Positions 1 through 64,000 of a stretch of 64,000 nt of DNA are shown piece by piece. Origin of the DNA: Candidatus Parvarchaeota archaeon. GTDB taxonomy: Archaea > Nanobdellota > Nanobdellia > JAAOXT01. The stretch is taken from contig JAFCDO010000003.1 in assembly GCA_017609605.1 (NCBI GenBank), positions 24,470 through 88,469 of the forward strand, read 5' to 3'. Numbering within the stretch: position 1 is the stretch's first letter; every line of letters starts with the position of its first letter. The notes beneath the pieces are model-generated. The model searched no databases. It worked only from the letters and a program-made list of their open reading frames with translations, and was not told where the DNA came from. The position numbers were made by a program, and so were the translations under genes.

Positions 1-1
1 A

Positions 2-310
2 CTAGCAGGAGGATTAGGAGGACTATCCACAGCCACTGGCGAGCAAGGTTCTCAAGCAGAAGGAACAATAGGAAGCCTGCCAGGTGTAGTAACGGGAACT
101 GGATGCCCGGCAACACCGGACTGCACGCTAAAAGCTTGCCTGGGTAAATCCTGCAGTAAGGATAGCAAAACAGGACAATGTTTATCCATAGGAGTTTGTG
201 GAGGATACTCTGGAGGGGATTGTGGAAGCAATTCAGACTGCTTAATCGCAGGCCAAGAATGTGACATACCAGAAGAAGAATCAAAAGGAATTTGCAAAAC
301 CACTGTTTAA
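2..310 (+). CDS. C-terminal part of a cysteine-rich exported protein (5' end outside window)
   Basis: The frame is open from the window edge to TAA at 308-310. Own translation: ...TGCPATPDCTLKACLGKSCSKDSKTGQCLSIGVCGGYSGGDCGSNSDCLIAGQECDIPEEESKGICKTTV*. The Cys spacing parallels the C-terminus of the next gene. It is absent from the ORF track because it has no start in the window; the 52..303 minus ORF is its shadow. Confidence 0.7.
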   Translation, partial: LAGGLGGLSTATGEQGSQAEGTIGSLPGVVTGTGCPATPDCTLKACLGKSCSKDSKTGQCLSIGVCGGYSGGDCGSNSDCLIAGQECDIPEEESKGICKTTV

Positions 311-357
311 AACTTACAATTTTTTTATTTTTTTTTTTAAAACCAACCCAAAAAAAG

Positions 358-762
358 ATGGAATTCAATAAAATCGTGATGATAATAATCGCATTAGTAG
401 TATTAATCGCTGCGATAGTGTTCTTTACAAGCCAACAAAGCTTCCTAACACAAGGCTTCGGCTCAATATCCGGCCAATCAGCTCAAGGAAGCGAGGAAAC
501 CGCTGGCAGAGTAGGAGACATAGGCACTACTGCTTCAGGAGTTGAGAACGAGTGCGCTGACGGAAAAGACAATGACGGCGACTTCCTGATAGACTGCGAC
601 GACCCTGACTGTATTAACAGGCCGTGCAAGAGCGGAGAAGACGTGGGAAGATGCCTAGCAGACGGCAGTTGTGGTGGATGGAGAGGAGGGCCCTGCACAA
701 AAAACAGTGAATGCATTTACTCTAGTTATGAATGCGTTGACGGGGCCTGCACTTTATCATAA
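358..762 (+). CDS. small N-terminally anchored cysteine-rich protein with acidic DNDGD motif
   Basis: I prefer the ATG at 358 (MEFNKIVMIIIALVVLIAAIVFF, a hydrophobic helix) over the track start at 292. ECADGKDNDGDFLIDCDDPDC is followed by CLADGSCGGWRGGPCTKNSECIYSSYECVDGAC. Confidence 0.7.
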   Translation: MEFNKIVMIIIALVVLIAAIVFFTSQQSFLTQGFGSISGQSAQGSEETAGRVGDIGTTASGVENECADGKDNDGDFLIDCDDPDCINRPCKSGEDVGRCLADGSCGGWRGGPCTKNSECIYSSYECVDGACTLS

Positions 763-815
763 CTCGTGATATCAGGAAAACCTTTATTTACGCGCAAAAC
801 CCTTCTACTTAAATA

Positions 816-1772
816 ATGGAGGATTGGGGAAACCTAATATTCGACTTCGCAGTTCTAGCAGTGTTTATACTAATTGTAACAGTAGTGGCTTTCGGCATAA
901 TCTCAGGACTCGGAGCTGTTTTCGCCCGCATAGCCTTCGAAAAATTCACTACAGGGATTAGCTCTGCATGCGTGAACGGATACGCGGAGATAGAGGACTT
1001 CTCACTGCCAGATGATTGGAACATAATACAAGTATATCCTGACGCTGAAAGAATGCAAGACATAATAAACGAGTTGAATGAGGAGGAAGGAATGATAGTT
1101 TTCTCCCCTTTATTTGAAGCACTAAGAAACAAAGTGCAAAGAGTAATCGACGTGACTAACACGACTGAAAACTCTTGCAACAGCCAGTTAATGGAAGGAA
1201 CGGGACAAGCCATGGGCTCGCCCTGCCTGTGCCTCATAAGAGCTCCGTCCATCTTAGACTTGAACTTAGAAAGTGACGCGTATAATTATGGTGATGTGCC
1301 CGTGCCTCTAATAACCACTAAAAACTTCAGAAACCTTAGAATCATGAGCTACGCGCCAAACCCTCTTCCTAAAATAGATTCGAACAACGGAAACGAAGTA
1401 ATTCGTTACTACATAAGCTTTCTGAAACAGGACTTCCATGACGATAAGAAAAGCGATTACGCAGTTCTGAAAAGCCTTGACACAATCTACTTTTTCACAC
1501 CAGTATCATTATTGATAGGAATTGATTCTCTTACTAAGTGGCCGTTAGTATTCATTGATAAGTTTGAGGCCTGCACGTCAATGAACTCCATGAAATGCGG
1601 AAACGCGCAACCCAACTTTTACAACAATTCAGCAATCCTTGCCATGAAAGAAGGTATGAACTTGAATCCTGTGTTCATGATAGTGGAGAACTCTCAAGCT
1701 TCACTGATCACTTTTGAAAAATCAGAGTCCTCCAGCACTTTCGAACCAGTGTACATGAGCACTCCGAGCTAG
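816..1772 (+). CDS. exported protein with pilin-like N-terminus, paralog family copy 1
   Basis: N-terminus is MEDWG|NLIFDFAVLAVFILIVTVVAFGII. It shares the blocks F.KFT....AC.NGYA and C-x8-GTG-x5-C.CL with 2020..3054. Confidence 0.65.
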   Translation: MEDWGNLIFDFAVLAVFILIVTVVAFGIISGLGAVFARIAFEKFTTGISSACVNGYAEIEDFSLPDDWNIIQVYPDAERMQDIINELNEEEGMIVFSPLFEALRNKVQRVIDVTNTTENSCNSQLMEGTGQAMGSPCLCLIRAPSILDLNLESDAYNYGDVPVPLITTKNFRNLRIMSYAPNPLPKIDSNNGNEVIRYYISFLKQDFHDDKKSDYAVLKSLDTIYFFTPVSLLIGIDSLTKWPLVFIDKFEACTSMNSMKCGNAQPNFYNNSAILAMKEGMNLNPVFMIVENSQASLITFEKSESSSTFEPVYMSTPS

Positions 1773-1813
1773 AGAAGAACTTTTATTAATTCTGAACACT
1801 TTGATTTAAACCA

Positions 1814-2008
1814 ATGAAAAAGGGATCGGAAATGAGTTTTAAAATGGTTTTTACACTAATAATAATCCTGATAGTTGCGGTTGTGGTAATCTTATTCATA
1901 CTTCCGAACATTGAGTCTGGAAAAGCTAACATCGGGAACGTCACACAAGGCTCTGAAAACTTGTTAGGCAACGCTAGTGAAGGATTAACCCAAATAAAAG
2001 TGTCTTAA
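1814..2008 (+). CDS. small pilin-like protein (64 aa)
   Basis: MKKG|SEMSFKMVFTLIIILIVAVVVILFIL: a short basic leader, then Gly, then about 22 hydrophobic residues and a short polar tail. Confidence 0.55.
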   Translation: MKKGSEMSFKMVFTLIIILIVAVVVILFILPNIESGKANIGNVTQGSENLLGNASEGLTQIKVS

Positions 2009-2019
2009 ACAAAAAAAAA

Positions 2020-3054
2020 ATGGCGAGAATGCTGTTATACGGAGAAATAATTAAGGACGTGCTAGTTTTAGTGTTCGTTCTCGTTGTAGGAGCAATAGTT
2101 GTTTCAGGAGGAATAAGCTTTCTTGCAGGGACTGAGGCCAGAGCTAGCTTCGCAAAATTCACTAGAGTGCTGCAAGGAGCCTGCGATAACGGTTACGCGG
2201 CGGACACGGGCTTCAAAATACCTTATGGTTACATGATAATACAAACACACCCCGAAATCGATACCTTAAAGGAAAATTACGAACAACTTCCAACAATGCA
2301 GAGCTTTTGGATATGGTCTGTTGACAAGTCCGAGCAATTAGCGCAGGAAAAACAAAAATTCGAAGGAGAAATCCAAAAATGCAATGCAAACGTTGCAGCG
2401 GGAACAGGAGGAATAATAGGTGATAACTGCGTCTGCTTAGCTAGCGTGAACACCAACACGTTCATGGACGTTCTTAACTGGATAATGAGTTTAGGCCAGA
2501 GCACCCCTCCATCAGATAACAATTTTATTTATTTTTTTGGAGGAGAACAACCCATCTTTGACCAAAACACGAAGGCAATTGATATGGTGGGAACAAAGGA
2601 TTACGCTTTCACCCCTGAAAAAAATGTTTTCGGGATTGGAAGCATGACCTACTTGGTCGTGAACAACGTTAATGGCGAAACAATATCTTACGATATTGAA
2701 GGAGTTTACGGCACGGCCTACACTGCGCTGGAAGAATTCTCAAGGGCCACGTTCTTAGCGTCTGCTTATTCCATTGCAGGAGCGTCCTGGCCAATGGACT
2801 TCCCATTCTTCAACAAAATCATAACATGCAAAAAACTGTCAGAACTGGGTTGCGAAAACCAAGGCGCACCAGCCATAATAGGACTCAAAAACCCGTCGAA
2901 CCCGTCACAAGCATTCATACCAATTCTCATGGGTTGGAGTGAAACCAGCGCGGACGTGATAAGCGCAACCCAAAACGAAAAAGCATACCAAACAGTGAAT
3001 AGCAACGAAGAAAGAGTCTTTCACCCAATATTCATCAAAGCAGTAGGAGGATAA
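2020..3054 (+). CDS. exported protein with pilin-like N-terminus, paralog family copy 2
   Basis: N-terminus is MARMLLYG|EIIKDVLVLVFVLVVGAIVVSGG. FAKFTRVLQGACDNGYA and CNANVAAGTGGIIGDNCVCL align with copy 1 (816..1772). Confidence 0.65.
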   Translation: MARMLLYGEIIKDVLVLVFVLVVGAIVVSGGISFLAGTEARASFAKFTRVLQGACDNGYAADTGFKIPYGYMIIQTHPEIDTLKENYEQLPTMQSFWIWSVDKSEQLAQEKQKFEGEIQKCNANVAAGTGGIIGDNCVCLASVNTNTFMDVLNWIMSLGQSTPPSDNNFIYFFGGEQPIFDQNTKAIDMVGTKDYAFTPEKNVFGIGSMTYLVVNNVNGETISYDIEGVYGTAYTALEEFSRATFLASAYSIAGASWPMDFPFFNKIITCKKLSELGCENQGAPAIIGLKNPSNPSQAFIPILMGWSETSADVISATQNEKAYQTVNSNEERVFHPIFIKAVGG

Positions 3055-3060
3055 AAACTT

Positions 3061-4851
3061 TTGGCGTCAATAGAAACCGTAGGAGCACTGGTCGCAGCAG
3101 CAATACTAGTGGTGGGGTCAGCGTTCGTCGTTCAAAGAATGATGGCGCCAAGCTTTGACATGGGAAAAAAAATGGCTCTGCTCGTTTACGATGTTGCATC
3201 CTTAAGAGAAGCTTGCACAGCCGTCCCGGACAATGTTTACGTGCTGTACTACGGCACGCCCGACTGCAAATGGGAACAAGGAATTTATTATTGCCAAGGA
3301 GAAGAAATCAACATAACCGCGCTAAGATTGGATCCAGCTTTCGTTAAAACCCGTCCGGCCCCCTGCACCCAAAGCGTGAACACGCTTGCCTACGAGTCCA
3401 TGAAAGTCGAGTACACTGTTGACGAGGAAAAGAGAAGCCAAAGCTTCCCAACAAGCCAGCACTTCACAGACTTCGCTGAAGAAAAAGCCCTTGAAAGACA
3501 AAGCATTCCATTATACATTCAACCAAGAACAGATTCTGTTCTCATCTCCAAACAAAGAAGAACTTTTTACGATTCGTTGACAAGTGGACTGTTCTTTGAT
3601 AAGGAGGGCACGACGCCCGTAATCATTGCAGAAGACGTGGGGATGATAAGGTTATTACAGGATGTGATGAGTGTTTACGCGCAAATGGAGAACAGCGTGT
3701 TTACTAATAAAACAACAAGCCTCAGCTTAACTCCAGGGTTTAGAATAGAATTTTCCGACACGTTAGAAAACTCTTACCTCCCTCCATGCACTGGCTTGAC
3801 AAATCCCGAAAAATTGTTGGAAATAGGGACTGGCACAGTTAAAAGATGCTACTGCGATGATTGCACTGATAATGAGTATTGTAAACAAGTGTCAAGTTCA
3901 TACGAATGCGTGTCCTGTACTTATAATCCTATCAACCCTTCAGAACCAGGAAGCGAGGAGGGATGCCCTGAAACTTATTACTGCGGACAGGACGGTTACT
4001 GCCATGATGAAACACTGGTGATTTGTCAGCAAAAACAAATTGTGAGTCCGAAGGGACTTTTCACGTGGGTCGAACAAGAAGGCGAATCAACCGCTGAAAC
4101 TTCTTTAAAAAACGCGAACGAAAACCTTCCACTCTCAAACATTGCATACTCAATTGGCAACGTCAAAACATTTTACCCAGAGTCAGAAAGTGTGGAAGGC
4201 ATGACTTCAAGATTAATCCCAGTAGAGTACACCAGTCCAGAAACCCAAACAATATCCGAACAACCATTAGTGAGATACGAGCACGGGTTCCCTGAATCAG
4301 GATGGGTCAACGAGATCTGCGTGAACTTGAAAAAAGACGTGACGAGCAAAGGGTTCGAATTAATGATTGATGTCCCACACGTAATAACAGCAATTTATTC
4401 GTGGAGTGACTGGTGCACGACTCTAGATGTGTCCTTGGATTACGAGGTGTGCGCTGACAGTAAGGGAACTTTAACCCATGATGATGATGGAATAATCCTG
4501 ACATCCCAAGAAAACTGTGTTGTCACGCACTACCCTTCCTGCGACGGAAGCGTGAATGAAGAAGACGACCCGCGCAAAGGATGCGTTTCAAAAACGTTTG
4601 ATGACATCAACACAAACAATTGTTGCTTAGAAACCGGCGAGTGCGGGCCATGCATTCCAAAACACGATTCCTGCGAGCAACCAAACTGTTTTTGCCAAGA
4701 CTTCAACCAATGCAAGCAATGCACTCACGACTCGGGAGACCCGAAGAGTTTAGGTGATGAAGCAGGCTGTCCGATAAGCTATTGTTGCGGGCCAGACGGT
4801 TACTGCACTGACAACACAGATTTCTGCAATTGGGTGGGGGTGGGGACGTAA
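3061..4851 (+). CDS. large cysteine-rich exported protein (596 aa) with an internally duplicated Cys module
   Basis: TTG start 6 nt after the previous stop. N-terminus is ASIETVGALVAAAILVVGSAFVV. There are two copies of C[YF]C..(C)..G.E.GCP..Y.CG.DGYC.D.T, at nt 3847-4010 and 4687-4830. Confidence 0.65.
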   Translation: MASIETVGALVAAAILVVGSAFVVQRMMAPSFDMGKKMALLVYDVASLREACTAVPDNVYVLYYGTPDCKWEQGIYYCQGEEINITALRLDPAFVKTRPAPCTQSVNTLAYESMKVEYTVDEEKRSQSFPTSQHFTDFAEEKALERQSIPLYIQPRTDSVLISKQRRTFYDSLTSGLFFDKEGTTPVIIAEDVGMIRLLQDVMSVYAQMENSVFTNKTTSLSLTPGFRIEFSDTLENSYLPPCTGLTNPEKLLEIGTGTVKRCYCDDCTDNEYCKQVSSSYECVSCTYNPINPSEPGSEEGCPETYYCGQDGYCHDETLVICQQKQIVSPKGLFTWVEQEGESTAETSLKNANENLPLSNIAYSIGNVKTFYPESESVEGMTSRLIPVEYTSPETQTISEQPLVRYEHGFPESGWVNEICVNLKKDVTSKGFELMIDVPHVITAIYSWSDWCTTLDVSLDYEVCADSKGTLTHDDDGIILTSQENCVVTHYPSCDGSVNEEDDPRKGCVSKTFDDINTNNCCLETGECGPCIPKHDSCEQPNCFCQDFNQCKQCTHDSGDPKSLGDEAGCPISYCCGPDGYCTDNTDFCNWVGVGT

Positions 4852-5714
4852 TGGCGGATTTCAGCTTGAAAGGACCTATATACATGCTCTGGCTAGTCTT
4901 ATTGTTCTTTATAGTAGTCATCACTTTAGTGTTCAAAGTTCAAAACATTGGATTCAGCATTGACTCGCTTCAAAGCGAAACCCGATTCCTCGTGTTCTCC
5001 AGAAAAATGCTTTCCAGCGCTGACTGCCTGGCATTCGAACAAAAAGACATTCTGATAACGGACGAGCCAGACTACAACGTGTACTACAAGCAAAGAATCT
5101 ACCCAGGAGTGCTGGACGCTTACAAACTCGAAAACTGGAAGAACATGGAATGCATAAAACAAGACGATCCTGAAATAAGTCTTGGAGGAAGAGCTTACAA
5201 CCCGTTTGAAAGACCTGTCATCCTATACTCTATCGTTGTTCAAGACGTTGAAAACGATAACACGTGGTTCTTCACCAAAACACACGACAGGTCATACTTC
5301 ATACCATCCTACCCTAACGCTGATTCCACGAGTTATAGGGGGGTGCCTTGTATGTGGGCCACTCCGTGCAATTCAAGCCTCGGGGACAAAGTCTATCAAT
5401 ACAGTTATCCGGTGTTCATTGTTTACCAAGACAAGCAAACAGGAGACCAGGTCAAGCACTTAGGAAGATTCTTCGGCAAATTCTGCGAAGCGTCACCATC
5501 ACCACAAATAGTGAACGCGTACATAGCCTGGAACATTGACCCTAACTGGGAGTGCGGTGAACATGAACTGATAAGAAGCTTGCTGTTCGGCTGGAAATAC
5601 TGCGGGGAAAGCTCGCCCAACCCAGATAACTTCCGCTGGGACTTATACGACTGCGTGCAATACTACACTGCAGAAGAACTTGGGGAAACAACACAATTCG
5701 AGGTGCAAGTATGA
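4851..5714 (+). CDS. exported protein with pilin-like N-terminus (287 aa)
   Basis: The ATG at 4851 shares one base with the preceding TAA (TAATG). N-terminus is MADFSLKG|PIYMLWLVLLFFIVVITLVF. Confidence 0.6.
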   Translation: MADFSLKGPIYMLWLVLLFFIVVITLVFKVQNIGFSIDSLQSETRFLVFSRKMLSSADCLAFEQKDILITDEPDYNVYYKQRIYPGVLDAYKLENWKNMECIKQDDPEISLGGRAYNPFERPVILYSIVVQDVENDNTWFFTKTHDRSYFIPSYPNADSTSYRGVPCMWATPCNSSLGDKVYQYSYPVFIVYQDKQTGDQVKHLGRFFGKFCEASPSPQIVNAYIAWNIDPNWECGEHELIRSLLFGWKYCGESSPNPDNFRWDLYDCVQYYTAEELGETTQFEVQV

Positions 5715-6184
5715 AAAAAGGAGACTTCACAGGAGTAGGCGTGGTAATAAGCACGCTAATCATAATGGGACTGCTTTTAGTGATGTCCATGTTCGTGGAC
5801 TCTGTTAGCATGCAAGCAATACTCTCAATAAAAGACGCTGAAACCAGCAGTATGTGCACAAACCTTCTTGAAAACCTTGTGAGCAGCGACTACTCAAAAA
5901 CAGGAATGACTCCGGACACATTCCTCAAACAAAAATACCAAAGTCTTTACAACAGGTCAGCGTCATACTTCGCGTTCCAAGAAGAACTTGAAAGAAACCC
6001 AGGGTTTGAGCAAAGCGTGGGAATGCACGTTCGCTTCGGCTCAAGCTCAGAGCTAAGAAGCATAATCAGCGATGAAGCCACCCAAAAATACGCGCTACAA
6101 TGCTTCATAAAAGTTTACTCGCCCTCAGGCGAGCCAACAATAGTTATGATGTTCAAAAAACAAGGGGTGACGTTCACGCCATGA
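5711..6184 (+). CDS. pilin-like protein (157 aa)
   Basis: ATGA start/stop overlap with the previous gene. N-terminus is MKKG|DFTGVGVVISTLIIMGLLLVMSMFV. Confidence 0.6.
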   Translation: MKKGDFTGVGVVISTLIIMGLLLVMSMFVDSVSMQAILSIKDAETSSMCTNLLENLVSSDYSKTGMTPDTFLKQKYQSLYNRSASYFAFQEELERNPGFEQSVGMHVRFGSSSELRSIISDEATQKYALQCFIKVYSPSGEPTIVMMFKKQGVTFTP

Positions 6185-8766
6185 AAAAAGCCCAATCCCT
6201 AGCTTACATACTTGTAACAATATCAATATTGTCGCTAGCAGCGTTCGGGATGGGCTACATTGCGATAAGAGCTTCCTCAGAATCAGCCCTGCCTTTTTAT
6301 AGAACACAAATAGTTCAGACAGCCCAAACAGCGGAAAACATCAAATTCCTACTGGACAGGGAAAGAAGATACACGTTCGAAAAAATAATTTACCAAATAG
6401 GGAGTAGGGGTGGTTACGGAGGAAACCAAAGCCAAATAAGAGACCAGGAATGCGGTTACTTAGACACACTCCCAAAACACAATTACATGCCAGAAAAAAT
6501 AGTGCCTTACTGGTACAACGCGTCCTCTAACCCCACTTTCTGCATTCCGGAATTCACGTCAATACTCAATAACATAACACTTATAGCTGAAAGATTCTCA
6601 GCCACGCCAGACCAGAACTTCCTAAACAGTCTAGAAATAGTTTACGGACTGGACTTCAACGTGAAATACGTTTACCAACTGGCGTCGTGCGGAGTGAAAA
6701 ACAGCGACATTGGAGGAGACCTGTGCCCATCATCAGATAGGAATTACTTTGAAAATCAATGGTTCATAGTGGGCGACGACAAGATAAGACTTCTTGGCGC
6801 GAGCTACCAAGGCAAGCCATCCGTCAGCTACACTGCCACAACCCTCGTGCACAACGTGGTGGAGAACAAATTCCCAAGCCTTTACGAAGAAGCCAAAAAC
6901 TTTGTCTTAAACAAAGACTACGAAACCATGGCCAAACAACAACTCAACAAATACTCAATCATCACGCACAACGAAACCTGCGCTTACAGTATAGACCAAA
7001 CAGGAACGTACTCGGCGGACACGAGCTACGGAGAGGAAGTAAACCCGGACTCGACGATAACAGGGTTTGACGAGGATAGGCAGTGCACAGGCTCTTACTC
7101 AAGCGGGATGAACGATGTTCACGTGCTAAAACAAAGATTCGCTTTCAACACCGAAAACTACAATGAAACAAGTCGAGACTGTGGTGGTGATAACTGCAAA
7201 ACCACGATGGTCAGCATGTGCGTTGACGGTGAATGGACGGGTTGCGTTCCAGGAATCAAGAAAAGCGTTGGGGAATTTGTTTGGTATGAGACCCCTAATC
7301 CAGAGTTCAGCACACAAAACCCGACGTGCAAGATAAAAAGCAGAGAACCAATGCGTACAGGGACTTGTTCAGGAGAGGAACCTGTGAACTGTAGTGCAAC
7401 CTGTTTTTATGATGCTTCCCGAGTGGAAAAAATGATTCTTGACGAGTTCAACTCTGAAAGAGGCCTTGCAGCATCGCATGACGGGTACAACTACACGTTC
7501 ACGGACAACGAAGCCAGCATTGATTACGTTGACACAGGGGGTGACGAGGGCCCTTACACTTACGCCATGGAAACGTACAACACCTCATGCGTTCCCTGCG
7601 ATCCCAGAGATATGTTAGATGATTGGTCTTTAATCAAAATAGACTCTGACGGCACGATAGATTGGGATAACACGGATAGGCAGAGAGTCAGAGACTTCTA
7701 CGATGATGTTTGGAATGATGGTAACAACGATTTGGAAGAAGCCCCGCCGTACTCTGACAAAAAAGTTCAAACCCTGACAAGATTCGACGACGAATTTGAA
7801 AACCAGTTGTTTAAAGCTTACGGCGCGCTTTCAGGGAAAATAAAAGGTTATTACTCTTTCAACGACCAACTAATACAAGCAAGTGCTTGCCAAAGCGTAG
7901 GAGCTTATTTCGACTTGTCCGAGCACTTCGCAAGACAACAAGCAATAAGATGGTTTATTAGAAATTACGATACTAATAACAATCAAATAGGAGGAACTGA
8001 ACAGCCCAGTAGTTATAACGATAAAATTAGGTTGGGATTAACGTTTCCTGAAGGAAGTAATTACGCCAGAACTGATGTGACTGCATGCGTGACCGCAAAC
8101 TATGTTTCAGGCAGTCCTCCGAGCACAACGCAAAACGTTGACAACCCTCAAACCCGGCACACGAACTGCACTACTATGAGCATTACGCTTGACGCCAAAC
8201 CCGTTCCAACCGCGGTAATATCACCAATTGGTAAAATATTGTACCCCGGTGGGTGGTGGTGTGGAGGTATAACTTGGGTGGATTCAGTGAATTATTGGTT
8301 AAACGCTCAAGGATCAAGCCAAAAAATAAATCTCGATTCGCAATGCGGGATACCTGAAACTGATTGTGATTATCACTGGCAAGTTAAGAACAGAGATGGA
8401 GACATTATTTACCCTTCACCTTCTTCGCCAACCGAAAACCCAAGGGATTTAATCACGTTTGTGGAACACGATACTGATTGTACGCAGGGATACCCTGAAT
8501 CAAGTATAAACGTGAAATTAACGGTTATTTGCACGCACAGCTCAGGGTTCACCACTAGCGCGGTAACCCAAACAACCTTTGGTTATAATAATATAAATGT
8601 TTGCGAACAAACAGGGTACTGTTGCGCTAACTGCGCTGCCGGAACATTCATATCTCTTTTTAACCCAGCGACACAAAACTGTTGCTCTGGAACAGATATT
8701 CTTGGAAACGAATACTTTGTGGTACGCGGTTCTTGTTGGGGGCTGGAGGTGAACCGCTGTGGATAA
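6181..8766 (+). CDS. large cysteine-rich exported protein (861 aa)
   Basis: I prefer the ATG at 6181 (ATGA overlap with the previous stop) over the track start at 6100. N-terminus is MKKA|QSLAYILVTISILSLAAFGMGYIAI. Cys-dense, e.g. the C-terminal CEQTGYCCANCAAG...NCCSG...GSCWGLEVNRCG. Confidence 0.65.
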   Translation: MKKAQSLAYILVTISILSLAAFGMGYIAIRASSESALPFYRTQIVQTAQTAENIKFLLDRERRYTFEKIIYQIGSRGGYGGNQSQIRDQECGYLDTLPKHNYMPEKIVPYWYNASSNPTFCIPEFTSILNNITLIAERFSATPDQNFLNSLEIVYGLDFNVKYVYQLASCGVKNSDIGGDLCPSSDRNYFENQWFIVGDDKIRLLGASYQGKPSVSYTATTLVHNVVENKFPSLYEEAKNFVLNKDYETMAKQQLNKYSIITHNETCAYSIDQTGTYSADTSYGEEVNPDSTITGFDEDRQCTGSYSSGMNDVHVLKQRFAFNTENYNETSRDCGGDNCKTTMVSMCVDGEWTGCVPGIKKSVGEFVWYETPNPEFSTQNPTCKIKSREPMRTGTCSGEEPVNCSATCFYDASRVEKMILDEFNSERGLAASHDGYNYTFTDNEASIDYVDTGGDEGPYTYAMETYNTSCVPCDPRDMLDDWSLIKIDSDGTIDWDNTDRQRVRDFYDDVWNDGNNDLEEAPPYSDKKVQTLTRFDDEFENQLFKAYGALSGKIKGYYSFNDQLIQASACQSVGAYFDLSEHFARQQAIRWFIRNYDTNNNQIGGTEQPSSYNDKIRLGLTFPEGSNYARTDVTACVTANYVSGSPPSTTQNVDNPQTRHTNCTTMSITLDAKPVPTAVISPIGKILYPGGWWCGGITWVDSVNYWLNAQGSSQKINLDSQCGIPETDCDYHWQVKNRDGDIIYPSPSSPTENPRDLITFVEHDTDCTQGYPESSINVKLTVICTHSSGFTTSAVTQTTFGYNNINVCEQTGYCCANCAAGTFISLFNPATQNCCSGTDILGNEYFVVRGSCWGLEVNRCG

Positions 8767-11125
8767 AAAATTACTTTTCATAACTGCTTGTTTGTTCATC
8801 ATCCCGACAGTTATTGCAGCGAACCCGTCAGACATTTACAACGGATTCATGGAAATGTACTACAACAACCAGTCCGGCAACACTGTCATGGTTCTTGGAA
8901 GCGCTTTATCGGAATACAAGGCCCCGCCTGAAACAGTTGATCCATTCCAAAATGTGGAAGACGACCAAACAATTTACGTAGATGTTTCAATGGACGGAGA
9001 GATAAGCGCGTCGGAGAACGCTGCGTGCACGCTAGAACACATAGGCAAAAGATGCGCGAAAAAAGAAGATGACTCGTGGTTTACTGGAACTTGCAAGATG
9101 ACTAGTTACGAATACATCTGTCCTGCAGATAAGGGTTGTTATGAAGACGAAGACACTGGAAATTGTGAGAGAATCATAAACTTCAGATTTTTTGAAAGAA
9201 CTTTCCCTTGCCCCATGGAAAGAAAAAACGTTTACGACTGCTCTCCAAACGAGTGGAACTCCAGAACAGGAATTGGCTGCGAGGACGGGCAGTGCATGGA
9301 CGCGTGCAACAACGAAAAAGACGATGACAATGACGGACTACCTGATGGGGATGACGAGGACTGCCAAGGAGGAGTGCAAGAACCCATGTCATGCGACGGC
9401 GTGAACTGCGCTGGATATAACTTAACTTCATTCGTCAACGTTTCCGACCCAAAAATCCTTTGCTGTATGGACTTCCCTAACAAGATGGAGAAAAAAATTC
9501 TGAGCCTACCCATCAAATTTACCTTCGCCATAAAAGGAGATACAAGCATAAGCCATACTACAAGCAATTGGCCGTCAAGCTGGGAAAACAATTGGAACGC
9601 TGAAGCAGGAACCACTGAATGGAACCCGCCAGGAGACTGCTACGTGGACCCTTATGTAAGAGATGGGGATGAAAACATCGTGGTCGAGATAGGCATCAAC
9701 AAATGGAAAAACTGTGGTCCAGTCCAAACGTTTTGCCAAGACAGTTGCGCCGAAGCAAAATTAGACTCTTCAGTTTGTCAGGACTTGGTTGGTCAAGACG
9801 ATTGCTACCTGAAAGGAACGGGCAAACACGCGATAGATTCAATACCTCAAGAAGACGTTTATACTGATTTGTCAGGAGACGAAGGAAGCATAACAATCAC
9901 TAGAATGGATAAAGCGTTCGGAGTAGTTGACGAAACACTAACATTTACTATCGATGAAAAATTTTATGGAACCGGGTATATTTACGTGCAAGACGCTAAG
10001 TACAAGTGCACGGCAAGTGGTACCTGGGAGGAGTGTGAACTAGACTCCGTTTCAGGCCCTCAAACCTCGATTTTTGAGATAAGTAAGACTTGCTTGGCAG
10101 GTAATGGGGCGAGTTATGATTTGGTCAGGGAATGGAAATACTGTTATGACTATGAGTACGACTACGACGTGATCACGTCAGCGGATTACGGTCAAAACGT
10201 GCCAATACCTGTCTACGAAAACAAACTAGGGTTTCTGGACTATAATTACTTCCCTTACTGCGGGAACGGCGTGGCAGAGACGGATTTAGGCGAGAACTGT
10301 GAGAACTGCCCGCAAGACATGAGTTTGTCTTATTGTCCGCTTTATGATTCAGAAGGAGCTTTTTGCAACCCAAATTGTCCAGCACAGGATAGGGATGCTT
10401 GCGGGTACATGATAAGAATTGATGATGCGGGAGAAGAATTAATGGACAACGAGCAAGAAATCAAGATGTGCTTCATGAAACAGAAATTTGATTACAGCGG
10501 AGAAAATGTTAAGTATTATGATTCTAACAAAGCCAATAACGCTATTGATGGGGGGATGATACAGCGGAGCAGGAACTGTCTTGAAGCCAATTGGTTAGGA
10601 TGTTGTTGGTGGATGTTAATACCCGGGTTTGGACAAGTAACCGAGCTGATAGGTGGTGTTTGCGCTAACTGCTTGACAGACGTGTGCATGGCGCCGAGCT
10701 ACCCACAGGTAAGGGAGTCAATGCAAGAATGCATACAAAAATACGAAAGCAAAGTAAGCGCCAGCGTAGCGGGTAAAGAATGCACTAGCTCATGTGAGTG
10801 CCAGCCAGGCTCTACTTGTTCTGGACTCGACCAAACTCCTGGAAAGTACTGCTGTCCAAAAGGAACGACGTGGACGCCACTCGGGTGCGAGCGAAGCGTA
10901 GGAGACTACGACGTGCAAAAAATAATGGATTGGGCGGAAAGAACATACATCTGTGACGTCATCGTGAACTTCGGGCAAGTTCACTTCAAGTGTTTAACTG
11001 GAGTAGGATGTACTGAGGACTCTGGCTTCTTCTGGTCTTGGACTAACCTTTGTCACTCTTTTGAAGGAACTCACTACACGCTTGACCAATATCCAGATAA
11101 TGATTATCAATATCCCATGATATGA
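8759..11125 (+). CDS. large cysteine-rich secreted protein (788 aa)
   Basis: GTG start overlapping the previous gene by 8 nt. Sec-like signal MDKKLLFITACLFIIPTVIA|ANP. Acidic DDDNDGLPDGDDEDC motif. YCGNGVAETDLGENCENC resembles the CGNG..GE.C cysteine-rich repeat of secreted proteins. Confidence 0.65.
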   Translation: MDKKLLFITACLFIIPTVIAANPSDIYNGFMEMYYNNQSGNTVMVLGSALSEYKAPPETVDPFQNVEDDQTIYVDVSMDGEISASENAACTLEHIGKRCAKKEDDSWFTGTCKMTSYEYICPADKGCYEDEDTGNCERIINFRFFERTFPCPMERKNVYDCSPNEWNSRTGIGCEDGQCMDACNNEKDDDNDGLPDGDDEDCQGGVQEPMSCDGVNCAGYNLTSFVNVSDPKILCCMDFPNKMEKKILSLPIKFTFAIKGDTSISHTTSNWPSSWENNWNAEAGTTEWNPPGDCYVDPYVRDGDENIVVEIGINKWKNCGPVQTFCQDSCAEAKLDSSVCQDLVGQDDCYLKGTGKHAIDSIPQEDVYTDLSGDEGSITITRMDKAFGVVDETLTFTIDEKFYGTGYIYVQDAKYKCTASGTWEECELDSVSGPQTSIFEISKTCLAGNGASYDLVREWKYCYDYEYDYDVITSADYGQNVPIPVYENKLGFLDYNYFPYCGNGVAETDLGENCENCPQDMSLSYCPLYDSEGAFCNPNCPAQDRDACGYMIRIDDAGEELMDNEQEIKMCFMKQKFDYSGENVKYYDSNKANNAIDGGMIQRSRNCLEANWLGCCWWMLIPGFGQVTELIGGVCANCLTDVCMAPSYPQVRESMQECIQKYESKVSASVAGKECTSSCECQPGSTCSGLDQTPGKYCCPKGTTWTPLGCERSVGDYDVQKIMDWAERTYICDVIVNFGQVHFKCLTGVGCTEDSGFFWSWTNLCHSFEGTHYTLDQYPDNDYQYPMI

Positions 11126-11176
11126 CAAAAAGATTAAAAACAACCATTTTCATAAAGAGAATAAGAGTGATGAGCA

Positions 11177-11455
11177 ATGACTAAAAAAGATGATAACTTC
11201 GTGTTAATAGGAAAAAAAGCGCCGATGAGCTACGTGTTCGCAGTAATAACCCAATTCCAGAGAGGAGCTGAGAACGTAGTAATAAAGGCAAGAGGAAAAT
11301 CGATAAGTAGAGCAGTAGACGTTGCAGAGATAACAAGAAACAAGTTTTTAAACGACCTAAAAGTCGGGCAAATAAGTGTTGGAACAGAGAGAATGAGCAA
11401 CGAAGAAGGAGACGAGTCGAACGTATCAACCATAGAGATACCTTTAACAAAATAA
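11177..11455 (+). CDS. albA: Alba chromatin/RNA-binding protein
   Basis: 92 aa. VLIGKKAPMSYVFAVITQF..GAENVVIKARGKSISRAVDVAEITRNKFL matches the Alba/Sac10b core. Confidence 0.9.
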   Translation: MTKKDDNFVLIGKKAPMSYVFAVITQFQRGAENVVIKARGKSISRAVDVAEITRNKFLNDLKVGQISVGTERMSNEEGDESNVSTIEIPLTK

Positions 11456-11534
11456 AAACTCTAAAAACTGGAAAACCCGAAAAAATAAGGAATCAAAACC
11501 CTTTTTAAGGAAAGATATTCTTCAAAGACTAAAA

Positions 11535-12239
11535 ATGAAACTACAAAAAAAAGATTTTGTTAAATTAGATTATACCGGCACGGTCAAAGAAACAGGAAAA
11601 GTGTTTGATACAACCAAGGAAAGCGTAGCCAAAAAAGAAGAGTTCTACGACTCAAGACAAAAATACGCGCCAATAACAATAATCATTGGCGAAAACCAGA
11701 TTCTAAAAGGAATAGATGATTCCCTGCTGGAACACGAGGAAGGAGATGAATACGAAACAAGCGTCAAACCAGAAGACGGTTTCGGACCAAGACGCAAACA
11801 ATTAATCAAACTAATACCCAGAAAATACTTCGAAGAACACAACATAACTCCTGTGGCAGGTCTTGCGATAAGCGTAGACAACATGCAAGGTCTGATAAGA
11901 ACAGTCAGCGGAGGAAGAATAATAGTGGACTTCAACAATCCTTTAGCGGGCAAGGAATTATGTTATAAAATAAAAATACTGAATAAAATCAGTAAAATCT
12001 CGGAAAAAGCAAAATCTATCGTGACATACTTTACAAGGATTAGCGAGCCAAGAATTGAGTTAAAACAAGGCGAATTAACAATAAGCACTAAAATAGAGCT
12101 TCCAGAATTCCTAAAAAACAAGATAACTCAAATCATACAAACCAACTTAAACGAGATAAAGAAAGTAAAATACAAGATAACAAAACAACACGTGGAAAAC
12201 ACACAACTAAAAAAAGAGAAAAAATCAAAAAATGATTAA
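11535..12239 (+). CDS. FKBP-type peptidyl-prolyl cis-trans isomerase (archaeal FKBP with insert-in-flap, plus C-terminal extension)
   Basis: VKLDYTGTVKETGKVFDTT, GENQILKGIDDSLLEHEEGDE and IIVDFNNPLAGKEL are FKBP/SlyD-type blocks. Confidence 0.85.
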   Translation: MKLQKKDFVKLDYTGTVKETGKVFDTTKESVAKKEEFYDSRQKYAPITIIIGENQILKGIDDSLLEHEEGDEYETSVKPEDGFGPRRKQLIKLIPRKYFEEHNITPVAGLAISVDNMQGLIRTVSGGRIIVDFNNPLAGKELCYKIKILNKISKISEKAKSIVTYFTRISEPRIELKQGELTISTKIELPEFLKNKITQIIQTNLNEIKKVKYKITKQHVENTQLKKEKKSKND

Positions 12240-12382
12240 AAAAAATCAAAAACTTAATCTTTTATCTTAAAATGTGTGTTTAATCAATACAAGTTCTATT
12301 TCTGAGTGCATTAAAATTTATAAGTGAAAGCCACTTGTTTTAATGATACATAATCAATTAAATAGGAGAATAAAATAAAAAA

Positions 12383-13522
12383 ATGGAGAATCTTATGTCT
12401 TCTGCAAAAGGATTTGGCATCCAAAAAGAAGAACCCAGCTATGAAAAAGAGGTTAGGTCCGATATGTCCAGAACACTGGACGTCGACGCCGAACTGGAAG
12501 AACTATTATCTAAAAAGAAAGCAGCGATAAAAGTTGTCGGTGTTGGAGGTGCAGGTAACAATACGATAACAAGAATGACTGACGTAGGTATTAAGGGCGC
12601 AGAATTAATTGCTATGAATACAGACGCTCAAGACCTTCTCGTCGCACTAGCTGATAAAAAATTATTGCTAGGTAGAGACGTTACAGGAGGATTAGGTGCA
12701 GGCGCGGACCCTAAAAAAGGTGAAGAAGCAGCTAAAGAAACAGAGCAAGAAATAAAACAGGCCCTCCAAGGCGCGGACATGGTGTTCATAACATGCGGAC
12801 TTGGTGGCGGAACAGGTACTGGAGGTGCTCCAGTAGTAGCTGAAGTAGCTAAAAAAATAGGTGCGCTAACAGTTGGTGTTGTAACCCTGCCCTTTGGTAT
12901 AGAAGGAAGGAAGAGAATGGCCAACGCTCAAGAAGGATTGGAAAAACTTCAAGGAATAGTTGATACTTTGATAGTCATTCCAAACGATAAGTTGTTAGAA
13001 ATTGCGCCAGACCTGCCGTTGTTCACTGCTTTTAAGGTTGCGGACGAAATACTGACCAACGCCGTGAAAGGAATTGCTGAAATGGTAACCAAGCCAGGCC
13101 TGATTAACTTAGACTTCGCGGACATTAAAGCGGTTATGAAAGAAGGAGGAGTGGCGATGATTGGTGTGGGAGAGAGCGATACTGAGAACAGGGCGATTGA
13201 GGCCGTTGAGAAAGCAATTCAGAACCCATTGCTAGACGTGGACATATCCGGGGCCAAAGGAGCGTTAATTAATGTTGCTGGTGGAGCGAACATGACGTTA
13301 GAAGAAGCAAGACAAGTTGTTCAGACCGTTAGTGAGAAGTTGGATGGTGACGCGAAAATTATTTGGGGAGCGCAAATAAGCAACGACTTACAAGACACTA
13401 TAAGGACCATACTCATAGTGACTGGAGTTCAATCACCCCAAATCTTCGGGCCGTCAAGCACTTTTGAAGACCAGAGAAAACGCAAAATAGAGAAAGAACT
13501 CGGAATCGAATTCTTAAGGTAA
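12383..13522 (+). CDS. ftsZ: cell division GTPase FtsZ, paralog 1
   Basis: [17 protein letters not shown], the tubulin signature [16 protein letters not shown], and [11 protein letters not shown]. Confidence 0.95.
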
Positions 13523-13534
13523 AAAACTTTTACC

Positions 13535-13554
13535 TTTTTTTTATCTTTTTTTTT
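13535..13554 (+). terminator. oligo-T transcription terminator after ftsZ1
   Basis: A T8 run (13535-13542) and a T9 run (13546-13554) lie 13 nt after the ftsZ1 stop. Archaeal termination at oligo-T tracts is established knowledge. Confidence 0.55.
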
Positions 13555-13602
13555 AATTTATTTTAGGAATTCTTATAAACTGATCGTGGTTGCTATTTTT
13601 GT

Positions 13603-13965
13603 ATGATAAAAGGGGAGGATTTTGATAATCTTGATAGTTTATCAATATTTCATAAAAACGGGGACTCAGAGTACGAAACAGGTTTTTCTCGCAGAACACT
13701 AGCTGATAAATCCAAATTAAAGATTAGGATGTCAATGCTAAGACTCGTTTCTAACACACCTATTAATCCTTACACAATGAAAATAGCTTTTGAATTCGGA
13801 TGCTCTCCTGAGGACATTGAGTTAGCTGTTTTAACAGGATTGGACCTTTGTATGGAAGAAGGTTCAAAACTGGAGCAGGTTTACGCTGGAGCAAAAAATT
13901 TTCTAGAAAACAAAGGAATTGCAGAGTACTTTAACTTCGTGACGAGCACGAAGTTTAGCGTTTAA
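13603..13965 (+). CDS. hypothetical protein (120 aa)
   Basis: ORF with a TATA-like cttataaac about 27 nt upstream of the ATG. No family recognised. Confidence 0.4.
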   Translation: MIKGEDFDNLDSLSIFHKNGDSEYETGFSRRTLADKSKLKIRMSMLRLVSNTPINPYTMKIAFEFGCSPEDIELAVLTGLDLCMEEGSKLEQVYAGAKNFLENKGIAEYFNFVTSTKFSV

Positions 13966-13970
13966 CAAAA

Positions 13971-13984
13971 AGGTTTAAAAACCC
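13971..13984 (+). promoter_or_regulatory. TATA-box-like element upstream of secE
   Basis: aggtttaaaaaccc lies about 30-40 nt upstream of the secE ATG. It is a member of the recurrent GGTTTTTAAAAAC-like motif. Confidence 0.4.
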
Positions 13985-14013
13985 CTCTTAACAAACTCCT
14001 TAAGAATAAATTA

Positions 14014-14181
14014 ATGAAACTAGCATCAAAACTCAGAGAGTATAAAAGAATTCTCTTGATTAGCAAGAAGCCCAGCAAAAAAGAGGTAGAAACAATTATT
14101 AGGGTGACTGGTGCTGGAATCATTATTATAGGAATGATAGGTTTCATCATTCAAGTGATTTATGAGTTGATTCGAGGATGA
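14014..14181 (+). CDS. secE: protein translocase subunit SecE / Sec61-gamma (55 aa)
   Basis: Own translation: MKLASKLREYKRILLISKKPSKKEVETIIRVTGAGIIIIGMIGFIIQVIYELIRG*. It has a basic N-terminus plus a single C-terminal TM helix. Its stop overlaps the spt5 ATG (ATGA), matching the conserved secE-spt5-L11 order. It falls below the ORF-track size cutoff. Confidence 0.8.
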   Translation: MKLASKLREYKRILLISKKPSKKEVETIIRVTGAGIIIIGMIGFIIQVIYELIRG

Positions 14182-14633
14182 TTTTCGCAGTAAGAACAAC
14201 AAGCGGTAGGGAAAAACAAGTTATTGATAGGCTGGCCTCCAGAATAAAAAATGAAGTATTAAAAGTTGATGCCATCCTGCACCCATCAAACATTAAAGGA
14301 TACTTTTTTATTGAAGCATCTGACAAAGAAATAGTTCAAAAAGCGATTTATGGAATACCTCACGCTAGAGGATTGATTGAGGGTGAGGTAACCATTGATC
14401 AGGTTAAGCACTTCTTATCACCGGTCGCTCAGAAAATAACTCTCAAAAAGAATGATATAGTTGAATTGATTAGCGGGCCCTTCAAAGGAGAGAAGGCTAA
14501 GATTTCCAGAATCATTGCTGTGAAAGAGCAGGTGGACGTTCAACTGTTGGAAGCAGCTGTTCCAATACCGGTTAGGGTTAACATGAACAGCATTCGATTA
14601 ATCGAAAGAAAAGAAGAAGAGGAAGAAGAATAA
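14178..14633 (+). CDS. spt5: transcription elongation factor Spt5 (NusG)
   Basis: NGN domain (IFAVRTTSGREKQV, KGYFFIEA) and KOW motif (DIVELISGPFKGEKAKISRI). Located between secE and L11. Confidence 0.9.
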   Translation: MIFAVRTTSGREKQVIDRLASRIKNEVLKVDAILHPSNIKGYFFIEASDKEIVQKAIYGIPHARGLIEGEVTIDQVKHFLSPVAQKITLKKNDIVELISGPFKGEKAKISRIIAVKEQVDVQLLEAAVPIPVRVNMNSIRLIERKEEEEEE

Positions 14634-14652
14634 AGTTAGGTGATTAAATTTT

Positions 14653-15102
14653 ATGGTTAAAGAAACTGTTCAAGTATTGGTTGATGGTGGAGAAGCCAAG
14701 CCAGGACCAGCAATCGGCGGGGTTCTCGGGCCTTTGGGAGTGAACATTGGTGCAATCTTATCTGAGATAAACCAGAAAACAAATGATTTTAAGGGCATGA
14801 AAGTGCCGGTTAAGATAGTTGTGGACACGGATACTAAAGCGTTCACGATAAGCGTTGGAATGCCTCCCACTTCCGAGTTAATCAAGAAAGAGGTTGGGAT
14901 TAAGAAGGGCAGTGGCTCGCCTAACACGGAGTTCGTCGCAGACCTTTCACGAGAGCAACTGGAAAAGGTTGCAAGAATGAAGATGGACACGAGTTACGCT
15001 ACTGAAATCAAGTCATCAATGAAAGAAGTCATTGGTGTTTGCAGGAGCATGGGTGTCACGATTGAGGGCAAGAAACCGCAAGAATTCCTACAAGAAATAT
15101 AG
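14653..15102 (+). CDS. rpl11: ribosomal protein uL11
   Basis: VQVLVDGGEAKPGPAIGGVLGPLGVNIGAILSEINQKT..GMKVPVKIVVD. Confidence 0.95.
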   Translation: MVKETVQVLVDGGEAKPGPAIGGVLGPLGVNIGAILSEINQKTNDFKGMKVPVKIVVDTDTKAFTISVGMPPTSELIKKEVGIKKGSGSPNTEFVADLSREQLEKVARMKMDTSYATEIKSSMKEVIGVCRSMGVTIEGKKPQEFLQEI

Positions 15103-15116
15103 AAATGTAGAATGTT

Positions 15117-15671
15117 TTAATCCCGTTGACTAAACCACGCGTTAATCGCGTTCAACTTGTGTTCTAACCTGTTTTCTAAATAATAATCTAATGAATCCTG
15201 TCTTGGCTCGAATAATTGAAATTCCTTTGTATCAAGTGAGGATTTGCTTAATACGTTGACTTTCGTGACGTCTCCTTTCATTCCTGCACGAAAACTTCTT
15301 CCAGCAGGAACAACTCCTGTCGCGTTTGTCAAACGGTTGTTCGTGCCGCAACCTAGATCAAGAACCACGAACTGCTCAAGAGGGAATGGAGGATTTAAAC
15401 CAAACCTTACGTAACGCGTCAATATTGGTTCATCGTATAACACTTTTTCTTCTTCCAAGTTTTTTTCTTCAGTTTCTAAATACGCTTGTTGCCACACCCA
15501 ATTCGCAAAAAACCTTGTTTCCATTCCTAACTCGTTAAAATCAGTGCACGCGTAATATAGTCCGCACTTTTTCTTGAAATAAACCCATTTCTTTTTGTCC
15601 TCTTCGTTCACGATTTTAGGAGTGTAGTAATAGTCAGCAAAACCTATGCTACCTTTTTTAGAAAGAAACAT
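15117..15671 (-). CDS. hypothetical protein (184 aa) inserted antisense into the L11-L1 cluster
   Basis: ORF with a TATA-like motif at 15693-15707 upstream. No family recognised; the VLDLGCGTN string alone is insufficient for a methyltransferase call. Confidence 0.45.
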   Translation of the reverse strand: MFLSKKGSIGFADYYYTPKIVNEEDKKKWVYFKKKCGLYYACTDFNELGMETRFFANWVWQQAYLETEEKNLEEEKVLYDEPILTRYVRFGLNPPFPLEQFVVLDLGCGTNNRLTNATGVVPAGRSFRAGMKGDVTKVNVLSKSSLDTKEFQLFEPRQDSLDYYLENRLEHKLNAINAWFSQRD

Positions 15672-15692
15672 TATCCTGAACTGAAGAAAAAA

Positions 15693-15707
15693 CGGTTTTT
15701 AAAAACG
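15693..15707 (-). promoter_or_regulatory. TATA-box-like element (near-palindromic CGGTTTTTAAAAACG)
   Basis: Lies 22-36 nt upstream of the minus-strand ATG at 15671. Confidence 0.45.
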
Positions 15708-15904
15708 TTACGAAACAGAAGAGTGTAAAGAAGTTTTATATTATCATAACCTTTTTTTTTAAAAAGAATGATTAAAGCAATTGCTGGGCGTCGATTTTTA
15801 AACCCACGCCATTTAATTCTTTTTCCGACCGTAAATTTTATAAAACCCATACTCGTCTTTCAAAAGCACTGCTTACAAGCAGGAGGTTAACCACCGAAAA
15901 AAAA

Positions 15905-16552
15905 ATGGAATCACTTGAAATAATAAAAATTCTGAAAAAAGCTAGGGAGCAAGGCAGTAAAAGAAAATTCGTTCAATCAATAGATTTAATCATCACTCTA
16001 AAAAACGTTGACCTAAAGAAAAACGACAAAAAAATCGAGATTTTCGAACACTTACCCGCGGGAAGAGGAAAAAAAAAAGCGAGGATAGCCGCGTTCGTTG
16101 ACAAAGACACAACAGTACAGGCTAAAAAGCACTGCGACACAATCATCGAAAAAAAAGATTTTTCAAAATGGGATAAACCAAGAGAAATAAGAAAACTCGT
16201 CAGAACCAACGATTTTTTCATAGCTCAAGCCAACGTGATGATAGACCAAGCCAAAATCTTCGGTAAATACCTTGGGGCAAAAGGAAAAATGCCAAACCCG
16301 AAAGCAGGGCAGGTAATCCTTCCAAAAACTGACTTGGAAGCATTAACCAAAAAGTTAAGGGATACAGTGATTCTACGAGTGAAAAAACATCCTATGATTC
16401 AAGTCCTAGTAGGAACTGAAGACATGAAAGACGAGCAACTATCAAAAAACGTTAAAACAGTTTTGGAAGAAGTTGAAAGACATTACGCTCAGAATGAGAT
16501 AAGAGACGCTTACTTAAAACTGACAATGGGAAAACCGGTGAAGCTATGGTAA
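15905..16552 (+). CDS. rpl1: ribosomal protein uL1
   Basis: KRKFVQSIDLIITLKNVDLKK....HLPAGRGK, and position upstream of P0. Confidence 0.9.
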   Translation: MESLEIIKILKKAREQGSKRKFVQSIDLIITLKNVDLKKNDKKIEIFEHLPAGRGKKKARIAAFVDKDTTVQAKKHCDTIIEKKDFSKWDKPREIRKLVRTNDFFIAQANVMIDQAKIFGKYLGAKGKMPNPKAGQVILPKTDLEALTKKLRDTVILRVKKHPMIQVLVGTEDMKDEQLSKNVKTVLEEVERHYAQNEIRDAYLKLTMGKPVKLW

Positions 16553-17448
16553 AAGAGTGGAAAAAAGAACGGGTAAAAGAAATCAGTGAAAAAATTAAAG
16601 ATTACAAGGTTTTAGGAATAGTTGATTTTCACGCCTTGCCAGCCAAACAATTACAAATCATGAAGAAAAAACTCAAAGAGAAAGGAGTAATCTTGTTAAT
16701 GGCTCGTAAAAGAATTCTGAAGCGGGTTTTAGAAGCTTCTGATAAAAAAAACATCAAAGAACTAATAAAAAATTTAGGGTTAATGCCAGCACTTATTCTA
16801 TCCAGCTTGGACCCGTTTAGACTCGCAAAAATAATTAATGATAACAAATCCCCTGCACTAGCCAAAGCAGGCCAAACATCTCCAAAAGACATTGTAGCCT
16901 CAGCAGGGCCCACACCATTCACTCCCGGACCAATAATAGGAGAACTAGGCATTTTAGGAATCAAAACAAAGGTTGAGGCAGGAAAATTAACCATAACCCA
17001 AGACGTAATAGTAGTCAAGAAAGAAGAAATCATAAGCGAAGTGGCTGCAAGCATTCTGAGGAGGCTTGGCATAGAACCCATGGAGATAGGCTTGACCATA
17101 AAAGCTGTTTGGGAAAAAGGCATCATATTCAGCGCAGATCAGTTAAAAATAGACACGAAAGAATACACTGAAAATCTTAAACTAGCTCACGCAACAGCCT
17201 TAGCGCTGTCGCTTAACGCGAACATCCCAATAAAAGAAACAATGAGCGCGTTATTGCAAAAACTTCACTCGCAAGCCATAGCACTGTCCATGAACACTGG
17301 CTTCCCGACAAAACAGACCAGAGACGAAATACTAAGAAAAGCGGAAGGCCAAGCAATGCAGTTAGCCAGAGGAGTGCAGGAGAAAGATAGGAACGCGCTG
17401 AGCGAACAACTAAACGAGATAATAGTCAAATCAATACTTGGAGGATAA
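16546..17448 (+). CDS. rplP0: ribosomal stalk protein uL10 (P0)
   Basis: KEWKKERVKEISEKIKDYKVLGIVDFHALPAKQLQIMKKKLK. 300 aa, located between L1 and P1. Confidence 0.9.
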   Translation: MVKEWKKERVKEISEKIKDYKVLGIVDFHALPAKQLQIMKKKLKEKGVILLMARKRILKRVLEASDKKNIKELIKNLGLMPALILSSLDPFRLAKIINDNKSPALAKAGQTSPKDIVASAGPTPFTPGPIIGELGILGIKTKVEAGKLTITQDVIVVKKEEIISEVAASILRRLGIEPMEIGLTIKAVWEKGIIFSADQLKIDTKEYTENLKLAHATALALSLNANIPIKETMSALLQKLHSQAIALSMNTGFPTKQTRDEILRKAEGQAMQLARGVQEKDRNALSEQLNEIIVKSILGG

Positions 17449-17454
17449 AAAAAA

Positions 17455-17760
17455 ATGGAATACATGTACGCAGCATTATTGCTTCACAAAACAGGAAAAA
17501 AAGTTGAGGAAAAAGAATTGAAAGCAGTTCTTACCTCTGCAGGAGTTAAAGTTGACGACTCAAGAGTGAAAGCTCTTGTCGCAGCATTAGAAGGAGTAGA
17601 CATAGACAAAGTCGTTAGCCAAGCACCAGTAATGGCGGCAGCATCTGCACCTAAAGAAGAAGTGAAGACAGAAGAAAAGAAAGAAAAAAAGAAAGAAGAA
17701 GTGAAGAAAGAAGAAGCTACAAAAGAAGCCGCTGCAGGCCTGGGCGCGCTTTTCGGATAA
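17455..17760 (+). CDS. rpl12: ribosomal stalk protein P1 (aL12)
   Basis: [53 protein letters not shown], a Lys/Glu-rich hinge, and the terminal GLGALFG. Confidence 0.95.
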
Positions 17761-17779
17761 AAAAAACTAACAAAAACAG

Positions 17780-17788
17780 TTTTTTTTT
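17780..17788 (+). terminator. oligo-T terminator after the stalk-protein operon
   Basis: A T9 run lies 20 nt after the P1 stop. Confidence 0.5.
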
Positions 17789-17883
17789 CTGGAGGAAGGC
17801 TGAAACACCAGCCTCAACCATCTTCTTATACTTCTAACCACAATGGTATTTAACTAGTTCAAACAAGCTTAAATCAAGTAAAA

Positions 17884-18366
17884 ATGAGTGTTAACAGGTG
17901 GACGCAGAAAATTAGGGGAGTGTTCAGGTCATTTGACGAAATCACTGGACGCGACGCCAACCTTGTGATACAAAAGCTGGCGAGCATAGGGGGAAAAGCC
18001 AGAGATTATAAGATTTATTTCGACCCGCACGACGTTGGAAGAAAAGAGATTCGCGTCCAAAGATTAGAAGGAAACAAGTTCTCTTACATCGAGTATTACC
18101 CCATAGAATGGAAAGAATCCAAACCGAAAAAAAAAGATTTGAACACAAAAATCTATTTGCGCGCCGGAGATTTTTCAATACTTAAATCCATGGAAGAACA
18201 GAAAGTTAATAAAAAAAGCTTGGCACGAAAAAAAGAGTTTGAAAGCATAGAAACCAAGCTTATGAAAAAAGCCACGCAAGCACATCAAGAATTGAACACG
18301 AATAAACTCGGAGAAATAAGTCAAAAACTGAACCTAATCCTGCAATTACTGCAAAAAATTCAATAA
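17884..18366 (+). CDS. hypothetical protein (160 aa)
   Basis: ORF only. The C-terminal half is Lys-rich and helical. No family recognised. Confidence 0.4.
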   Translation: MSVNRWTQKIRGVFRSFDEITGRDANLVIQKLASIGGKARDYKIYFDPHDVGRKEIRVQRLEGNKFSYIEYYPIEWKESKPKKKDLNTKIYLRAGDFSILKSMEEQKVNKKSLARKKEFESIETKLMKKATQAHQELNTNKLGEISQKLNLILQLLQKIQ

Positions 18367-19091
18367 TCCTCAAGCTTTTTCTGCTCGCTCTTATCAAAAT
18401 CCAAATACATTGGCGGCTCGACCACCACGAAACGATAACCCCAATCCCCCAGCATGTTCATAGCGTTTTTTGTAATGCTCGGCGCAGCCACCACCCCGTT
18501 AACCTTCATCACACCTTTGCTTTTCTGCAAACGCTCAACGTAACGCCTCAACTGCTGAACAGCCCCCAAACCCGCCTTGTAACGCTTGCACTCCACAACA
18601 GTCAAAACGCTTCCCTCGATTCCGAGAACGTCGATAAAACCATACCTTGTCTGTTCCTCCAATTTGACTGGCTTAAAAGACTCGCCGATAAGCGAAGGGT
18701 TTTCGTAAATCATGCGCGCCATGTCAGCTTCGCTTCCCACGCTAACCAGAACCTCGCCATCCTTTAACTTATTAGATTCCAAGGAATACACTTTCCTGAC
18801 AGTCACGACCATGTGCTCTCTTGGGCTCACGCTATCACAAATAACCACAAGATTACCATCACTTTCCTCAACTTCAATGTTTGAGCCTTCTGCCATCCAG
18901 TTAACAGGGTTGCGGCCGTCAGGCTTGTGCACGAGCACTGTGTGGTCCGGTTTTATCAAGACGAGACGGTCACCCCAGCCAAGAGTGCTGACCGCCCTGC
19001 CCGAGTAATCCACCCTACAATTACAAACCAGTAAAACCATTTCCTTATTTCGAATGCTTCGCGATAATTTGCCCCGCAAATCTTCCATCAA
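18360..19091 (-). CDS. nucS: endonuclease NucS / EndoMS
   Basis: N-terminal DNA-binding half (LLVCNCRVDYSGRA...LVLIKPDHTVLVHKPDGRNPVNWM) and a RecB-like C-terminal half (GFIDVLGIE...TVVECKRYKAG..AVQQLRRYVERL). Confidence 0.85.
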   Translation of the reverse strand: MMEDLRGKLSRSIRNKEMVLLVCNCRVDYSGRAVSTLGWGDRLVLIKPDHTVLVHKPDGRNPVNWMAEGSNIEVEESDGNLVVICDSVSPREHMVVTVRKVYSLESNKLKDGEVLVSVGSEADMARMIYENPSLIGESFKPVKLEEQTRYGFIDVLGIEGSVLTVVECKRYKAGLGAVQQLRRYVERLQKSKGVMKVNGVVAAPSITKNAMNMLGDWGYRFVVVEPPMYLDFDKSEQKKLEDY

Positions 19092-19177
19092 ATAAAAAAG
19101 AACAAGAAACAGTAATTAAAACATTCCTATACAAATTCAATAACCTTTTAAGCAGACAATTGATTAACTTTTTTTAC

Positions 19178-19840
19178 ATGCGAGCGGGTTTAGAAAAAAA
19201 ATTTGAATCAAAAGCGGGAAAGGCAGGAAAAGCCTTGATGGGAGCGGGTATCGGCTCCACTACAGCGTACAATCTTGGACTCCTCGGCTTAATGGAAGCT
19301 ACTAAATCAGGATTCCCACCAGGATTCGAGAATTCTTCACTGCCAAGCATTATTTATGAACCATGCAACTGTGATGAAGGATGGACGTTCGCTCATGCCA
19401 TGCAAGACATTTTTTTGAACAATCAATTGCTTGAAGGAATGGTTGGAGGCGCGATTCCAGGAGCTTTGCTGGGAAGCGCTTTAGGCGCTGTCGCGGGATG
19501 GAAAAAAGCAAGCACTTGGAAAGGAAGAATTGGATACGCCTTAGGAGGAGCTTTTCTCGGAGGTTCATTAGGAGCAACAATTAATGGTTACGGCGCCAAC
19601 ATGGAGCTCATGGACAATTCTGAGACCCTTTTCGGCCCGTGGGAAGGCTGCGGTGTAGACCGGTTAGAACAAGCAATGGAGCACGGCGTCGGAGACGTAA
19701 CAAATATGGTAGGAATTTATCCACTGTTCTTAGCAGTAACGATGGGCATGACTGCGCTGGCAGCACTTTATTTTGCGGTTAAATCAGCAAAGCCATTGAT
19801 AAAACAAGGAAGAGAATTCTCAGAACAAATCAATCAATAA
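19178..19840 (+). CDS. glycine-zipper-rich membrane protein, hypothetical
   Basis: I prefer the ATG at 19178 over the TTG at 19160. GGAIPGALLGSALGAVAGW and GYALGGAFLGGSLGATINGYG repeats, plus a C-terminal TM helix. Confidence 0.45.
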   Translation: MRAGLEKKFESKAGKAGKALMGAGIGSTTAYNLGLLGLMEATKSGFPPGFENSSLPSIIYEPCNCDEGWTFAHAMQDIFLNNQLLEGMVGGAIPGALLGSALGAVAGWKKASTWKGRIGYALGGAFLGGSLGATINGYGANMELMDNSETLFGPWEGCGVDRLEQAMEHGVGDVTNMVGIYPLFLAVTMGMTALAALYFAVKSAKPLIKQGREFSEQINQ

Positions 19841-19861
19841 AACTACCAGAAAAACACTTTC

Positions 19862-20296
19862 TTAAGAAACTTGAGAGTATTCTTGCATACGTGAACGAAT
19901 ATTATCCGACTTATCGGGGAACTCCTCTAACAATATCTCAAAAACAGAGTTACGAATAAGGCAGGGACCACATATTTTAGCCTTTTCCTTCTTGTTAATC
20001 AAGTTGGTCTTACAGATTCTTTTAACATGTTTTGTTAGGAGTTCTTTACTTATTCTAAGAGTATAAGATTCACCGCGAACTTCACAATCACTTATGCGCT
20101 TTTCCATAACTGAACTCAATTCAGGATTAATCCGTAATGAATTCCTTTCAACATACGTACTTATCGCTCCTTGTAAAGGGCAAGTGGTAGAACAAATTTT
20201 TGGAGGTTTTTTACTTCCCAAATTTTTACCACAACCCCTTTTTAGGAATGCCTCTAATTCGCCCTCGCTGAATTTAAACGCGAAAACTTCAACCAT
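19862..20296 (-). CDS. hypothetical Cys-containing protein (144 aa)
   Basis: I prefer the ATG at 20296 (MVEVFAFKF...) because GTTTATAAAAAAAAAG lies 26-34 nt upstream. The track's TTG start at 20362 would read through the leuS terminator/promoter A/T run. Confidence 0.4.
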   Translation of the reverse strand: MVEVFAFKFSEGELEAFLKRGCGKNLGSKKPPKICSTTCPLQGAISTYVERNSLRINPELSSVMEKRISDCEVRGESYTLRISKELLTKHVKRICKTNLINKKEKAKICGPCLIRNSVFEILLEEFPDKSDNIRSRMQEYSQVS

Positions 20297-20354
20297 ATCA
20301 TTATGAGAAAACAAATCTTTTTTTTTATAAACTTTTGCAAAAAACAATTTTTTT

Positions 20355-23168
20355 TTATTCAAGAATGATTGAAGGCTTCATAGGCAAAGCTTTACCAGCC
20401 TTATCAGAACTACTCTTACGCTCTGAAACAATTTCAACTCTGCAATTCAAAACTTTTTCCAAAAACTTCTTATTATCCTTCAAAATTTTCAATTCCTTCT
20501 TACTTCCAAGAATGACAGAAGGGATCTTGTTAGCGTCCTTAGCGTAAACCTGTGCTAATTGGGCCGCGCGCTTACCATACTTTTTAACCTTAGAATTCAT
20601 GACCTCTTTTATCAGGGTTCTGAATTTTCCTTTCTCAACCGCTTTTCTCGCGCTCTCAGCCACTTCATTCTTCCAATCACTCGCAATAATGATTGTCAAC
20701 GAGTCAATCTCATCCTTTTTGATTAACCGTTGAATGCTCTTAACATCCACCATCAAAGCGTCCTTGTAATCCATTATCACTTGTATCTCTTTGTTCACAA
20801 ACTTTTTCTCTACTTTCGGCCAAGAAGCGTTATGAACCAACACTTTCTTTCCAAGATTTGAGTAAAGCTCTTCACTAAAATGAGGGGCGAAAGGAACCAT
20901 TAACCTGGCGAAAACGTCGAAAAAGTATTCAAGCACTTTCTTATTCAATTTTTTCGTGTTCAAATATTTGATTAAGTCAGAGTTCATGCCATGAAAAGCT
21001 TCTTGCAAAGCCTGCCTGTTCAAAGCACCGTCAAGAAAACCACTTGTTTCTTCAACCCTGTCCTGAACCCTGGCCAGCAACCACTTATCCATGTCATCCA
21101 ACTTTGACGCCTTAGAAGTCTTCAACACTGCAACTTCTTCAAGCAACCGCCCCATTTTTTTTATGAAACTTGTAGCGTTATCCTTGCGGAAATCAGGGTC
21201 GTCTAAACCCTCAGCAGTGTCGAACAACGCGAGCCTAGTGGCGTCAGCACCGAACTCTTCAATCACGACGGACAATGGTAAGAAATTGCCAAGCGATTTG
21301 CTCATCTTTTCTCCTTCACTGGTCACCCAACCGTTAACACTAATGCTTTTAGGCCAATACTTTTCAGGCCAGAAAGCAACGTGATTATAAATGAAAAAGC
21401 ACAGGTGATGAGGGACAAGGTCTTTTCCACTGCTCCTCATGTCCACAGGATAAAAATACTCAAATTCTTTCCTAATCTTATTCAACAAGGATTTCTTAAC
21501 CCCCACAATTTTCGCAACACCTTTCTTCTTTCGGTTAAGCAGGACGTAATCGAAGAACTCTGGAACAAGGTTGGTCTCTTTTAATTCTCCAGAGTTCACG
21601 TACTTGGCTATAATGTAGTAAGCCATGTAAATCGTGGAGTCTGACAAGGGTTCAATAATCCAGTTTTCATCCCAAGGCAAGAGGGTTCCAAGACCCGATT
21701 TTCTGGCGCACGCCTTGTCATTCATGTTTTTGATAGCGTTCTCAAACCACTTTCTAGCTTCTTCAGGATAAATCCTCATTTTGGACAAGCATTTCAAAGT
21801 CTTTTTCTTCCACGCTTTATTAGAGTATTTTATGAACCATTGGTTCTTCAACAATTTCACGTGGGTCGGGGTCGTGCACCTGCAAACGACTGGTTCGCTA
21901 GTCTCATGAATTCGTGACCCCCAACCTTTTTTCTCAAAATACTTGACCAGTTCATCCTTGCTTTCAGAAACTTTTTTGCCTGCAAAACTGCCGCAATTCT
22001 TGTTCATCTTCCCTTTATGAAACTCGTTCCTGTAAACAATGCTGGTAGCATTTTCCAATTTTTTAACGTCTTGTTGAGAAGTTATTCCTTTCATTTCACA
22101 AACCCTTACTGCAGGGTGCTCATCAAAACCTGGTGAATCAATCAAGTGAACGTAAACAATGCTGCCAACTTTTTTCTTGAATCTTCCCTTCTGTTTTAAA
22201 TCCTCTAACGCCATATGGTCGTAAGGCGCGTGGCTTGGAACACTCATTACAACGCCAGTAGAATTCTCGGGTTTGACAAAGCTGGCTGGGAAAATGTATA
22301 CGCTGTCACCCGTCACGGGGTTGTCCACGGTCTTACCCACCAATTCCTCCCCTTTTACTTTACCAATCAGTTCAACGTCGTAACCTTGACTGCCAAGTTT
22401 TTGAAACGCTTGCTCGCTAATAATCCATGTCTCACCGTTAACCTTTGCTTTAACGTAAACCACTTCAGGGTTGACCCACATATTGGTAACGCCATAAGTC
22501 GTTTCCGGGCGCAGCGTGGCTGCGGGCAGAACTGTGCCGTCATTCATGCGGAAATGAATCATCAAGTATTCAACGATTGTAGCGTTCTCGCCTTTCAAGC
22601 GGTCATGACTGCCCGTCGGGCTGTCGCAGAGAGGACAATAAATAATTGGGTGACTTCCTTTTCCAACCAGTTTCTTATCCTTTAATCGCAGGAACTGCCA
22701 GGTCACGAAACGATTGTAACACTTGTTTAAATAAGTGGTGAAAAAAGTTCTCCTCCAATCAATACTCATACCTAACTTGTGCCAGTACTTATCCCATTCT
22801 TTAATAAAATAAGAAGCCATTTTTTTAGGGTCTTTAAAAGAAGGGATTATTCTTTCAGGAACCATTCCTTTTTTGAACGTTTGGAACTGTTTCTCGTCGC
22901 CGGCCATGATTCTTTTCGCAGCACCCATCAATGGCTCTCCAGTCAGGTGCCAGGCTTGAGGGTATAGAACAACTTTTCCCATCATTTTATTGTAGCGGGC
23001 CATCATGTCAGCCCTTAAAGCAGAGTAAGAGTGGCCGATGTGAGGGGAGCAGTTAACGTAAGGGTAAGGGAACGTGATGAAAAACTTTTTCTTACCTTTA
23101 ACAGGATTCGCCTCAAACACTTTCTCTTTTTCCCATATCAACTGCCACTTGCGCTCGTAAAGCTTCAT
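20355..23168 (-). CDS. leuS: leucyl-tRNA synthetase (archaeal type)
   Basis: HIGH region FPYPYVNCSPHIGHSYS, KMSKS (EKMSKSLGN), and the archaeal LeuRS block IIEPLSDSTIYMAYY. Probable start is MKLYERKWQ at 23168. Confidence 0.9.
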   Translation of the reverse strand: MKLYERKWQLIWEKEKVFEANPVKGKKKFFITFPYPYVNCSPHIGHSYSALRADMMARYNKMMGKVVLYPQAWHLTGEPLMGAAKRIMAGDEKQFQTFKKGMVPERIIPSFKDPKKMASYFIKEWDKYWHKLGMSIDWRRTFFTTYLNKCYNRFVTWQFLRLKDKKLVGKGSHPIIYCPLCDSPTGSHDRLKGENATIVEYLMIHFRMNDGTVLPAATLRPETTYGVTNMWVNPEVVYVKAKVNGETWIISEQAFQKLGSQGYDVELIGKVKGEELVGKTVDNPVTGDSVYIFPASFVKPENSTGVVMSVPSHAPYDHMALEDLKQKGRFKKKVGSIVYVHLIDSPGFDEHPAVRVCEMKGITSQQDVKKLENATSIVYRNEFHKGKMNKNCGSFAGKKVSESKDELVKYFEKKGWGSRIHETSEPVVCRCTTPTHVKLLKNQWFIKYSNKAWKKKTLKCLSKMRIYPEEARKWFENAIKNMNDKACARKSGLGTLLPWDENWIIEPLSDSTIYMAYYIIAKYVNSGELKETNLVPEFFDYVLLNRKKKGVAKIVGVKKSLLNKIRKEFEYFYPVDMRSSGKDLVPHHLCFFIYNHVAFWPEKYWPKSISVNGWVTSEGEKMSKSLGNFLPLSVVIEEFGADATRLALFDTAEGLDDPDFRKDNATSFIKKMGRLLEEVAVLKTSKASKLDDMDKWLLARVQDRVEETSGFLDGALNRQALQEAFHGMNSDLIKYLNTKKLNKKVLEYFFDVFARLMVPFAPHFSEELYSNLGKKVLVHNASWPKVEKKFVNKEIQVIMDYKDALMVDVKSIQRLIKKDEIDSLTIIIASDWKNEVAESARKAVEKGKFRTLIKEVMNSKVKKYGKRAAQLAQVYAKDANKIPSVILGSKKELKILKDNKKFLEKVLNCRVEIVSERKSSSDKAGKALPMKPSIILE

Positions 23169-23218
23169 AACTACAAATAACGCAAACCAAGAATTAAAAA
23201 ACTTACTATTACAAAAAA

Positions 23219-23791
23219 TCAAGAATTCATTTTTTCAATTTCTTTTTTTCTTTTTTTCATTTCTTCATCAAATATTTTTTTTGCAGTTGAAGTGTAAAAC
23301 CGATTATTCTTCATCCGAGACTCCCAATGTTTTTTGGGAGTTTCCTCATATGCTTTAACATTTGAATAAAAATCTTCTTTGAAACAGTCTGACAGAGTAT
23401 CAGCGTCAATCAACAATCTTTTGTCAAGTTCTTCAGGGTTTTGAAACTTATGAGCTACGACAATATCAATTATTCTTTCAATTCTTTCTTTTTTATAACC
23501 TAAACCGCCCAAAATCTTTGAGATTATTTCGGGCGCATATTTTATGTGTAACCTTAATGCTTCAATCCTACCCTCTTCATTCTGGCTTCTTTGCAATTTT
23601 ATTGGAACTTTAGCCCATCCAACATCATGAACTATCGCTGCAGGAACCAGTATGTTTCTATCCTCTTCCTCTTTTTTTAGAAGTAATTCCATTGCCTTGG
23701 TAACTGATTTAGAGTGGAGAACAAAATTTTTTCTAACACCTTTTTTCAGATAAGGAATTGTTAAACCCCACAATTCTTTGAATTGTTCCAT
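23219..23791 (-). CDS. HD-domain phosphohydrolase
   Basis: H...HD motif (VLHSKSV...AAIVHDVGW) and a later D (LIDADTLS). Confidence 0.6.
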   Translation of the reverse strand: MEQFKELWGLTIPYLKKGVRKNFVLHSKSVTKAMELLLKKEEEDRNILVPAAIVHDVGWAKVPIKLQRSQNEEGRIEALRLHIKYAPEIISKILGGLGYKKERIERIIDIVVAHKFQNPEELDKRLLIDADTLSDCFKEDFYSNVKAYEETPKKHWESRMKNNRFYTSTAKKIFDEEMKKRKKEIEKMNS

Positions 23792-23795
23792 AATA

Positions 23796-23870
23796 TGGAC
23801 CCGGAGGGATTTGAACCCCCGACATACAGCTTAGAAGGCTGTCGCGCTATCCAGGCTGCGCCACGGGTCC
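23796..23870 (-). tRNA. tRNA-Arg (anticodon TCT)
   Basis: Reverse complement folds by hand as a cloverleaf: GGACCCG TG GCGC AGCCTGGATA GCGC G ACAGC CTTCTAA GCTGT ATGTC GGGGG TTCAAAT CCCTC CGGGTCC A. All four stems pair. Confidence 0.9.
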
Positions 23871-23895
23871 CTGTCAAAACATTTAATTCTTTTGC

Positions 23896-23909
23896 AAGGT
23901 TTTTAAACC
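23896..23909 (+). promoter_or_regulatory. TATA-box-like element upstream of the surface-protein gene
   Basis: aaggtttttaaacc is centred about 25 nt upstream of the ATG at 23927. Confidence 0.45.
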
Positions 23910-23926
23910 TTTTTACCTTTAAAATA

Positions 23927-26209
23927 ATGAAATCAAAACGTTTAAAAAACCTTTTCGAATCCTTTTCAAACACGATAATGAAACCACGATTAATAATAAC
24001 CACACTACTCGTAGCGTTCCTGTTCTGCACAGTTATTGCTGCAGATTATGACGTGGAAAACGTTAGGGCCAGTCCTTCAATTGTTGGCGAGGACGAACAC
24101 TTGCTGTTGTGGGGAAGAATAGATAACAACAATTTATCAGAATCCACTACTCCGGATAGACTCGAAATAGAAATAACTGATGGGGACGGCGACCACATCA
24201 GAAACTTGGACCCGCAATTCCACGCTGATGACGGCAATGACAAAGCGTTAAGCACAGGAGCTTTCATAACAAAAATAGAAACAGACGACTTGGATGAAGG
24301 AGAAACCTATTTTATAACCCTTAAAATAGATGGATTAATTCATTATTCCAGACAATTAACCCTTCAAAACACTGAAAGAAACGTGACCATAAAAATATTG
24401 AGCACGTGGCTTGACAATCACGATTTTCACTCAAACCTAAAACTGACTAACGAAAAAGATTACGCTCAAACAATCAATATAACGTTCATTGGCAACGGAG
24501 AAGAACAAACCCAAACCATTGATTTGGAGGCGGGCGAGACCAAATACGTGGAATCCATAATGGATTTCAACGATTTGAACATAAACACTGGAGCCAACAT
24601 AATAGTTGTTACAGCAGACTATCCAGGAGGAGAAGCCTTAACTGATTACGCTTTCTTCATGAAAGGCACAAAAGACTATTCTAATTATTACGACGCTGAA
24701 ATAACGTGTCAAGAGGAAGTGATAAGAAAAGAAACCATAAACCAAGTTCCGATAACCATTAAGAATGCGGGAAGCCTTACAACAGAATTCTCGCTATCAG
24801 TAATCTCAGGCGACCTGAAAGACCAGACTTCAGTCAGTGAAGAAAGAATCACGCTAAAACCCGGGGAAACAGGCAAAATAAACCTCGTTGTCACGGTTCC
24901 ATCAAACTTGACATTAAACCAAACCAGTTTTGATTTAAGAGTGGAGTACGCGGGAAAAACCGCTGAAAAAACTGTTTACCTAAACATTGAAGAAAAAGAG
25001 AAAACCCATTACTTCACCGTAGAAGGCGTGACCGTAGAAAAAGATGTTTACTTTATAGGCGAATTCTTGAACGGGACGATACAACTCAAAAACAGGGGAG
25101 ATTTCGACGAACAAATAACCGTGGAATACGGTTACTCCAGCGGAGTTTTAGGAACCACAGGAGTTATAAGCTTGACAAAAGGTCAGACAAAAAACATTCC
25201 ATTTTACATATATCTTCCAGGATACGTTGAGAACAACGAACTCGAATTAACGTTCACTGCAACCTCTAAAAATTATGTTTTCACAGCGAAAACTAACATA
25301 ACAGTGCAAACACCAGTGCACAATTTCTTTCTGGTTGAGTCATCTCCTTACAGAAACGAAATGGAACAAGGAGACAAACTAAACCTTTCCTTCGTCCTGT
25401 TTAATATAGGTAATAATGATTCATACACAATAAAAGCTGATTGGCCTTACTCAGATCTCCCACCAAAATTCAATCTCAACCAAGGAGAGCATAAAACGAT
25501 TACCGTGACTGTTCACGCTCCAAGCGAGTACGACGTGACAGGAGAGAACATTATAACAATCAAAGTCTGCTCAGCTCATGTTGAAACTTGCCAAGAAAAA
25601 AGGTATTTGGTCAACGTGAAAACCGTGCAAGAATCAAGCGTTGTAACATTCCCTGAAACCAATGAACTCTTCTTTGAAGGAGAAATCATTGATTATGATT
25701 TCGTGATTAAGAACGCGGAAGACGTTGCAAGAAGGTATCAAATTCAAGTAACGGGCTTACCAAAAGACTCTTTCACACTCCTGCCAGGAAGCGATGAAAC
25801 AATTTTTCGCGATCAATCCGTTCAATTTAAGGTTAGGATAAATAACTTAAAATCAGGATTCCACGAAACAACGATAAGCGTTTACGAAGAAGGAGAACTC
25901 ATGGGCGCTAAACAAATAACTGTTCAGTCCAAAAGCAACGGTTTAACAGGCCAGTTCGTAAACGTCGTTAGCGCAGGAGTACCCGTAATCATGGTAATAA
26001 TTGTGGGCGGCTTAATCAGTGGTTGGATGTACATGAGAGGAAGGGAAACAAAAGTTTATGATTACTGGAAAAAACCTGCAACCAAGAGTGATGAAAAACA
26101 AAAAACCAAGAAAGTGATGAGCGACCTCAGAAAAAAAGTGCTTGGCCTAAAAGAAAACCTTAACCCAAAACAAGTAAAACCTTATACCGACTACTTTAAA
26201 AAAGTGTGA
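23927..26209 (+). CDS. repeat-domain cell-surface protein with C-terminal membrane anchor (S-layer/adhesin candidate)
   Basis: The track start at 23783 overlaps tRNA-Arg, so I prefer the ATG at 23927 (or 23978). Signal-like KPRLIITTLLVAFLFCTVIAADYD. Repeated beta-type segments of the form ..I.[IL]KN.G...... (ITIKNAGSLTTEFSLSV, IQLKNRGDFDEQITVEY, FVLFNIGNNDSYTIKA, FVIKNAEDVARRYQIQV) are reminiscent of CARDB/NEW3-like domains. C-terminal TM helix VPVIMVIIVGGLISGWMYM plus a Lys-rich tail. Confidence 0.6.
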   Translation: MKSKRLKNLFESFSNTIMKPRLIITTLLVAFLFCTVIAADYDVENVRASPSIVGEDEHLLLWGRIDNNNLSESTTPDRLEIEITDGDGDHIRNLDPQFHADDGNDKALSTGAFITKIETDDLDEGETYFITLKIDGLIHYSRQLTLQNTERNVTIKILSTWLDNHDFHSNLKLTNEKDYAQTINITFIGNGEEQTQTIDLEAGETKYVESIMDFNDLNINTGANIIVVTADYPGGEALTDYAFFMKGTKDYSNYYDAEITCQEEVIRKETINQVPITIKNAGSLTTEFSLSVISGDLKDQTSVSEERITLKPGETGKINLVVTVPSNLTLNQTSFDLRVEYAGKTAEKTVYLNIEEKEKTHYFTVEGVTVEKDVYFIGEFLNGTIQLKNRGDFDEQITVEYGYSSGVLGTTGVISLTKGQTKNIPFYIYLPGYVENNELELTFTATSKNYVFTAKTNITVQTPVHNFFLVESSPYRNEMEQGDKLNLSFVLFNIGNNDSYTIKADWPYSDLPPKFNLNQGEHKTITVTVHAPSEYDVTGENIITIKVCSAHVETCQEKRYLVNVKTVQESSVVTFPETNELFFEGEIIDYDFVIKNAEDVARRYQIQVTGLPKDSFTLLPGSDETIFRDQSVQFKVRINNLKSGFHETTISVYEEGELMGAKQITVQSKSNGLTGQFVNVVSAGVPVIMVIIVGGLISGWMYMRGRETKVYDYWKKPATKSDEKQKTKKVMSDLRKKVLGLKENLNPKQVKPYTDYFKKV

Positions 26210-26228
26210 AGCTAAGATTGATTCCATT

Positions 26229-26744
26229 ATGATTAATGGTTTTTTAACAGGGGATAAAGTGGTCTTGGAAGACCCGAAAGCCAAAGCATTCTACGATAGA
26301 AGCGTTTTCGGAAAAATAATTGAAGACAGATTAGAACTATCTTTAGAAGAAGCTTTCTACCTTATGGAAAAAAAAAAGATAAGAATAATTGACAGTAAAA
26401 AAAAACCTTTGGACTTGCAAAAACTTGTGAAAAAAGCTAAAAAAAAGTTTCCGAACTTCTGGACCAAATATTCAGTTTTTAGGGATATGCGAACCAGGGG
26501 TTACATCGTAAAAACCGGGTTGAAGTACGGGGCTGATTACAGGCTTTACGAGCGCGGAGCCAAGCTGGGGAAAAGCCACGCTAAATGGCTTTTATACTGC
26601 GTCAGCGAAAAAGACGCTTACAACTGGCAAAAATTCGCTGCCATGAACAGGGTTGCTCACAGCGTCAAAAAAAAACTGATAATAGCCATAGTCGACGATG
26701 AATCAAGCATAACATACTACGAGATAGGGTGGATACGACCATAA
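26229..26744 (+). CDS. endA: tRNA-splicing endonuclease (short, homotetramer-type)
   Basis: 171 aa. C-terminal catalytic half GADYRLYERGAKLGKSHAKWLLYCV...NRVAHSVKKKLIIAIVD. Confidence 0.8.
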   Translation: MINGFLTGDKVVLEDPKAKAFYDRSVFGKIIEDRLELSLEEAFYLMEKKKIRIIDSKKKPLDLQKLVKKAKKKFPNFWTKYSVFRDMRTRGYIVKTGLKYGADYRLYERGAKLGKSHAKWLLYCVSEKDAYNWQKFAAMNRVAHSVKKKLIIAIVDDESSITYYEIGWIRP

Positions 26745-26752
26745 AGCCAAAC

Positions 26753-26769
26753 AAAAATTTAAAAAGCCC
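26753..26769 (+). promoter_or_regulatory. TATA-box-like element upstream of the candidate small RNA
   Basis: aaaaatttaaaaagccc is centred about 30 nt upstream of 26790. Confidence 0.35.
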
Positions 26770-26789
26770 AAAAGCAATTCTCTAAACTA

Positions 26790-26853
26790 GTTGCCGATGA
26801 GGATTAAATGGGCGGACTCCAAAAAATGGAGTGAACGTGACGTCTGAGGCGAC
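26790..26853 (+). ncRNA. candidate C/D-box-like (k-turn) small RNA, 64 nt
   Basis: GUUGCC-GAUGA...CUGA-GGCGAC. A 6-bp terminal stem (one G-U) brackets a C-box-like cGAUGA and a perfect D-box CUGA. An internal hairpin ACUCC-AAAAAAU-GGAGU is present. It has its own upstream TATA, and a second TATA-like aattttaataaaaac follows for the next gene. Confidence 0.35.
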
Positions 26854-26887
26854 AATTTTAATAAAAACAAAAACATAATTGATAGAC

Positions 26888-28729
26888 ATGCTGAAAAAAA
26901 CCTTTCTCATCCTAACAACATTTCTCCTGTTAAGCCCCGTGCAAGCAGAACTAATAGGAAAAGCCACGACCCAGCTTCCAGGAGTCAGAGCCACGGATAC
27001 TGGTTATAAAGGTATACTCGCCACAGTAGAAGTGGAGGTGCACAACGGGTCTGGCAGGGTCTTCGTGGACACAATGCCTCTCACCGAAGTGGACACTCAA
27101 GCGAGCGCTAGACTTGCTAAAGAAGTGTCCTGCAACACGCTAAACCTTAACTGCAACGAATACGACTTCTTTTACATAATCAGGTCTCACGCCCCAATAG
27201 TGGGAGGGCCTAGCGCGGGAGCAAGCCTGGCCGGAGCCACGCTAGCAGCTCTTACTAACAAGACGGTGAACGAATCAGTAATGCTCACGGGCACCATAAA
27301 CCCTGACGGCAGCGTGGGTAGAGTGGGAAGCATACTCACGAAAACAGAAGCCGCGTACGAAGGCGGAGCAACCAAATTCCTAATACCCAAAGGACAATCC
27401 ATCATCTACCTAGAAGAAGGAGCAACCACTCAAACACTTGACTTAACCGATTACGCGAAAAAGAATTGGGGGGTCAGCATCATAGAAGTGAAAAACGTTA
27501 AAGAAGTTTACAAACACTTAACCGGTTACGAAATAATACAAGAAAAAATTCCTGAAACAAAGAGCAGCCAGGTTTACGAAAGACTCATGAAAAACATGTC
27601 CCAAAAACTGTTATCAATAAGCCTGCAAGAACTGCAAATAGTTGAAGACAAAAAAGAAAACGTTGCCCTAACATACGCTCAATCACAGGAGTTGAACACT
27701 GCTGTGAGCGAACAAAAAAGTTTGTTGCTCTTAGCTCAAAGTTTGTATAACTTGGGTGAGTACTACTCCGCCGCAAGTTATGCTGTCAGAGCATCCATAA
27801 CACTCAAATTTCACAACAATTACGTTGATTACCTTGGAACAGATTCTCAAAAAATCTTTGTCAAATCAATAATTGATAAGGTCAACGACGAAATAAAAAT
27901 CACTGAAAAAAAGGTTGATGGCAACATCACGCTAATAAGTCTTTACGACATAGAACTTTTAACGGTCAGCACTGACCGCATAAGAGAAGCTGAGCAAACC
28001 ATGGAAGAAGCTTACAAGTATTATTATAACGATGGTTACGTGGACGCCCTTTACGAAACAAGTTTCGCTGAAGTCCGCAAAGTAACAGCTGAAACGTGGT
28101 ACGAGATGATAGGCTCGGAACCAGGAAACTTGAGCGTGACATTTGATACCAGAAAGTTAGAATCCTTTGCGTACGAGAGACTAAGGCAAGCCAGGGATTC
28201 GATGACGTACGCCAACACGATTTATGGCCCGACACCTGGCGTGGCAGAGCACTTGCAGAAATCTGAAGATGCCATAAAAACTGGAAAACACGTTTTCTCA
28301 ATATTTGAGTCAACCCAAGCGATAGCGTTATCCAACTTAATCCTTGACACTAGCACGATGGACTCGGCACAAATGAGTCAAGTGCTGGAGGACAAGAAAC
28401 AAGACGCCACCCAATCAATCAATTCTGCCAGACAAAAAGGCTTGCTACCCATACTCGCCATGTCATATAAAGAATACTCAAAGCAATTCGAGGCAGAACA
28501 ACCTGAAACAGCCTTAATCTACCTGTCATTTTCAAAACATTTCGCGGACATCAGCGAAGACCTTCTCAACGCAGCTCAAACCGGCGAAATAATCCAAAAA
28601 CAAGAAATAAAAATAGTTAAGTCAAGCGATGACGCGTTAAGCCAGCAAATACTTAGTTCATTAGCACTAATCTTAATCGGCTTCATGCTAGGAATGATAT
28701 TTTCGATAAGATTATACAAAAGAAAATGA
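26888..28729 (+). CDS. exported Lon-like (S16) serine protease domain protein with C-terminal TM anchor
   Basis: I prefer the ATG at 26888. Signal MLKKTFLILTTFLLLSPVQA|E. Lon proteolytic-domain blocks VEVEVHNGSGRVFVDT and PIVGGPSAGASLAGATLAAL...LTGTINPDGSVGRVGSI. A long helical C-terminal region ends in LALILIGFMLGMIFSIRLY. Confidence 0.65.
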   Translation: MLKKTFLILTTFLLLSPVQAELIGKATTQLPGVRATDTGYKGILATVEVEVHNGSGRVFVDTMPLTEVDTQASARLAKEVSCNTLNLNCNEYDFFYIIRSHAPIVGGPSAGASLAGATLAALTNKTVNESVMLTGTINPDGSVGRVGSILTKTEAAYEGGATKFLIPKGQSIIYLEEGATTQTLDLTDYAKKNWGVSIIEVKNVKEVYKHLTGYEIIQEKIPETKSSQVYERLMKNMSQKLLSISLQELQIVEDKKENVALTYAQSQELNTAVSEQKSLLLLAQSLYNLGEYYSAASYAVRASITLKFHNNYVDYLGTDSQKIFVKSIIDKVNDEIKITEKKVDGNITLISLYDIELLTVSTDRIREAEQTMEEAYKYYYNDGYVDALYETSFAEVRKVTAETWYEMIGSEPGNLSVTFDTRKLESFAYERLRQARDSMTYANTIYGPTPGVAEHLQKSEDAIKTGKHVFSIFESTQAIALSNLILDTSTMDSAQMSQVLEDKKQDATQSINSARQKGLLPILAMSYKEYSKQFEAEQPETALIYLSFSKHFADISEDLLNAAQTGEIIQKQEIKIVKSSDDALSQQILSSLALILIGFMLGMIFSIRLYKRK

Positions 28730-29616
28730 ATATGATGATCTTTGGAGGAAGTAACTACCAAAACCTTGCTGAAAGAGTTGCGCGACACGCGCGATACGAG
28801 CTAGGAGAACTATTCGTGAAAAGGTTCCCTGACAACGAAATCTACGTCAGACTCGTGTCCAACGTTGAAGGCAAGGATTGCACGATAATCCAATCAACAA
28901 GGACCAACGATGAATTAGTCGAATTAATCCTAATTTTAGACGCGCTAAAAGACATGAAAGCAAGAAAGATAACAGCAGTCGTCCCTTACCTCGGGTACGC
29001 CCGCCAAGACAAAAGGTCCAAACCAGGAGAAGCGCTTAGCGCGAAAACAGTTCTGAAACAAATAGACAATTATTCCGACCGAATACTAACCCTGAACTGC
29101 CACTTTCTCGACGAGGAAGGAGAGCACGACGTAAGCAAATACTTCGACCTCCAAGACCAAAAACTTGTCCTGAACAACTTGGACGCGTTCCCAATTCTGA
29201 CAGAATACTTCAAGGAAAAATTCGCTAAAGAAAACGTGATCATAATCTCTCCAGACAAAGGAGCGTTACAATACGCGGAGAAAGCCGCACGAATAATCGG
29301 GTGCGAGTTCGACCATTTGGAAAAGACAAGGATTTCAGCAAGAAAAGTGAAAATAGATGGAAAAAACTTGTCAGTGAAAGGTAAAGACGTGCTAATGCTT
29401 GATGATATAATATCCACTGGAGGAACAATCCTTGAAGCTGCAAAAGTGTTGAGGGAAGCCGGGGCGAAAAGCGTGAGGGCAGGATGCGTTCACGGGGTGT
29501 TCGCTGAAGGCATTGAAAACCTGCTTGAAGCGGTTGACGAGCTCGCGTGCACGAACACGCTGAACACTTCCGTCAGCGAAATCGATGTTTCTGAACTCAT
29601 CGCTAGGAATATCTAA
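28726..29616 (+). CDS. prs: ribose-phosphate pyrophosphokinase (PRPP synthetase)
   Basis: VVPYLGYARQDKR and the PRPP-binding loop VLMLDDIISTGGT. ATGA overlap with the previous gene. Confidence 0.9.
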   Translation: MNMMIFGGSNYQNLAERVARHARYELGELFVKRFPDNEIYVRLVSNVEGKDCTIIQSTRTNDELVELILILDALKDMKARKITAVVPYLGYARQDKRSKPGEALSAKTVLKQIDNYSDRILTLNCHFLDEEGEHDVSKYFDLQDQKLVLNNLDAFPILTEYFKEKFAKENVIIISPDKGALQYAEKAARIIGCEFDHLEKTRISARKVKIDGKNLSVKGKDVLMLDDIISTGGTILEAAKVLREAGAKSVRAGCVHGVFAEGIENLLEAVDELACTNTLNTSVSEIDVSELIARNI

Positions 29617-29669
29617 AAAACGTTAAAAAACGAAATCATTATAAAGCCTCTCAAAACCCATTTTTTAGA

Positions 29670-30314
29670 ATGGATAATACTTTAGAACTCTGGCTTGCGG
29701 GCAGACTCCGGCCAACCAGAAGAAAAGATGACAGCAGCGAAGTCAATCTTGAAGAAATAATGCAACCAATTTTGCATTGGAGCAGCTTCCCAAAAATCCT
29801 TGAAACAGATAATCCTGAAATACATATTAGACTGAAACGAAACCGCGACCTGGATTTAACAGACGTTTCTGAAAAATTCACCCCAGTTCTATCTTCATTG
29901 AACACGCTTGTCAGTCTTTATGACCACACACAAAAACCTGTTCAAGAAGAAACAATAGAATACAAACTTGACAAAAAAATGATAGCAATACCAGTTATAA
30001 CAGGAATCTCAACATTCATCCTTTCTACAGCCATGGGTTTTGATCCTTTAACCTCAGGAATTAATTCAGTTGGTTTAGGATCAGTAACTGTTTCTGCTTA
30101 CGCGTGTTATTTATCTCGACAAACATTGAAACAAACACAAAAACCCGTAAAAAAATACTTCAAATCTTTAAGGGATTATTGGAATTTCCACGAGTCCTTA
30201 ACAGATGAGAACCCTAACACATATATCATGAAGCTCATTTCTGAAAACGCTCATAACATTGGAAGCATTAAATTCTTAAGCGACGACCCCAAAATAACCC
30301 TGATTGATACATGA
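29670..30314 (+). CDS. hypothetical membrane protein (214 aa)
   Basis: Two central hydrophobic helices (IAIPVITGISTFILSTAMG, GLGSVTVSAYACYL). TATA-like cattataaagcc about 28 nt upstream. Confidence 0.45.
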   Translation: MDNTLELWLAGRLRPTRRKDDSSEVNLEEIMQPILHWSSFPKILETDNPEIHIRLKRNRDLDLTDVSEKFTPVLSSLNTLVSLYDHTQKPVQEETIEYKLDKKMIAIPVITGISTFILSTAMGFDPLTSGINSVGLGSVTVSAYACYLSRQTLKQTQKPVKKYFKSLRDYWNFHESLTDENPNTYIMKLISENAHNIGSIKFLSDDPKITLIDT

Positions 30315-31321
30315 AGACCCTGCTAAACAAGTACACGAACAGGCCCATCCTGATAATTGACGAACAGTCCAGAGTTCCGTTAATGGGTCACAACGCCTTC
30401 GGAATCATAGACCGTGGGACTAACATGATAGAACTCAGACCGATAAGCGGTTGTAACCTGAACTGCGTTTTCTGCAGCGTGGACGAAGGCAAAAACTCGC
30501 GAACCCGAGTCACTGACTACATGGTAGAAACAAAATATCTTACCAAAGAACTCAAAAAATTATTGGAGTATAAAGGACAAGACACTTACCAAATCTTTGT
30601 ATCCGGGCAGGGCGAACCCTTAACCCACCCAGACATCATCAACCTTATCAAACAAGTTTCAAACATTAAAAACGTTGAAAAAACCATAATCCAAACCAAC
30701 GCAATCCTATTAGACGAAGAACTCCTAGAACAACTAATCCTTGCAGGGCTCACAGGACTAAGCGTATCAATAAACTCTCTCAAACCAGAAACAGCTCGAA
30801 TGATGAGCGGAACCAAAGAATACAACCTCCAAAAAGTGCTTGAAGTAACTGAGCTGGCAGTCAAAAAAAAGGTTAAAGTCATGCTCGCCCCAGTCATTAT
30901 TGACGGGGTGAACTACGACGAAATAGAAGACCTAGTGCTCTACGCTAAAAAAATAGGGGCGCAAATAGGGATGCAAAACTACCTCAAATACAGGTTTGGC
31001 AGACCACTCAAAAAAAAACAAATACCTTTCCCAAAATTTTTCAAAAAACTCGAAGAACTTCAGAAAAAACACGAAATCAAGTTAATCATGACTGCAGAAC
31101 ACTTAGGCATTCACAAATCCAAACAATTACCTAACCCGTTCAAAAAAGGAGAAATAATCCAAACCCGGATAAAAGGACCTGGCAGAATGAAAAACAACGC
31201 CTTAGGCGTGGCCAAAGAAAGATCCATGGAAATATTAGATTGCAAGCCGTCAGTAGGAAAAGTCGTTAAAGCCAGAGTCATAACAAGAAAACATAATCTT
31301 ATAAATGTCAAGAAAGCCTAA
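30311..31321 (+). CDS. radical SAM protein with C-terminal OB/TRAM-like domain
   Basis: CNLNCVFCSVDEG (CxxxCxxC) and GQGEPLTHPD. The C-terminal GEIIQTRIKGPG...VGKVVKARVI is beta-rich. ATGA overlap with the upstream gene. Confidence 0.75.
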   Translation: MKTLLNKYTNRPILIIDEQSRVPLMGHNAFGIIDRGTNMIELRPISGCNLNCVFCSVDEGKNSRTRVTDYMVETKYLTKELKKLLEYKGQDTYQIFVSGQGEPLTHPDIINLIKQVSNIKNVEKTIIQTNAILLDEELLEQLILAGLTGLSVSINSLKPETARMMSGTKEYNLQKVLEVTELAVKKKVKVMLAPVIIDGVNYDEIEDLVLYAKKIGAQIGMQNYLKYRFGRPLKKKQIPFPKFFKKLEELQKKHEIKLIMTAEHLGIHKSKQLPNPFKKGEIIQTRIKGPGRMKNNALGVAKERSMEILDCKPSVGKVVKARVITRKHNLINVKKA

Positions 31322-31331
31322 CAATAAAATC

Positions 31332-32816
31332 ATGAAAACGCTGGAAGAAGTCGCAGGTTTTTTCAAAAGAAAAGGAATAATATTCTCTTCAGGAAGCATT
31401 TACGGCGGGTACAACGGGTTCTGGGACTGGGGGCCGCTCGGAGTCCAGATTAAAAGAAACGTTACTAACGCTTGGTGGAGAACCTTTGTCGAAAACCGTG
31501 ATGACATTGTAGGAATCGACGGCTCAATAATAACGCACCCTAAAGTGTGGAAAGCAAGCGGTCACGTGGATGGGTTCACAGACCCGTTAGTGGATTGCAA
31601 GAAATGCAAGAAACGCTGGAGAGCGGACAACTTAGTGGAAGACGCTACTGGCAAACCCTCGGACGGGCTCAAAGCCCAAGCCTTGGACAAAAACATCAAA
31701 AGCAAAGGCATAAAATGCCCTTCATGCAAAGGAGAACTAACAGAAACTAAGGTTTTCAACCTCATGTTCAAAACCAGTGTAGGACCCGTGGAAACAGAAT
31801 CTTCAACCGCGTACCTGCGCCCCGAAACAGCTCAATCCATTTTCGCTGACTTTAAACCCGTCCTTGACTCGACCAGGGTTAAACTCCCGTTTGGTATAGC
31901 TCAGATTGGAAAAGCTTTCAGGAATGAGATAAGCCCGCGCAACTTCATTTTCAGGGACAGGGAATTTGAACAAATGGAAATAGAGTTCTTCGTCCATCCG
32001 AAAAGGCTGAACAATGTTCCGGACTTCAAGCAAGTCGAAAACCTAAGCATGAACGTGCTTCCAGAAAAAGAGCAGAAAAAAAACAAGCCAAAAACGTTCA
32101 AATCCAAAACCAAAGAACTATTCGCAAAAAAAATCATTAAGAATAAATGGCAGGCTTACTGGATAGCTTTGGATTACAAATGGCTATTGGACATGGGAAT
32201 CAAGCCAGAAAACCTGAGGATAAGACAACACATCAAAGACGAGCTATCACACTACGCGAGCGACAACTGGGACATAGACTACAACTACCTCGGCAAGTGG
32301 AGAGAGCTTCAAGGCCACGCCGACCGCTCCCAATACGACCTAACCCAGCACGAGAAACACTCTGGGAAAAAATTATCATACTTTGATGAGGAAACAGGGG
32401 AACGAGTCATTCCTTACGTTGCGTGCGAGCCAAGCATGGGGGTTGAAAGATTAATCATGGCAATAATTCTCGACGCTTACAAAGAAGAAAAGGAAAGAAC
32501 TGTCCTCAAACTAAAACCTTTAATCGCTCCTTATCAAATCGCGGTTTTCCCACTAGTATCCAAGGACAAGCTTCCAGAAAAAGCAGAACAAGTTTATCAG
32601 GAGCTCAAAAAAACTTTCAGAACGTTCTACGACGAGCCGGGAAGCATTGGGCGAAGGTACAGGAGACAGGACGAGTCCGGAACCCCGTACTGCATTACAG
32701 TGGACTATCAAACCATGAAAGACGACACGGTAACCGTCAGGGACAGGGACTCCATGAAACAAGAAAGAGTTAAGATAAAAGAGCTAGCACAAAAAATAAC
32801 GGGATTAATGAATTAA
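31332..32816 (+). CDS. glyS: glycyl-tRNA synthetase (archaeal/eukaryotic alpha2 type)
   Basis: KRKGIIFSSGSIYGGYNGFWDWGPLG, YLRPETAQSIF, FRNEISPRNFIFRDREFEQMEIEFF. The alternative start at 31305 overlaps the upstream gene. Confidence 0.9.
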   Translation: MKTLEEVAGFFKRKGIIFSSGSIYGGYNGFWDWGPLGVQIKRNVTNAWWRTFVENRDDIVGIDGSIITHPKVWKASGHVDGFTDPLVDCKKCKKRWRADNLVEDATGKPSDGLKAQALDKNIKSKGIKCPSCKGELTETKVFNLMFKTSVGPVETESSTAYLRPETAQSIFADFKPVLDSTRVKLPFGIAQIGKAFRNEISPRNFIFRDREFEQMEIEFFVHPKRLNNVPDFKQVENLSMNVLPEKEQKKNKPKTFKSKTKELFAKKIIKNKWQAYWIALDYKWLLDMGIKPENLRIRQHIKDELSHYASDNWDIDYNYLGKWRELQGHADRSQYDLTQHEKHSGKKLSYFDEETGERVIPYVACEPSMGVERLIMAIILDAYKEEKERTVLKLKPLIAPYQIAVFPLVSKDKLPEKAEQVYQELKKTFRTFYDEPGSIGRRYRRQDESGTPYCITVDYQTMKDDTVTVRDRDSMKQERVKIKELAQKITGLMN

Positions 32817-33526
32817 CCTCCCGCAGAGTTTATGAAATCCTCTTCGGGAATTTTCTCACTGATTACTGGCATAATCATTTGTACGCCATTATTCACGTCT
32901 TCACTTATCTTAAAAACAGCGGGTTCGAACAACCCCCAACTTTCAGGAAGCTTCCTCACCTTAGAAGGAGCCAGGTTAATCACGATGGGCTCCGTGTTAA
33001 AATCAGGGCATTCCATAAAAATCGCTCTTAACTCAAAAACAGGCAACAACAAATCTTTATTCATTTCTTCATCTTCATCCGATTTAGGGCTGGAAGTCCA
33101 GGGCAATGAAGTTCCCCCTAAATTCGTGAAAAAAACGTGGTTATCGGTTATTAATTTCATGCTGGAAGTCGGGCCTATCAAACTTGTTTCGCTAGAAATC
33201 CCGCTTTGACCGCTGATCATGTAACCCGCAAAACAAGTCACCCCATTTAGTTGAGAATAATTTTTAATACGTTTCAAAATTCTTCCCAGATTCGGGTCAG
33301 CGTTGAAGTGAAAAAACTCTTCAATTATGATAACGTCAATATCTTTAATTAAAGCGTCAATGGATTTACCGCCATTAACGGATTCGAACCTGTCATCATC
33401 CCTTTTGGTTTCAGGCATCAACCTATAAAAATCAACTTCTTCTAAATGTTTTTGACCGTAAACTTCGCCGTTCCTTAAAATTTTTTCGGGCTCGTTTAGA
33501 GTGGATATGTATGCAACGCTAACCAT
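32813..33526 (-). CDS. RecA-superfamily (KaiC/RadB-like) protein, C-terminal portion, apparently degenerate
   Basis: Start at MVSVAYISTLNEPEKIL (ATG at 33526). The pattern V.YIS..E.PE.I ... DVIIIEEF (Walker-B-like) ... R..LK.I...S.LNGVT resembles KaiC/RadB ATPase cores. The track's N-terminal 13 aa lie in the region that reads in another frame as the upstream small ORF. Confidence 0.4.
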   Translation of the reverse strand: MVSVAYISTLNEPEKILRNGEVYGQKHLEEVDFYRLMPETKRDDDRFESVNGGKSIDALIKDIDVIIIEEFFHFNADPNLGRILKRIKNYSQLNGVTCFAGYMISGQSGISSETSLIGPTSSMKLITDNHVFFTNLGGTSLPWTSSPKSDEDEEMNKDLLLPVFELRAIFMECPDFNTEPIVINLAPSKVRKLPESWGLFEPAVFKISEDVNNGVQMIMPVISEKIPEEDFINSAGG

Positions 33527-33677
33527 TGCTAACAGCCTTGTCAGCAATCTCTCTAAGCAAGACATCTGGTTTATAATGATTCCAAGAAAATGTTGTGAAA
33601 GAACCTTTCAAAAAGTGCAAAGAGTGCTCGTCAATAAAATCAATACCTGTTTTATAAAATAAATCGTCAATTCCCAT
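33519..33677 (-). CDS. small ORF (52 aa) corresponding to the N-terminal portion of the RecA/KaiC-like fold, Walker A not conserved
   Basis: Own translation: MGIDDLFYKTGIDFIDEHSLHFLKGSFTTFSWNHYKPDVLLREIADKAVSNG*. TGIDFID..L.GS.T mirrors KaiC TGI.GLD..L.GG...GS. SWNHYKPD occupies the position of the GxxGxGKT loop. Overlaps the downstream ATG by 8 nt. Confidence 0.35.
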   Translation of the reverse strand: MGIDDLFYKTGIDFIDEHSLHFLKGSFTTFSWNHYKPDVLLREIADKAVSNG

Positions 33678-33781
33678 TATCGTTTAACCCTATTAATTGA
33701 AGAAATGAAGAAATAGTTTAAAAGCATTGCTGTTTTATTAAACAAACTCTTAAAAAAAATGATTACCTTTAAAAAAGAAAG

Positions 33782-35263
33782 ATGAAGAGCGCGGAAACCC
33801 TATCAAGCGATGAAAGAACAATCCTAAGCAATGCTAAAAACAAAGACACGATCAAAACCCTAACAGAGAAAACAGGATTAAAAGAATCCAAGGTGCGAAG
33901 AGCGGTTGAATGGCTGAAATACAAAGGAATGCTTGACACAACCAAAAAAACCAGAAAAATCGTTAATCTAGGCGCTAACGGCAAACAATACTTAAAAAAA
34001 AGTTTGCCTGAACAAAGATTCCTTGAAGCAGGAGAACACGGCCTAAATAAGGTTAGAGAAAAAGCAGGGTTAAGCGCGGAAGAATTCAATTACTCTTTAG
34101 GATTCCTAAAAAAAGGCAAGGTTATCAGCATAGACAAAGGAATAGTCAAAATCTTGAACAAGAAAAAAATAAAAGAACTTGAAAAAACTCGAAAAACATT
34201 AAAAACCTTAGATAACGTTTACTACTCTTCTTTGAACAAAGAAAAACAAAAAATTGTTGATGCACTGATTAAAAGAAAAGACATTCTCGTCATAAACGAG
34301 GAGTCAGAACAAATAATAACTCTAACCAAAAAAGGTTTGAAAGCCAAGAAAACGGTTGGCCAAAAAAAGTTCATTGAAAAACTAACACCCAATATCATAC
34401 GATCCGGTGAGTGGAAAACCAGTCAGATGAGGGCTTACGACATAAGCGCTCCAGCACCAAAAATTTTTGCGGGAAAAAACCATCCTTACACTTTATTCAT
34501 AGAAGAACTGAAAGAAACTTTGGTCAGCATGGGTTTCGAAGAAATGGAAGGTCCTTTGATCGAAAAATCATTGTACAATTGCGACGCTTTGTTCATGCCC
34601 CAAGACCATAACGCTCGAGGAATACATGACATATTCTTTACCCAATCACCAAAACATTGCAAGACGTTGCCAGATATCAAGAACTTGAAATCCGTTCATC
34701 AGGACGGCTGGACAACTGGTTCCAAAGGATGGGGAATAAAGTTCAGCGAAGAAATGTGCAAAAGATTAGTGTTCCGCTCACAAGGAACAGCTCTTAGCGC
34801 TAGAACAATGATGAACCAGCCAAAAATTCCGGGCAGGTATTTCGCAGTGGCAAAATGCTTCAGACCAGATGTAATAGACTTCAAACACAACATTGAATTC
34901 AACCAAGTTGAAGGAATCGTGCTGGACAAAAACCTTAACCTAAAAACCTTGTTAGGCATGCTGAAAATGTTCGCCGAAAAAGTTGCTAACGCTAAACAAG
35001 TCAAATACGTTCCAGGATATTTCCCTTTCACTGAGCCAAGCGTGGAAATAATGGCAAAAGTGCCTGGCATAGGATGGATAGAGCTCGGAGGCTCAGGAAT
35101 ATTCAGGCCAGAAGTCACTCAACCCCTTGGAATAAAAGTTCCAGTCATAGCTTGGGGCCTGGGTTTGGACAGGTTGTTCATGATAAAAGAAGGAATATCC
35201 GACATCAGGGACCTGTTCACGCAAGACCTTGACTGGCTCAGAAGCAGAGAGGTGAGAAGCTAG
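33782..35263 (+). CDS. pheS: phenylalanyl-tRNA synthetase alpha subunit
   Basis: Class II motifs: FRPDVIDFKHNIEFNQVEG and GYFPFTEPSVEI...GSGIFRPEV. N-terminal winged-helix repeats. Confidence 0.9.
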   Translation: MKSAETLSSDERTILSNAKNKDTIKTLTEKTGLKESKVRRAVEWLKYKGMLDTTKKTRKIVNLGANGKQYLKKSLPEQRFLEAGEHGLNKVREKAGLSAEEFNYSLGFLKKGKVISIDKGIVKILNKKKIKELEKTRKTLKTLDNVYYSSLNKEKQKIVDALIKRKDILVINEESEQIITLTKKGLKAKKTVGQKKFIEKLTPNIIRSGEWKTSQMRAYDISAPAPKIFAGKNHPYTLFIEELKETLVSMGFEEMEGPLIEKSLYNCDALFMPQDHNARGIHDIFFTQSPKHCKTLPDIKNLKSVHQDGWTTGSKGWGIKFSEEMCKRLVFRSQGTALSARTMMNQPKIPGRYFAVAKCFRPDVIDFKHNIEFNQVEGIVLDKNLNLKTLLGMLKMFAEKVANAKQVKYVPGYFPFTEPSVEIMAKVPGIGWIELGGSGIFRPEVTQPLGIKVPVIAWGLGLDRLFMIKEGISDIRDLFTQDLDWLRSREVRS

Positions 35264-35265
35264 AA

Positions 35266-36900
35266 ATGCCGACCATCGAGATAAGCAAAAAAGACTTGGA
35301 ACAACTAATAGGCAAAAAACTGCCTGAAAACAAAGAAGAACTCTTCTTCAAGATTAAAGCAGAAGTGGAAAAAGAAGTGGGCGACACCATAACCCTGGAA
35401 TTAAATGACACTAACCGCGTCGACCTATGGAGCGTGGAAGGAATTGCCCGCGAACTAAAAGGACACTTAGGCGTTGACGAAGGAATAAAAAGGTACAAGG
35501 CAAGAAAATCAAAATATGTCATAAACGCTGGCGAAATCAAAGTAAGACCTTACATTGCGGCGTGCGTGGTCAAAGGAGTTGAACTAAACAACCACATAAT
35601 CAAACAACTAATGCAGCAGCAAGAAAAAATAGACTCTACTTACGGCAGAACGAGAAAAAAAACGTCCATCGGCTTATACAACCTTGATGCACTAACTTTT
35701 CCATTAACCTACGATGAAGCTAGCCAAGACACCGAATTCGTTCCATTAGGGTTCAAACAAAAAATGAGTTTAAAACAAATACTCAAAAGACATCCCAAAG
35801 GCGTGGCCTACGCTCACATCCTAGAAGGAGTGGACAAGCCGCCCTTGTTCACGGACGCGACAGGAAAAATCCTGTCAATGCCCCCAATAATCAATTCCAG
35901 CGAGCTCGGCCAAATCAAGCCAGAGCACACTAACTTGTTAGTGGAAGTCACTGGGACCAATGAAGAAGCAGTGAGAAACGTTCTAACCTTAATAACCACT
36001 TCCTTATTCGACAGGGGGGGAACCTTGTACGACGTGACTATCAAGTACAGCAATAGGAGAAGTATTACTCCAGTCTTCGAAAACACGTCACTACGAGTAA
36101 AACCAGAAGAAATCAACAAAGAACTGGGGCTTGAACTAGAACCTGAAGAAATAGTTGAGATTCTCAGAAAAATGAGGTACAACGCGTTCAGCAGAGGAAA
36201 AATTATAGACGTGCAAGTCTCGAGTTACAGGGTTGACGTTATCCACCCAGTGGACGTCACTGAAGACGTGGCGATAGCTTTCGGTTATGATAAAATAGAG
36301 CCTGAAATGCCCAAAGCGTTCACTGTAGGAGGGGTCAGCAAGAATACCAAGCAGGAAAGACTGCTCCGAAAACTTTTCACGAGCATGGGCTGCCAAGAAA
36401 TCAGGAACATGGTTCTCACAAACACGGAAAAACTATTCGAAAAAATGAACGCGAAAAAAAGCAAGTTCATAGAAATAGAAAACCCTGTGAACGAATCCTA
36501 CACTTGCGCGCGCAACGCCTTACTGCCAGGACTCGTTAACACACTGTCAAAAAACACTCACGCTGAATACCCTCAAAAAATCTTCGAAGTAGGTCCAGTG
36601 ATAAGAACATCATCGAATGAAACGGGTTCGAAAACCAAGACGAGCGCCGGCATGTGCGTGGCGTCCAAAGAAACAAGTTTCAGCGAGATAAAACAGCACT
36701 TGGACTGGTTCATGAAATCTCGAGGAATCAAATACTCGTTGAAACCGTCCAAGAACAAGGCGTTCATAGAAGGTCGCTGCGGAGAAATAATTGTCAAAAA
36801 CAGAAGCGTTGGAATAATTGGGGAAGTGCATCCAGCGGTTCTTAAGAACAATCAATTAAAAATGCCGGTAACTTGCTTTGAAGTGACCAAAAATGGGTAA
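35266..36900 (+). CDS. pheT: phenylalanyl-tRNA synthetase beta subunit
   Basis: MPTIEISKKDLEQLIGKKL (B3/4 N-terminus) and archaeal beta-subunit length. Lies 2 nt after pheS. Confidence 0.9.
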   Translation: MPTIEISKKDLEQLIGKKLPENKEELFFKIKAEVEKEVGDTITLELNDTNRVDLWSVEGIARELKGHLGVDEGIKRYKARKSKYVINAGEIKVRPYIAACVVKGVELNNHIIKQLMQQQEKIDSTYGRTRKKTSIGLYNLDALTFPLTYDEASQDTEFVPLGFKQKMSLKQILKRHPKGVAYAHILEGVDKPPLFTDATGKILSMPPIINSSELGQIKPEHTNLLVEVTGTNEEAVRNVLTLITTSLFDRGGTLYDVTIKYSNRRSITPVFENTSLRVKPEEINKELGLELEPEEIVEILRKMRYNAFSRGKIIDVQVSSYRVDVIHPVDVTEDVAIAFGYDKIEPEMPKAFTVGGVSKNTKQERLLRKLFTSMGCQEIRNMVLTNTEKLFEKMNAKKSKFIEIENPVNESYTCARNALLPGLVNTLSKNTHAEYPQKIFEVGPVIRTSSNETGSKTKTSAGMCVASKETSFSEIKQHLDWFMKSRGIKYSLKPSKNKAFIEGRCGEIIVKNRSVGIIGEVHPAVLKNNQLKMPVTCFEVTKNG

Positions 36901-37297
36901 GAGAAGAGGAAGCAACGCTGAAAGAGAGCTTGCTAAAAAGTTTTATGAAAAAGGTTTCGCGGTCCTGCGCGTAGCTGGAAGCGGTGCCGCCCAATACCCC
37001 ACTCCGGACCTGCTGGTCATGAAAGATGACATGGTTTTGGCTATTGAGTGCAAGATGCGTAAACAACCCTTCATTTATTTGACGGAAGGGGACGTGCAAA
37101 CCCTTAAAGCATTTAGGGATAGGGCGGGCTGCGAAGCGTACTTCGCCATCAAGTTTTTGAAGCACGGCTGGCACTTTTATCCCTTGCAAGAAGTGATTGA
37201 CCAAGGCAAACCCTACAAAATCTTGTTAAAAGAAGCAGGCGCGGCCCTAACAATACATCATTTCGTGAACGGCATGCGACAAAAAAAACTGGTTTAA
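36893..37297 (+). CDS. hjc: Holliday junction resolvase Hjc
   Basis: GSNAERELAKKFYEKGFAVLRVAGSG...PDLLVMKDDMVLAIECKMRK...FAIKFLKHGW matches the Hjc catalytic core (E..D..EXK). Confidence 0.9.
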   Translation: MGKRRGSNAERELAKKFYEKGFAVLRVAGSGAAQYPTPDLLVMKDDMVLAIECKMRKQPFIYLTEGDVQTLKAFRDRAGCEAYFAIKFLKHGWHFYPLQEVIDQGKPYKILLKEAGAALTIHHFVNGMRQKKLV

Positions 37298-37370
37298 GCC
37301 TTTGGTGAGATTTGAACTCACGACCCCCTGCTTACGAGGCAGGTGCTCTAAACCGCTGAGCTACAAAGGC
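37297..37370 (-). tRNA. tRNA-Thr (anticodon CGT)
   Basis: Reverse complement: GCCTTTG TA GCTC AGCGGTTTA GAGC A CCTGC CTCGTAA GCAGG GGGTC GTGAG TTCAAAT CTCAC CAAAGGC T. All stems pair. Confidence 0.9.
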
Positions 37371-37393
37371 GCGTGAACAAAGAATTAGAGCAA

Positions 37394-37406
37394 CGGTTTT
37401 AAAAAC
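37394..37406 (-). promoter_or_regulatory. TATA-box-like element upstream of tRNA-Thr
   Basis: cggttttaaaaac lies 24-36 nt upstream of the tRNA 5' end (37370). Confidence 0.45.
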
Positions 37407-37407
37407 T

Positions 37408-38229
37408 TTATCTGTTCTCTCTACTCAAATAATCACTACCCTCTTTAAGAATATCCCACGCCTTCCTGACAGCGTCAGTTATCCCCTTCTTCACGTTTCT
37501 CTCTCTTTTCTTTTTGTGCTCGCCAATCACTTCAACAATTTTTTCAGCAGATTTCTCTTCTTCAACTTCATCGCTTGTGTCAACATCGGTAAATTCAACC
37601 CCGTCAAGCCCGACCTCGCCAAGATTCTCATTCGCTTCAACCAATGCTTCAAGGTTCTCCGTTATCTCCAATTCCTGGCCAGTCTCCTCAGACCTTTTCT
37701 TTGCTCTTTCATATGACTGTTCGGGAGGCGTTTTCATTCTAATGGCTAAACCTGGTTTTGGAAACAAAAAAGAAAAAGCGCGATAATACCAATTATCCTT
37801 TAATTTAGGGCCAAAATAAGTGATAGCGTCGAACAAGGGGTGGCGCTCCATCAAATAAACAACTTTTGAGGACGCGTTCGCCTTCTCCAGTTTCTTGAAA
37901 ATGTCATCCAAATAACCATTGGTTAAGTCATCAATTGAAATATTCCTCACTTCATTATCGGTCTTTCTGGCACTCCCTAACTCTGGCATTAAGGACAAAA
38001 AATCAAGGAAACCGAAAACAGCCGCGCGTTTCTTGCTCCCGCTAACTAAAAGGCCTCGCTGAACAGTTCCCCAAACCCCGTTGCTAGGAGTCTTAATGTG
38101 ATGAACTTCGTAACCTTTTGTCTCTAACTTTTTCTTCACGATTCTGGCTTGAGTGCTTTTACCACTCGCGTCTAAACCGTAAAGAACGAAAAGATTGTAA
38201 ATGGTGTTGAACCTTATGGATTCAAACAT
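37408..38229 (-). CDS. P-loop kinase-like protein (thymidylate-kinase-like N-terminus) with acidic C-terminal tail
   Basis: LFVLYGLDASGKSTQARIV resembles the Tmk/dNK P-loop (EG.DGSGKST). The start is uncertain (38229, 38268 or 38361). I chose 38229 because TTAAAAA lies about 30 nt upstream. Confidence 0.5.
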   Translation of the reverse strand: MFESIRFNTIYNLFVLYGLDASGKSTQARIVKKKLETKGYEVHHIKTPSNGVWGTVQRGLLVSGSKKRAAVFGFLDFLSLMPELGSARKTDNEVRNISIDDLTNGYLDDIFKKLEKANASSKVVYLMERHPLFDAITYFGPKLKDNWYYRAFSFLFPKPGLAIRMKTPPEQSYERAKKRSEETGQELEITENLEALVEANENLGEVGLDGVEFTDVDTSDEVEEEKSAEKIVEVIGEHKKKRERNVKKGITDAVRKAWDILKEGSDYLSRENR

Positions 38230-38370
38230 GATGCCAATTTTAGATCTACCTCTTTTTAACTCTTTCATAACGAGAGACTTTGCACAAAAAGTCGTTAAGG
38301 AAAGGATTATTGGACATACTTGCCACCCACACGCTTTTCTTAAAAAAACTTCTTTATCCAATTACGTTTA

Positions 38371-39462
38371 ATGCTTGCCATTAAAAGTGTTAAAGGCAAA
38401 ATAATCGGCCTAACCAGAAGAAAAAAAGAATTCTTAGACAAAGAGTATTCTGAGTTCAATCATTTATGCAAATTCTTAACAGAAGCCAATAAACATGGAA
38501 TGGACGAATACTGCGAGTACGGTTTCATTAAAGACAAGTTCAATGTTTATTCATTAACCAAAACCCAAGCAATCCGGAACTGCTCAAAAACGAGAAGAGA
38601 ACAACCACTAACAATACACAACCAATCAGTCAAAATTGAAGTAAACAATAACAAGCTTTCATCGCTATGGGTTCGCATACCTGTTCACGGTGTGTGGGGT
38701 GGAATCTGGCTGCCAGTAAAAACAAGCAAGGACAAAATAGAACTAATCAAAGAATGCAAAACCACAAGCATTAGAATCAAAAAGAAGAAAAATGATTATT
38801 TTATCTCAATCACTATCCAAAAAGAAATCAAACCATTATCATGCTCTAACATCCTTGCAATAGACCTAGGGGAAAAAACCATTGCAACTGTCTGTGGCAC
38901 TGCACACAAAAAACCCCTATTCCTAGGCAAGAACGTAAGAGGAACTCGCAGGCACTACGCACACCTAAGAAAACAGTTAGGAAACAAGAAACTGCTAAAA
39001 ATGATTAGAAAAGTGGGTCAGAAAGAAAAAAACAAAGTGAACTCCACTCTCCACAAAATCAGCAAAATAATCGTTGAAGTAGCCAGCAAAACCAATTCCC
39101 TAATCATCCTCGGAAACTTAAGAAGCATAAGAAACAAAAGCCGAGGAAAACGATTAAACAGAATCGTTAGCAACATGCCCTACCACAAACTAACCCAAAT
39201 GATAAACTACAAAGCCACGTGGAAAGGAATAACCGTCAAGAAAACCTGTGAAGCGTACACTTCAATCACATGCAACAAATGTGATAGCATTGATAAGAAT
39301 AGCAGGAAGGGTCAAGGACTCTTCAAATGCCAAGAATGCGGTTACCAAGTTAACGCTGACTACAACGCCTGCGAAAACATACTCAAAAGGTCGCTAGACT
39401 ACATGTTTGGTGACGGGGCTTTAGCTTACGCCCAAAAGAGCAGCTTGACTGCTCAAGCATAA
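38371..39462 (+). CDS. tnpB: TnpB-like protein (IS200/IS605 OrfB / IS1341-type RNA-guided nuclease family); no TnpA partner
   Basis: RuvC-I ILAIDLGEKTIAT (Asp codon 38863-38865). Zinc finger CNKCDS...CQECGY. RuvC-III VNADYNACENI (Asp codon 39358-39360). The expected RuvC-II hh.EDL block reads LIILGNL (Gly codon 39112-39114). Confidence 0.8.
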   Translation: MLAIKSVKGKIIGLTRRKKEFLDKEYSEFNHLCKFLTEANKHGMDEYCEYGFIKDKFNVYSLTKTQAIRNCSKTRREQPLTIHNQSVKIEVNNNKLSSLWVRIPVHGVWGGIWLPVKTSKDKIELIKECKTTSIRIKKKKNDYFISITIQKEIKPLSCSNILAIDLGEKTIATVCGTAHKKPLFLGKNVRGTRRHYAHLRKQLGNKKLLKMIRKVGQKEKNKVNSTLHKISKIIVEVASKTNSLIILGNLRSIRNKSRGKRLNRIVSNMPYHKLTQMINYKATWKGITVKKTCEAYTSITCNKCDSIDKNSRKGQGLFKCQECGYQVNADYNACENILKRSLDYMFGDGALAYAQKSSLTAQA

Positions 39463-39477
39463 TAAAATCACTTAATT

Positions 39478-40371
39478 ATGCAAAGCCACAACGAGAAAAC
39501 TTATAAAAAACTGGTTTCATTAGTGAAGCCAATGAATGGGAACTACCTCTTCGCAGGTCTGGAATGGAAGAAGAGAGTTGACAAAATAGTTCCGTACATG
39601 ATTCTTAGGAACGGGGGTAAAGATCAAAAAGTCCCTCTGCTCAAAGGAGATAATCTAAGATTCAAGATTCTTAACGAAAAATATTGTTTAGGTTATAACC
39701 ATAATCCTTGTCCTTTCAGCACGCAAATCAAGAAAGGCATGCAATGCTTTAAGTGCAAGCAAATTGATGACCGTCACGCGTGCAAAAAATGCGTTGGTGA
39801 GAGGTGCATGAGTGAGTTAGGAAAGGATTACTGTTTCAATAATGAGTTCGCGGTTTACCTTGCAAGCTTCGGAGACATTCTTAAGGTAGGTGTTAGCAGC
39901 ACTAAAAGAGTGGTTACTAGATGGGTGGAGCAGGGAGCTGACTGCGCGGTTAAAGCTCTGAAAGCGGGTAACGGTTTGGAAGCCAGAAAAATTGAGTCCA
40001 TGATAGCTAAGAAGTTGGGGGTTAAGACTGCTGTGAGGTCCAGCCAAAAAAAAAGTTTAATGCTTAAGGGAGGGCAACCTGAATTAATCGGTTCTGTGCT
40101 CGAAAAAGTTCACGAAATGTTCCCAGACCATGTTTACAGTAAAACAATTCTTAACGTGGACGAGAAAACAGGTTTTGACTTCAACGCTGACGCTTTGGAT
40201 TATGATGAGAAACTTGTTTCCGGAAAGATTCTTGGGGTTAAAGGCTCGTGGATTTTTTTAAAGAACGGGAGGACAAGCTATTCTTTAAACACTAACTTGT
40301 TGAAAGCCAGTTTATTGGGGTTCAGCAAAACTAAAGAAAAACCGACTGTTCAAGCTAGGCTGTTTACCTAA
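39478..40371 (+). CDS. zinc-ribbon protein, DUF2797-like
   Basis: A Cys cluster (CPFS..CFKCKQ...CKKCVGERC) is followed by FAVYLASFGDILKVGVSSTKRVVTRWVEQGA, which resembles the DUF2797 core as I remember it. Confidence 0.45.
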   Translation: MQSHNEKTYKKLVSLVKPMNGNYLFAGLEWKKRVDKIVPYMILRNGGKDQKVPLLKGDNLRFKILNEKYCLGYNHNPCPFSTQIKKGMQCFKCKQIDDRHACKKCVGERCMSELGKDYCFNNEFAVYLASFGDILKVGVSSTKRVVTRWVEQGADCAVKALKAGNGLEARKIESMIAKKLGVKTAVRSSQKKSLMLKGGQPELIGSVLEKVHEMFPDHVYSKTILNVDEKTGFDFNADALDYDEKLVSGKILGVKGSWIFLKNGRTSYSLNTNLLKASLLGFSKTKEKPTVQARLFT

Positions 40372-40395
40372 AAAAAAGAACAGGCAAATTTTTTT

Positions 40396-41052
40396 TTAAC
40401 CAATGATTGTTCCTAAAAAATCCTTGCCTTCCATGAATTTTTGAAGTTCGTCGAGCTTGTGGCCGTTAATGACAACGACTTTCAGCCCTGCTTTCTCGCA
40501 AATCTTTGCAGCCCTTGGCTCGAAAACGAATTCCATTCCCGGGTCGTGCTTGCCGAACCCTGAGCGCTCAGCCACTTCAAAAAATTCTTTCCAACCAATT
40601 TTTCTAAACATTTTGGCATTATCGTGTTCTTTCGGGTTTTTGTCGTAGACGCCGTCCACGTCAGTGAGGTTAACAATGTAATCTGCTTGCACGGTTTTAG
40701 CTATCTCGGCTGCGCTCGCGTCAGTGGTCTGCCCAGTTTTTAGCCCGCCGAAAACCCTCATAGTTTCAACATCGTCTAGAGTATAGCCCACCCCGTTCAG
40801 CCCTGAATAAAGCGTTAATAACATGGCGTTGACGTGCGTGCACATAATGCCCAACAAGTCCCTATCGTCATCGTTGATTCCTAGGTTCTTGGCTGCTTTG
40901 GCGTAAGTTCTGGCGGTCGCTCCTCCACCGCAGACAATCCAGTGGTCTTTAATGTTTTTGGCGAACGCCGTGAACTTTTTGATGTAGTTCACGTCAACGT
41001 TTTTATCCTTAGGCACGAGCAGTGAACCCCCAACTGAAATAACACACTTCAT
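40396..41052 (-). CDS. pyrH: UMP kinase (archaeal type)
   Basis: MKCVISVGGSLLVP, VCGGGATARTY, and the amino-acid-kinase fold block VDGVYDKNPKEH. Confidence 0.85.
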   Translation of the reverse strand: MKCVISVGGSLLVPKDKNVDVNYIKKFTAFAKNIKDHWIVCGGGATARTYAKAAKNLGINDDDRDLLGIMCTHVNAMLLTLYSGLNGVGYTLDDVETMRVFGGLKTGQTTDASAAEIAKTVQADYIVNLTDVDGVYDKNPKEHDNAKMFRKIGWKEFFEVAERSGFGKHDPGMEFVFEPRAAKICEKAGLKVVVINGHKLDELQKFMEGKDFLGTIIG

Positions 41053-41081
41053 TTTAATTCATTACTCACAAAGAAGGGTTT

Positions 41082-42332
41082 TTAACCTTTTCCAAAAAGT
41101 TTCATCATTCCTTCAAAACTCGTTTTTTGCTGTTTTCCAGTCTTCATGTCTCGAACAGTGAACTTTTTTTCTTTCAACTCCTTTTCACCAATTATCAAGA
41201 CAAAAGGGATCCCTTTCTTTGAAACATAATCTAACTGTTTCTTTAAGCTTCTGCCCATCAAATCGGTTTCCACATTCATTCCAGCCTTCCTCATTTTTTG
41301 GGCAAGTCCAACAACTTTTTTGTCAAATTCTGGTTTAACACTCGCCACAAAAACTTTGGTGCTGCTGGCCTGTTTTGACTTGGATTTGAGCAATTCAAAA
41401 ATGGGTTCAATGCCTAAAGAAAAACCTGTTGCGGACACGTCCCTGCCAGATAAAATTTTGATGAGATTATCATACCTTCCGCCACCACCAACACTTACTT
41501 TAATATCCTTACAAGAAGCTTCAAAAACGGGTCCAGTGTAGTAATCCAGTCCACGGGCAAGAGAAACGTCAATAACGTAGTTCTTTACGTTAAAAGATTT
41601 CAAGTAACCGGTAAGTTCTTCCAGTTCTTTAATGCCCTTGCAGCCTCCGAGAATTTTTTTCAATTTTTCCAAAGAGTCCGTGCCGATTAGTCGAATAATT
41701 TTTTTGCAGGATTCTTTGCTTATTCCTCTATCAATTAGTTCTTTTTCCACACCTTTTAACCCCACTTTATCGAGCTTGTCAATTGATCTAAACGCTTCCT
41801 GCCACAATTTTTTAGGGATTCCAGAGTAATCCATCATGTCTGCAAGGATTTTTCTGTTGTTGACGCGCATGATTATGTTCAACCCGAGTTTCTTGTAAAC
41901 CTCAAGGACTGCGGTTATGATTTCAGCGTCAGCCATCATTGAGTTTGAGCCGAAAGAATCGATGTCGAACTGGTAAAACTCGCGGTACCTGCCTTTCTTT
42001 ATTTCTCCGTACCTCCAAGCTTTGCCGTATTGGTAGCGCTTGAAAGGCATTATTAATTGAGGGTTGTTCGCCAGCACTCGCGAAGTCGGAACGGTGAGGT
42101 CAAATCTCAATCCAACTTTTCTTCCTCCTTTGTCTTTGAAAGCGAATAATTCTTTTTTCACGTCTTCCCCGCTCTTAGCTGTTAAGGTTTCCTCGTACTC
42201 TAAAGCGGGGGTGTCTAATGGAGCGAAACCATACTTTGTTAATACTGTTTGAGCTGTTTCGAAAATCTTTTTCCTGACCATCATTTCTTCAGGCAGAAAA
42301 TCCTTCATGCCTTTAACGGTTTGATAGTTCAT
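41082..42332 (-). CDS. hisS: histidyl-tRNA synthetase
   Basis: VKGMKDFLPEE, WRYGEIKKGRYREFYQFDIDSFG, GGGGRYDNL. Confidence 0.95.
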   Translation of the reverse strand: MNYQTVKGMKDFLPEEMMVRKKIFETAQTVLTKYGFAPLDTPALEYEETLTAKSGEDVKKELFAFKDKGGRKVGLRFDLTVPTSRVLANNPQLIMPFKRYQYGKAWRYGEIKKGRYREFYQFDIDSFGSNSMMADAEIITAVLEVYKKLGLNIIMRVNNRKILADMMDYSGIPKKLWQEAFRSIDKLDKVGLKGVEKELIDRGISKESCKKIIRLIGTDSLEKLKKILGGCKGIKELEELTGYLKSFNVKNYVIDVSLARGLDYYTGPVFEASCKDIKVSVGGGGRYDNLIKILSGRDVSATGFSLGIEPIFELLKSKSKQASSTKVFVASVKPEFDKKVVGLAQKMRKAGMNVETDLMGRSLKKQLDYVSKKGIPFVLIIGEKELKEKKFTVRDMKTGKQQKTSFEGMMKLFGKG

Positions 42333-42856
42333 CTTCCAAAACCTCCTTTATAAGCTTCAGCGTTGTAAAAAGGGGCTAGCGCGCAAAACAATGCTTGTTC
42401 GAAAAAATCGGTTCTGGTCACGTTATTTTTTGTCAGCAATCCAATAACCCCTTCTTTTTTTCCAATCCCTTTCCGACCTTCAAGCTTATCAATAACTTCT
42501 CCTAACTCCACTCCTTCTAAAACTCGTGAGACAATGCTGTTAGGCAAGGGAATGGATACAGTGCTTGCAAGACCTGTTTTTTTGCCATCAGTAATTGCAA
42601 CCCAACCTTTCGTGTAATAAACTGTTTGCACTTGAATGATTCCGCCTTCCAGTCCGACCCCGAAACCGTTTTTTTGGTAGGCCATGACCGCCCGGTTAAC
42701 CGCTCCTTGAATGATTTCGTTGTCATTCATTGGCTGGGCGTTGACGCCAGATTCGGTTTTCATTCCTTCCACTTCGATTTGTCCGAAAACTTTTTCAAAA
42801 ACTTTTTTCGCAGCGTTTATCTTGGCTGGATTGGTTGAGCCGACAAAAACCTTCAT
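42329..42856 (-). CDS. inosine/xanthosine triphosphatase (YjjX/DUF84-type NTPase)
   Basis: Start at MKVFVGSTNPAKINAAKKVFEKVFG (ATG at 42856), then ESGVNAQPMNDNEIIQGAVNRA. The track N-terminus runs across tRNA-His. Confidence 0.8.
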   Translation of the reverse strand: MKVFVGSTNPAKINAAKKVFEKVFGQIEVEGMKTESGVNAQPMNDNEIIQGAVNRAVMAYQKNGFGVGLEGGIIQVQTVYYTKGWVAITDGKKTGLASTVSIPLPNSIVSRVLEGVELGEVIDKLEGRKGIGKKEGVIGLLTKNNVTRTDFFEQALFCALAPFYNAEAYKGGFGR

Positions 42857-42903
42857 GCTTAGATATTTGGTCGCACCCATTTTTAAGTTTTTGAGTTTAG
42901 AAA

Positions 42904-42976
42904 GGTCCGGGCCGAGATTCGAACTCGGGTCAACGGGACCACAACCCGCTATCCTAACCACTAGACTACCCAGACC
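42904..42976 (-). tRNA. tRNA-His (anticodon GTG) with genome-encoded G-1
   Basis: Reverse complement: G GTCTGGG TA GTCT AGTGGTTA GGAT A GCGGG TTGTGGT CCCGT TGAC CCGAG TTCGAAT CTCGG CCCGGAC C. The extra 5' G lies opposite C73. TTTATA lies about 30 nt upstream. Confidence 0.85.
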
Positions 42977-43191
42977 AATTATGAACAAAACCCCGCTCTA
43001 CACCTATAAACTTTTCGAGAACGGGTTCAATAAAAGTAAGGCTAGTGAAATCACTGTTGATGAACGCACTCACCGCTTTTCATTGTAATAATAAAAGGTT
43101 GGGAACACGATTTATAAACTTTTTCATTCACTTTCTTCTTTTAAAAAAAAGCAAACATTAAAAGAGAAAAAAATTATTTTTTTCTAATTAA

Positions 43192-43917
43192 ATGAGGGTT
43201 AATGAAGGGTTAAGTCTTTCCCTTAACAAGCTGATTCGCGAAATCAATAGAAGTTGCGAGCTTGAAAAAAATCTTTTACTAATAGAGAATCCTTGCGATG
43301 AAGACAAAAAAATCTTGAAAGAAAAGTTTGAAACCCTGTTCCCACAAACCAAGAAGAGCGTTGCCGAATACGCGTTAGGAGCGCTGCTGGTCATGGACGT
43401 CCTGCCAAGCGAGGGAAAATTGTCCGACAGCGTGAGAAAAACATGGTTTTACGGCGAGTATGAGCCAATGCTGATGAACCAAAGAATAATTACGAGACCG
43501 AAAGAAGCCAGGCTCATCAAATCATATGGTAGGATTTGCAGTCTCTACTCAGTATCCTACGAGCTGCCCGTGAAAATAGCTCAGCATTTCAGAAAAGGAC
43601 ACGATTATTTGCACGACCAATTTAAGGAATCGCTGGAAAGCCATTTCAACGTTTTAATGGTCATGTCAGAGACGCGATTGGATGAGAAAGGTTACGGCCA
43701 GGTTCGGGAAAGAGCTGAGAACAAAGCAGTGTTACTGGGTTTAATGCTACCCTTCTCAAACCATGTTTTGGAACTGTCAAGACTGAGAGAAATACCTTAT
43801 GACGCGATGCGAGCGGTTTACGATTACTGGGAAGACATAAAAGGTTTTGGCATGGAACCAAACAATTTTTATGTTGAAAAAATTATGAGGAAGCTAGGAT
43901 GGAAGCACTGTACTTGA
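43192..43917 (+). CDS. hypothetical protein (241 aa)
   Basis: ORF only, predicted helical. No family recognised. Confidence 0.4.
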   Translation: MRVNEGLSLSLNKLIREINRSCELEKNLLLIENPCDEDKKILKEKFETLFPQTKKSVAEYALGALLVMDVLPSEGKLSDSVRKTWFYGEYEPMLMNQRIITRPKEARLIKSYGRICSLYSVSYELPVKIAQHFRKGHDYLHDQFKESLESHFNVLMVMSETRLDEKGYGQVRERAENKAVLLGLMLPFSNHVLELSRLREIPYDAMRAVYDYWEDIKGFGMEPNNFYVEKIMRKLGWKHCT

Positions 43918-44522
43918 AGGATTGTTATTTGAAAGAATTTGACGCTGAGGTCACTAGCGTGAACGGCGACGAAATAGAGCTTGACAGAACAGCGTTTTAC
44001 CCTGAAAGCGGGGGCCAGCTCTGTGATTTGGGAACTTTGAACGATTACAGAGTCGTGCACGTGAGAAAAGACAAAGGCAGAATCATTCACGAAGTCGAAG
44101 ACCAGCACACCGCGGTCCACGTGTTATCTAAAGTGGTGTGGGAAGACCTTGGAGGAGAAATTAGTGGAGGCCAACTCGGACTTGAAGAATCTAGAGATGA
44201 TTACACGATCCCTGAATTTGACCGCGAAAAACTGGGGCAAGCAGTCAAAAAAGCCAACGTTTTAATCGAGAAAGGAGCGGAAGTGCGCTTCAAATTCATG
44301 CCACGCGAAAGAGCGGATAAGGAACCAGACTTGATTCGCACCAAAGTCAATTTGATACCTTTATTCGTGAAAACCATTCGAGTGGTTAAGATTCAAGGCT
44401 TGGACATGCAGGCGTGCGCTGGAACTCACGTCAAAAACATTAATGAAATCGGAAGAATAGTGATAACTCGCGCGCAAAACAAGGGAAGGAATAATCGCAG
44501 GTTATACTTCACGTTACAATAA
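43899..44522 (+). CDS. alaX: alanyl-tRNA editing protein AlaX
   Basis: MEALYLKDCYLKEFDAEV...DRTAFYPESGGQ, and zinc motifs HTAVHVL and CAGTHV. Confidence 0.75.
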   Translation: MEALYLKDCYLKEFDAEVTSVNGDEIELDRTAFYPESGGQLCDLGTLNDYRVVHVRKDKGRIIHEVEDQHTAVHVLSKVVWEDLGGEISGGQLGLEESRDDYTIPEFDREKLGQAVKKANVLIEKGAEVRFKFMPRERADKEPDLIRTKVNLIPLFVKTIRVVKIQGLDMQACAGTHVKNINEIGRIVITRAQNKGRNNRRLYFTLQ

Positions 44523-44556
44523 AATTTTTTAATAAGAACTGTTGGCATTAAGTGAC

Positions 44557-44931
44557 ATGCCAGTAAGACCAAGAATACAGAGGATTCACGGCAAACTTCA
44601 AGAGCCAGAGGAACTAGACAGGTTTTTGGAAAAAATTATTGCCGAAAACATGGTTGAAGAAGAAGTCAAAAAAACCTTTGAATCTGAAGATCCTGGAAGA
44701 TATGGTGCAGCAATTTTTTATCCGCGAACCATTCTGGAAAAAGATGGCGAAATAATTGAAGTAGTGCCTTGTCAAGATCCAGTGATGGAAAACTTGGATG
44801 GAGAACACGTGGTCTGCGCTTACTCTCAAATAAAAGAATCGCCTTTGGGAGATGTCTGGGAGCTCGTCATAAGAGAAAGAAAGGGCGAGTACATGTTAGA
44901 GATTAAGAACGGACCTTTTATAGACTTTTAA
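44557..44931 (+). CDS. hypothetical protein (124 aa)
   Basis: ORF. I prefer the ATG at 44557 over the TTG at 44542. No family recognised. Confidence 0.4.
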   Translation: MPVRPRIQRIHGKLQEPEELDRFLEKIIAENMVEEEVKKTFESEDPGRYGAAIFYPRTILEKDGEIIEVVPCQDPVMENLDGEHVVCAYSQIKESPLGDVWELVIRERKGEYMLEIKNGPFIDF

Positions 44932-47331
44932 TTAAACGAACTCAACGTCCAATTTCACTTTATCAAGCTTGATTTGACTAGCTTTACCGAAAACGATTTT
45001 CGAGTGAGTAGCTGCTCGAACATCTTCCAACACTTTTTCTAAGAGCGCCCTGTCATTTGAGGAAGCTTGGATAACAATTTTTACAGGTTCTTTCAAACTT
45101 TTTTGAGCATGGTTCTTGAACTTGCGGACAGCGCTGACGATTTCGACGGAGAGGTCACCCACCTTTTCCGCTTCTTTATTTCTTTTACTTGTTTTAGGCC
45201 AATTGGTTAAGTGAATGCTTTCTTCCTTTTCGTGCTTCTTGAAAAAAGTTTGGTACAGTTCTTCGGTCACGTGAGGCATTATCGGGGCGAACAACTTCAA
45301 AACGTCCAATAAAACTTTGTAAAGCGTGTACTGCGCGGCTTTCTTAGAAGACAAGTTCCCGTATAAGCGATACTTGACCATTTCCAAATAATTGCTTGCG
45401 AAAACGCTCCACATAAAATTATCCACGGCGCTTTTATCCTTTGAGAAATCGTAACGTTCAAAACCTTGGGTGGCTGTTTCAATCACTTCCTGCAGTTTGG
45501 ATAAAACCCATTCGTCCACTAGCGTTAATTTGGGTTTCGGGCCTGGCTTGTAGTCTTTCAAATGAGTGATGCAAAATTTTGAAAGATTCCACAGTTTCGT
45601 GATGGTTTTTTTGCCGCTAACCACTTCTTTCTCCCTGTAAGGAGTGTCCTCGCCCAGCTTGGCGCTCGCAGCGAAGAAGCGGAACGCGTCAGCCCCGAAC
45701 TTGTCCAAAACTTTTCGAGGGTTAACTGTGTTTCCTTTGGATTTGCTCATCTTCTTACCCTTCGGGTCGAGCACCCACCCGTTAATCATGGCGGCACCCC
45801 AAGGAATCTTGTCCTCGTGTAAAAGGCCTTTGAGCAGTGTTCTGAAAAGCCAGAAAGTTATTATGTCATGACCATTGCTGCGCAAACTCATTGGGAACAT
45901 TTTACCAAAAAATTTGGGGTCTTCCACCCATTTGAGCGCAATCATGGGGGTCAAAGCAGAAGTGGTCCAAGTGTCCATTACATCTTTTTCTGGAGTGAAG
46001 TCTTTGGAACCGCATTTATGGCAAGGTTTTTTTGGTTGGTCGTTGGTCGGGTCAACAGGGAGTTGCGAGTCTTCAGCTAAGATGACTTCTCCGCACTTGC
46101 AGTACCATACAGGGAAAGGGATGCCGTAAAACCTTTGACGGGATATGCACCAGTCCCACTGAGCGCCTTTAACCCAATTATCATAACGATTCCTCATGTG
46201 AGAAGGATGCCAGTCAAGCTTTTTGCCCGCAGCCAGCAATTCTTTTTTCATGTCAGTGTATTTGATGTACCATTGCTTGCTGTTCAATATCTCGAAAGGG
46301 ATTCCGCAACGCTCATGAACCTTAACGTCATGAACGATTTCCTCCTGGCCAGCTAATAAACCCGCGTCTTTCAAGTCCTGAACAATTCTTTCCCTAGTTT
46401 CTTTAACCTTTAACCCAGCGTACCTTCCAGCTATTTTGGTCATTCTTCCTGACTTGTTGATAGCAATTTTTAATGGCAGCTTGTGCGCCATGTACCATTC
46501 CATGTCATTTTGGTCGCCGAAAGTGCAGCACATAACGACCCCACTTCCTTTTTTTAAGTCAACTCTCTGGTCAGCGAGCACTGGAACACGGAAATCAAAT
46601 AAAGGAACTATCAGTTCCTCGCCAACCAATTTCTTGTTTTTCTTATCGTCAGGGTGGACGAAAACCGCGACGCACGCGGGCAATAGTTCGGGACGAGTGG
46701 TGGAAATAATGATTTTTCGCCCTGAAAGAGTGTGAAATATTATGTCGTTGAAAAACGTTTTTGCTTGCTTGTCCTCAAGCTCGATTTGCGCGACCGCGGT
46801 CTCGCATTTAGGGCACCAAAGAGTCGGTGATTCCTTGCGGTACTCCACGCCTTTTTTGTAAAGGTCTATGAAGCTTCGTTGAGAAACTTTTTGACTCCAA
46901 TCATCAATGGTTCTGTAATGAAGACTCCAGTCCGGAGAGAGCCCGATGCTCATGAAATCCTTAATCAGTTCTTTTTCCGCTTCCTTAGTTTCTTTGAGAC
47001 AGAGCTTGATGAACTTTTGTCGGGACATGCTCGTAGCCCGCACACCCAACTTTTTTTCAACGTATCTCTCAGTGGGTAATCCGTTGTCATCAAAACCGAA
47101 TGGGTAAAAAATGTTGAATCCTTGCATGCGCTTGTACCGCATGACGAAATCAGCTTGCGAGTACCCGAAAGCGTGTCCAATATGCATTTCACCTGAAACT
47201 GTTGGAGGAGGAGTGTCCAAGGAGAAGACAGTTTTTTTGCTCTTAGAATTGAAAGCAAAAATTTTTTGTTTTTTCCAGTACTCCTGCCATTTCTTCTCGG
47301 TTTTTAACGCGTCGTACTTGCCTTCCATCAT
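44932..47331 (-). CDS. valS: valyl-tRNA synthetase
   Basis: TPPPTVSGEMHIGHAF (PPP.VSG.LH.GH), the editing-domain block MCCTFGDQNDMEW, and KMSKSKGN. Confidence 0.9.
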   Translation of the reverse strand: MMEGKYDALKTEKKWQEYWKKQKIFAFNSKSKKTVFSLDTPPPTVSGEMHIGHAFGYSQADFVMRYKRMQGFNIFYPFGFDDNGLPTERYVEKKLGVRATSMSRQKFIKLCLKETKEAEKELIKDFMSIGLSPDWSLHYRTIDDWSQKVSQRSFIDLYKKGVEYRKESPTLWCPKCETAVAQIELEDKQAKTFFNDIIFHTLSGRKIIISTTRPELLPACVAVFVHPDDKKNKKLVGEELIVPLFDFRVPVLADQRVDLKKGSGVVMCCTFGDQNDMEWYMAHKLPLKIAINKSGRMTKIAGRYAGLKVKETRERIVQDLKDAGLLAGQEEIVHDVKVHERCGIPFEILNSKQWYIKYTDMKKELLAAGKKLDWHPSHMRNRYDNWVKGAQWDWCISRQRFYGIPFPVWYCKCGEVILAEDSQLPVDPTNDQPKKPCHKCGSKDFTPEKDVMDTWTTSALTPMIALKWVEDPKFFGKMFPMSLRSNGHDIITFWLFRTLLKGLLHEDKIPWGAAMINGWVLDPKGKKMSKSKGNTVNPRKVLDKFGADAFRFFAASAKLGEDTPYREKEVVSGKKTITKLWNLSKFCITHLKDYKPGPKPKLTLVDEWVLSKLQEVIETATQGFERYDFSKDKSAVDNFMWSVFASNYLEMVKYRLYGNLSSKKAAQYTLYKVLLDVLKLFAPIMPHVTEELYQTFFKKHEKEESIHLTNWPKTSKRNKEAEKVGDLSVEIVSAVRKFKNHAQKSLKEPVKIVIQASSNDRALLEKVLEDVRAATHSKIVFGKASQIKLDKVKLDVEFV

Positions 47332-47355
47332 ATCTTAAAACATATTTGAAAAAAA

Positions 47356-47370
47356 GGGTTTTTAAAAAAC
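47356..47370 (-). promoter_or_regulatory. TATA-box-like element upstream of valS
   Basis: gggtttttaaaaaac lies 25-39 nt upstream of the ATG at 47331 and immediately after the minD stop. Confidence 0.45.
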
Positions 47371-47373
47371 TAT

Positions 47374-48162
47374 TTATTTTCTTCTCAGAACTTTTCTGAG
47401 AAACTTTCTGAGCCTTCTTCTAACCCCTACAGGGCTTTCAATAATATCGTATTCTTTGCCAACTAGTTTTGCAGCAATCTTTTTTATCGCGATGCTAGCA
47501 TCGCTGTGAGGGTATGAGAGCAGTAAAGGAACATTTTTTCTTAACGCTTTTTGCATGTTCTTGTCTTCCGGAATCACTCCAAATACAGGTGCTTCTAAGA
47601 ATTGTTCTATGTCTCGCGGGTGGAGTTCTTCTTTAACGTTTTTCACCCTGTTCACGACCACTCCAATGATTTTAGTGCCAGCTTCTTTTGCTATTTCAAC
47701 GGTTTTCAAAGCGTCTGTCAATGCGGGCATTTCAGGGATGGTAAGCACAAGTAATTCGTCTCCTGCTTCAATAGCTCTTCTCGTAATGTCGGTTAGCCCT
47801 GCGGGAGAGTCGATGATGATGTTGTCAACTGCGCCGATCAGGTCTAGAATGACTTTTTCCAGTTTCTTCGCGTAATGCGATTTCAAATCTTTTAACGATA
47901 GTCCTGCTGGAATGACTTTTAGCCCGCTTGGAGGGTGGAAGTAAACGACTTCTTTGATGTCTGATTCTCCTCTCAGCACGCTATGTAAAGTCTTGTTTGG
48001 AGTTGGCATTCCTAATTGTAAGGCTATGTTGGGTGTTGTGAGATTAGCATCTATTATGAGTGTGTCTTCGCCCAACCAGGTCAACGCGGCGGCAAGATTA
48101 ATGGTTAGAGTTGTTTTTCCAACACCTCCTTTGCCTGAAGCAAGAACTATGATTCTTGTCAT
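47374..48162 (-). CDS. minD: MinD/ParA-family ATPase (archaeal MinD homolog)
   Basis: Deviant Walker A: IIVLASGKGGVGKTTLTINLAAAL. Walker B IIIDSPAG. Confidence 0.8.
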   Translation of the reverse strand: MTRIIVLASGKGGVGKTTLTINLAAALTWLGEDTLIIDANLTTPNIALQLGMPTPNKTLHSVLRGESDIKEVVYFHPPSGLKVIPAGLSLKDLKSHYAKKLEKVILDLIGAVDNIIIDSPAGLTDITRRAIEAGDELLVLTIPEMPALTDALKTVEIAKEAGTKIIGVVVNRVKNVKEELHPRDIEQFLEAPVFGVIPEDKNMQKALRKNVPLLLSYPHSDASIAIKKIAAKLVGKEYDIIESPVGVRRRLRKFLRKVLRRK

Positions 48163-48224
48163 AACTGAAACATGAGCAAGCAGGATTAATTAAGATTTTG
48201 GTTTTTCGAAAAGTTGGGGAAGAA

Positions 48225-48245
48225 GGAAGCCCCCGAAGGGGCTCC
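48225..48245 (-). other. GC-rich stem-loop with cUUCGg tetraloop in the ftsZ2-minD spacer
   Basis: The minus-strand RNA GGAGCCCC-UUCG-GGGGCUUCC forms an 8-bp stem (one G-U) closed by C-G around UUCG. Confidence 0.6.
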
Positions 48246-48274
48246 TAAAAGGTTTGGGGGTGCGTTTACTTTTT

Positions 48275-49348
48275 TTACAGCATTCTTATTCCTAGTTCTT
48301 CCGAAACTTGCGACCGCATTACGTGGTCTTGTTTCGCTGTCTTAGTTGGTCCCAGAATAAACGGGGAGGTTACTCCAGTAACTATTGTCATTACTCGCAA
48401 TTTGCCTGACATGTTGTCAAGAATTCTTGCTCCCCATATTACCTGAGCATCAGGGTCCAAGGACGCCGTGACCATCTCACCTATTTGATTAACTTCTTCC
48501 AAGGTCAAGTCTGGCCCGCCACATATGTGTATGAGCGCTCCAGTAGAACCTTCGTAGCTAACGTCCAATAATGGGTTCATTAAGGCTTTGTTAACAGCTT
48601 CTTTGACGCGTCCTTCAGTGTCGCTTTCGCCTACACCTATCACTGATACGTCACCTCCATTCATTATCGCTTTAACGTCAGCGAAATCTAAGTTAACCAG
48701 AGAGGGTATGGCAATGGTCTCGACAATTCCTTTAATCATCGTTGCGACCAACTCATTCGCAACAGCGAACGCTTGCGCAATCGGAAGACTTCCAGCAAAG
48801 TCAACCAGTCTGTTGTTGTCTATGACTATCACTGTGTCGGAAACTTGTCTCAGTTGTTTTAAACCCCATTCTGCTTTATCTATTCGGGCCTTTTCTATCT
48901 TAAAAGGCATCGTGACAACACCTATCACTATAGCGCCCATTTCTTTGGCGATTTTTGCGATAGGCGCTGCTGCACCTGTACCAGTCCCGCCTCCCATGCC
49001 AGCGCATAGGAAGAGCATGTCGCAATTCTTCAAAGCGTCTTTAAGCTCTTGGGATGATTCTCTTGCAGCTTCTTCACCTTTTTGCGGATAACCGCCAGCC
49101 CCTAGTCCACGCGTGACATCTTTGCCGATTAATATTTTGATGTCTGCTTCTCTCGCATCTAAGTGCTGTTTATCAGTGTTAGCTGAAATAATCTCTGCTC
49201 CCCGGACGCCTTTTCTGTACAACCAGTCGGCCATATTATTGCCTGCACCTCCTACTCCTATAACTTTTATGTTGGCTTGGCCTAGCAGGCCTTCTTCCCA
49301 GTTTATTTCGTTTGTGTTTTTTAACGCGTTTTGCACGATGAAATCCAT
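48275..49348 (-). CDS. ftsZ: cell division GTPase FtsZ, paralog 2
   Basis: [46 protein letters not shown]. Confidence 0.95.
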   Translation of the reverse strand: MDFIVQNALKNTNEINWEEGLLGQANIKVIGVGGAGNNMADWLYRKGVRGAEIISANTDKQHLDAREADIKILIGKDVTRGLGAGGYPQKGEEAARESSQELKDALKNCDMLFLCAGMGGGTGTGAAAPIAKIAKEMGAIVIGVVTMPFKIEKARIDKAEWGLKQLRQVSDTVIVIDNNRLVDFAGSLPIAQAFAVANELVATMIKGIVETIAIPSLVNLDFADVKAIMNGGDVSVIGVGESDTEGRVKEAVNKALMNPLLDVSYEGSTGALIHICGGPDLTLEEVNQIGEMVTASLDPDAQVIWGARILDNMSGKLRVMTIVTGVTSPFILGPTKTAKQDHVMRSQVSEELGIRML

Positions 49349-49503
49349 TTTCGCTATGTTTCCCCCGAAATGTTTATATACATCTACATCTCTTTAGTTC
49401 TTTGTTATTCGAGAGTCCTAACAGAAGGATATAAAGAATTACAACGCAAAAAAAGTTAAGTACGCGAGTATTTAAAAACAATTATATTCTAGATTATATA
49501 CTT

Positions 49504-49944
49504 TTATTTTGTCAAATAGTTTTCTTTACAATTGTTAAGAGAGATGAACGTTTCCGTCCTTTCAACTTCTTCAGCGAAGTTCAGTATTTTAAGAAAATGG
49601 TTGAGAGCCGTCTTGTTTTTGAACTTAGCAATAATTATTAAATCAAATCCCCCTGTAACTTCATAAATTGCTAAAACATTTGAGTTTCCGCTTAATTTGC
49701 GCGCTAGAGGGTCTGAGCGACCCTTTTTTATTTTGATTCCGACGATAGTTGTTAGGGTGAATCCTAGTTTATCCAAATCAAGAATTGGGACGTAACCTTT
49801 GATAATGCCCGATTTCTCAAGCTCTTTTACTTTCTTGGAAATTGTTCCAACGGCAAGTCCTAAGGTTTTAGCAATATCTCTATAAGATTTTCTAGCGTCC
49901 TTTTTTAACTCTTCTAAAAGCTCGTCTTCAACCCGTTTAGCCAT
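49504..49944 (-). CDS. lrp: Lrp/AsnC-family transcriptional regulator
   Basis: HTH (SYRDIAKTLGLAVGTISKKVKELEKSGIIKGY) plus a C-terminal RAM/ACT-like half. Confidence 0.85.
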   Translation of the reverse strand: MAKRVEDELLEELKKDARKSYRDIAKTLGLAVGTISKKVKELEKSGIIKGYVPILDLDKLGFTLTTIVGIKIKKGRSDPLARKLSGNSNVLAIYEVTGGFDLIIIAKFKNKTALNHFLKILNFAEEVERTETFISLNNCKENYLTK

Positions 49945-49948
49945 TGCA

Positions 49949-49962
49949 TGAACATTTGTTCA
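49949..49962. promoter_or_regulatory. perfect 14-bp palindrome TGAACATTTGTTCA, candidate Lrp operator
   Basis: Lies 5-18 nt upstream of the lrp ATG (49944, minus strand) and downstream of TTTATAAA at 49970-49977, so it overlaps the expected transcription start. Confidence 0.45.
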
Positions 49963-50033
49963 ATTTTAATTTATAAACCTTATCATTTGGTTAAAACAGG
50001 GTTTTTTTGGTTGTCGGATTCAGGAAAATGGAA

Positions 50034-50062
50034 TGTTCAGAAAAAACAGTTTTTGATGAACA
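50034..50062. promoter_or_regulatory. 29-bp imperfect palindrome reusing the TGTTCA/TGAACA half-sites, upstream of gatD
   Basis: TGTTCAGAAAAAACAGTTTTTGATGAACA. 12 of 14 arm positions are complementary. Lies about 50-80 nt upstream of the gatD ATG. Confidence 0.4.
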
Positions 50063-50113
50063 AATGGGTTTCGAGATAATATTTATTAAGATTGCAGGCT
50101 TACAATTGATTTG

Positions 50114-51460
50114 ATGACTTATATTGAAAAGATTAAGAATTTTTCTGGTAAAAATATTCGAGTTTTAGATAAAGTAAGGGTTATCACGAAAAAAGAAGAA
50201 GGGTTTGAGGGAATACTCATCCCCAATTCTGAAGAAGATGGTTTGGTCTTGAAGTTAAGTAATGGGTATAATCGTTTTGTTGAATTTAAGAACGTGAAGA
50301 AAATAGAGTTTATTAGTCGCGGGGAAAAGATTGCTTCCATACCTTCAATTAAAATAACGAGGAAGAAAGGTTTGCCAAACGTGGTTTTGATAGCTACTGG
50401 TGGGACAATAGGAACGCACGTGGATTATAAGACTGGAGGAGTTTTCATGTGCAGAACCCCTGAGCAGATAATTGCTACAGTTCCGAGGATAAGGAAAGTA
50501 GTGAACATTGTTAGAATGTTAAGTCCTTTTACCATTGCGAGCGAAGACATGGCTCCTGAGCAGTGGCAGGAAATAGCTGGCATGGTTGCCAGAGAAGTCA
50601 ACAAGAAGAGTGTTGATGGAGTGATAATAACAGTGGGAACGGATACAATGCATTATCTTTCTGCAGCTATTTCTTTCTCACTTCAAAAACTTTCAAAACC
50701 CGTTGCAGTCGTAGGAGCTCAACGCTCCCCTGATAGAGGGTCTTTTGACGGCAGCATGAACCTTTTGTGCGCGGCTCATTACTGCAAATCCAAAATAGCT
50801 GAAGTGGCGACCATAATGCACGGTTCAAGCGAGGATGACTACTGTTTGGCCATACGCGGAACAAAAGTAAGGAAAATGCATTCCTCTCGCAGAGACGCTT
50901 TCAGACCAATAAACGATTTACCTTTAGCAAAAGTATGGCCTAATGGCAGGCTAGAAATATTGAATCAGCGTTATACGAGAAGGTCTGGTTCAAAAACCAT
51001 TCTTAAAACAGGTTTTTCTAAAGTGGGTTTGATAAAAGTTTTTCCAGGAAGCAACCCTGAAATAATGGATTGGTATATAAAAAAGGGTTATAAAGGGATT
51101 ATCATTGAAGGCACGGGGTTAGGTCACGTGCCAACAGGCGAGAGCTCGGATAAAACAAAATCCTTTGACAAAAAACTTTCTTGGCTTCCATGGGTTAAAA
51201 AAGCCGTTAAAAAAGGTGTGGTGGTCGCGATTACAACGCAAACGATTTATGGCAGGGTCAACCCTTACGTTTACAGAAATCTTCGCTTACTGAACAGGGC
51301 AGGAGCAGTTTTTTGTGAAGACATGCATTCCGAAACAGCCCTGGTTAAACTGGCTTGGCTTCTAGCAAATCATGAACCAAGTCAAGCGAAAGAATTAATT
51401 AAAAAAAATTTTGCGGGTGAAATCAGTGAAGCAACCATTAACAAGGCGTTCCTTTACTAA
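50114..51460 (+). CDS. gatD: Glu-tRNA(Gln) amidotransferase subunit D
   Basis: Asparaginase-like VVLIATGGTIGT and HGSSEDD, with an N-terminal GatD-specific domain. Adjacent to gatE. Confidence 0.9.
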   Translation: MTYIEKIKNFSGKNIRVLDKVRVITKKEEGFEGILIPNSEEDGLVLKLSNGYNRFVEFKNVKKIEFISRGEKIASIPSIKITRKKGLPNVVLIATGGTIGTHVDYKTGGVFMCRTPEQIIATVPRIRKVVNIVRMLSPFTIASEDMAPEQWQEIAGMVAREVNKKSVDGVIITVGTDTMHYLSAAISFSLQKLSKPVAVVGAQRSPDRGSFDGSMNLLCAAHYCKSKIAEVATIMHGSSEDDYCLAIRGTKVRKMHSSRRDAFRPINDLPLAKVWPNGRLEILNQRYTRRSGSKTILKTGFSKVGLIKVFPGSNPEIMDWYIKKGYKGIIIEGTGLGHVPTGESSDKTKSFDKKLSWLPWVKKAVKKGVVVAITTQTIYGRVNPYVYRNLRLLNRAGAVFCEDMHSETALVKLAWLLANHEPSQAKELIKKNFAGEISEATINKAFLY

Positions 51461-51469
51461 TCAAAAAAA

Positions 51470-53278
51470 ATGAATTACGAAAAACTGGGTTTTAAATGCG
51501 GTTTAGAAATACACGCTCAATTGGACACGAGCAAGCTTTTCTGTTCTTGCCCATCAATGCTCCGCAAAGAAGACTCTGACTTCAGGGTTGAAAGAAAGCT
51601 TAGAGCAGTTATTGGAGAAACAGGTAAAAAAGACGTGGCGACCAAGCTTGAAGAGGTTAAAGACAAGACATTTGTTTATGAGGGGTACGATGACACCACT
51701 TGTTTGGTTGAGATGGATTCCGAGCCGCCTCACATGATGTGCAAAGAAGCCTTGATGGTGAGCGTTCAAGTTGCCAGGCTCCTGAACATGAACGTTTTAA
51801 AAAAAGTTTTAGTGATGAGAAAGACGGTTGTTGACGGGTCTAACACTTCAGGGTTTCAAAGAACCGCGCTGATCGCGGAGGACGGGTTCGTTGACACGTC
51901 CTTCGGAAGGGTCAGGGTGGACATGCTCTCCCTTGAGGAGGACGCGGCGAGAAAAATCAAGGAAGAAAAAGACAAGATTTTTTACAGGATTGACAGGTTG
52001 GGAATCCCACTTATCGAGCTTAGAACAGAGCCAGACATCAAGAACCCTTTTCACGCGGTTGAAACAGCAAAAAAGCTTGGCACAACTCTCTGGATGACCA
52101 GTCACGTAAAACGAGGATTAGGGTCTATTCGACAGGACGTTAACGTTTCCATAAAAGGAGGAACAAGGGTTGAGATAAAAGGGGTTCAAGACCTTAAATT
52201 AATGCCAAAAATCATTGAGAACGAAGTATTGAGACAAAAAAATATAATCTTAATTTCTAAAGAATTAAGAAAGAAATCAGGCCCTAAACGTCTTAAAAAA
52301 GATTTTAAAAATGTTTCAAAGATTTTCGAGAAGTCTAAGAGCTTTTTGAAAGGAAAAAACGTGTTAGGAGTTTGTTTGAAAGGCTTTAAAGGTTTTATCT
52401 CTCGAGAAATCCTTCCAAATCGCAGGATTGGGACGGAGATAGCTGATATTGCTAAGATGGTAGGTCTTAAAGGAATTCTTCATTCAGACGAGCTTCCGGC
52501 TTACAAGGTTTCTGCAAGGGAAGTGGGTGGAGTAAATAAGGCTTTGTTTTGCGGTAAGAGCGACGCGTTCATAATAGTTGCTGGAGAGATAGGAAAGTGT
52601 TATCAGACTCTTGAGTTGGGAGTGGATAGGCTTAAACAATTTTTTAAAGGAGTTCCTAAAGATGTTCGCGCCGCCCGACTTGATGGCACCACTGCTTTCT
52701 TGAGGCCAATGCCAGGGTCTGCCAGAATGTACCCTGAAACAGACCTGCCAATCGTAGAAATAAGTGACGAGTTACTTAGAGTGGAGCGGGTGGAGACCCC
52801 TGAACAAAAATTTGATAAGTTCGTGAACATGGGTTTGGGCGAGGAACTGGCCAATCAAGTTATCAATTCCAGAAAACTGAAAGATTTTGAACAATTACTT
52901 GTCACGTACAAAAAGATTAAGCCAACAGAGTTAGCAAAAATGTTTTTCGGAGCGAAAACAGAGTTGAAAAAAAAAGGAATCACTAAATTAACTATAAAGA
53001 ATTTTTCAGAATTGTTCGGACTAATAAATAAGGGTGTTCTGTCAAAAGACTCTTATGTGGAAGCTTTGACAATGCTTTCTAAAGGACGTTCTCGAAAAAG
53101 TGTTGAGAAAAAATTTGGGGTTATGAGTGAAGACGAGCTCGAAAAACTGGTTAAAAAAGTTTTGAAAAAAAATGGAAGCGCTTCGTTCGGAGCGTTAATG
53201 GGTTTAGTGAGGGGTGAAGCGAAAGGAAGGGCTGACGGAAAAATGGTTTTCAAAATGATTCAACAATTAAAAAAATGA
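51470..53278 (+). CDS. gatE: Glu-tRNA(Gln) amidotransferase subunit E
   Basis: MNYEKLGFKCGLEIHAQLDTSKLFCSCPS, and GatB/E core blocks (DGSNTSGFQRT, NVSIKGG.RVEIKG). Confidence 0.9.
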   Translation: MNYEKLGFKCGLEIHAQLDTSKLFCSCPSMLRKEDSDFRVERKLRAVIGETGKKDVATKLEEVKDKTFVYEGYDDTTCLVEMDSEPPHMMCKEALMVSVQVARLLNMNVLKKVLVMRKTVVDGSNTSGFQRTALIAEDGFVDTSFGRVRVDMLSLEEDAARKIKEEKDKIFYRIDRLGIPLIELRTEPDIKNPFHAVETAKKLGTTLWMTSHVKRGLGSIRQDVNVSIKGGTRVEIKGVQDLKLMPKIIENEVLRQKNIILISKELRKKSGPKRLKKDFKNVSKIFEKSKSFLKGKNVLGVCLKGFKGFISREILPNRRIGTEIADIAKMVGLKGILHSDELPAYKVSAREVGGVNKALFCGKSDAFIIVAGEIGKCYQTLELGVDRLKQFFKGVPKDVRAARLDGTTAFLRPMPGSARMYPETDLPIVEISDELLRVERVETPEQKFDKFVNMGLGEELANQVINSRKLKDFEQLLVTYKKIKPTELAKMFFGAKTELKKKGITKLTIKNFSELFGLINKGVLSKDSYVEALTMLSKGRSRKSVEKKFGVMSEDELEKLVKKVLKKNGSASFGALMGLVRGEAKGRADGKMVFKMIQQLKK

Positions 53279-53565
53279 CTCAAATACCTTATGAAATAGT
53301 ATTCCCTTTAATAGGAGGAATAGGTTTTTTGTTCATGTTTTACCTTGGTTACTTATTCACCAAGTTTTTCGCTAAAACAAGACCCAAAAAGTACAATATT
53401 TTATGGCTGGTGCTTTTGATTTATTCAATACTGATATTGGGCTTGTTGTTTCCAATGACTAAAATAATATCTCAGTTTGCTTACGTACTGGTTTACGCGC
53501 CTTTTTTGATGCTGGTGTTTACAATATACTTCTTATACAAGTTTATGAAAAGCGTTGATAGATGA
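53275..53565 (+). CDS. small membrane protein (96 aa, 3 predicted TM helices)
   Basis: Hydrophobic ORF with ATGA-type overlaps on both sides. Confidence 0.5.
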   Translation: MTQIPYEIVFPLIGGIGFLFMFYLGYLFTKFFAKTRPKKYNILWLVLLIYSILILGLLFPMTKIISQFAYVLVYAPFLMLVFTIYFLYKFMKSVDR

Positions 53566-54164
53566 AGAAAAAAAAATTAGCCATAACCCTGTCCTTGTTG
53601 AAAGGTTTTCGCAAGCCAAAAGCAAGGTTAGAACAATATATGATTCCGGGAGGATTAGCTGCAGAAGTGTTATGGCTCATCAAGAGCGAGCTCGCTGGTA
53701 AGAAGGTTCTTGATTTGGGCAGCGGGACCGGCGTGCTCGCGATCGGCGCTTCCTTGCTCGGAGCTAAGAAAGTCGTGTCAGTTGAGGTTGACGAGCAAGC
53801 TGTTCAAACCCAAAGAGAAAACTTGGAAGACCTAAGTTTAAGGAATGTTGAAATATTTTGTTCGGACGTGAAGGATTTTGACCTTCCAAGGATTGATTTG
53901 GTGGTGATGAACCCTCCTTTCGGGGTTCAGAGAAAGCACGCTGACCAGCCCTTCCTGAAAAAAGCGTTTGCAACAATGAAAAAGGTTTACGTTATTCAGA
54001 AGCTGGAAAGCCAAGGTTTTCTCGAAGCGGTCAGCAGGAACAACGGTTACTCGTGCAAGTTAATAAAAGAATTTGAGTATCCTCTAAGAAGCTCGCAACC
54101 ATTTCATAAGAAGAAGGTTCACAAGTTCGGTGCAGGGCTGTTCTTGCTAGACCCAACAGGATAA
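53562..54164 (+). CDS. class I SAM-dependent methyltransferase, N6-adenine type (NPPF), METTL5/COG2263-like
   Basis: Motif I VLDLGSGTGVLAIGASLLGA, acidic VSVEVDE, motif IV VVMNPPFG. About 200 aa. Confidence 0.65.
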   Translation: MKKKKLAITLSLLKGFRKPKARLEQYMIPGGLAAEVLWLIKSELAGKKVLDLGSGTGVLAIGASLLGAKKVVSVEVDEQAVQTQRENLEDLSLRNVEIFCSDVKDFDLPRIDLVVMNPPFGVQRKHADQPFLKKAFATMKKVYVIQKLESQGFLEAVSRNNGYSCKLIKEFEYPLRSSQPFHKKKVHKFGAGLFLLDPTG

Positions 54165-54246
54165 AGATTATCTCTCCCTTTTCTTTGACAAATCTTTGCT
54201 TTCACCGCAATCTTTTTAACCCTCGGACAAAAAAAGTTGTTTAGAC

Positions 54247-56784
54247 ATGAGTGAAGATAAGGATTACTTATTGCTTGTTTTATCACTAGTTTTTCTTACA
54301 GTCACTGCAGGAGTTTACTCCATCTCATTGTTTTACACGCTGCTGCCCTGCTTCCTAATACTTCACTTTTACAAGAAAGACTTGTCAATTCTTGAAAAGT
54401 TCTTGTTTTCAGTGCCTTTATCCGCGGTCATGATTTACTGGCCCTACTTTGTTTTGACCAGAGGTTTTCAAATAGTCTTAAAAAGTTATTTCCTATTCGA
54501 GCCTGCCTTGCTGTCAGGGATTATCTTATTATTAAATTTGGAGCAGGTTAAAAAATTCAAGTTTAAATTACCAAGCATTAACGTCAAACCATCGTTTCTT
54601 CTCATAACAGCTTTGTTTTTTGCCGGTTTTTTCGCTGTCCATTTTCCTTTCCTGACTGCGAACGCTAATCCAATGACCCTTGGCGCTAAATGGGTTTACG
54701 AAACTCATGAACTCGTGCTTAGCGTATTGAACGGAGAATTCATTGGTTGGAGCACGAAATGGTACAGTGGGATGACCACGTTTTACTCTTACCCCCCGTT
54801 AAGCTATTTGATTCCTGCGGCGCAGTCAGCGGTAACAGCGTTAACTGCTTGGAAAAATTTGAACGTGAGTCTTTACGTGTTTTCACTTTTGTTCGGGTTA
54901 TCGTTGTACGCTTTTCTCAAGAATTTTAAAATCAGTGAAGAAATATCTCTCACGCTCGCGTTAGTTGGGGTTGTGCTTCCGATAACCGTGAAGGTTTCTG
55001 AGGTCACGAAAACCATAATGGACCAATTCTTTATCTGTTTGTTTTTGCTCGTCCTTTTGCGTTTTTTTAAAAAACCCAGGAAGAACGCATTCCTCCTGTC
55101 AATCACCTTGTTCGCGTGGTTCATGAATTATTATTTCAACGTTTACGTGTTAGTATTCCCTTTGCTCATTTCAATCTTTCTTTTCTTCAAAACTTTTGAG
55201 GACAAGAAAGGCGTGCTTTTTTGGGGTGCGCTGAGCGCAGGAATCGCGATCCTGTTGAGCATGGCTTGGATGCTGCCTTTTTTCTCTTGGCTGGATTACT
55301 TTCCTTTCAAGTATCAGGAAGGTGCTTGGATGAGCATAATGGATTCTCCCACAAAATTTTTTGAAATAGCTGCCAGTCATTTGGATCCTTCAAAAGTTGA
55401 GTACGATATTCCGAGCTTGACAGGTCTGAGCCCTCAGTTCTTTTATTTGGGTTTGGCCAGTGTGATAATCCTTTTTTTGGTGTCTAAGAAGAAGTTGAGC
55501 GAGCAGAATTTTCCTGGAATCCTGTCAATAATCCTGTTAGCTTACATTTTTTTGCAGTTCACCCCGTTCTGGAAGTTTATCCCAAAATATGACATATTGT
55601 TCGGTAGAGTGTACCAGTATTATTTGTTCATTCCTTTATTTGCTTTCAGCATTGGCAGGTTAGTGCAGGATTATTGGGAGAGTCAAGGCGCGCTCAAACA
55701 AGCGATTTTCATAACATTATTTTTAATATTGTTTTCTAACGTGTTCATGTTTTCGTATAACTTGTCAAGGTCTTTCATCGCCGAGTCAGCCATGACGGAT
55801 AGAACCGAGTTCGAACTTCTTTACAACACTCTTGATCAGTACCCTGAAGGCAGGTTCGTCGTGTTCGGAATTTTTGGGCCTGGCATAATCCCTGGAATCA
55901 CTTTTTGGACGGGTAAACCCGCGTTCGCGGGATATGGTTTCGAATCTCACTGCACGCTAAGGGTTTACGAGAACACTATCCTGCCAGTCCAGCAGGCGAG
56001 CAACGACTTTTTGAAACCAAATAACGGGCACTTGGCTTACAACCTTTTCAAAAAAGCAGGGGTTGACATAGTAATCAGTAACGTGTGCTCGCCAATCGGT
56101 CTAGCTTCTTACAAGGTTTTCTACTCTGATTACGTGAGGCAGGGTAATGAGACTTGCGCTAAGGTTTTTCACATGAACGAGACATACTTGGTTGAAAAAC
56201 CTTACTTAACCAAAGTGTTCTCGCCAACAATTGACGGCGAATCCCTGCGAGAAGCAACCATTGAAGGAGTGTTGCAGAGAAAAGGGGGTTACAAGTTCGA
56301 CTTCCTTGTCAACGATTCCCTTCCACTGGAGGATTACGCGTTCGCGCTGAGCGACGGGGTCGTGGACATGGACTTAATGGGTTTTAATGGAACCCTGTTA
56401 TTCACTGGTTTGGAGGAAGACTTTGAAGGTGTTGATTACGCTGACAAGATTTATTTGGGAACAGGTGTTGAAAACTTTGAGGATGTTAACGCCACTCCAA
56501 GAGAAATGTTTTTTCAGGAGAAAAACGATTTATTCGTGGTTCGCAACGTTAAGCCCGGTGATTTAGTTCTTTTCAAGCAAGCTTTTTTCCCTAAATGGCG
56601 CGCTTACCAGTCTGGCAAGGAACTGCCGATTTTAGAAACTTATCAGGGTTACATGCTTGTCAAAGCCAGAACCATCGGAGTGATAACTTTCACGGTCGAA
56701 ACTCATTTCGTCGAGTTCTTGGGAGCACTGCTTTCACTGCTCGGTTTTGCGGGGGTGTTATTGCTTGCAAAAAATAGTTTTTGA
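54247..56784 (+). CDS. large polytopic membrane protein with C-terminal soluble domain (GT-C-like glycosyltransferase candidate)
   Basis: 845 aa. More than 12 hydrophobic helices in the first ~560 aa, then a soluble domain and a final TM helix. I saw no WWDYG (AglB/STT3) motif. Confidence 0.35.
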   Translation: MSEDKDYLLLVLSLVFLTVTAGVYSISLFYTLLPCFLILHFYKKDLSILEKFLFSVPLSAVMIYWPYFVLTRGFQIVLKSYFLFEPALLSGIILLLNLEQVKKFKFKLPSINVKPSFLLITALFFAGFFAVHFPFLTANANPMTLGAKWVYETHELVLSVLNGEFIGWSTKWYSGMTTFYSYPPLSYLIPAAQSAVTALTAWKNLNVSLYVFSLLFGLSLYAFLKNFKISEEISLTLALVGVVLPITVKVSEVTKTIMDQFFICLFLLVLLRFFKKPRKNAFLLSITLFAWFMNYYFNVYVLVFPLLISIFLFFKTFEDKKGVLFWGALSAGIAILLSMAWMLPFFSWLDYFPFKYQEGAWMSIMDSPTKFFEIAASHLDPSKVEYDIPSLTGLSPQFFYLGLASVIILFLVSKKKLSEQNFPGILSIILLAYIFLQFTPFWKFIPKYDILFGRVYQYYLFIPLFAFSIGRLVQDYWESQGALKQAIFITLFLILFSNVFMFSYNLSRSFIAESAMTDRTEFELLYNTLDQYPEGRFVVFGIFGPGIIPGITFWTGKPAFAGYGFESHCTLRVYENTILPVQQASNDFLKPNNGHLAYNLFKKAGVDIVISNVCSPIGLASYKVFYSDYVRQGNETCAKVFHMNETYLVEKPYLTKVFSPTIDGESLREATIEGVLQRKGGYKFDFLVNDSLPLEDYAFALSDGVVDMDLMGFNGTLLFTGLEEDFEGVDYADKIYLGTGVENFEDVNATPREMFFQEKNDLFVVRNVKPGDLVLFKQAFFPKWRAYQSGKELPILETYQGYMLVKARTIGVITFTVETHFVEFLGALLSLLGFAGVLLLAKNSF

Positions 56785-57127
56785 CACAAACTTTCCATTA
56801 TTGCCGTTCACTCTTGGAGTGGACGTTTACTCCGAGATTCAGAGAATAGTGCAAGGCGAGTACAAAATCTTTTTTCCAGACTATTGTTTGGAAGAGCTGA
56901 AAAAAATCAAAGACTCTTCTGTTCCAGCGGCATTATCATTAATGTCCAAGAAAGGAGTGGGTGTAATGACCACTGGTTTGGTTGGGGACGCTGATCCGTT
57001 AATCTTGAAAATGGATAAACAGGATACGGTTGTTTGCACTTCGGATAAGAAGTTAAAACAAGAGCTTTTAAAAAAAGGTTTCAGAGTTATTTTTCCTCGA
57101 GGAAAGAAAAAGCTTGAATTAAGATAG
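56765..57127 (+). CDS. PIN-domain protein (Fcf1/Utp24-like, COG1412-type)
   Basis: KIVFDTNFPLLPF...VVCTSDKKLKQELLKKGFRVI. About 120 aa. Conserved position upstream of rpo7. Start uncertain (TTG at 56765 or track start 56747). Confidence 0.6.
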   Translation: MQKIVFDTNFPLLPFTLGVDVYSEIQRIVQGEYKIFFPDYCLEELKKIKDSSVPAALSLMSKKGVGVMTTGLVGDADPLILKMDKQDTVVCTSDKKLKQELLKKGFRVIFPRGKKKLELR

Positions 57128-57130
57128 CAA

Positions 57131-57145
57131 AGTTTTATAAATATT
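57131..57145 (+). promoter_or_regulatory. TATA-box-like element upstream of rpo7
   Basis: agttttataaatatt lies 22-36 nt upstream of the ATG at 57167. Confidence 0.45.
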
Positions 57146-57166
57146 AATAACGAGTTTTTGGTAAAA

Positions 57167-57721
57167 ATGTATGAAATTGTTTCGATTAAGGATAGGATTC
57201 GCGTTCCACCACACCTTTTCAAAGATAAGTTAGAGGATTCAGTGGAAGGAGCCATTAAAGATGGTTACGAAGGCATTTTTGACAGAAAAATAGGGGTCTT
57301 GCTGTTGAACATAAGTGTTAACAGCATTGGTGAAGGAGTAATCTTACCAGGGGATGGAGCGGTTTATTATGACGCCGAGTTCGACATGTTAGTGTGGAAG
57401 CCAGAATTGCAGGAAATAGTTAAAGGTTTTGTGAGCGAGATAACAGAGTTTGGCGCGTTCATAAGAATAGGTCCTGTTGAGGGAATGGTTCACTTATCTC
57501 AAGTCATGGATGATTTCGTGAGCTATTCAAAAAGCGGGTCCTTGCAAGGCAGGGAATCAAACAGCGTCATAAAAGTGGGCGACCAAGTTGTCGCGCGCAT
57601 CATTGCCATTTCATTTAAGACTAGTGAAACACCAAAAATTGGGTTGACCATGCGACAAAAAGGTCTTGGCAAGCCGGAATGGTGGGTTGAGAAAACCAAG
57701 AAAAAAGGTGATGAAAAATGA
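57167..57721 (+). CDS. rpo7: DNA-directed RNA polymerase subunit Rpo7 (E')
   Basis: MYEIVSIKDRIRVPPHLF, and an S1 domain (VKGFVSEITEFGAFIRIGPVEGMVHLSQV). Confidence 0.9.
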   Translation: MYEIVSIKDRIRVPPHLFKDKLEDSVEGAIKDGYEGIFDRKIGVLLLNISVNSIGEGVILPGDGAVYYDAEFDMLVWKPELQEIVKGFVSEITEFGAFIRIGPVEGMVHLSQVMDDFVSYSKSGSLQGRESNSVIKVGDQVVARIIAISFKTSETPKIGLTMRQKGLGKPEWWVEKTKKKGDEK

Positions 57722-57906
57722 GTGAAAAAGCATGCATTAAATGTCATGTACTTACTGAAACCAAGGAATGCCCTATCTGTAATGGAAGAGATTTCACTGA
57801 CAAGTTCACTGGCGTGGCAATAATTTTTAATCCTGAAAAATCTGAGATTGCTAAAGAACTGAAAGCTGAAAGAAAAGGGGCTTACGCCCTCAGGATAAGA
57901 AAATAA
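57718..57906 (+). CDS. spt4: transcription elongation factor Spt4 (RpoE'')
   Basis: 62 aa zinc ribbon: ACIKCHVLTETKECPICNGRDFTDKFTGVAIIFNPEKSEIA. Confidence 0.9.
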   Translation: MSEKACIKCHVLTETKECPICNGRDFTDKFTGVAIIFNPEKSEIAKELKAERKGAYALRIRK

Positions 57907-57920
57907 AGAGTTAAAAACAA

Positions 57921-58364
57921 ATGGAAAAAAGTAAACCTAAAAAAGAAGAGAAAGAATCTGTCAAGAAAGAAGAGATTCAAAAAGAAGAAGTGAAGACAGA
58001 AGAGACTAGCTCGAAAACAGATGAGAAAAAGAAGTCCAAACCTTTTAAGATTAAGGTTGTTGAGAAGAAGGAGAATAAGCTTTTGGGCAGGGAAGAAGTT
58101 TTTTTCGAAATCAATTTCAAAGAGTCCAGCACTCCTCGAAGAGAGGATGTTAGGAGCAAGCTTATAGCGACAATTAACTCTAAGCCAGGCTTAACAATTA
58201 TACTTCCTCTTAAAACAAGTTTTGGCAGGACTATTGCGTTAGGCGCGGCTCACGTTTATAAGGATGAGAAACAGATGAGGCGAGTCTGTTTGCATTACTT
58301 GTTGGTTCGTTCAGGACTGGCCGAGAAGAAAGCCAAGAAAAAGAAGAAAGGGGTGAAGAAGTAA
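57921..58364 (+). CDS. rps24e: ribosomal protein eS24 with ~45-aa Lys/Glu-rich N-terminal extension
   Basis: Core: [44 protein letters not shown]...[13 protein letters not shown]-terminus: [28 protein letters not shown]... Confidence 0.9.
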
Positions 58365-58366
58365 GA

Positions 58367-58669
58367 ATGGCAGAAGAAGAGCCTACTGTTGAAGCTCCAG
58401 TAAGCGCTGTTAAGAAGAAGGAGGCTAAGGGGAAGAAGATTCGTACGAAGCGCCCGACGAGCAAGAAATGGAGTTTTTATAAGGTTGAGGGTGGTAAGGT
58501 TTCTAAGTCTAGGAAGAGTTGCCCTAAGTGCGGTCAAGCCACTTTCCTCGCGTCGCACAAGAACCGTGAGTCTTGCGGTAAGTGTGGTTACACAGTGTTT
58601 AAGACAAGCCCAAAACCCGAACCGGAGGCAAAACCTGAAAGCACGCCCGAACCAGTGAAGCAGCAATAA
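58367..58669 (+). CDS. rps27ae: ribosomal protein eS31 (S27ae) with N- and C-terminal extensions
   Basis: Zinc ribbon [27 protein letters not shown], preceded by YKVEGGKV. The C-terminal tail is Pro/Glu-rich: [22 protein letters not shown]. Confidence 0.9.
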
Positions 58670-58708
58670 ATCTAAAACTTTTTTAACCCAGAAAAACAAG
58701 ATTTTATC

Positions 58709-61700
58709 ATGCCTAGTGTAACATCTGATGAAAGCGTTGAAGAGATTAAACTGCCACATAATCTCACAACATTTTTTGACAAAGATCTAAAAGAGATAAT
58801 CCTTATTGATAAAAAGAAAATCCCTATTGATGAAGCGTTAATAACGATAACTTCCCCATTAATAGACAGTACGAATCTAGGAAGAATCGTTAGCACCAGA
58901 ATAAAAATGCTATCAGGGGTTGGGGCAGTATCCAAACCAGTAATAAAAAACAATCAAATAACCCTAGAATTTCTGGAACAAGTAAAAGACGTATTAAAGG
59001 AATACAAGCCAAACTTCATGATAAAAGGAGAAACAATTCCTTTCCTCCAAATAGAAGTCAAAAAAAATGATGTCATAATCACTGCAGGAAGCCAGACAAC
59101 TTCCTTCAAAGAGAATGGGGAAGAACTATTATCCTTCGACCAAAGAAACACTGGGCCAAGACTGTTCGACGTAACTCAAACTTCAGGAGAAATAACAGTC
59201 AATCCAAAAAAATTGGAAACAAACAAAGGGCTAGTTGACTTCAAACAAAAAACAAAGGAAAAAAAAACGGAAAGAGAGATATCAGTTGAGAAAACGAAAC
59301 AACGTGAAGAAAAAAAAGGAATTAGCGTCGCGTTGGAGAAAATCAATAGTTTAATCTTAATGTTCAGAAAAGCTCCCGGATTAGAGCTTTTCAAAGAAGT
59401 AATGAATGCTTTAACCGAGAACGCCAATCGAATAGATAAAAAGAATTTATCCCGATTTAATTCACGATTAACTCAAATCATTTCCGCTTGGCTGGAAAAA
59501 GAACAATTAGGTGTGGCAATCCAAATCTTGGATTTATTAATAAAATACAATAAGTTACTAATCGAAAGAAAGTTGGATAACCAAACAGTTAAAACCATTT
59601 TGGGTATAAGGGGAGGAAGGATAACATCTTGGATTCCTAGATTAAGTAAGAATGAAATAAGTTTAGAGCAATTGTCGGATATTATAATAGATTATTTGCT
59701 GGATTCTATAGCTTCAGAACAGACGGGCGGTGAAAAGATTATCGCTCAAACAATTAATATTAACTTCCTAAACACAGCCATTGAGTACGTGGCTTCAAAC
59801 AAAACACCTGAAAACATCGGAATCCTGATGGAACACTTAGGAAAAATAAGGTTTATACCAGACTTTGAATTAGACTCAAAACTCATAAAAGATATCGAAA
59901 ATAGATTGAAAGCATTATCTGGCAAAGAACCAGTTCCTACTCCTTCAGACCCGCATGTTTCGGACAAAAAAATAAAGAAACTAAAAGAGATTTCAGAAGA
60001 GCTTGAAAAATTAAGAGAACACATTCAAAAACTAAAAATATCTAATTTCATATCCAAAAAAGGCATTGCAAAAAAAGGTGAATACGCAAAGATAAAAAAA
60101 GGATTCCAAAAAGCGTGGGAGAAAATAAAAAAACTCTCCAAAGAAGGGCTCGAAGACATGCCAGGACAATACCTTGAATTGTTCGACGAACTATTTGAAA
60201 CACGAAAACAACTTTTGGATAAATCCTACACCATTTATAGAGGCTTACTCGACAATATTTACAAATACTTCAACGAATCGGATTTAAAAAAGATAAAAGA
60301 AGTCAAAGATTACTTCCCCCAACTTCTTCTAAGCGAATCCCAAATGTTAAGCGAGTACGTTGAATTTCTTAAAGAAGAAGGAACAAAGAAAAGTGTTCGT
60401 AAAGGATTTGAGCATTATTACGTTGGAAAAATAGAGTATTACACTAATAATTTAAGAGAGATAAAAAAGTATGTCTCGAACATTCCAGAAATAACCAAAA
60501 AAGAGGATTTTAACGAACTATCCTTTTTAATCACTGAAATAGACACGACATCAAAAAGAATTGAACAACTCATAGAACAACTTATAACTAATTCTAGAGC
60601 AAGTCAACCAAGACCACAACCCCCTTACATTGAAATGTGTTTGGAAAACCTGGAAAGCTTGCTAAGCAGTATCCAAAAAACGATCTTGCAACAAGGAACA
60701 AGACAAATCTTCGAAAAATCCTCAAGAGAATTATCAAGATTGAATAATAAATTATTTGAATTCGTTGAAACATGGCAACTCAATAAAGAAACCAAAAAAA
60801 GAGTTCTTGAACGACTTAACATTTATCAGAAAAAACTTGAAGCTTCCATAGAGCAAACATCAAAAAAGAAGGACCAGACATCTCTAAAAGATCAGTTCTA
60901 CTTGCTTGAAGTCCTTCTTAGAAAATTGATGAAGAAAAACAAAACCAGAATAAAAAAGTTTGAACAAAAACCATTAACTCTCATCCCACCTGCAGAAGAA
61001 CCAGAAGACACTGGCTTGATAAGCGAAGAACCATCAGCAGAAGAGCATGTTTCTCCATCACCAGCTTTGGATTTCAGTAAACTAAACGAACTACTCGGAT
61101 ATATTGCAGCGAACTTAAGCGAGCTATTGAATAATAATTTCATAAAAAAATATGGTTTCAAACCCGAACCTGTCGAAGAAGCGATAAAATACGCGAATCA
61201 AATCATTGAAGCAGTAGAAAAATATTCTCCAGACAAGCTAAAACCAAAATTGCAAGAAAACTACAATAGCTTTGTAAAATCTTTGACAGGTGTTCATGAT
61301 GAATTACTGCTCATTTACTCAAAAGAAAAAAAAGGGCAAGAACTGTTCCAACTAAAAGAAGTAGGATTTGTTCTGCAAGATATCAATAATTTGAAAACAA
61401 CTCTTTTTGCAGACCAAAAAGTGACTCAAGAAAAAATAGACAACATTGTTGTAGGATTGAACAATTTATTCTTTCACTTGGACCAATTCACGAATAAACT
61501 GAACGATATTATTTTGCAACCAAAACCTTTAACACCAGAAATCCCTCTAAAAAAAGAAGAAAAAACCCTACCCCTTCCTCCAACTCGTAAACCATTTAAT
61601 TGGAACGAACTCTTACAAGAACTAAATAAGGTAGGAACTGTTTTAACCGGAATAAAAAATTCAGATACAGAAAAGGTGTTAGGGTTATCTGGACTGCAAG

Positions 61701-64000
61701 AACTCATCACGTCAATCGACAACGCTTCAGGTACCATAACTTCTGGCGTTTTTATCAATATTCAAAGAAGCTTAAAAGGAATAATTCCAAGAACTGCCGA
61801 GCTTACTCGTTTATTAGAACCTGTTACCCTGAGAATCACTGACAAAAACTTTGAACGCGCTTTGAACAAAATCAAGAGTTTTGGGCTGCCAGCAAGTTTT
61901 TACGGCAGGTTGACGACCATTGACGAGCGCGAACTAAACCAAACGGGAATCAAAAAAGCTTCAGAATACGTCAAAAAAACATTGCTAGAAGGCTTGGAAG
62001 AAATCAAAAAAATACTCGAAAACTTCACGCCAAAACCAGTAACACCTCCAAAACCAAGTGTTGACCTAAAAGTCTTAAAACCCTTTCTTGAAAACATTAG
62101 AAAAACCTTGGAAACCTGTTCCAAACATGAATTTACCCTAACCCATTCAAATTTCAAAGAAATTATTGAAAAAGTTAAGACACTCGTTGAAGGAATAGTT
62201 AATGGTTTGGGGAGTGATTTCAAAACAATTATCAAACAATTAGAATTTCTTAGAGTTTACACATCTGAAATCTACGGCTTCTTGGTAATGCAATCAAATG
62301 ATAAAGCATTCAGAGACTGGTTTGGCAAAGAGAAGAAAAGTTTTGACAAAAACCTAGAAGCCCTACGAGAATTCGTGAACAACCCAGACATGCTCAGCTT
62401 CTATACAGGGGACGCTAACAAACTGGAATCGGCAAAAAAAGCTTTGAAAAAACTGAATGACGCTTTAGAAAACTTATGCGTCATGCTTAAAGACTGGAAA
62501 CCACCTCGACGCGAAATTCCTTCTATCCCCCCAGAAACCCCCCTAAAAGCAGAACCTGAAACAAAAACTGAATCCGAACTCAAACTTGACAAACTCATCG
62601 AAAAAATCGGGGAAATAAGTTTAACAATAGAAGACCTGCAAAAAATACCAAAGGTTCGACAAACAAACACAAAGCAAGTTGTCGATGTACTCAACATATG
62701 GAAAAGAATATTCAGTATAAGAAAACTAACGGACACAACAAGACAAACCGAAAAGATAGGTTTTTCCCAAACATTCTTCCAAGCCATACAAGCACTATCC
62801 ACAAACCTATTCAACGAACTGCAAAACACTTTCAAAGAAATGTACGCGAACAGACAAGCAATCCTAACCCAAAACCTGCAAGGACTCAACAAATCCTGCC
62901 AAGAAATAATTGGATTGTTATCAAACCCTACACAGGATAACATAAACCGAGCAGTTGAAAAACTAGGTGTTAAAGGAAATTTCTTGACAAAACTCTTCAA
63001 CGCAAAAGAAATACTGGAAACCTACCCGCTAGAAGATTATTACCTAAAAATCAATCATTCAATTGAGGAACTCAAAAACCTAAAAAAAGAAGATATCATA
63101 AACAGGCTTTCAAGAATCGCAAGCATAACTAAAAGAATTTACTTGTACTGCGATGAACTCAAAAAATCTGCGGAAAGTCTAAAAGAAGATTATTATGAAA
63201 AACTTGAAGAACTGGGCAAAGAATTCTTCGACTCTGCAATAAAATGGTTCAATAAACATGAAATAACCCCAACTACTTCGGGTTTAGACAAACTTTCAGA
63301 ACAACTCCAATACTTAATCCAATGTTTAGATGGAGTGAAAAAAGCTGAAAAAACTAGGGAAAAAGCTGAAGAATTATTGGCGATCACACGAAGGATAACA
63401 ACAACTCCTGCCTCAACCCCTTTAACGACCACGAAACCAGGAGAAACGAGAACATCAATAGACTTGAATTCCGAAGAGTTCAAAAAAGCGTTCGACAAGC
63501 TCCAAGAAAGCCTAGCAGAACTAGCAATCCTAACTGAAGGCCTTTTACGAGACGTTTCGGAAACACAACAACAAACAGTTCAAAACCTCATGCAACAAAT
63601 GTTCAAAACACAAAACCAGATAATTCAAGGAATCAACACTCAAATACAACTACCCTTCATCGAACAAAACCTAATAAATACGATACAAGTCTTCACAACA
63701 ACAGTGAGTCAACTACTCGTCCTGATACCTGACAAGGAGTTACACGACAACATAGTCAACGAAACAAGAAAAATAAATAAGGAAATAAAACAATACCACC
63801 TCAGAAACGTTTTCAACCAAGAAAAACTCACTCCAAAATACGTTGAAACAATAGCGAAAAAAATCAAGGACGACTTAGGCTTAATTATAACAGCGATAAA
63901 AGAATACCTGCAAAAAACGGTAGAAAAACCCGAACCCAAAAGCTATGAAGATAGAGTAAAACGTGTAAACGAGCTAATCAAAGAATTCAGAAAACAAAAA
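58709..64000 (+). CDS. giant helical repeat protein, first 1764 aa (3' end beyond window)
   Basis: Own codon-by-codon read from the ATG at 58709 reaches position 64000 in frame (5292 nt = 1764 codons) with no stop. The in-frame upstream stop is at 58673-58675. CTTTTTTAACCC lies about 25 nt upstream. It is absent from the ORF track (no stop in window); only short minus-strand shadow ORFs are listed there. Confidence 0.8.
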   Translation, partial: MPSVTSDESVEEIKLPHNLTTFFDKDLKEIILIDKKKIPIDEALITITSPLIDSTNLGRIVSTRIKMLSGVGAVSKPVIKNNQITLEFLEQVKDVLKEYKPNFMIKGETIPFLQIEVKKNDVIITAGSQTTSFKENGEELLSFDQRNTGPRLFDVTQTSGEITVNPKKLETNKGLVDFKQKTKEKKTEREISVEKTKQREEKKGISVALEKINSLILMFRKAPGLELFKEVMNALTENANRIDKKNLSRFNSRLTQIISAWLEKEQLGVAIQILDLLIKYNKLLIERKLDNQTVKTILGIRGGRITSWIPRLSKNEISLEQLSDIIIDYLLDSIASEQTGGEKIIAQTININFLNTAIEYVASNKTPENIGILMEHLGKIRFIPDFELDSKLIKDIENRLKALSGKEPVPTPSDPHVSDKKIKKLKEISEELEKLREHIQKLKISNFISKKGIAKKGEYAKIKKGFQKAWEKIKKLSKEGLEDMPGQYLELFDELFETRKQLLDKSYTIYRGLLDNIYKYFNESDLKKIKEVKDYFPQLLLSESQMLSEYVEFLKEEGTKKSVRKGFEHYYVGKIEYYTNNLREIKKYVSNIPEITKKEDFNELSFLITEIDTTSKRIEQLIEQLITNSRASQPRPQPPYIEMCLENLESLLSSIQKTILQQGTRQIFEKSSRELSRLNNKLFEFVETWQLNKETKKRVLERLNIYQKKLEASIEQTSKKKDQTSLKDQFYLLEVLLRKLMKKNKTRIKKFEQKPLTLIPPAEEPEDTGLISEEPSAEEHVSPSPALDFSKLNELLGYIAANLSELLNNNFIKKYGFKPEPVEEAIKYANQIIEAVEKYSPDKLKPKLQENYNSFVKSLTGVHDELLLIYSKEKKGQELFQLKEVGFVLQDINNLKTTLFADQKVTQEKIDNIVVGLNNLFFHLDQFTNKLNDIILQPKPLTPEIPLKKEEKTLPLPPTRKPFNWNELLQELNKVGTVLTGIKNSDTEKVLGLSGLQELITSIDNASGTITSGVFINIQRSLKGIIPRTAELTRLLEPVTLRITDKNFERALNKIKSFGLPASFYGRLTTIDERELNQTGIKKASEYVKKTLLEGLEEIKKILENFTPKPVTPPKPSVDLKVLKPFLENIRKTLETCSKHEFTLTHSNFKEIIEKVKTLVEGIVNGLGSDFKTIIKQLEFLRVYTSEIYGFLVMQSNDKAFRDWFGKEKKSFDKNLEALREFVNNPDMLSFYTGDANKLESAKKALKKLNDALENLCVMLKDWKPPRREIPSIPPETPLKAEPETKTESELKLDKLIEKIGEISLTIEDLQKIPKVRQTNTKQVVDVLNIWKRIFSIRKLTDTTRQTEKIGFSQTFFQAIQALSTNLFNELQNTFKEMYANRQAILTQNLQGLNKSCQEIIGLLSNPTQDNINRAVEKLGVKGNFLTKLFNAKEILETYPLEDYYLKINHSIEELKNLKKEDIINRLSRIASITKRIYLYCDELKKSAESLKEDYYEKLEELGKEFFDSAIKWFNKHEITPTTSGLDKLSEQLQYLIQCLDGVKKAEKTREKAEELLAITRRITTTPASTPLTTTKPGETRTSIDLNSEEFKKAFDKLQESLAELAILTEGLLRDVSETQQQTVQNLMQQMFKTQNQIIQGINTQIQLPFIEQNLINTIQVFTTTVSQLLVLIPDKELHDNIVNETRKINKEIKQYHLRNVFNQEKLTPKYVETIAKKIKDDLGLIITAIKEYLQKTVEKPEPKSYEDRVKRVNELIKEFRKQK

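Follow-up and report, generated by a model that had tools for sequence, protein, structure and literature searches.

Gene layout and products of the block

The first part of the window (the whole 64,000-nucleotide stretch of DNA that was analysed) contains ten consecutive plus-strand open reading frames, g0-g9, at positions 2-11125. The preliminary description had listed ten genes, the first cut by the window edge, with four overlapping junctions, and the count and the positions of the overlaps are exact. A TAATG overlap joins g5 and g6 at 4849-4853, ATGA is shared by g6 and g7 (5711-5714) and by g7 and g8 (6181-6184), and the GTG start of g9 at 8759 falls within g8. The remaining intergenic gaps are 6-53 nt. 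Tight coupling extends over g4-g9, and in the sequence 6-17 nt 5' of the starts of g5-g9 one can read GGAGG/GAGGTG-like motifs. The spacers between g0-g3 are 41-53 nt long and A/T-rich; they may carry promoters of their own. Comparison with a close relative gave dN/dS of 0.05-0.29, indicating purifying selection and hence that the block genes are real and constrained.

The smallest products are encoded by g0, g1 and g3. Only the 3' portion of g0 (2-307, frame-2 translation), a small pilin-like gene cut at its 5' end by the window edge, is present; the 101 aa that it encodes contain 10 Cys and a C-terminal knottin-like Cys-rich module, a domain common to g1. Full-length g0 orthologues (h0, k13) have 134-142 aa and start with MNNKG↓MEFQTI or MNMNKKG↓IQFQTI, the arrow here and below marking the predicted cleavage point. 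The leaderless pilin-like g1 (358-762, 134 aa) begins with MEFNKIVMIIIALVV, followed by a low-complexity linker, an acidic double-disulfide motif and the knottin-like Cys module. The sole in-frame upstream start of g1 is a TTG located 22 codons up and running into g0, and the orthologue k14 (97.8% identical, dN/dS 0.10) has none. The mini-pilin g3 (1814-2008, 64 aa) reads MKKG↓SEMSFKMVFTLIIILIV and is essentially a helix with a short tail. It is weakly similar to the ComGC pilin (E = 9e-4, below the cut-off), and its profile matches 60-61-aa MSKKG proteins in the distant loci L005 and L006 via the N-terminal helix. It is a candidate fibre subunit.

Four products are of middle size. The paralogues g2 (816-1772, 318 aa) and g4 (2020-3054, 344 aa) form a family with six invariant Cys. 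In g2, MEDWG stands before the N-terminal helix, and the low-confidence AF2 model (pLDDT 39) predicts a helix at residues 2-54. The alternative start of g4 at 2029 gives MLLYG↓EII, and dN/dS for this gene is 0.10. The product of g6 (4851-5714, 287 aa) starts with MADFSLKG↓PIYMLWLVLLFF. That of g7 (5711-6184, 157 aa) starts with MKKG↓DFTGVGVV, the orthologue having MKKA↓AFTG; in the best of five AF2 models (pLDDT 70), a helix spans residues 6-44 and leads into a small alpha/beta domain, and Foldseek found no match to the model in the PDB below E = 0.3. The protein g7 is a candidate minor pilin.

The large products g5, g8 and g9 had been described as Cys-dense, and they contain 35, 32 and 53 Cys in 596, 861 and 788 aa, respectively. 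The TTG start of g5 (3061-4851) is preceded by GGAGG; an N-terminal helix is followed by two Cys-knot modules, the second of which is weakly hevein-like (Chitin_bind_1, E = 3e-4, 21.4 bits with a cut-off of 27.8, profile positions 8-31 of 38). The product of g8 (6181-8766) starts with MKKA↓QSLAYILV, the orthologue with MKG↓QS, and is a candidate modular pilin/adhesin. The gene g9 (8759-11125) has GGAGGTGA before its GTG start and encodes an acidic DDDNDGLPDGDDEDC motif. Among the complete products it has diverged most (86.5% identity to the close relative, dN/dS 0.18), and it is a candidate non-pilin adhesin with a PilY1-like role.

The mean Cys content is 4.4% in the block and 1.0% in housekeeping proteins, which is consistent with extracytoplasmic disulfide-rich domains. 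The density of N-glycosylation sequons, used as an export marker, was not enriched (0.55 vs 0.46 per 100 aa). Acidic DNDGD-type motifs had also been noted, and these are real: the NCBIfam model NF033662 (acidic double-disulfide repeat, cut-off 41) weakly matches g1 (31.9 bits, E = 8e-8) and g9 (12.4 bits). In searches of all ten products with Pfam and NCBIfam, nothing exceeded any cut-off. Described archaeal pilin families (Pilin_N, DUF361-type etc.), PilY1/PilC (beta-propeller) and minor-pilin families were not matched at E <= 1 in these libraries. For g5, g8 and g9, no match to PilY1/PilC was obtained in Pfam, NCBIfam or the PDB, and PDB sequence searches with g8 and g9 revealed no relatives. 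No curated S-layer or adhesin domain of Pfam or NCBIfam was matched by the ten products. A reading of the block as S-layer or generic Sec-secreted proteins was rejected; it fits g9 alone.

N-terminal helices and leader sites

Class III sites were scored with pattern and hydropathy scripts. A hydrophobic helix at the N-terminus of every product had been proposed, and exactly one such segment was found in all nine complete block products, as against 2 of the 48 other products of the window, both of them polytopic membrane proteins (Fisher p = 6e-9). Of the six class III cleavage sites suggested earlier, four are canonical: K-[G/A] stands immediately before the helix in g3, g6, g7 and g8 only, and it is kept in the orthologues of these genes in two other genomes, with exchanges between G and A. 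The other two, in g2 (W-G) and g4 (Y/F-G), are non-canonical. The product g1 has no leader at all, and g1, g2, g4 and g5 are without a K/R-G/A site. The strict FlaFind motif is found among the block products in g8 alone, and the g8 orthologues fit it too. In g1, g2, g3, g4 and g7, acidic residues can be read among positions +1 to +5 relative to the putative site. Most of the N-termini are not Sec-like. That of g9 looks like an ordinary Sec-type signal from its sequence, ...PTVIA↓ANPS (VIA↓AN).

One pair of paralogues bears on the position of cleavage. One member starts with MNNKG↓MEFQTIATLL, and the sibling gene starts straight at MEFQTIATLL. The boundary between leader and leaderless forms coincides with the exact predicted cleavage point and therefore supports the cleavage-site reading independently. 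Such pairs define a processing site from the sequence only, and they suggest, as a possibility that can be put to the test, that some pilins are peptidase-independent.

Neither the 64-kb window nor the loci L001-L007 yielded a prepilin peptidase (PibD/FlaK/EppA, peptidase A24). Three conserved 180-aa membrane proteins were considered as a hidden aspartyl prepilin peptidase and were ruled out because they have no invariant Asp. Two nanoarchaea without a prepilin peptidase were reported by Makarova et al. (PMC4858521).

Upstream machinery and distribution of the families

The assembly machinery, which the preliminary description had guessed to lie upstream, is absent from the window as far as a secretion ATPase is concerned, and it was found upstream of the block in L003. 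This locus belongs to the closely related MAG GCA_018221045.1, with 84-99% amino-acid identity and the same gene order as in the window. There the block is preceded on the same strand by an ATPase gene, a gene for a 710-aa membrane protein, a gene for a 1,862-aa protein and twelve pilin-like genes, no gap being longer than 67 nt. The secretion ATPase of the FlaI/TadA/CpaF family (760 aa, L003:4228-6510, block strand) matches Pfam T2SSE above the cut-off (E = 1.1e-16). Its NCBIfam matches to FlaI (1.8e-40), TadA (1.3e-37) and BasE (6e-20) are all below the equivalog cut-offs, and its best PDB matches are afGspE 2oap, CpaF and FlaI. The overlapping gene (L003:6477-8609, block strand) encodes the polytopic 710-aa protein with about nine hydrophobic segments. 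This protein matches Pfam T2SSF below the cut-off (E = 5e-4, 20.4 bits vs 25.2), and three homologues have no match; profile search gave no PDB match, and hhalign gave no internal repeat. Judged by sequence, it is a probable TadC/FlaJ-type platform. A link to type IV pilus machinery is thus present, with the ATPase and the probable platform directly upstream in L003.

The 1,862-aa protein of L003 is Cys-rich and starts with MKG↓IIEP; a metagenome scan with it gave no match. The twelve further upstream genes each encode a small protein with a hydrophobic helix at its N-terminus. The tiny subunits of 47-64 aa consisting of the helix only are g3, k5-k7, k10 and k12. The best TadE/F/G match was that of k11 to PF13400 (E = 0.086), none being above noise. 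By comparison with the upstream genes of L003, the block in the window would make up the distal end of a type IV filament locus, with ten of its roughly 25 genes. A stand-alone 11-kb operon was accordingly ruled out, since the gene run continues upstream in the relatives.

Conservation of the block, on which its earlier interpretation depended, was found in three genomes (the window, L003 and L001), where it is also syntenic. In the second relative, L001, the identity is 52-75% and the order is kept, and the contig begins with a homologue of k12, the next upstream gene. In the more distant L005-L007, the ATPase is about 50% and the platform about 33% identical, the two genes adjoin, and they are followed by 8-10 small genes with an MNKKG/MSKKG/MKKG leader and a helix. 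The pilin-like proteins of these distant relatives are unrelated to those of the block despite the common layout of ATPase, platform and pilins. Profiles of the block families, run against the open reading frames of L004-L007, found similarity in the N-terminal helix alone; homology of the globular parts was therefore rejected. Homologues of g8 and of the g2/g4 and g7 profiles were found only in the same three genomes, and an exhaustive HMMER search with the g2/g4 profile over 1.84 billion cluster representatives returned only two self clusters. The g2/g4, g7 and g8 families are thus confined to this clade. Related lineages keep the motor and replace the exposed subunits wholesale, as would be expected for host-interaction surfaces.

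Proposed filament, rival readings and known systems

The preferred reading, to which a probability of about three in four is assigned, is that positions 1-11125 of the window hold the distal ten genes of a type IV filament locus of about 26 kb and 25 genes (T4P-like, archaeal Tad/Epd/Aap-type) in a DPANN 'Nanoarchaeota' archaeon. The pre-proteins would be inserted into the membrane N-in, and the short leader would be cut after Gly/Ala by a PibD/FlaK-type peptidase encoded elsewhere. The ATPase-platform motor would pull the subunits by the hydrophobic helix and then polymerise them. The tiny subunits (47-134 aa; g0, g1, g3), some of them with knottin-like Cys tips, would form or decorate the fibre. 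Minor-pilin-like primers would be supplied by g2, g4, g6 and g7 (the coupled g4-g9 module and g2, the paralogue of g4). The products g5 and g8 may serve as large disulfide-rich adhesive subunits, or 'modular pilins', together with the Sec-exported PilY1-like g9. The filament would serve to attach the organism to a host cell or to a surface; we infer the host-attachment role of the block proteins.

The signal-anchor alternative, by which the helices are uncleaved anchors of surface proteins that are neighbours of the pilus motor or co-regulated with it, but not its substrates, draws on the missing canonical K/R-G/A in g1, g2, g4 and g5. It also draws on the lack of a pilin family match, on the failure to find a peptidase in the 64-kb window and the fetched loci, and on the g2 and g7 models, in which a pilin-like fold was not recovered. 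It is quite unlikely in view of the 25 tightly spaced same-strand genes headed by the ATPase and platform, a layout found again in distant relatives, whose proteins are unrelated and have MNKKG-type leaders. The conserved K-[G/A] with its G/A exchange, the processing boundary marked by the MNNKG↓MEFQTIATLL and MEFQTIATLL paralogues, and the acidic residues at +1 to +5 in five products also speak against anchors. A motor building a short, pseudopilus- or bindosome-like structure embedded in the envelope, which places or releases the large Cys-rich proteins with no long adhesive pili, is improbable to a lesser degree. It is favoured by the BasE-model match of the ATPase (E = 6e-20), which is, however, weaker than those to FlaI/TadA. 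The class-III-like substrates are unusually many and range from 47 to 1,862 aa, which is atypical of fibre subunits, and several products have no recognisable pilin globular domain; on the other hand, substrate-binding-protein domains are absent from the block, and the helix-only subunits of 47-64 aa (g3, k5-k7, k10, k12) resemble Flp-type fibre subunits.

DPANN organisms are auxotrophic, and a competence-like pilus taking up DNA for nucleotide scavenging in a metabolically reduced archaeon was also considered. The similarity of g3 to ComGC (E = 9e-4) and of the ATPase to ComGA (E = 1.7e-10) points this way, but both matches are far below the cut-offs and weaker than those to FlaI/TadA. No ComEC-/ComEA-like channel or DNA-binding protein was seen in the locus or the window, and large Cys-rich adhesin-like proteins are no feature of Com pili. 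Such a function is very hard to credit.

Little is known of the means by which DPANN archaea recognise their hosts and hold on to them, and type IV filaments are the usual suspects. On the filament reading, a motor that can be recognised is joined with about 22 candidate subunits and adhesins, which form a complete, syntenic and selectively constrained set. All current family libraries miss them, and they could be followed up by proteomics, N-terminal mapping, cryo-ET labelling and structure prediction. A part in host interaction has been suggested for the type IV filament systems of DPANN/Nanoarchaeota (PMC4858521; PMC6142677; 10.64898/2026.04.22.720090), and the pilins for one nanoarchaeal ATPase clade were not found by Makarova et al. 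2016 (PMC4858521). The preliminary term 'novel apparatus' was overstated: the archaeal type IV filament superfamily is known and has been reported from DPANN before (PMC4858521; bioRxiv 10.64898/2026.04.22.720090; PMC6142677), and the locus elaborates it in a lineage-specific way. Clade-restricted Cys-rich pilin- and adhesin-like proteins are paired here with a known kind of motor.

A bolder version of the filament reading, which is speculative and unlikely, sees a rapidly diversifying host-specific attachment organelle. This would combine leaderless mini-pilins starting at mature +1 (some with knottin/hevein-like tips), giant disulfide-rich 'modular pilins' of 596-1,862 aa and a Sec-exported adhesin. 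If true, subunits would enter a type IV filament wholly or partly without the peptidase, and this organelle would be the very device by which an episymbiotic archaeon recognises its host.

Among known systems, the archaeal TFF/T4P (Epd-type 'system 1', Aap-like, clade-4; PMC4858521; 10.64898/2026.04.22.720090) share the order of ATPase, platform and then genes with a leader, G/A and a helix. In TFF subsystem 4A of some Nanoarchaeota, accessory or adhesin genes likewise lie downstream of the platform. Unlike in these systems, no described archaeal pilin family of Pfam or NCBIfam matches here, the ATPase is long (760 aa), and about 22 pilin-like genes are present, including leaderless ones and Cys-rich ones of 596, 861 and 1,862 aa. 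The resemblance to a minor-pilin/PilY1-type operon, noted earlier, holds for gene organisation and fails for sequence, with no family match at E <= 1. As in the T4aP minor-pilin/PilY1 complex (fimU-pilVWXY1E; PMC7541494, PMC11525922), translational coupling links several pilin-like genes of middle size with the gene of a large adhesin at the end. Like PilY1, g9 has a Sec-type rather than a prepilin signal and an acidic, probably Ca-binding motif. The likeness is organisational only; the archaeal setting has a single membrane and lacks a secretin.

The Sulfolobus Bas system is similar in the BasE-model match and in large non-fibre proteins with class III-type N-termini, and differs in its sugar-binding proteins, absent here, and in that BasE is matched less well than FlaI/TadA. 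Tad/Flp pili have an ATPase (CpaF/TadA) similar to the present one and essentially helix-only subunits comparable to those of 47-64 aa; the Flp motif is lacking here, and several small subunits carry C-terminal knottin-like modules. In modular type IV pilins (Streptococcus sanguinis PilB; PMC8179133), a pilin N-terminus is joined to a large extra domain, presumed adhesive, as in g5, g8 and the 1,862-aa protein. The domains appended here are Cys-knot-rich orphans, in which no vWA or lectin module was recognised and the sole match is a sub-threshold hevein-like one in g5.

Gene layout and conservation of the block

ORF listing and direct reading of the sequence confirmed ten consecutive plus-strand genes: g0 (2-307, truncated 5' by the window edge), g1 (358-762), g2 (816-1772), g3 (1814-2008), g4 (2020-3054), g5 (3061-4851, TTG start), g6 (4851-5714), g7 (5711-6184), g8 (6181-8766) and g9 (8759-11125, GTG start). 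The overlaps quoted in the preliminary description (TAATG at 4849-4853, ATGA at 5711 and 6181, GTG at 8759) are exact. The starts of g5-g9, including TTG and GTG, are supported by GGAGG, GAGGTG or GGAGGTGA motifs, which in our own reading lie 6-17 nt upstream. The g0/g1, g1/g2 and g2/g3 spacers are 41-53 nt long and A/T-rich, with TATA-like runs. Since these spacers part g0-g3, the block may be read as a tightly coupled g4-g9 module behind small genes with possibly separate promoters.

The remaining window encodes ordinary DPANN-type archaeal housekeeping: Alba, FKBP-type isomerase, two FtsZ, ribosomal proteins, aminoacyl-tRNA synthetases and GatD/E. T2SSE, T2SSF and A24 peptidase were searched for and none was found in the 64-kb window, as the preliminary description had stated for assembly machinery. 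The FtsZ paralogues lie at 12383-13522 (+) and 48275-49348 (-), the second adjoining a MinD/ParA-like ATPase (47374-48162, -). A TnpB/Cas12f-like gene at 38371-39462 (+) (Pfam Cas12f1-like_TNB E = 7e-19, weak OrfB_IS605 match) adjoins tRNA-Thr (37297-37370); in this reduced genome it represents either an IS200/605-type element or a domesticated RNA-guided nuclease. An ORF of at least 1,775 aa (58676-64000, +) is truncated by the 3' edge of the window; A-rich, it looks helical or coiled-coil and is not rich in Cys. DPANN genomes typically encode such giant proteins.

The protein collection contains an entry 100% identical to g8 and a homologue of 52% identity. In the Logan contig of the latter (L001), all ten genes recur in unchanged order, and Alba, FKBP and FtsZ come next. 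A closer relative, the MAG GCA_018221045.1 ('Nanoarchaeota archaeon DPANNHV_H2.bin.114'), also has all ten: its nine complete products are 84-99% identical, and the partial g0 is about 71-74% identical. The synteny of the block, which had been raised as a point to check, thus extends over three genomes. At the codon level, dN/dS against this MAG is 0.05-0.29 for every block gene (0.05 for Alba), and these are therefore constrained coding genes. Comparison of window 1-11125 with its counterpart in the MAG (L002:9067-20309) gave dS of about 0.02-0.18 in g1-g4 and g7, 0.27-0.44 in g5, g6, g8 and g9, and 0.88 in g0; the most diverged block genes are the large Cys-rich ones and g0, where dS spans 0.27-0.88, compared with about 0.1 in the small genes. 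Such uneven dS suggests that, between close strains, the larger exposed genes have undergone recombination or mosaic replacement. Genes g7 and g8 are confined to the three genomes, and the g2/g4 profile retrieved its own two clusters only among 1.84 billion cluster representatives.

N-terminal architecture and the leader boundary

Each complete block product has a single hydrophobic segment, and it is N-terminal, which bears out the helix reported for every product. An equally hydrophobic N-terminal 19-mer occurs in just 2 of the 48 other window products, both polytopic membrane proteins (Fisher p = 6e-9). Elsewhere in the window, two exported proteins have ordinary Sec-type signals: an 808-aa protein with Ig-like domains (FixG_C, CARDB; 23783-26209, +) and a 616-aa protein with a Lon/S16 proteolytic domain (26879-28729, +). 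Their h-regions are short compared with the 20-24-residue helices of the block.

Of six Gly/Ala cleavage sites proposed earlier, those of g3 (MKKG↓SEM, the arrow marking the predicted cut), g6 (SLKG↓PIY), g7 (MKKG↓DFT) and g8 (MKKA↓QSL) have the canonical K-[G/A] before the helix, whereas those of g2 (W-G) and g4 (Y/F-G) proved non-canonical. The site of g5 (MASIETVG↓ALV) is uncertain, and g9 is Sec-like, with Pro in the h-region and the end VIA↓AN. The strict FlaFind pattern is matched by g8 only. Canonical sites are kept in the orthologues with exchange of Gly and Ala (KG and KA in g7, KA and KG in g8).

Gene g1 and four paralogues upstream of the block in the MAG (k6, k7, k10 and k11) are leaderless. 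Most leaderless paralogues have no in-frame start codon upstream of the called start; for g1, the sole such codon is a TTG 22 codons up, running back into g0. These proteins belong to a mini pilin-like paralogue family (window 358-762; L002:7300-7443, 7447-7593, 8393-8575, 8629-8865, 8867-9061 and 9067-9471) in which leader forms (MNNKG↓MEFQTIATLL, MNMNKKG↓IQFQTI) occur beside leaderless ones (MEFQTIATLL, MQFQTIFTLL, MEFNKIVM). The leaderless forms begin precisely at the predicted +1 residue. As k13 is the first of these leader forms and its paralogue k11 begins right at MEFQTIATLL, the leader ends exactly where cleavage is predicted, at G↓+1. At the sequence level, this boundary is independent support for processing at that site. 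The leaderless mini-pilins could possibly be peptidase-independent, bypassing the prepilin peptidase.

Motor genes upstream in a close relative and in distant lineages

The preliminary description had guessed that the machinery lies upstream, and the relative agrees with this. In GCA_018221045.1, a same-strand gene run extends about 19 kb further upstream of the block homologues. It includes a 760-aa ATPase (L003:4228-6510) with the Walker A motif GTRGAGKT and a Pfam T2SSE match over the cut-off (E = 1.1e-16). Its NCBIfam matches (FlaI 1.8e-40, TadA 1.3e-37, BasE 6e-20) all fall short of the equivalog cut-offs, making it a member of the superfamily rather than the archaellum motor; the best solved relatives are afGspE (2oap), CpaF and FlaI. 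The product of the overlapping same-strand gene (L003:6477-8609) has 710 aa and about nine hydrophobic segments. Its T2SSF match is sub-threshold (E = 5e-4) and other tests were negative; it is a probable TadC/FlaJ-type platform, mainly from position and topology. It is followed on the same strand by a gene for a 1,862-aa protein with 104 Cys, beginning MKG↓IIEPVAAAIVG, and then, before the g0 homologue, by twelve genes for products of 47-362 aa, each with an N-terminal hydrophobic helix. The g0-g9 homologues close the run, and gaps do not exceed 67 nt throughout.

The first gene of L001 is precisely the homologue of the one directly upstream of g0, and there, too, the operon reaches further upstream. 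The gene call at L001:3-191 (-) is an artefact; the plus strand from base 1 encodes the 64-aa homologue of the pilin-like gene preceding g0 in the close relative. From the 84-99% identity and identical gene order, the window contig probably carries the same upstream half.

Scanning metagenomes with the ATPase turned up four distant loci, whose ATPases are about 50% and platform genes about 33% identical. Each has 8-10 small genes downstream of the platform, whose products begin MNKKG↓, MSKKG↓, MKKG↓, MKKAG↓ or MNKIG↓. In each product a hydrophobic helix of about 20 residues comes next, which gives the textbook class III layout. BLAST and family HMMs detected no homology of these proteins to g0-g9 beyond the N-terminal helix, and in the available flanks none of these proteins is large or rich in Cys. 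The motor is therefore conserved, while the set of exposed subunits changes completely from one lineage to another.

Upstream of the ATPase, three polytopic membrane proteins of about 180 aa, paralogous to one another and encoded in tandem, share the motif PFLLVF..AIL.KSK(I/L)LG. The trio is kept in all four lineages (L003:857-2519; L005:64-1556; L006:6004-7670; L007:4835-6839) and has no Pfam or NCBIfam match. The lack of an invariant Asp rules these three proteins out as an A24-type peptidase; they may be an unrecognised accessory component of the filament system.

Cysteine-rich modules, interpretation and known systems

Cys makes up 4.4% of the block compared with 1.0% of housekeeping proteins, and the large products are as dense in it as described (35 in g5, 32 in g8, 53 in g9). 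The Cys-rich parts are knot-like modules. A C-terminal Cys-knot module is common to g0 and g1; g2 and g4 are paralogous over their full length and share six invariant Cys; and g1 and g9 carry an 'acidic double-disulfide' motif under the cut-off. Repeated Cys-knot modules of g5 lie at 4672-4848 (residues 538-596) and 3841-4029. The C-terminal one (GCPISYCCGPDGYC) matches Chitin_bind_1 with E = 3e-4 and 21.4 bits against a Pfam cut-off of 27.8, so it weakly resembles hevein-like or chitin-binding modules and offers a lead for glycan binding. One small upstream paralogue scores above the threshold of the Conotoxin knottin model (26.2 against 25.1 bits). AlphaFold2 models were built from shallow alignments. 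That of g2 is unusable (pLDDT 39; 53-residue N-terminal helix). That of g7 is moderate, one of its five models reaching pLDDT 70; a helix spans residues 6-44 and a small alpha/beta domain comes after it. Foldseek found no PDB match to the g7 model better than E = 0.33.

The block is interpreted, with a probability of about 0.75, as the distal part of an archaeal type IV filament operon. The motor genes of the relative, the three-genome synteny, the N-terminal architecture, the leader boundary and purifying selection are shown. The core of the earlier proposal, a pilin-like plus adhesin operon with machinery upstream, is supported. The leaders would be removed by a peptidase encoded elsewhere, and the ATPase-platform motor would polymerise the subunits. 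Mini-subunits would form the fibre body, g2, g4, g6 and g7 minor-pilin-like primers, and g5 and g8 modular adhesive pilins; g9 would be a Sec-exported adhesin in a PilY1-like role, and the filament would adhere to a host or surface. A short pseudopilus or bindosome-like display system is a less probable alternative, which these data do not distinguish from the filament reading. Plain signal-anchored surface proteins also remain a candidate, but operon structure, leader conservation and the paralogue boundary count against them. A DNA-uptake pilus has little support.

For the filament operon, the term 'novel apparatus' was an overstatement. Archaea, DPANN and Nanoarchaeota among them, have well-documented type IV filament systems (PMC4858521; bioRxiv 10.64898/2026.04.22.720090), so the machine itself is not of a new kind; a host-interaction role (PMC6142677) and filament-mediated attachment (bioRxiv 10.1101/2023.10.27.564410) have been proposed. 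It is unusual that a reduced genome devotes a single operon of roughly 26 kb to about 22 putative subunits, and that Cys-rich proteins as large as 596 to 1,862 aa have class-III-type N-termini. Also unusual are the knottin-tipped mini-pilins, the leaderless paralogues and the complete absence of the block families from all libraries and from other lineages. The finding would be of greater interest if the leaderless-pilin or host-recognition readings are true. The block resembles bacterial minor-pilin/PilY1 operons (PMC7541494) and modular pilins (PMC8179133) in organisation, not by homology.

Follow-up and report, generated by a model that had tools for sequence, protein, structure and literature searches.

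The TnpB-like gene at positions 38371-39462 of the window (the whole 64-kb stretch of archaeal DNA analyzed here) lacks the glutamate expected in its RuvC-II motif. Is it a nuclease-dead protein taken over by its host, or an intact nuclease whose active site has been rearranged? And what brought it to this place, among housekeeping genes and apart from any tnpA?

The reading frame is full length and, like the parts of the element mapped below, lies on the + strand. It encodes 363 residues with each TnpB hallmark listed in the initial annotation, at the places given there: RuvC-I AIDLGEK, with Asp165 (codon 38863-38865); the zinc finger CNKC…CQEC, with Cys301, 304, 320, and 323 (codons within 39271-39339); and RuvC-III NADYN, with Asp330 (codon 39358-39360). 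Profile searches with the product gave 157 bits against NCBIfam guided_TnpB NF040570 (cut-off 100) and 68 bits against Pfam Cas12f1-like_TNB PF07282 (cut-off 26). Foldseek matched its AF2 model (pLDDT 87.7) to AsCas12f (TM 0.72) and also to ISDra2 TnpB. Both the profile scores and the model matches place the protein in the TnpB family of RNA-guided endonucleases (IS200/IS605-IS607 accessory proteins), whose architecture combines WED and REC with a split RuvC into which a zinc finger is inserted. A type V CRISPR-Cas (Cas12) assignment, which calls for an adjacent array or cas adaptation genes, was rejected; a search of positions 30000-48000 found no CRISPR array.

The gene stands alone. No tnpA adjoins it, as had been annotated, and the 64-kb window contains no second tnpB copy. 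The neighboring genes are pheT, hjc, tRNA-Thr, a tmk-like gene, DUF2797, pyrH, and hisS. Elsewhere the TnpB family is multi-copy in several archaeal genomes, among them CP058998.1 with at least 4 copies, and the genomic surroundings of the nearest homologues, P0002 and P0005, are unrelated.

At the RuvC-II position the protein reads LIILGNL. In a phmmer comparison with Cas12f proteins of solved structure, 'sliilGnl' falls on 'gtiqmEdl', and Gly248 (codon 39112-39114) therefore occupies the canonical glutamate column, in agreement with the initial annotation. Forty-six residues downstream, the motif CEAYTS contains Glu294 (codon 39250-39252), which had rightly been singled out as the candidate replacement. 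Gly248, Glu294, Asp165, and the four zinc-finger cysteines are invariant in our alignment of homologues (39/39); among genome-derived homologues, the first three residues are present in 69/69 and Asp330 in 68/69. In the AF2 model, Gly248 lies within strand 243-249, and Glu294 comes directly after strand 289-293.

TnpB proteins with a relocated glutamate are already described: the RIIr clades (Altae-Tran et al. 2023, PMC10691335) and TnpB2, exemplified by TvTnpB (Jiang et al. 2023, PMC10530073). In these proteins the alternative glutamate lies approximately 45 residues away (PMC10530073), the move is from beta-4 to beta-5, and a RuvC-II glycine characterizes the largest rearranged clade (PMC10691335). 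[quoted passage not shown] Other likenesses are a NADxN RuvC-III motif, a C4 zinc finger, a length of 340-370 residues, an archaeal distribution, and an omega-RNA at the 3' end that reaches the right end of the element. The rearranged Thermoplasma volcanium TnpB and the Fanzors are active nucleases, and the E467A substitution in the Fanzor ApmFNuc revealed the alternative glutamate to be essential for cleavage (PMC10530073). As judged from sequence, the missing RuvC-II glutamate is a family-wide relocation of the published class and no lesion, which bears out the suggestion of a rearranged catalytic site; nuclease activity would operate through the predicted triad Asp165, Glu294, and Asp330.

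The initial annotation had also entertained a nuclease-dead, domesticated TnpB (TldR-like). A protein of this kind, or a Cas12m-like one, would bind DNA under RNA guidance and regulate a host gene, for example at the adjacent DUF2797 promoter. It would lack the canonical glutamate, and a solitary gene between housekeeping genes, single-copy in the window, is what domestication might leave. However, a large mobile family has the glycine without exception, and with it an equally invariant glutamate that compensates; a single position of the triad is altered. TldRs are likewise TnpB-derived, with a RuvC-II position that appears altered under a naive motif check, but their defining trait is a loss with no compensation, in many cases along with a truncated zinc finger and RuvC-III; their authors note that a relocated glutamate gives spurious 'dead' calls (10.1101/2023.11.30.569447). 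Here the triad is complete via Glu294, and both the zinc finger and NADYN are intact.

Comparison with a related genome, L083, defines what carried the gene. This genome is about 95% identical over 12.8 kb, with identical synteny, and lacks 1,221 bp: it preserves the empty site. Similarity stops at 38275 and resumes at 39487. The insertion in the window spans 1,212 bp (38276-39487), flanked by a 9-bp target-site duplication (TSD), AYAACGAGA. Its left copy, ATAACGAGA (38267-38275), came out as the top direct repeat; the right copy, ACAACGAGA (39488-39496), is the sequence that is present once in the L083 empty site. The two copies differ at 1/9 positions, and therefore the insertion is not very recent. 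An alternative model with a TSD of 10-11 bp was replaced by the 9-bp TSD and one extra terminal base per side.

Terminal inverted repeats (TIRs) of the type GGCTTTGCAC…GTGCAAAGCC bound the insertion. The left TIR, GACTTTGCACAAAAAGT (38276-38292; family consensus GGCTTTGCACAWAAAT), is defined by related copies and by the end of L083 similarity; the right TIR (39471-39487) ends in …TTATGCAAAGCC, and in several genomes the similarity between copies ends at this conserved terminus, GTGCAAAGC. The pair is imperfect: its 10-nt core matches at 90%, the first positions match at 9/11, and the left end begins GA, not GG. No inverted repeats had been seen initially, a statement that these TIRs and the flanking direct repeat correct. 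Taken alone, the TIR and direct repeat of the window copy are inconspicuous; they become evident by comparison with related copies. The left end as a whole is non-coding, with 95 nt up to the start codon (38276-38370); in paralogous copies from other genomes, the shared stretch ahead of the ATG measures 57-150 nt. A possible promoter is the A/T-rich box at 38340-38348, which precedes the ATG by 23-31 nt.

The insertion target is an 81-bp intergenic region; in L083 the tmk-like gene starts at the equivalent of 38229 and the DUF2797 gene at that of 39532. The right TIR itself contains the ATG at 39478 (ttATGCAAAGC), so that extension of the downstream reading frame is an artefact of the insertion, and the next start is not 15 nt away, as had been annotated.

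The right end also specifies a predicted omega-RNA scaffold supported by covariation. Its minimum extent, 39386-39487, overlaps the 3' end of the reading frame, and its last base is also that of the element. Four hairpins make up the fold: A (39390-39399/39405-39414), B (39416-39419/39430-39433), C (39438-39443/39449-39454), and D (39457-39463/39475-39481), with a single-stranded tail, AAAGC(C), at the end. The fold recurs in 13/13 relatives, each folded separately, and has a z-score of -2.6. For stems A and B, 94% of alignment cells are paired, versus 35-47% in slid controls, and compensatory changes occur at 11 pairs. Hairpins C and D were judged by per-sequence folding, as indels between relatives hinder alignment; in D, a GCAC>GCAU change is offset by GUGC>AUGC, which suggests that the RNA is still under selection. 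Rfam matches in the 64-kb window comprise three tRNAs only.

A putative guide, ACAACGAGAAAACTTATAAA, would occupy 39488-39507, directly after the scaffold end, and would consist of the right TSD copy and adjacent flank. This sequence is identical to the L083 empty site, where CTTTC precedes it, and has no other match in the 64-kb window. In the window, CTTTC (38262-38266) lies immediately 5' of the left TSD and is the candidate TAM. The putative guide overlaps an A/T-rich box upstream of DUF2797, as would suit a regulator of that gene, but this simply follows from insertion into the 81-bp intergenic region. Nor is the association of gene and locus stable, as it would be for a TldR aimed at a host promoter: the locus is missing in L083, whose neighboring genes are the same and whose sequence is about 95% identical. 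Conserved synteny, which would signal domestication, was looked for and discarded, given the unrelated contexts of P0002 and P0005 and the absence of the gene from L083. With Glu294, the intact motifs, the insertion polymorphism, and the omega-RNA scaffold all pointing the other way, a dead host regulator is highly improbable. The TnpB gene is intact and transposon-borne, and most probably neither dead nor domesticated. The initial annotation had granted that intact ends would make it simply an insertion sequence; essentially, this is what was found.

Related copies show that the structure is general. TIR pairs were found at about 20 loci, and archaeal relatives of the element, most of them DPANN, likewise combine such TIRs with 9-bp TSDs. 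The TSD matches at ≥7/9 positions in 11/12 TnpB-bearing elements and at ≥8/9 in 7/7 elements that lack TnpB; cross-paired flanks of different elements, compared as a control in a 10-nt window, never exceeded 7/10. A TTT lies ≤1 nt from the left TSD in 8/12 TnpB-bearing elements, versus 0/6 TnpB-less elements with the same TIR (background, 5% of positions). TnpB-bearing copies sit directly 3' of TTTY, and this comparison of 12 with 6 elements points to TTTY as candidate TAM. A staggered cut by TnpB itself was rejected as the source of the duplication. TnpB and Cas12 enzymes cut 15-24 nt from the TAM; here, the TSD begins right at the TAM, and TnpB-less elements make the same TSD. Within the 64-kb window, further copies or standalone TIRs did not rise above chance, and in viral contigs the 15-nt TIR had 106 single hits, in the range expected by chance for a 15-mer. 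In L063, an 'LE-like' match lying 2.7 kb ahead of a tnpB falls inside a membrane-protein gene and was dismissed as coincidental.

The default context for TnpB is the IS200/IS605 family, and the locus could be read as an ordinary solo tnpB element of that kind (IS1341-like), moved as single-stranded DNA by a Y1 HUH TnpA encoded elsewhere. At 7-9 loci in other branches of the protein family, tnpB is indeed directly preceded by a Y1 TnpA gene; the ends there are a conserved left TTAAC or TTTAT and a right end finishing GTAGTTCAC, with no TIR or TSD, as is the rule for IS200/IS605 elements, which insert 3' of a fixed target of 4-5 nt and have subterminal hairpins. By contrast, the window element and its clade have TIRs and variable 9-bp TSDs, and the single repeat copy in the L083 empty site argues against the repeats being element sequence. 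Moreover, the TIR is common to DDE-encoding elements, and in a neighbor-joining tree the TIR-type copies fall mostly in one clade, apart from the Y1-linked ones. An IS200/IS605 element is exceedingly improbable here.

The shared TIR identifies the likely vehicle. It bounds MITEs as well as elements of 4.2-5.4 kb that encode a DDE_Tnp_1/IS5-family transposase just inside the left end; hence, the clade appears to be moved by a DDE enzyme, not by an IS605 TnpA. Specifically, GCTTTGCACATAAATT bounds L192, L277, L166, and L230, each with such a reading frame just inside the end. These transposases score 125-128 bits on NCBIfam transpos_IS5_2, just under the cut-off of 140, and the candidate partner is only 21-27% identical to ISAba10/ISVa2-type enzymes. 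The style of the TIRs matches ISAba10, an IS5-family element with the TIR GGCTTTGTTGCA.AAAT and a 9-bp TSD. Elements of the IS903/ISAba10 type share with this one the 9-bp TSD and a TIR that begins GGCTTTG…CA.AAAT, both directly visible in ISAba10; unlike them, the window element has no transposase and carries TnpB and the omega-RNA as cargo. A TIR common to DDE-encoding elements and a 9-bp TSD point to a non-autonomous member of the IS5 family (IS903-like). Because the TIRs and 9-bp TSDs are of IS5/IS903 style, an IS5-family DDE transposase probably moved this shell in trans. Neither the 64-kb window nor the surroundings of any TnpB locus, out to 3 kb, contain a DDE transposase homologue, and none of the 82 TnpB loci examined from genomes has a transposase in cis. 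Named DDE relatives come from Thermoplasmatales and Hermodarchaeota, none from a DPANN genome. Four other candidates were set aside: the TIR pairs of L213 and L265 have no TSD and no recognizable transposase, and L204 and L284 have a DDE gene but a TIR geometry unfit for a simple element.

A different fate is conceivable for the same element: the TnpB-omegaRNA module may be intact in a stranded relic, immobile through degenerate TIRs and lack of a cognate transposase, and either decaying or kept in place by TnpB homing. The window TIRs are imperfect, compared with 15-16/16 matching positions in several relatives; the TSD copies differ by one base; the window contains a single copy and no DDE homologue; and most archaeal tnpB genes, according to the literature, show little recent mobility. 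The window element may have lost its mobilizability. However, the reading frame runs its full length and has lost none of the residues invariant in the family; the RNA retains its four hairpins, with the change in D compensated; and the filled/empty polymorphism at about 95% identity implies movement on a species-level timescale. Furthermore, the transposase search covered 64 kb of the genome. A stranded relic is unlikely.

We consider it probable that the locus is a 1.2-kb non-autonomous IS5-like transposon whose sole cargo is a RuvC-II-rearranged TnpB-omegaRNA, homing included. According to this model, 38276-39487 is the transposon and the OMEGA module (TnpB-omegaRNA) its only cargo. Catalysis would proceed through Asp165, Glu294, and Asp330, with Glu294, just after beta-5, substituting for the beta-4 glutamate that is now Gly248. 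The four-hairpin scaffold would be encoded by the gene's final ~100 nt along with the right end, and the RNA would run on into flanking DNA, so that the right TSD copy and the sequence downstream serve as guide. An IS5-family DDE transposase would mobilize the element in trans, giving 9-bp TSDs. TnpB probably cuts unoccupied insertion sites that combine a TTTY TAM with a guide match, as in IS605, and recombination with an occupied copy would then restore or spread the element.

The class of TnpB is known; its transposon vehicle is little described. T. volcanium TvTnpB belongs to an IS605 element that encodes a Y1 TnpA, and its TAM is NTGAC, in contrast to the TIR/TSD shell and candidate TAM TTTY of the present clade. 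On the sequence evidence, the one unusual feature of the locus is this apparent IS5-like, cut-and-paste shell in place of the usual IS605 shell. Prokaryotic OMEGA modules borne by DDE transposons are rare and little understood, according to a recent review. Among the DDE partners known for TnpB, ISL2, IS1031, and IS630 make duplications of 2-3 bp. Like the window element, the TnpBs of the DDE-associated branches (DDE-2/3/5/6, with ISL2, IS1031, and IS630 partners) lie in transposons whose inverted terminal repeats are symmetrical, and their partner, too, is of IS5 superfamily type; mobilization in trans is presumed for solo TnpBs that have matching ends (PMC10691335, summarized in PMC13565253). 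The present clade differs in its 9-bp TSD, its IS903/ISAba10-like ends (GGCTTTG…), and the lack of a cis transposase at the 82 loci examined. Fanzor1 and Fanzor2 share the relocated glutamate, and Fanzor1 is also found in DDE transposons with TIRs and TSDs; Fanzors, however, are eukaryotic or giant-viral, larger, and equipped with an NLS and introns. In addition, the short, fixed Fanzor TSD is read as part of the TAM or of the scaffold, whereas here the variable 9-bp TSD would supply the initial 9 nt of the guide.

Several consequences follow for the family. A missing RuvC-II glutamate does not signal domestication in TnpB, and motif screens for 'dead' TnpBs must inspect E-x2-TS about 45 residues downstream. 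The natural pair of filled and empty alleles, at about 95% identity, defines the transposon ends with single-base precision, and the locus documents a compact rearranged-site TnpB with a predicted omega-RNA scaffold of ~100 nt. The L083 empty site provides a ready target for biochemistry, with the candidate TAM CTTTC followed by the 20-nt putative guide, and this locus allows direct tests of whether the TSD serves as guide and of the insertion bias next to the TAM.

A wider proposal is offered tentatively, as one that may well prove wrong: a mostly DPANN clade of rearranged-site TnpBs left IS605 and is now the sole cargo of IS5/IS903-like elements; the TSD supplies the 5' part of the guide; and the surviving insertions are those 3' of TTTY, a bias that TnpB-less elements do not share. 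If true, this would be a prokaryotic counterpart, perhaps not described before in such detail, of the partnership between Fanzor1 and DDE transposons, with the TSD problem solved differently, and OMEGA homing would pay off for DDE transposons.

The ORF at 38371-39462 (+) encodes a 363-residue protein that scores 157 bits against the NCBIfam model for RNA-guided TnpB (cut-off 100) and also matches Pfam Cas12f1-like_TNB. All motifs quoted in the initial annotation were recovered, codon for codon. Its core observation, replacement of the RuvC-II glutamate, is real: in a phmmer alignment with solved Cas12f chains, SLIILGNL lies opposite GTIQMEDL, and Gly248 (codon 39112-39114) therefore occupies the canonical glutamate column. 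Neither tnpA nor a CRISPR array was found near the ORF, nor a second tnpB within the 64-kb window.

A database search returned 267 homologues, mostly archaeal (DPANN and others). Aligning 39 homologues (42-65% identity) reveals the invariant residues: Gly248; Asp165; Asp330; Glu294, the glutamate of CEAYTS (family consensus E-x-x-TS); and the four zinc-finger cysteines. In 69 further full-length homologues, from one-genome-per-species contigs, Asp165, Gly248 and Glu294 are each present in 69/69 and Asp330 in 68/69. Judged by this conservation, Gly248 is a trait of the family and not a lesion. The AlphaFold2 model (pLDDT 87.7, pTM 0.78) has a TnpB/Cas12f fold; Foldseek matched it to AsCas12f (TM 0.72) and also to ISDra2 TnpB. 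In the model, Gly248 lies within strand 243-249, and Glu294 directly follows strand 289-293.

Altae-Tran et al. (2023; PMC10691335) described major clades of TnpB that carry glycine for the RuvC-II glutamate and compensate with another glutamate, drawing a likeness to RuvX, whose glutamate is on beta-5 in place of beta-4. They also reported a "derived" RuvC-III motif, NADxN; the window protein likewise has NADYN. Jiang et al. (2023; PMC10530073) placed the alternative glutamate "approximately 45 residues away" in all such TnpBs and Fanzors; the spacing here is 46. In their study, substitution of this residue in the Fanzor ApmFNuc (E467A) abolished cleavage, and the rearranged archaeal TnpB of T. 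volcanium proved to be an active RNA-guided nuclease that depends on a TAM and has no collateral activity. The initial annotation had weighed a rearranged protein against a domesticated or dead one. Invariant Gly248 and Glu294, their spacing and the published class uphold the former, and the window tnpB is a further representative of the already known RuvC-II-rearranged TnpBs. The latter fails, because Gly248 is family-wide, Glu294 probably compensates and the gene is a transposon insertion.

The insertion emerges from comparison with a close relative. The two closest TnpB homologues (67% and 65% identity) have neighbourhoods unrelated to the window locus. For the DUF2797 protein encoded downstream, an orthologue at 99% identity occurs in Nanoarchaeota MAG GCA_018221045.1, on a contig (L083) whose genes are arranged as in the window: pheS, pheT, hjc, tmk-like, DUF2797, pyrH, hisS. 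There, only 81 bp and no tnpB separate tmk-like from DUF2797. BLASTN aligns window 32312-38275 with L083 1-5965, and 39487-44104 with 5956-10574, both at ~95% identity; the window therefore has 1,221 extra bases. These are flanked by (C)ATAACGAGA at 38266-38275 and (C)ACAACGAGA at 39487-39496, the top direct repeat in a repeat search of the window; the L083 empty site has one copy only, CACAACGAGA. On this comparison of sequences, the tnpB locus is a transposon insertion and no domesticated resident.

The L083 annotation places the true starts of tmk-like and DUF2797 at 38229 and 39532. ATG 39478 lies within the right terminal inverted repeat (TIR) of the transposon (ttATGCAAAGC), so the DUF2797 ORF, longer by 18 codons (39478-39531), is a by-product of insertion, and the reported 15 nt to the next start an artefact. 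Called mechanically, the ORF of the tmk-like P-loop gene, 37408-38361 (-), has 317 residues versus 273 annotated in L083; its extra 44 codons reach into the left flank of the transposon and into its left end. Genes are tightly packed around the insertion: for example, tRNA-Thr(CGU), 37297-37370 (-), abuts the hjc stop codon (hjc 36893-37297) with a 1-nt coordinate overlap. Farther along, at 44104/44105, an AlaX-like tRNA_SAD gene is shorter than its L083 counterpart by an in-frame 69 bp (23 codons; L083 10575-10643), just upstream of the HTAVH motif; the product has 207 residues in the window versus 230 in L083.

Within multi-copy genomes, similarity between paralogous copies starts 57-150 nt upstream of the ATG and stops only 16-27 nt beyond the stop codon. 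Copies of the DPANN clade invariably end on the right in ...(T/A)TGTGCAAAGC and start on the left with its reverse complement, GCTTTGCACA(W)AAAT, giving TIRs of 14-16 bp. The window copy ends in GACTTTGCACAAAAAGT (left) and ...ACTTAATTATGCAAAGCC (right), with a 10-nt core at 90%; this imperfection explains why the initial annotation saw no obvious inverted repeats. Direct repeats flank each TIR-type element, and their sequence varies. In a 10-nt window these repeats match at ≥7/10 positions in 10 of 11 elements, versus never above 7/10 in 110 cross-pairings between different elements. After more elements were added, the best model was a 9-bp target-site duplication (TSD) plus one extra TIR base on each side, usually G...C; among 12 TnpB elements, the TSDs match at 9/9 in six, 8/9 in four and 7/9 in one. 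IS200/IS605 and IS607 elements lack TIRs and TSDs, whereas the window element and its DPANN clade have both. Other branches of the same TnpB family are IS605-like: a Y1 HUH TnpA directly upstream in 7-9 loci, a left boundary with conserved TTAAC or TTTAT, a right end that closes with GTAGTTCAC, and neither TIR nor TSD. In a neighbour-joining tree, TIR-type copies form essentially one clade.

A third right-end type, ...GAG(A/T)GTGTCA(A/C), occurs in other family branches (contigs L071 and L082 (Sv326), L063/L069, L027/L030 and others); in L071 it is joined to a TIR-type left end. At L033 290-978, a ~690-bp insertion with an IS200-type Y1 HUH tnpA splits a TIR-type tnpB, a transposon nested in a transposon. 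The TIR-type element at L006 2922-4068 has perfect 16-bp TIRs and no TSD; its flanks share an inverted 7-mer (CTTTTCT/AGAAAAG), for which either chance or a recombination of two copies might account. In Ca. Fermentimicrarchaeum limneticum (CP058998.1; L009 630-700), the left end of a TnpB element stands alone, 2.3 kb away from a complete copy: the TIR and ~70 nt that include a TTTAAAA box, directly upstream of a 196-residue gene that radA follows. Perhaps this is a remnant that has come to serve as a promoter.

RNAalifold analysis of 17 right-end regions of TIR-type copies yielded a 10-bp hairpin A and a GGGC/GCCC hairpin B, candidate parts of an omega-RNA. Across both, 94% of cells are paired, versus 35-47% with partners slid. 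Double changes occur in 11 pairs, and the covariation score of 0.60 (≤0.10 in slid controls) was reached by 0/500 shuffles. All of 13 copies folded singly form hairpins A-D followed by single-stranded AAAGC, and hairpin C stem sequences differ wholly between copies. The window copy has all four, 39390-39481 (fold z = -2.6). Its hairpin D reads GCAU...AUGC versus GCAC...GUGC in most others, a compensated change to which part of the TIR imperfection can be traced. As the scaffold ends where the transposon ends, the guide would be flanking sequence: the right TSD copy plus downstream bases, ACAACGAGAAAACTTATAAA. This putative guide agrees with the L083 empty site at every base, and no further match lies in the 64-kb window.

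Of 12 TnpB-bearing elements, 8 have TTT no more than 1 nt 5' of the left TSD (CTTTC three times; TTTTC; CTTTT; ATTTT; TTTTT twice), compared with 0 of 6 elements that share the TIR but lack TnpB (Fisher p = 0.011) and with a local background of 5% of positions. Such a bias would follow if the unoccupied site (candidate TAM, TSD and flank) were cut by TnpB, since only TAM-adjacent insertions would gain from homing. In the occupied site, the left TSD copy meets the TIR after 9 nt and ...AAAGCC, not a TAM, stands before the right copy, so that the element should be spared. We infer the TAM's identity, the cutting and the sparing from this layout.

How does the element move? Scanning metagenomes for GCTTTGCACATAAATT yielded 120 loci, only one with tnpB, and many with inverted TIR pairs and 9-bp TSDs. 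They range from MITE-like elements (109-191 bp) through 0.9-1.3-kb elements that carry other cargo to large elements of 4.2-5.4 kb (L192, L277, L166; L230, partial) encoding a ~370-residue protein just inside the left end. One MITE-like element, 191 bp, TIR-bounded and TSD-flanked (L205 449-637; metagenome contig Ga0315293_10094026), derives from a TnpB transposon by internal deletion; with the left end and omega-RNA hairpins B-D retained, it resembles a standalone omega-RNA that could be mobilised. The ~370-residue protein is a DDE transposase: it matches Pfam DDE_Tnp_1 (54-61 bits) and NCBIfam IS5-family transpos_IS5_2 (125-128 bits, under the cut-off of 140), is 21-27% identical to ISAba10/ISVa2-type IS5 transposases, and belongs to a large archaeal family (4,180 matches, Thermoplasmatales and Hermodarchaeota among them). 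An ISAba10 copy read directly has the TIR (A/G)GCTTTGTTGCA(T/C)AAATA and a 9-bp TSD, CCTTTCATT, the same end style and duplication length as the TnpB elements. IS903 has ends GGCTTTGTTGAATAAATC and 9-bp TSDs. A 9-bp TSD is published for IS903B (PMC9769513). No homologue of the transposase lies in the 64-kb window or beside any tnpB locus; movement of the TnpB element must therefore be in trans, probably by an enzyme of this kind.

The same TIR and 9-bp TSD bound unrelated cargo: a 355-residue secreted protein without Pfam match (L238 4208-5467); an 824-residue repeat-rich secreted protein (L277 197-4448); and several unknown ORFs beside the DDE transposase (L192 811-5510). The TIR family is a general cargo carrier in archaea.

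Published reports describe, for other IS5/IS630 groups, TnpB within symmetrically ended DDE transposons as well as solo TnpBs whose ends match (PMC10691335; PMC13565253), and the present vehicle could already be catalogued in published supplementary data. Beyond the known class, this tnpB may add only its vehicle: a non-autonomous IS5/IS903-like shell, guide bases derived from the TSD, and a bias toward TAM-adjacent insertion.

Follow-up and report, generated by a model that had tools for sequence, protein, structure and literature searches.

The 64,000-nucleotide stretch of DNA analysed here (the window) ends inside a giant gene of a Nanoarchaeota (DPANN) archaeon, a tiny organism of the symbiotic type. 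Its open frame is a real gene with syntenic orthologs in two other genomes, and in the product a β-rich N-terminal domain precedes a series of all-helical modules, at least nine in number, that are joined by Pro-rich linkers. The alleles of this gene are mosaic, with breakpoints at the linkers, modules that are permuted, gained or lost, and discordant relationships between the blocks. We hold this structural and evolutionary description, taken by itself, with high confidence. As to function, the protein may serve as a long, flexible tether or scaffold at a cell-contact or attack-defence interface and be diversified by cassette recombination, an assignment that we propose tentatively and that falls somewhat short of probable.

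A giant gene inserted into a conserved cluster

Translation of positions 58709–64000 on the plus strand yields exactly 1764 codons (codons 1–1764) with no stop, and the frame is still open at the window end, where it is cut off. The nearest in-frame stop upstream of the ATG at 58709 is at 58673, and this ATG is the sole start candidate before 58907. At the regional base composition, a run of 1764 codons would be free of stops by chance with a probability of ~3e-57, and the remaining five frames contain 42–171 stops each over the same interval. Three ORFs on the minus strand inside the gene (61900–62235, 62401–63000 and 63193–63498) are without counterparts in the sister genome described below, and are antisense shadows. 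The 1764-aa product contains 12.3% Lys, 12.2% Leu, 10.3% Glu, 9.1% Ile and 5.8% Asn, with 0.3% Cys and 0.5% Trp, and the GC3 of the gene is 0.33 compared with 0.38–0.52 in neighbouring genes.

A sister Nanoarchaeota MAG (locus L001), whose flanks are 95.5% identical to the window over 10 kb (blastn), carries a complete syntenic ortholog of 2380 aa, P0001, and a more distant relative (locus L003) carries an ortholog of 965+ codons that is cut by the contig end; both frames are uninterrupted. Residue 1764 of the window protein aligns with residue 1680 of P0001, of which 700 aa remain. From the length of the ortholog, ~700 further codons are therefore expected beyond the window, and the full gene is estimated at ~2400–2500 codons (~7.2–7.5 kb), the window holding the first ~72%. 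The C-terminal ~700 aa of P0001 are strongly basic, with a net charge of +55. A likely paper on the sister MAG (PMC8091004) mentions neither the bin nor the protein.

The giant ORF lies downstream of the genes for eS24 (57921–58364) and eS31/S27a (58367–58669), both identified with Pfam. In L001, it is situated between eS31 and Kae1, with the kae1 ATG only 5 nt past its stop. Four more distant Nanoarchaeota loci from three organisms (L004–L007) served for comparison; the giant gene is absent from all of them, and Kae1 follows directly after eS31 in L004, L005 and L006, and after one small intervening gene in L007. Because these loci keep the order eS31 then Kae1, the giant gene is a lineage-specific insertion into the conserved PIN-Rpo7-Spt4-eS24-eS31-Kae1 cluster. 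The neighbours are informational housekeeping genes and provide no functional hint; the Rpo7 encoded in the window is 100% identical to database entry P0002.

A TATA/BRE-like box, TTTTTTAA within AAAACTTTTTTAACCC, is located at 58680–58687 on the plus strand, 22–29 nt before the ATG, and is a putative promoter element. The entire 39-nt spacer from eS31 to the ATG is identical in L001, and a box of sequence AAAACCTTTTTTAA is found ~30 nt upstream of the ATG of the ortholog in L003, even though the flanks of L003 are only 65–76% identical. Boxes resembling CTTTTTAA(CCC) occur upstream of many other genes in the window. The position of the box suggests a leaderless mRNA, or one with a very short leader, for the giant gene, and the T6 run in the box region could also be a terminator of the eS24-eS31 unit.

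The giant protein is an orphan, its family being confined to the closest relatives. P0001 was the only protein returned by a word-indexed search of 5.8 billion clusters and by an exhaustive phmmer (HMMER) search of 1.84 billion representative proteins, and a scan of genome contigs returned the sister MAG alone. Scans of the window protein, P0001 and the L003 fragment against Pfam, NCBIfam, PHROGs and PADLOC gave nothing or sub-threshold matches. No match was obtained in PDB sequence searches with single proteins or with a three-sequence profile of the head domain, and the C-terminal 700 aa of P0001 found no homolog when used as query. JGI metagenome contigs yielded nothing with peptide patterns or with the exact 45-nt promoter and start, and there was no match in IMG/VR viral contigs, GenBank phages or plasmids.

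These data agree with an earlier note on this DNA, which had described an uninterrupted 1764-codon frame from the ATG at 58709, continuing past the window, and encoding a Lys/Glu/Leu/Asn/Ile-rich, Cys/Trp-poor protein of no recognisable family behind its own TATA-like element ~25 nt upstream, after eS24-eS31. Translation, residue composition, the longer ortholog, the box kept in L001 and L003, and the exhaustive HMMER search finding the ortholog alone bear out each of these points. The note had also remarked that the frame was hidden from the ORF track; it is missing there because the list omits ORFs that run off an end.

Module architecture and mosaic alleles

Two AlphaFold2 (AF2) models were calculated from a two-sequence alignment and have low confidence (mean pLDDT 46 and 40); we drew on these models for secondary structure and module boundaries alone, and the module folds are provisional. 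The models place ~11 β-strands within residues 43–166, only helices thereafter, and coil exactly at the linkers. The predicted helices mostly comprise 15–30 residues (15–55 overall, with a maximum of ~56), and are grouped in bundles with at least eight Pro-rich linkers between them. The helical modules span 110–270 aa with 4–6 helices each, and the linkers 7–30 aa. Such a beads-on-a-string arrangement of predicted helical bundles would suit a linker or scaffold. The earlier note had listed a cytoskeletal or scaffold element, a spectrin-like linker and a non-classically exported contact protein as speculative roles; the periodic repeats typical of spectrin are missing here.

A regular-expression scan for Walker A (GxxxxGK[ST]) was negative for the 1764-aa fragment as well as the complete 2380-aa ortholog. 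Judged by N-terminal sequence and Kyte-Doolittle hydropathy, all alleles, the full-length P0001 among them, lack a signal peptide, a class III signal, a TM helix and any anchor. The N-termini, MPSVTSDESVEEIKL... in the window protein and P0001 and MPQNKSSPTSKEQFKKKYGK... in L003, are acidic or polar without a hydrophobic stretch, and the maximum 19-residue hydropathy mean of 1.58 belongs to a Thr/Gln-containing stretch far from the N-terminus that is no convincing TM segment. A Sec/Tat-secreted or pilin-like surface protein was rejected as a class for lack of a signal peptide or class III signal at the N-termini. N-glycosylation sequons, taken as a proxy for surface exposure, show no enrichment, with 13 observed against 12.9 expected. 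Foldseek with the AF2 models gave no match in the PDB at E≤1e-3; the top matches of the helical part are vinculin, α-catenin, talin and CCM3/FAT bundles, all non-significant (E≥0.13), the best being vinculin/α-catenin with E 0.13 and TM <0.3 on the model of mean pLDDT 40. The modules of the window protein display no significant homology to each other, neither in Smith-Waterman comparisons with shuffling (z mostly <4) nor with hhalign (probability <10% for every pair), and one module duplication is present within P0001 (hhalign, 86% probability). A spectrin-repeat protein was thus rejected, there being no PF00435 match at E≤1, no ~106-aa periodicity and no significant internal repeats. The earlier note had seen no signal peptide, TM helix or P-loop, in line with our motif and hydropathy scans, and its ~170-aa β-looking head with a helical remainder fits the low-confidence AF2 secondary structure.

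Aligned with P0001, the window protein alternates between blocks of ~90% and blocks of 25–30% identity, and the transitions at the block edges are abrupt. The following coordinates all refer to the plus strand. The N-terminal 15 residues, MPSVTSDESVEEIKL (58709–58753), are conserved, and the 95.5% blastn identity stops at 58752, where its abrupt loss in the alignment marks the left recombination breakpoint (~58752). The variable β-rich N-terminal domain (aa 16–185, 58754–59263; ~11 strands in AF2, pLDDT <35) has 28–31% identity to P0001, with dN 0.73 and saturated dS. This head is homologous in all three genomes; the P0001 and L003 copies share 43% identity (E 8.5e-35), and the window copy is more distant. 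Conserved block C1, which constitutes module M1 (aa 186–405, 59264–59923), is predicted as ten helices of α-solenoid-like arrangement (helices 187–403, pLDDT 50–78) and shows 92% nt and 88–89% aa identity to P0001, with dS 0.12 and dN/dS 0.49. Its Foldseek matches, to designed helical repeats and 14-3-3, are non-significant, and C1 is not detectable in the L003 fragment.

The Pro-rich linker L1 (aa 406–416, 59924–59956), with a breakpoint at aa 413, leads to the variable helical module M2 (aa 417–630, 59957–60598), which has no significant BLAST match to P0001 and only weak similarity to module 2 of P0001 and L003 (Smith-Waterman z 4.6–5.6); the latter two share 37% identity (E 3e-45). Linker L2 (aa 631–640, 60599–60628) was called by Pro density. 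It precedes the variable helical module M3 (aa 641–755, 60629–60973), which is helical in AF2 model 2 and is without counterpart in the other alleles, and the Pro/Glu-rich linker L3 (aa 756–785, 60974–61063), coil in AF2, with a breakpoint at aa 764. Conserved block C2, or module M4 (aa 786–937, 61064–61519), was delimited by its identity to P0001 (85% nt, 90–91% aa; dS 0.42, dN/dS 0.115) and is followed by the Pro-rich linker L4 (aa 938–962, 61520–61594) with a breakpoint at aa 952. The variable module M5 (aa 963–1105, 61595–62023) is absent from P0001 and has a homologous module in L003, where residues 784–955 match window residues 923–1103 with 29% identity (E 2e-9, z 10.6).

Linkers L5 (aa 1106–1118, 62024–62062) and L6 (aa 1264–1288, 62498–62572), both Pro-rich by Pro density and coil in AF2, enclose the variable module M6 (aa 1119–1263, 62063–62497), a five-helix bundle that is the best-predicted module (pLDDT 55–81) and has weak homology to P0001 residues 1140–1300 (z 9.9, 30% identity). 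In the variable modules M7a/M7b (aa 1289–1560, 62573–63388), M7a corresponds to P0001 residues 983–1103 (35% identity, E 1e-7), and contains a blastn island at 62576–62617 matching L001 12950–12991; since the P0001 counterpart of M7a directly follows C2, the module order is permuted. The Thr/Pro-rich linker L7 (aa 1561–1582, 63389–63454), containing ...TTTPASTPLTTTKPGETRTS..., falls under the Pro-density cut-off and was called from the translation and AF2 coil. Variable module M8 (aa 1583–1738, 63455–63922) matches P0001 residues 1503–1654 (32% identity, E 3e-13), with the breakpoint back to high identity at ~aa 1730 and a blastn island beginning at 63896. The last segment (63923–64000), cut by the window end, comprises the short linker L8 (EKPEPKS) and the first residues of conserved block C3, or module M9, with 93% nt and 89% aa identity to L001 14936–15040 and a dN/dS of 0.55 over its 34 visible codons. 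Hence, dN/dS is <1 in all three conserved blocks.

At the DNA level, only the islands at 59247–59947, 60998–61563 and 63896–64000, and the short one in M7a, align between the giant gene and L001 in blastn. The variable blocks have dN ~0.73 and saturated dS, as against dS 0.08–0.28 in the neighbouring genes, and must therefore be far older than the strain split or imported. Variation between alleles takes the form of 0.5–2.4-kb blocks with indels and module permutation. Three of five breakpoints lie inside Pro-linkers, although these account for just 8% of its length (P=0.005), and four of five are at linkers or the β/α junction when the latter is counted (P=3e-4). The head and module 2 of P0001 are 43% and 37% identical, respectively, to L003, but 31% identical or undetectable when compared with the near-conspecific window allele. 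Alternation of conserved and diverged segments, sharp breakpoints and discordant blocks are thus found within the near-conspecific pair plus L003. The three alleles compared all derive from MAGs or assemblies, and with two or three alleles the saturated dS of the variable blocks cannot separate selection from neutral recombination.

A sensitive self-blastn of the gene against the whole window revealed no DNA repeat, donor cassette or silent copy, and the same holds for L001; TRF found only six weak, short arrays in the window (periods 9–21, scores 31–67). Diversification from donor cassettes was rejected on these grounds for the window and L001, as was a target of a diversity-generating retroelement (DGR), no template/variable repeat pair being present in either.

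Possible roles and alternative explanations

Under the tether or scaffold proposal, the giant gene, an insertion between the eS31 gene and kae1 within an otherwise conserved cluster, would probably use its TATA-like box as promoter and yield a leaderless mRNA that, by analogy with the ortholog, probably also carries kae1. The product would be a soluble-looking beads-on-a-string protein with a ~170-aa β-head, at least nine independently folding helical bundles and flexible linkers. C1, C2 and C3, kept ~90% identical between strains, presumably hold constant interactions. The other modules appear to be swapped wholesale, like exchangeable cassettes, by homologous recombination with crossovers in or beside linker-coding DNA, the replacements being drawn from an old allele pool common to at least one other species, and variable modules and head would make strain-specific contacts. 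An interface role is proposed because the mosaic pattern resembles that of proteins under diversifying or frequency-dependent selection at host-symbiont or virus-host interfaces; both the selection regime and the interface role are inferred. As no allele has an export signal or anchor, the protein could reach the surface or an interface only by an unknown route of export.

The absence of export signals and TM segments from all alleles would be expected of a purely intracellular scaffold or linker, i.e., a rod in the manner of talin, vinculin or spectrin, or a counterpart of the cytoskeleton in the Mycoplasma attachment organelle, for which only bundle character and length would matter and the mosaic would reflect weak constraint and ordinary strain recombination. 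We consider this a serious possibility, if a somewhat unlikely one. Tandem helical bundles with flexible linkers, the top Foldseek matches to vinculin, α-catenin, talin and CCM3/FAT bundles (non-significant), dN/dS <1 everywhere and the basic C-terminus of the ortholog (+55), which could bind nucleic acid or membrane, are all compatible with it. However, weak constraint alone cannot saturate synonymous sites at a flanking dS of 0.08–0.28, and a housekeeping role predicts presence in related Nanoarchaeota, which are without the gene. Nor is there spectrin-like periodicity or significant inter-module homology, and every Foldseek E-value is ≥0.13 on a low-confidence model. Mosaic alleles and module shuffling move the weight to diversifying or recombinational pressure, away from a cytoskeletal protein with a simple housekeeping role. 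The insertion into a conserved cluster, a GC3 clearly below that of host genes, the orphan status and the kind of module mosaicism that phage fibres and tape measures typically show could also indicate that the gene came from a mobile element or virus, for example as a tape-measure-like, virion or fibre protein, has been domesticated or is carried as a passenger, and swaps modules with a mobile pool. This origin is improbable, since no integrase, att-like repeats or other mobile or viral genes are nearby, the gene is separated from its neighbours by just 39 nt on the upstream and 5 nt on the downstream side, IMG/VR contigs, GenBank phages and plasmids contain no match, and the position is stable across genomes with flanks only 65–76% identical. 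The weak PHROG tape-measure match, phrog_167 (E 0.0056, 15 bits), does not reach any sensible cut-off for a helical query of low complexity and 1764 aa, and a phage tail tape-measure protein was rejected on account of this sub-threshold match and of neighbours that are ribosomal, transcription and tRNA-modification genes.

It is very improbable that the frame is non-functional, whether because it is open by chance, because it is a pseudogene in decay or because the assembly has fused strain variants into a chimera. The gene does lie at the window end, and in L003 at the contig end, positions at which assemblies are at their least reliable, and it is without homologs outside the clade; yet the open-frame probability (~3e-57), dN/dS <1, the conserved promoter box and orthologs of 2380 and 965+ codons that are uninterrupted despite saturated divergence in most blocks argue for function, and chimerism would alter module combinations without changing the fact that several intact alleles exist. 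An ATPase with long coiled coils, of the SMC/Rad50 type named in the earlier note as an alternative that would need a Walker A or of another kind, shares size and helical content only and has a negligible probability. Its NTPase motifs are absent from the complete ortholog, which refutes this reading: there is no Walker A in the 1764 aa or the 2380-aa ortholog and no SMC_N/Rad50 match in Pfam or NCBIfam, and the helices of 15–55 residues are broken by Pro-rich linkers instead of forming two long coiled-coil arms.

Returning to the interface proposal, its most specific form, which is speculative and unlikely as a whole, describes a ~270-kDa, signal-less chain of helical-bundle cassettes that can be exchanged and that serve contact or evasion in a strain-specific manner. 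It would represent antigenic or mosaic variation in an archaeal form, with a trans-species module pool, junctions in Pro-linkers and co-transcription with the essential eS31-kae1 operon. If true, this would define a new protein family and a new way to act at the host interface, either through non-classical export or from within the cytoplasm, at a bridge between cells. DPANN archaea are generally believed to live in attachment to a host; to our knowledge, very few molecules of this interaction have been identified, and most candidates were recognised by adhesion domains and secretion signals. The giant gene escapes such screens because it has no domains, signals or homologs. It nonetheless bears the signature expected of an interaction or conflict protein, namely clade-specific gain, large coding investment, cassette mosaicism between 95.5%-identical genomes and modules common to different species. 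The locus is a concrete case for strain-level variation and recombination in uncultivated archaea, and illustrates that ORF tracks dropping end-truncated frames can hide the largest gene of a window, and that assemblies tend to break inside genes of this kind. If the protein is intracellular, it would instead count among the few giant helical-bundle scaffolds of prokaryotes.

Comparison with known systems

The rods of talin, vinculin and α-catenin, which are long flexible mechanical linkers, resemble the giant protein in that they are signal-less, TM-less and built of consecutive helical bundles. These eukaryotic adhesion linkers with 4–5-helix bundles have no sequence or Pfam match to the archaeal protein, however, and in contrast to the rods, its modules have Pro-rich linkers between them, show no detectable homology to each other and are hypervariable between strains. 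Spectrin is likewise a giant helical scaffold of serial bundles, but has 106-residue repeats, whereas the modules here span 110–270 aa with 4–6 helices.

With respect to allele structure, streptococcal M protein and pneumococcal PspA/PspC are α-helical proteins with a proline-rich region that form recombination mosaics under immune or diversifying selection, and have Sec signal peptides, wall or choline anchors and continuous coiled coils. The giant protein is like these bacterial proteins in being α-helical and Pro-rich with conserved and hypervariable blocks; it differs in the absence of signal and anchor, they are 5–10 times smaller, and there is no homology. In Plasmodium MSP1, blocks of ~90% and ~20–30% identity alternate, recombination is confined to conserved segments and the lineages are older than the species. 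The block structure of the alleles is thus similar, although MSP1 is a eukaryotic GPI-anchored secreted antigen with no structural or sequence relationship.

The SPEARE proteins of Nanohaloarchaeota are very large DPANN proteins with serine-protease, laminin-G/adhesion and type III restriction-enzyme domains and a TM anchor, and a variable portion has been proposed for host contact (PMC6642349). The present gene likewise represents a giant DPANN protein and a major coding investment, but a SPEARE protein was rejected, since Pfam scans of the window protein, P0001 and the L003 fragment gave no serine-protease, laminin-G/adhesion or type III restriction domain, and no TM anchor was detected. Mycoplasma HMW1, HMW2 and HMW3 are large signal-less proteins, helical and/or Pro-rich, that form the internal scaffold of the attachment organelle. 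HMW2 is a long continuous coiled coil, and we know of no report of HMW proteins as module-shuffled mosaics. Without being homologous to the giant protein, the three share with it the absence of a signal, a helical or Pro-rich character and an origin in a minimal-genome organism, and they exemplify intracellular proteins that serve cell contact.

The giant gene and its orthologs

The plus-strand frame that opens at the ATG at 58709 of the window runs to the window end at 64000 through 1764 codons without a stop, as the earlier note had read it. The closest in-frame stop upstream is at 58673, and the ATG at 58709 is the sole start candidate before 58907. At the local base composition the chance of an open frame of 1764 codons is ~3e-57, and each of the other five frames carries 42–171 stops. 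The frame is indeed absent from the ORF track, as had been remarked, because this mechanical list leaves out any ORF cut by an end. Inside the gene the track shows three minus-strand ORFs, which lack conservation in the sister genome and are antisense shadows.

A large word-indexed protein search returned one relative, P0001, a 2380-aa hypothetical protein from the Nanoarchaeota MAG GCA_018221045.1 (isolate DPANNHV_H2.bin.114), which comes from a hydrothermal-vent sample. The P0001 locus, L001, has exactly the gene order of the window (FtsZ, AsnC, GatD, GatE, methyltransferase, 845-aa protein, PIN, Rpo7, Spt4, eS24, eS31, giant gene, Kae1). The two sequences are collinear over the 10 kb 5′ of the giant gene with 95.5% DNA identity, and the genes neighbouring it show dS of 0.08–0.28 and dN/dS of ~0.1 in most cases (range 0.02–0.35), so that the two genomes belong to one species or to sister species. 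Window residue 1764 pairs with P0001 residue 1680 in the alignment, so that ~700 codons lie beyond the window. A third copy was reached via its Rpo7 homolog in L003 (Logan SRR10018917), the locus of a more distant relative with the gene order of the window and flanks 65–76% identical to it; here the giant ORF begins 3′ of eS31 and continues uninterrupted for at least 965 codons until it runs off the contig. The L003 contig end (14521) falls inside the giant gene and the window end (64000) is possibly the end of its contig too, and an Rpo7 protein identical to that of the window is on record from a 93.9-kb contig; this suggests that assemblies break in the gene owing to strain heterogeneity.

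Mosaic alleles

The main new finding on the giant gene is its mosaic structure. DNA identity between the window and L001 breaks off abruptly 44 nt into the gene and returns solely in islands at 59247–59947 (92%), 60998–61563 (85%) and 63896–64000 (93%). At the protein level, blocks of ~90% identity to P0001 (aa 1–15, 186–410, 767–946, and 1731 to 1764 and beyond) alternate with blocks of 20–30%. The variable blocks have a dN of ~0.73 and saturated dS, against 0.08–0.28 in the surrounding genome, and hence did not diverge in place since the strains split; they are old alleles or imports joined by recombination. The conserved blocks differ in synonymous divergence (dS 0.12 in C1, the first helical module, and 0.42 in C2, the fourth), as expected of a recombining mosaic. 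The breakpoints coincide with structural boundaries: three of the five internal ones lie inside Pro-linkers, which account for 8% of the protein (binomial P = 0.005), and the figure rises to four of five with the β/α junction included (P = 3e-4).

The alleles differ, too, in which modules they contain and in what order. Module M7a of the window protein is the counterpart of the P0001 module directly after C2. P0001 lacks counterparts of M3 and M5, the second of which has a homolog among the modules of the distant L003 gene (E 2e-9). The β-rich N-terminal head of P0001 is 43% identical to that of L003 (E 8.5e-35) versus 31% for the conspecific window allele, and its second module is 37% identical to L003 (E 3e-45), whereas similarity to the window allele is undetectable. 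These relationships contradict the genome genealogy, so that the module pool either predates the species or has been exchanged between them. Neither the window nor L001 contains silent donor copies, DNA repeats or DGR-type template/variable repeat pairs.

With three long frames intact despite saturated divergence, and with dN/dS below 1, a chance ORF or pseudogene is excluded for practical purposes. The data firmly establish a real, clade-restricted protein of ~2400 aa, in which a β head is followed by helical bundles strung together by flexible linkers, and whose modules behave as recombination cassettes.

Architecture and orphan status of the product

The composition is as the earlier note described, i.e., rich in Lys, Leu, Glu and Ile and nearly devoid of Cys and Trp, and its claim that P-loop and TM helices are lacking also holds, as a Walker A motif is lacking and no hydrophobic segment is convincing. 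Proline density delimits six linkers (aa 406–416, 631–640, 756–785, 938–962, 1106–1118 and 1264–1288), and reading of the translation together with coil in the AlphaFold2 model adds two more (aa 1561–1582 and 1739–1745). The AlphaFold2 models, built from a two-sequence alignment only, are of low confidence (mean pLDDT 46 and 40) yet informative as to secondary structure; they predict ~11 β-strands in residues 43–166, ten helices in residues 187–403 and helices alone from there on, coil falling precisely on the linkers, which matches the β-looking N-terminal domain and helical remainder proposed at first reading. Best predicted is M6 (aa ~1120–1260), a five-helix bundle with pLDDT 55–81. Foldseek gave no match at E ≤ 1e-3 for these models; for C1 the non-significant top matches are designed helical repeats and 14-3-3, for the rest bundles of vinculin, α-catenin, talin and CCM3.

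No homology between modules of the window protein is detectable, and the giant protein thus does not belong, as spectrin does, to the classical tandem-repeat proteins. Within the family, significant internal similarity is confined to P0001, where the end of module 2 (residues ~690–780; L001 ~12070–12340) resembles that of module 9 (residues ~1840–1930; L001 ~15520–15790), with an hhalign probability of 86% and E 5e-6, and a BLAST E of 3e-5 for the L003 protein against P0001; it is a trace of module duplication. The C-terminal ~700 residues of P0001 are strongly basic (net +55), and its last 40 (~2340–2380; L001 17020–17143) hold its only two Cys in a C-x3-HH...C-x3-H arrangement. The DNA for these ~40 residues is visibly GC-richer than the rest of the gene, and the tail may be a small metal-binding element or a remnant of the pre-insertion eS31–kae1 junction.

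The statement that no known family is recognizable was borne out by exhaustive search. Queried with residues 1–1200, phmmer retrieved P0001 alone from 1.84 billion representative proteins, and nothing significant was obtained in Pfam, NCBIfam, PHROGs, PADLOC, PDB sequences or JGI metagenome contigs. The SMC/Rad50 identity that had been named as an alternative is refuted for practical purposes by the absence of a Walker A motif.

Insertion, transcription and function

The genes for eS24 and eS31/S27a lie directly upstream of the giant gene, as first annotated. The PIN/Rpo7/Spt4/eS24/eS31 cluster recurs in more distant Nanoarchaeota (Rpo7 57–63% identical), where Kae1 follows it directly at three loci (L004, L005 and L006) and after one small glycosyltransferase gene at a fourth (L007). 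This gene order marks the giant gene as a lineage-specific insertion into a conserved informational cluster, with spacers of 39 nt upstream and 5 nt downstream. Its GC3 is 0.33 throughout, in conserved as in variable parts, versus 0.38–0.52 in neighbouring genes, which is consistent with a foreign or otherwise atypical evolutionary history. Descent from a mobile element or virus, though possible, is improbable, as neither context nor database matches support it: the gene has no integrase, repeats or other mobile genes beside it, and GenBank phages and plasmids and IMG/VR contigs gave nothing significant.

The same cluster contains what looks like a second clade-specific large gene (54247–56784, +), which encodes an 845-aa protein whose sole hit is a sub-threshold PMT_2 (dolichyl-phosphate-mannose transferase-like) match (E 0.002). 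The sister-MAG copy shares 96% identity with it (dN/dS 0.10), and L003 has an 840-aa version; in more distant relatives its slot beside PIN/Rpo7 holds an H+-pyrophosphatase or other genes.

A TTTTTTAA box is located 22–29 nt upstream of the giant-gene ATG, where a TATA-like element had been placed at about 25 nt. The 39-nt spacer including the AAAACTTTTTTAACCC box is identical in L001, the divergent L003 has a AAAACCTTTTTTAA box 30 nt before the ATG, and many other window genes are preceded by similar CTTTTTAA(CCC) boxes; this conservation supports a TATA/BRE-type promoter and a putatively leaderless or near-leaderless mRNA. The (A)AAAC(C)CTTTTTAA(CCC)-type box that recurs at about −20 to −37 from many start codons (e.g., 11535, 15671(−), 47331(−), 54247 and 58709) is probably the BRE/TATA consensus of the organism, and many window genes appear leaderless or short-leadered. 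In L001 (17141–17151) the kae1 ATG lies 5 nt past the giant-gene stop with a GGAAGG Shine-Dalgarno-like element and no A/T box of its own, and in relatives kae1 overlaps or abuts eS31. Transcription of the essential kae1 therefore probably passes through the giant gene, an indirect argument that the latter is itself transcribed; an essential gene thus seems to rely on transcription across a hypervariable gene of 7 kb.

Further large genes were noticed. Three consecutive plus-strand ORFs (3061–4851, 6100–8766 and 8759–11125; 596, 888 and 788 aa) have no Pfam match at E ≤ 1e-5 and are possibly further lineage-specific proteins. An 808-aa protein (23783–26209, +), recognizable only by an Ig-like FixG_C/HYDIN-type domain, is a more conventional surface-protein candidate than the giant ORF. 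Downstream of the giant gene L001 carries an RHH antitoxin/ParE toxin pair (23814–24282) and, ~10 kb 3′, a 3448-aa protein with Laminin_G_3/DUF2341/DUF3047 domains (26884–27143, running off the locus). The latter is a DPANN surface giant of the classical type, and the organism thus has two or more giant proteins that differ greatly in kind.

Alternation of conserved with ancient, swapped modules is the pattern of proteins under diversifying or frequency-dependent selection, such as M protein/PspA and Plasmodium MSP1. By this analogy we tentatively favour, at rather less than even chances, a long tether or scaffold that acts where the cell meets a host or viruses. The main rival, only somewhat less probable, is a scaffold confined to the cell interior, like talin/vinculin or the Mycoplasma HMW proteins. 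It is supported by the complete lack of export signals in every allele, and weakened by the saturation of synonymous divergence and by related genomes that do not have the gene.

SPEARE proteins are defined by protease, laminin-G and restriction-enzyme domains together with a TM anchor (PMC6642349), all of which are absent here, and this identity is rejected. According to a recent preprint (10.64898/2026.06.07.730766), only 6.4% of the long proteins of Omnitrophota lack both signal peptide and TM helices, a figure that illustrates how unusual a signal-less giant is among those of episymbionts. The giant gene defines a new protein family that evolves in a familiar way, by mosaic cassette variation, in a surprising setting: archaeal, signal-less and inside an essential operon.
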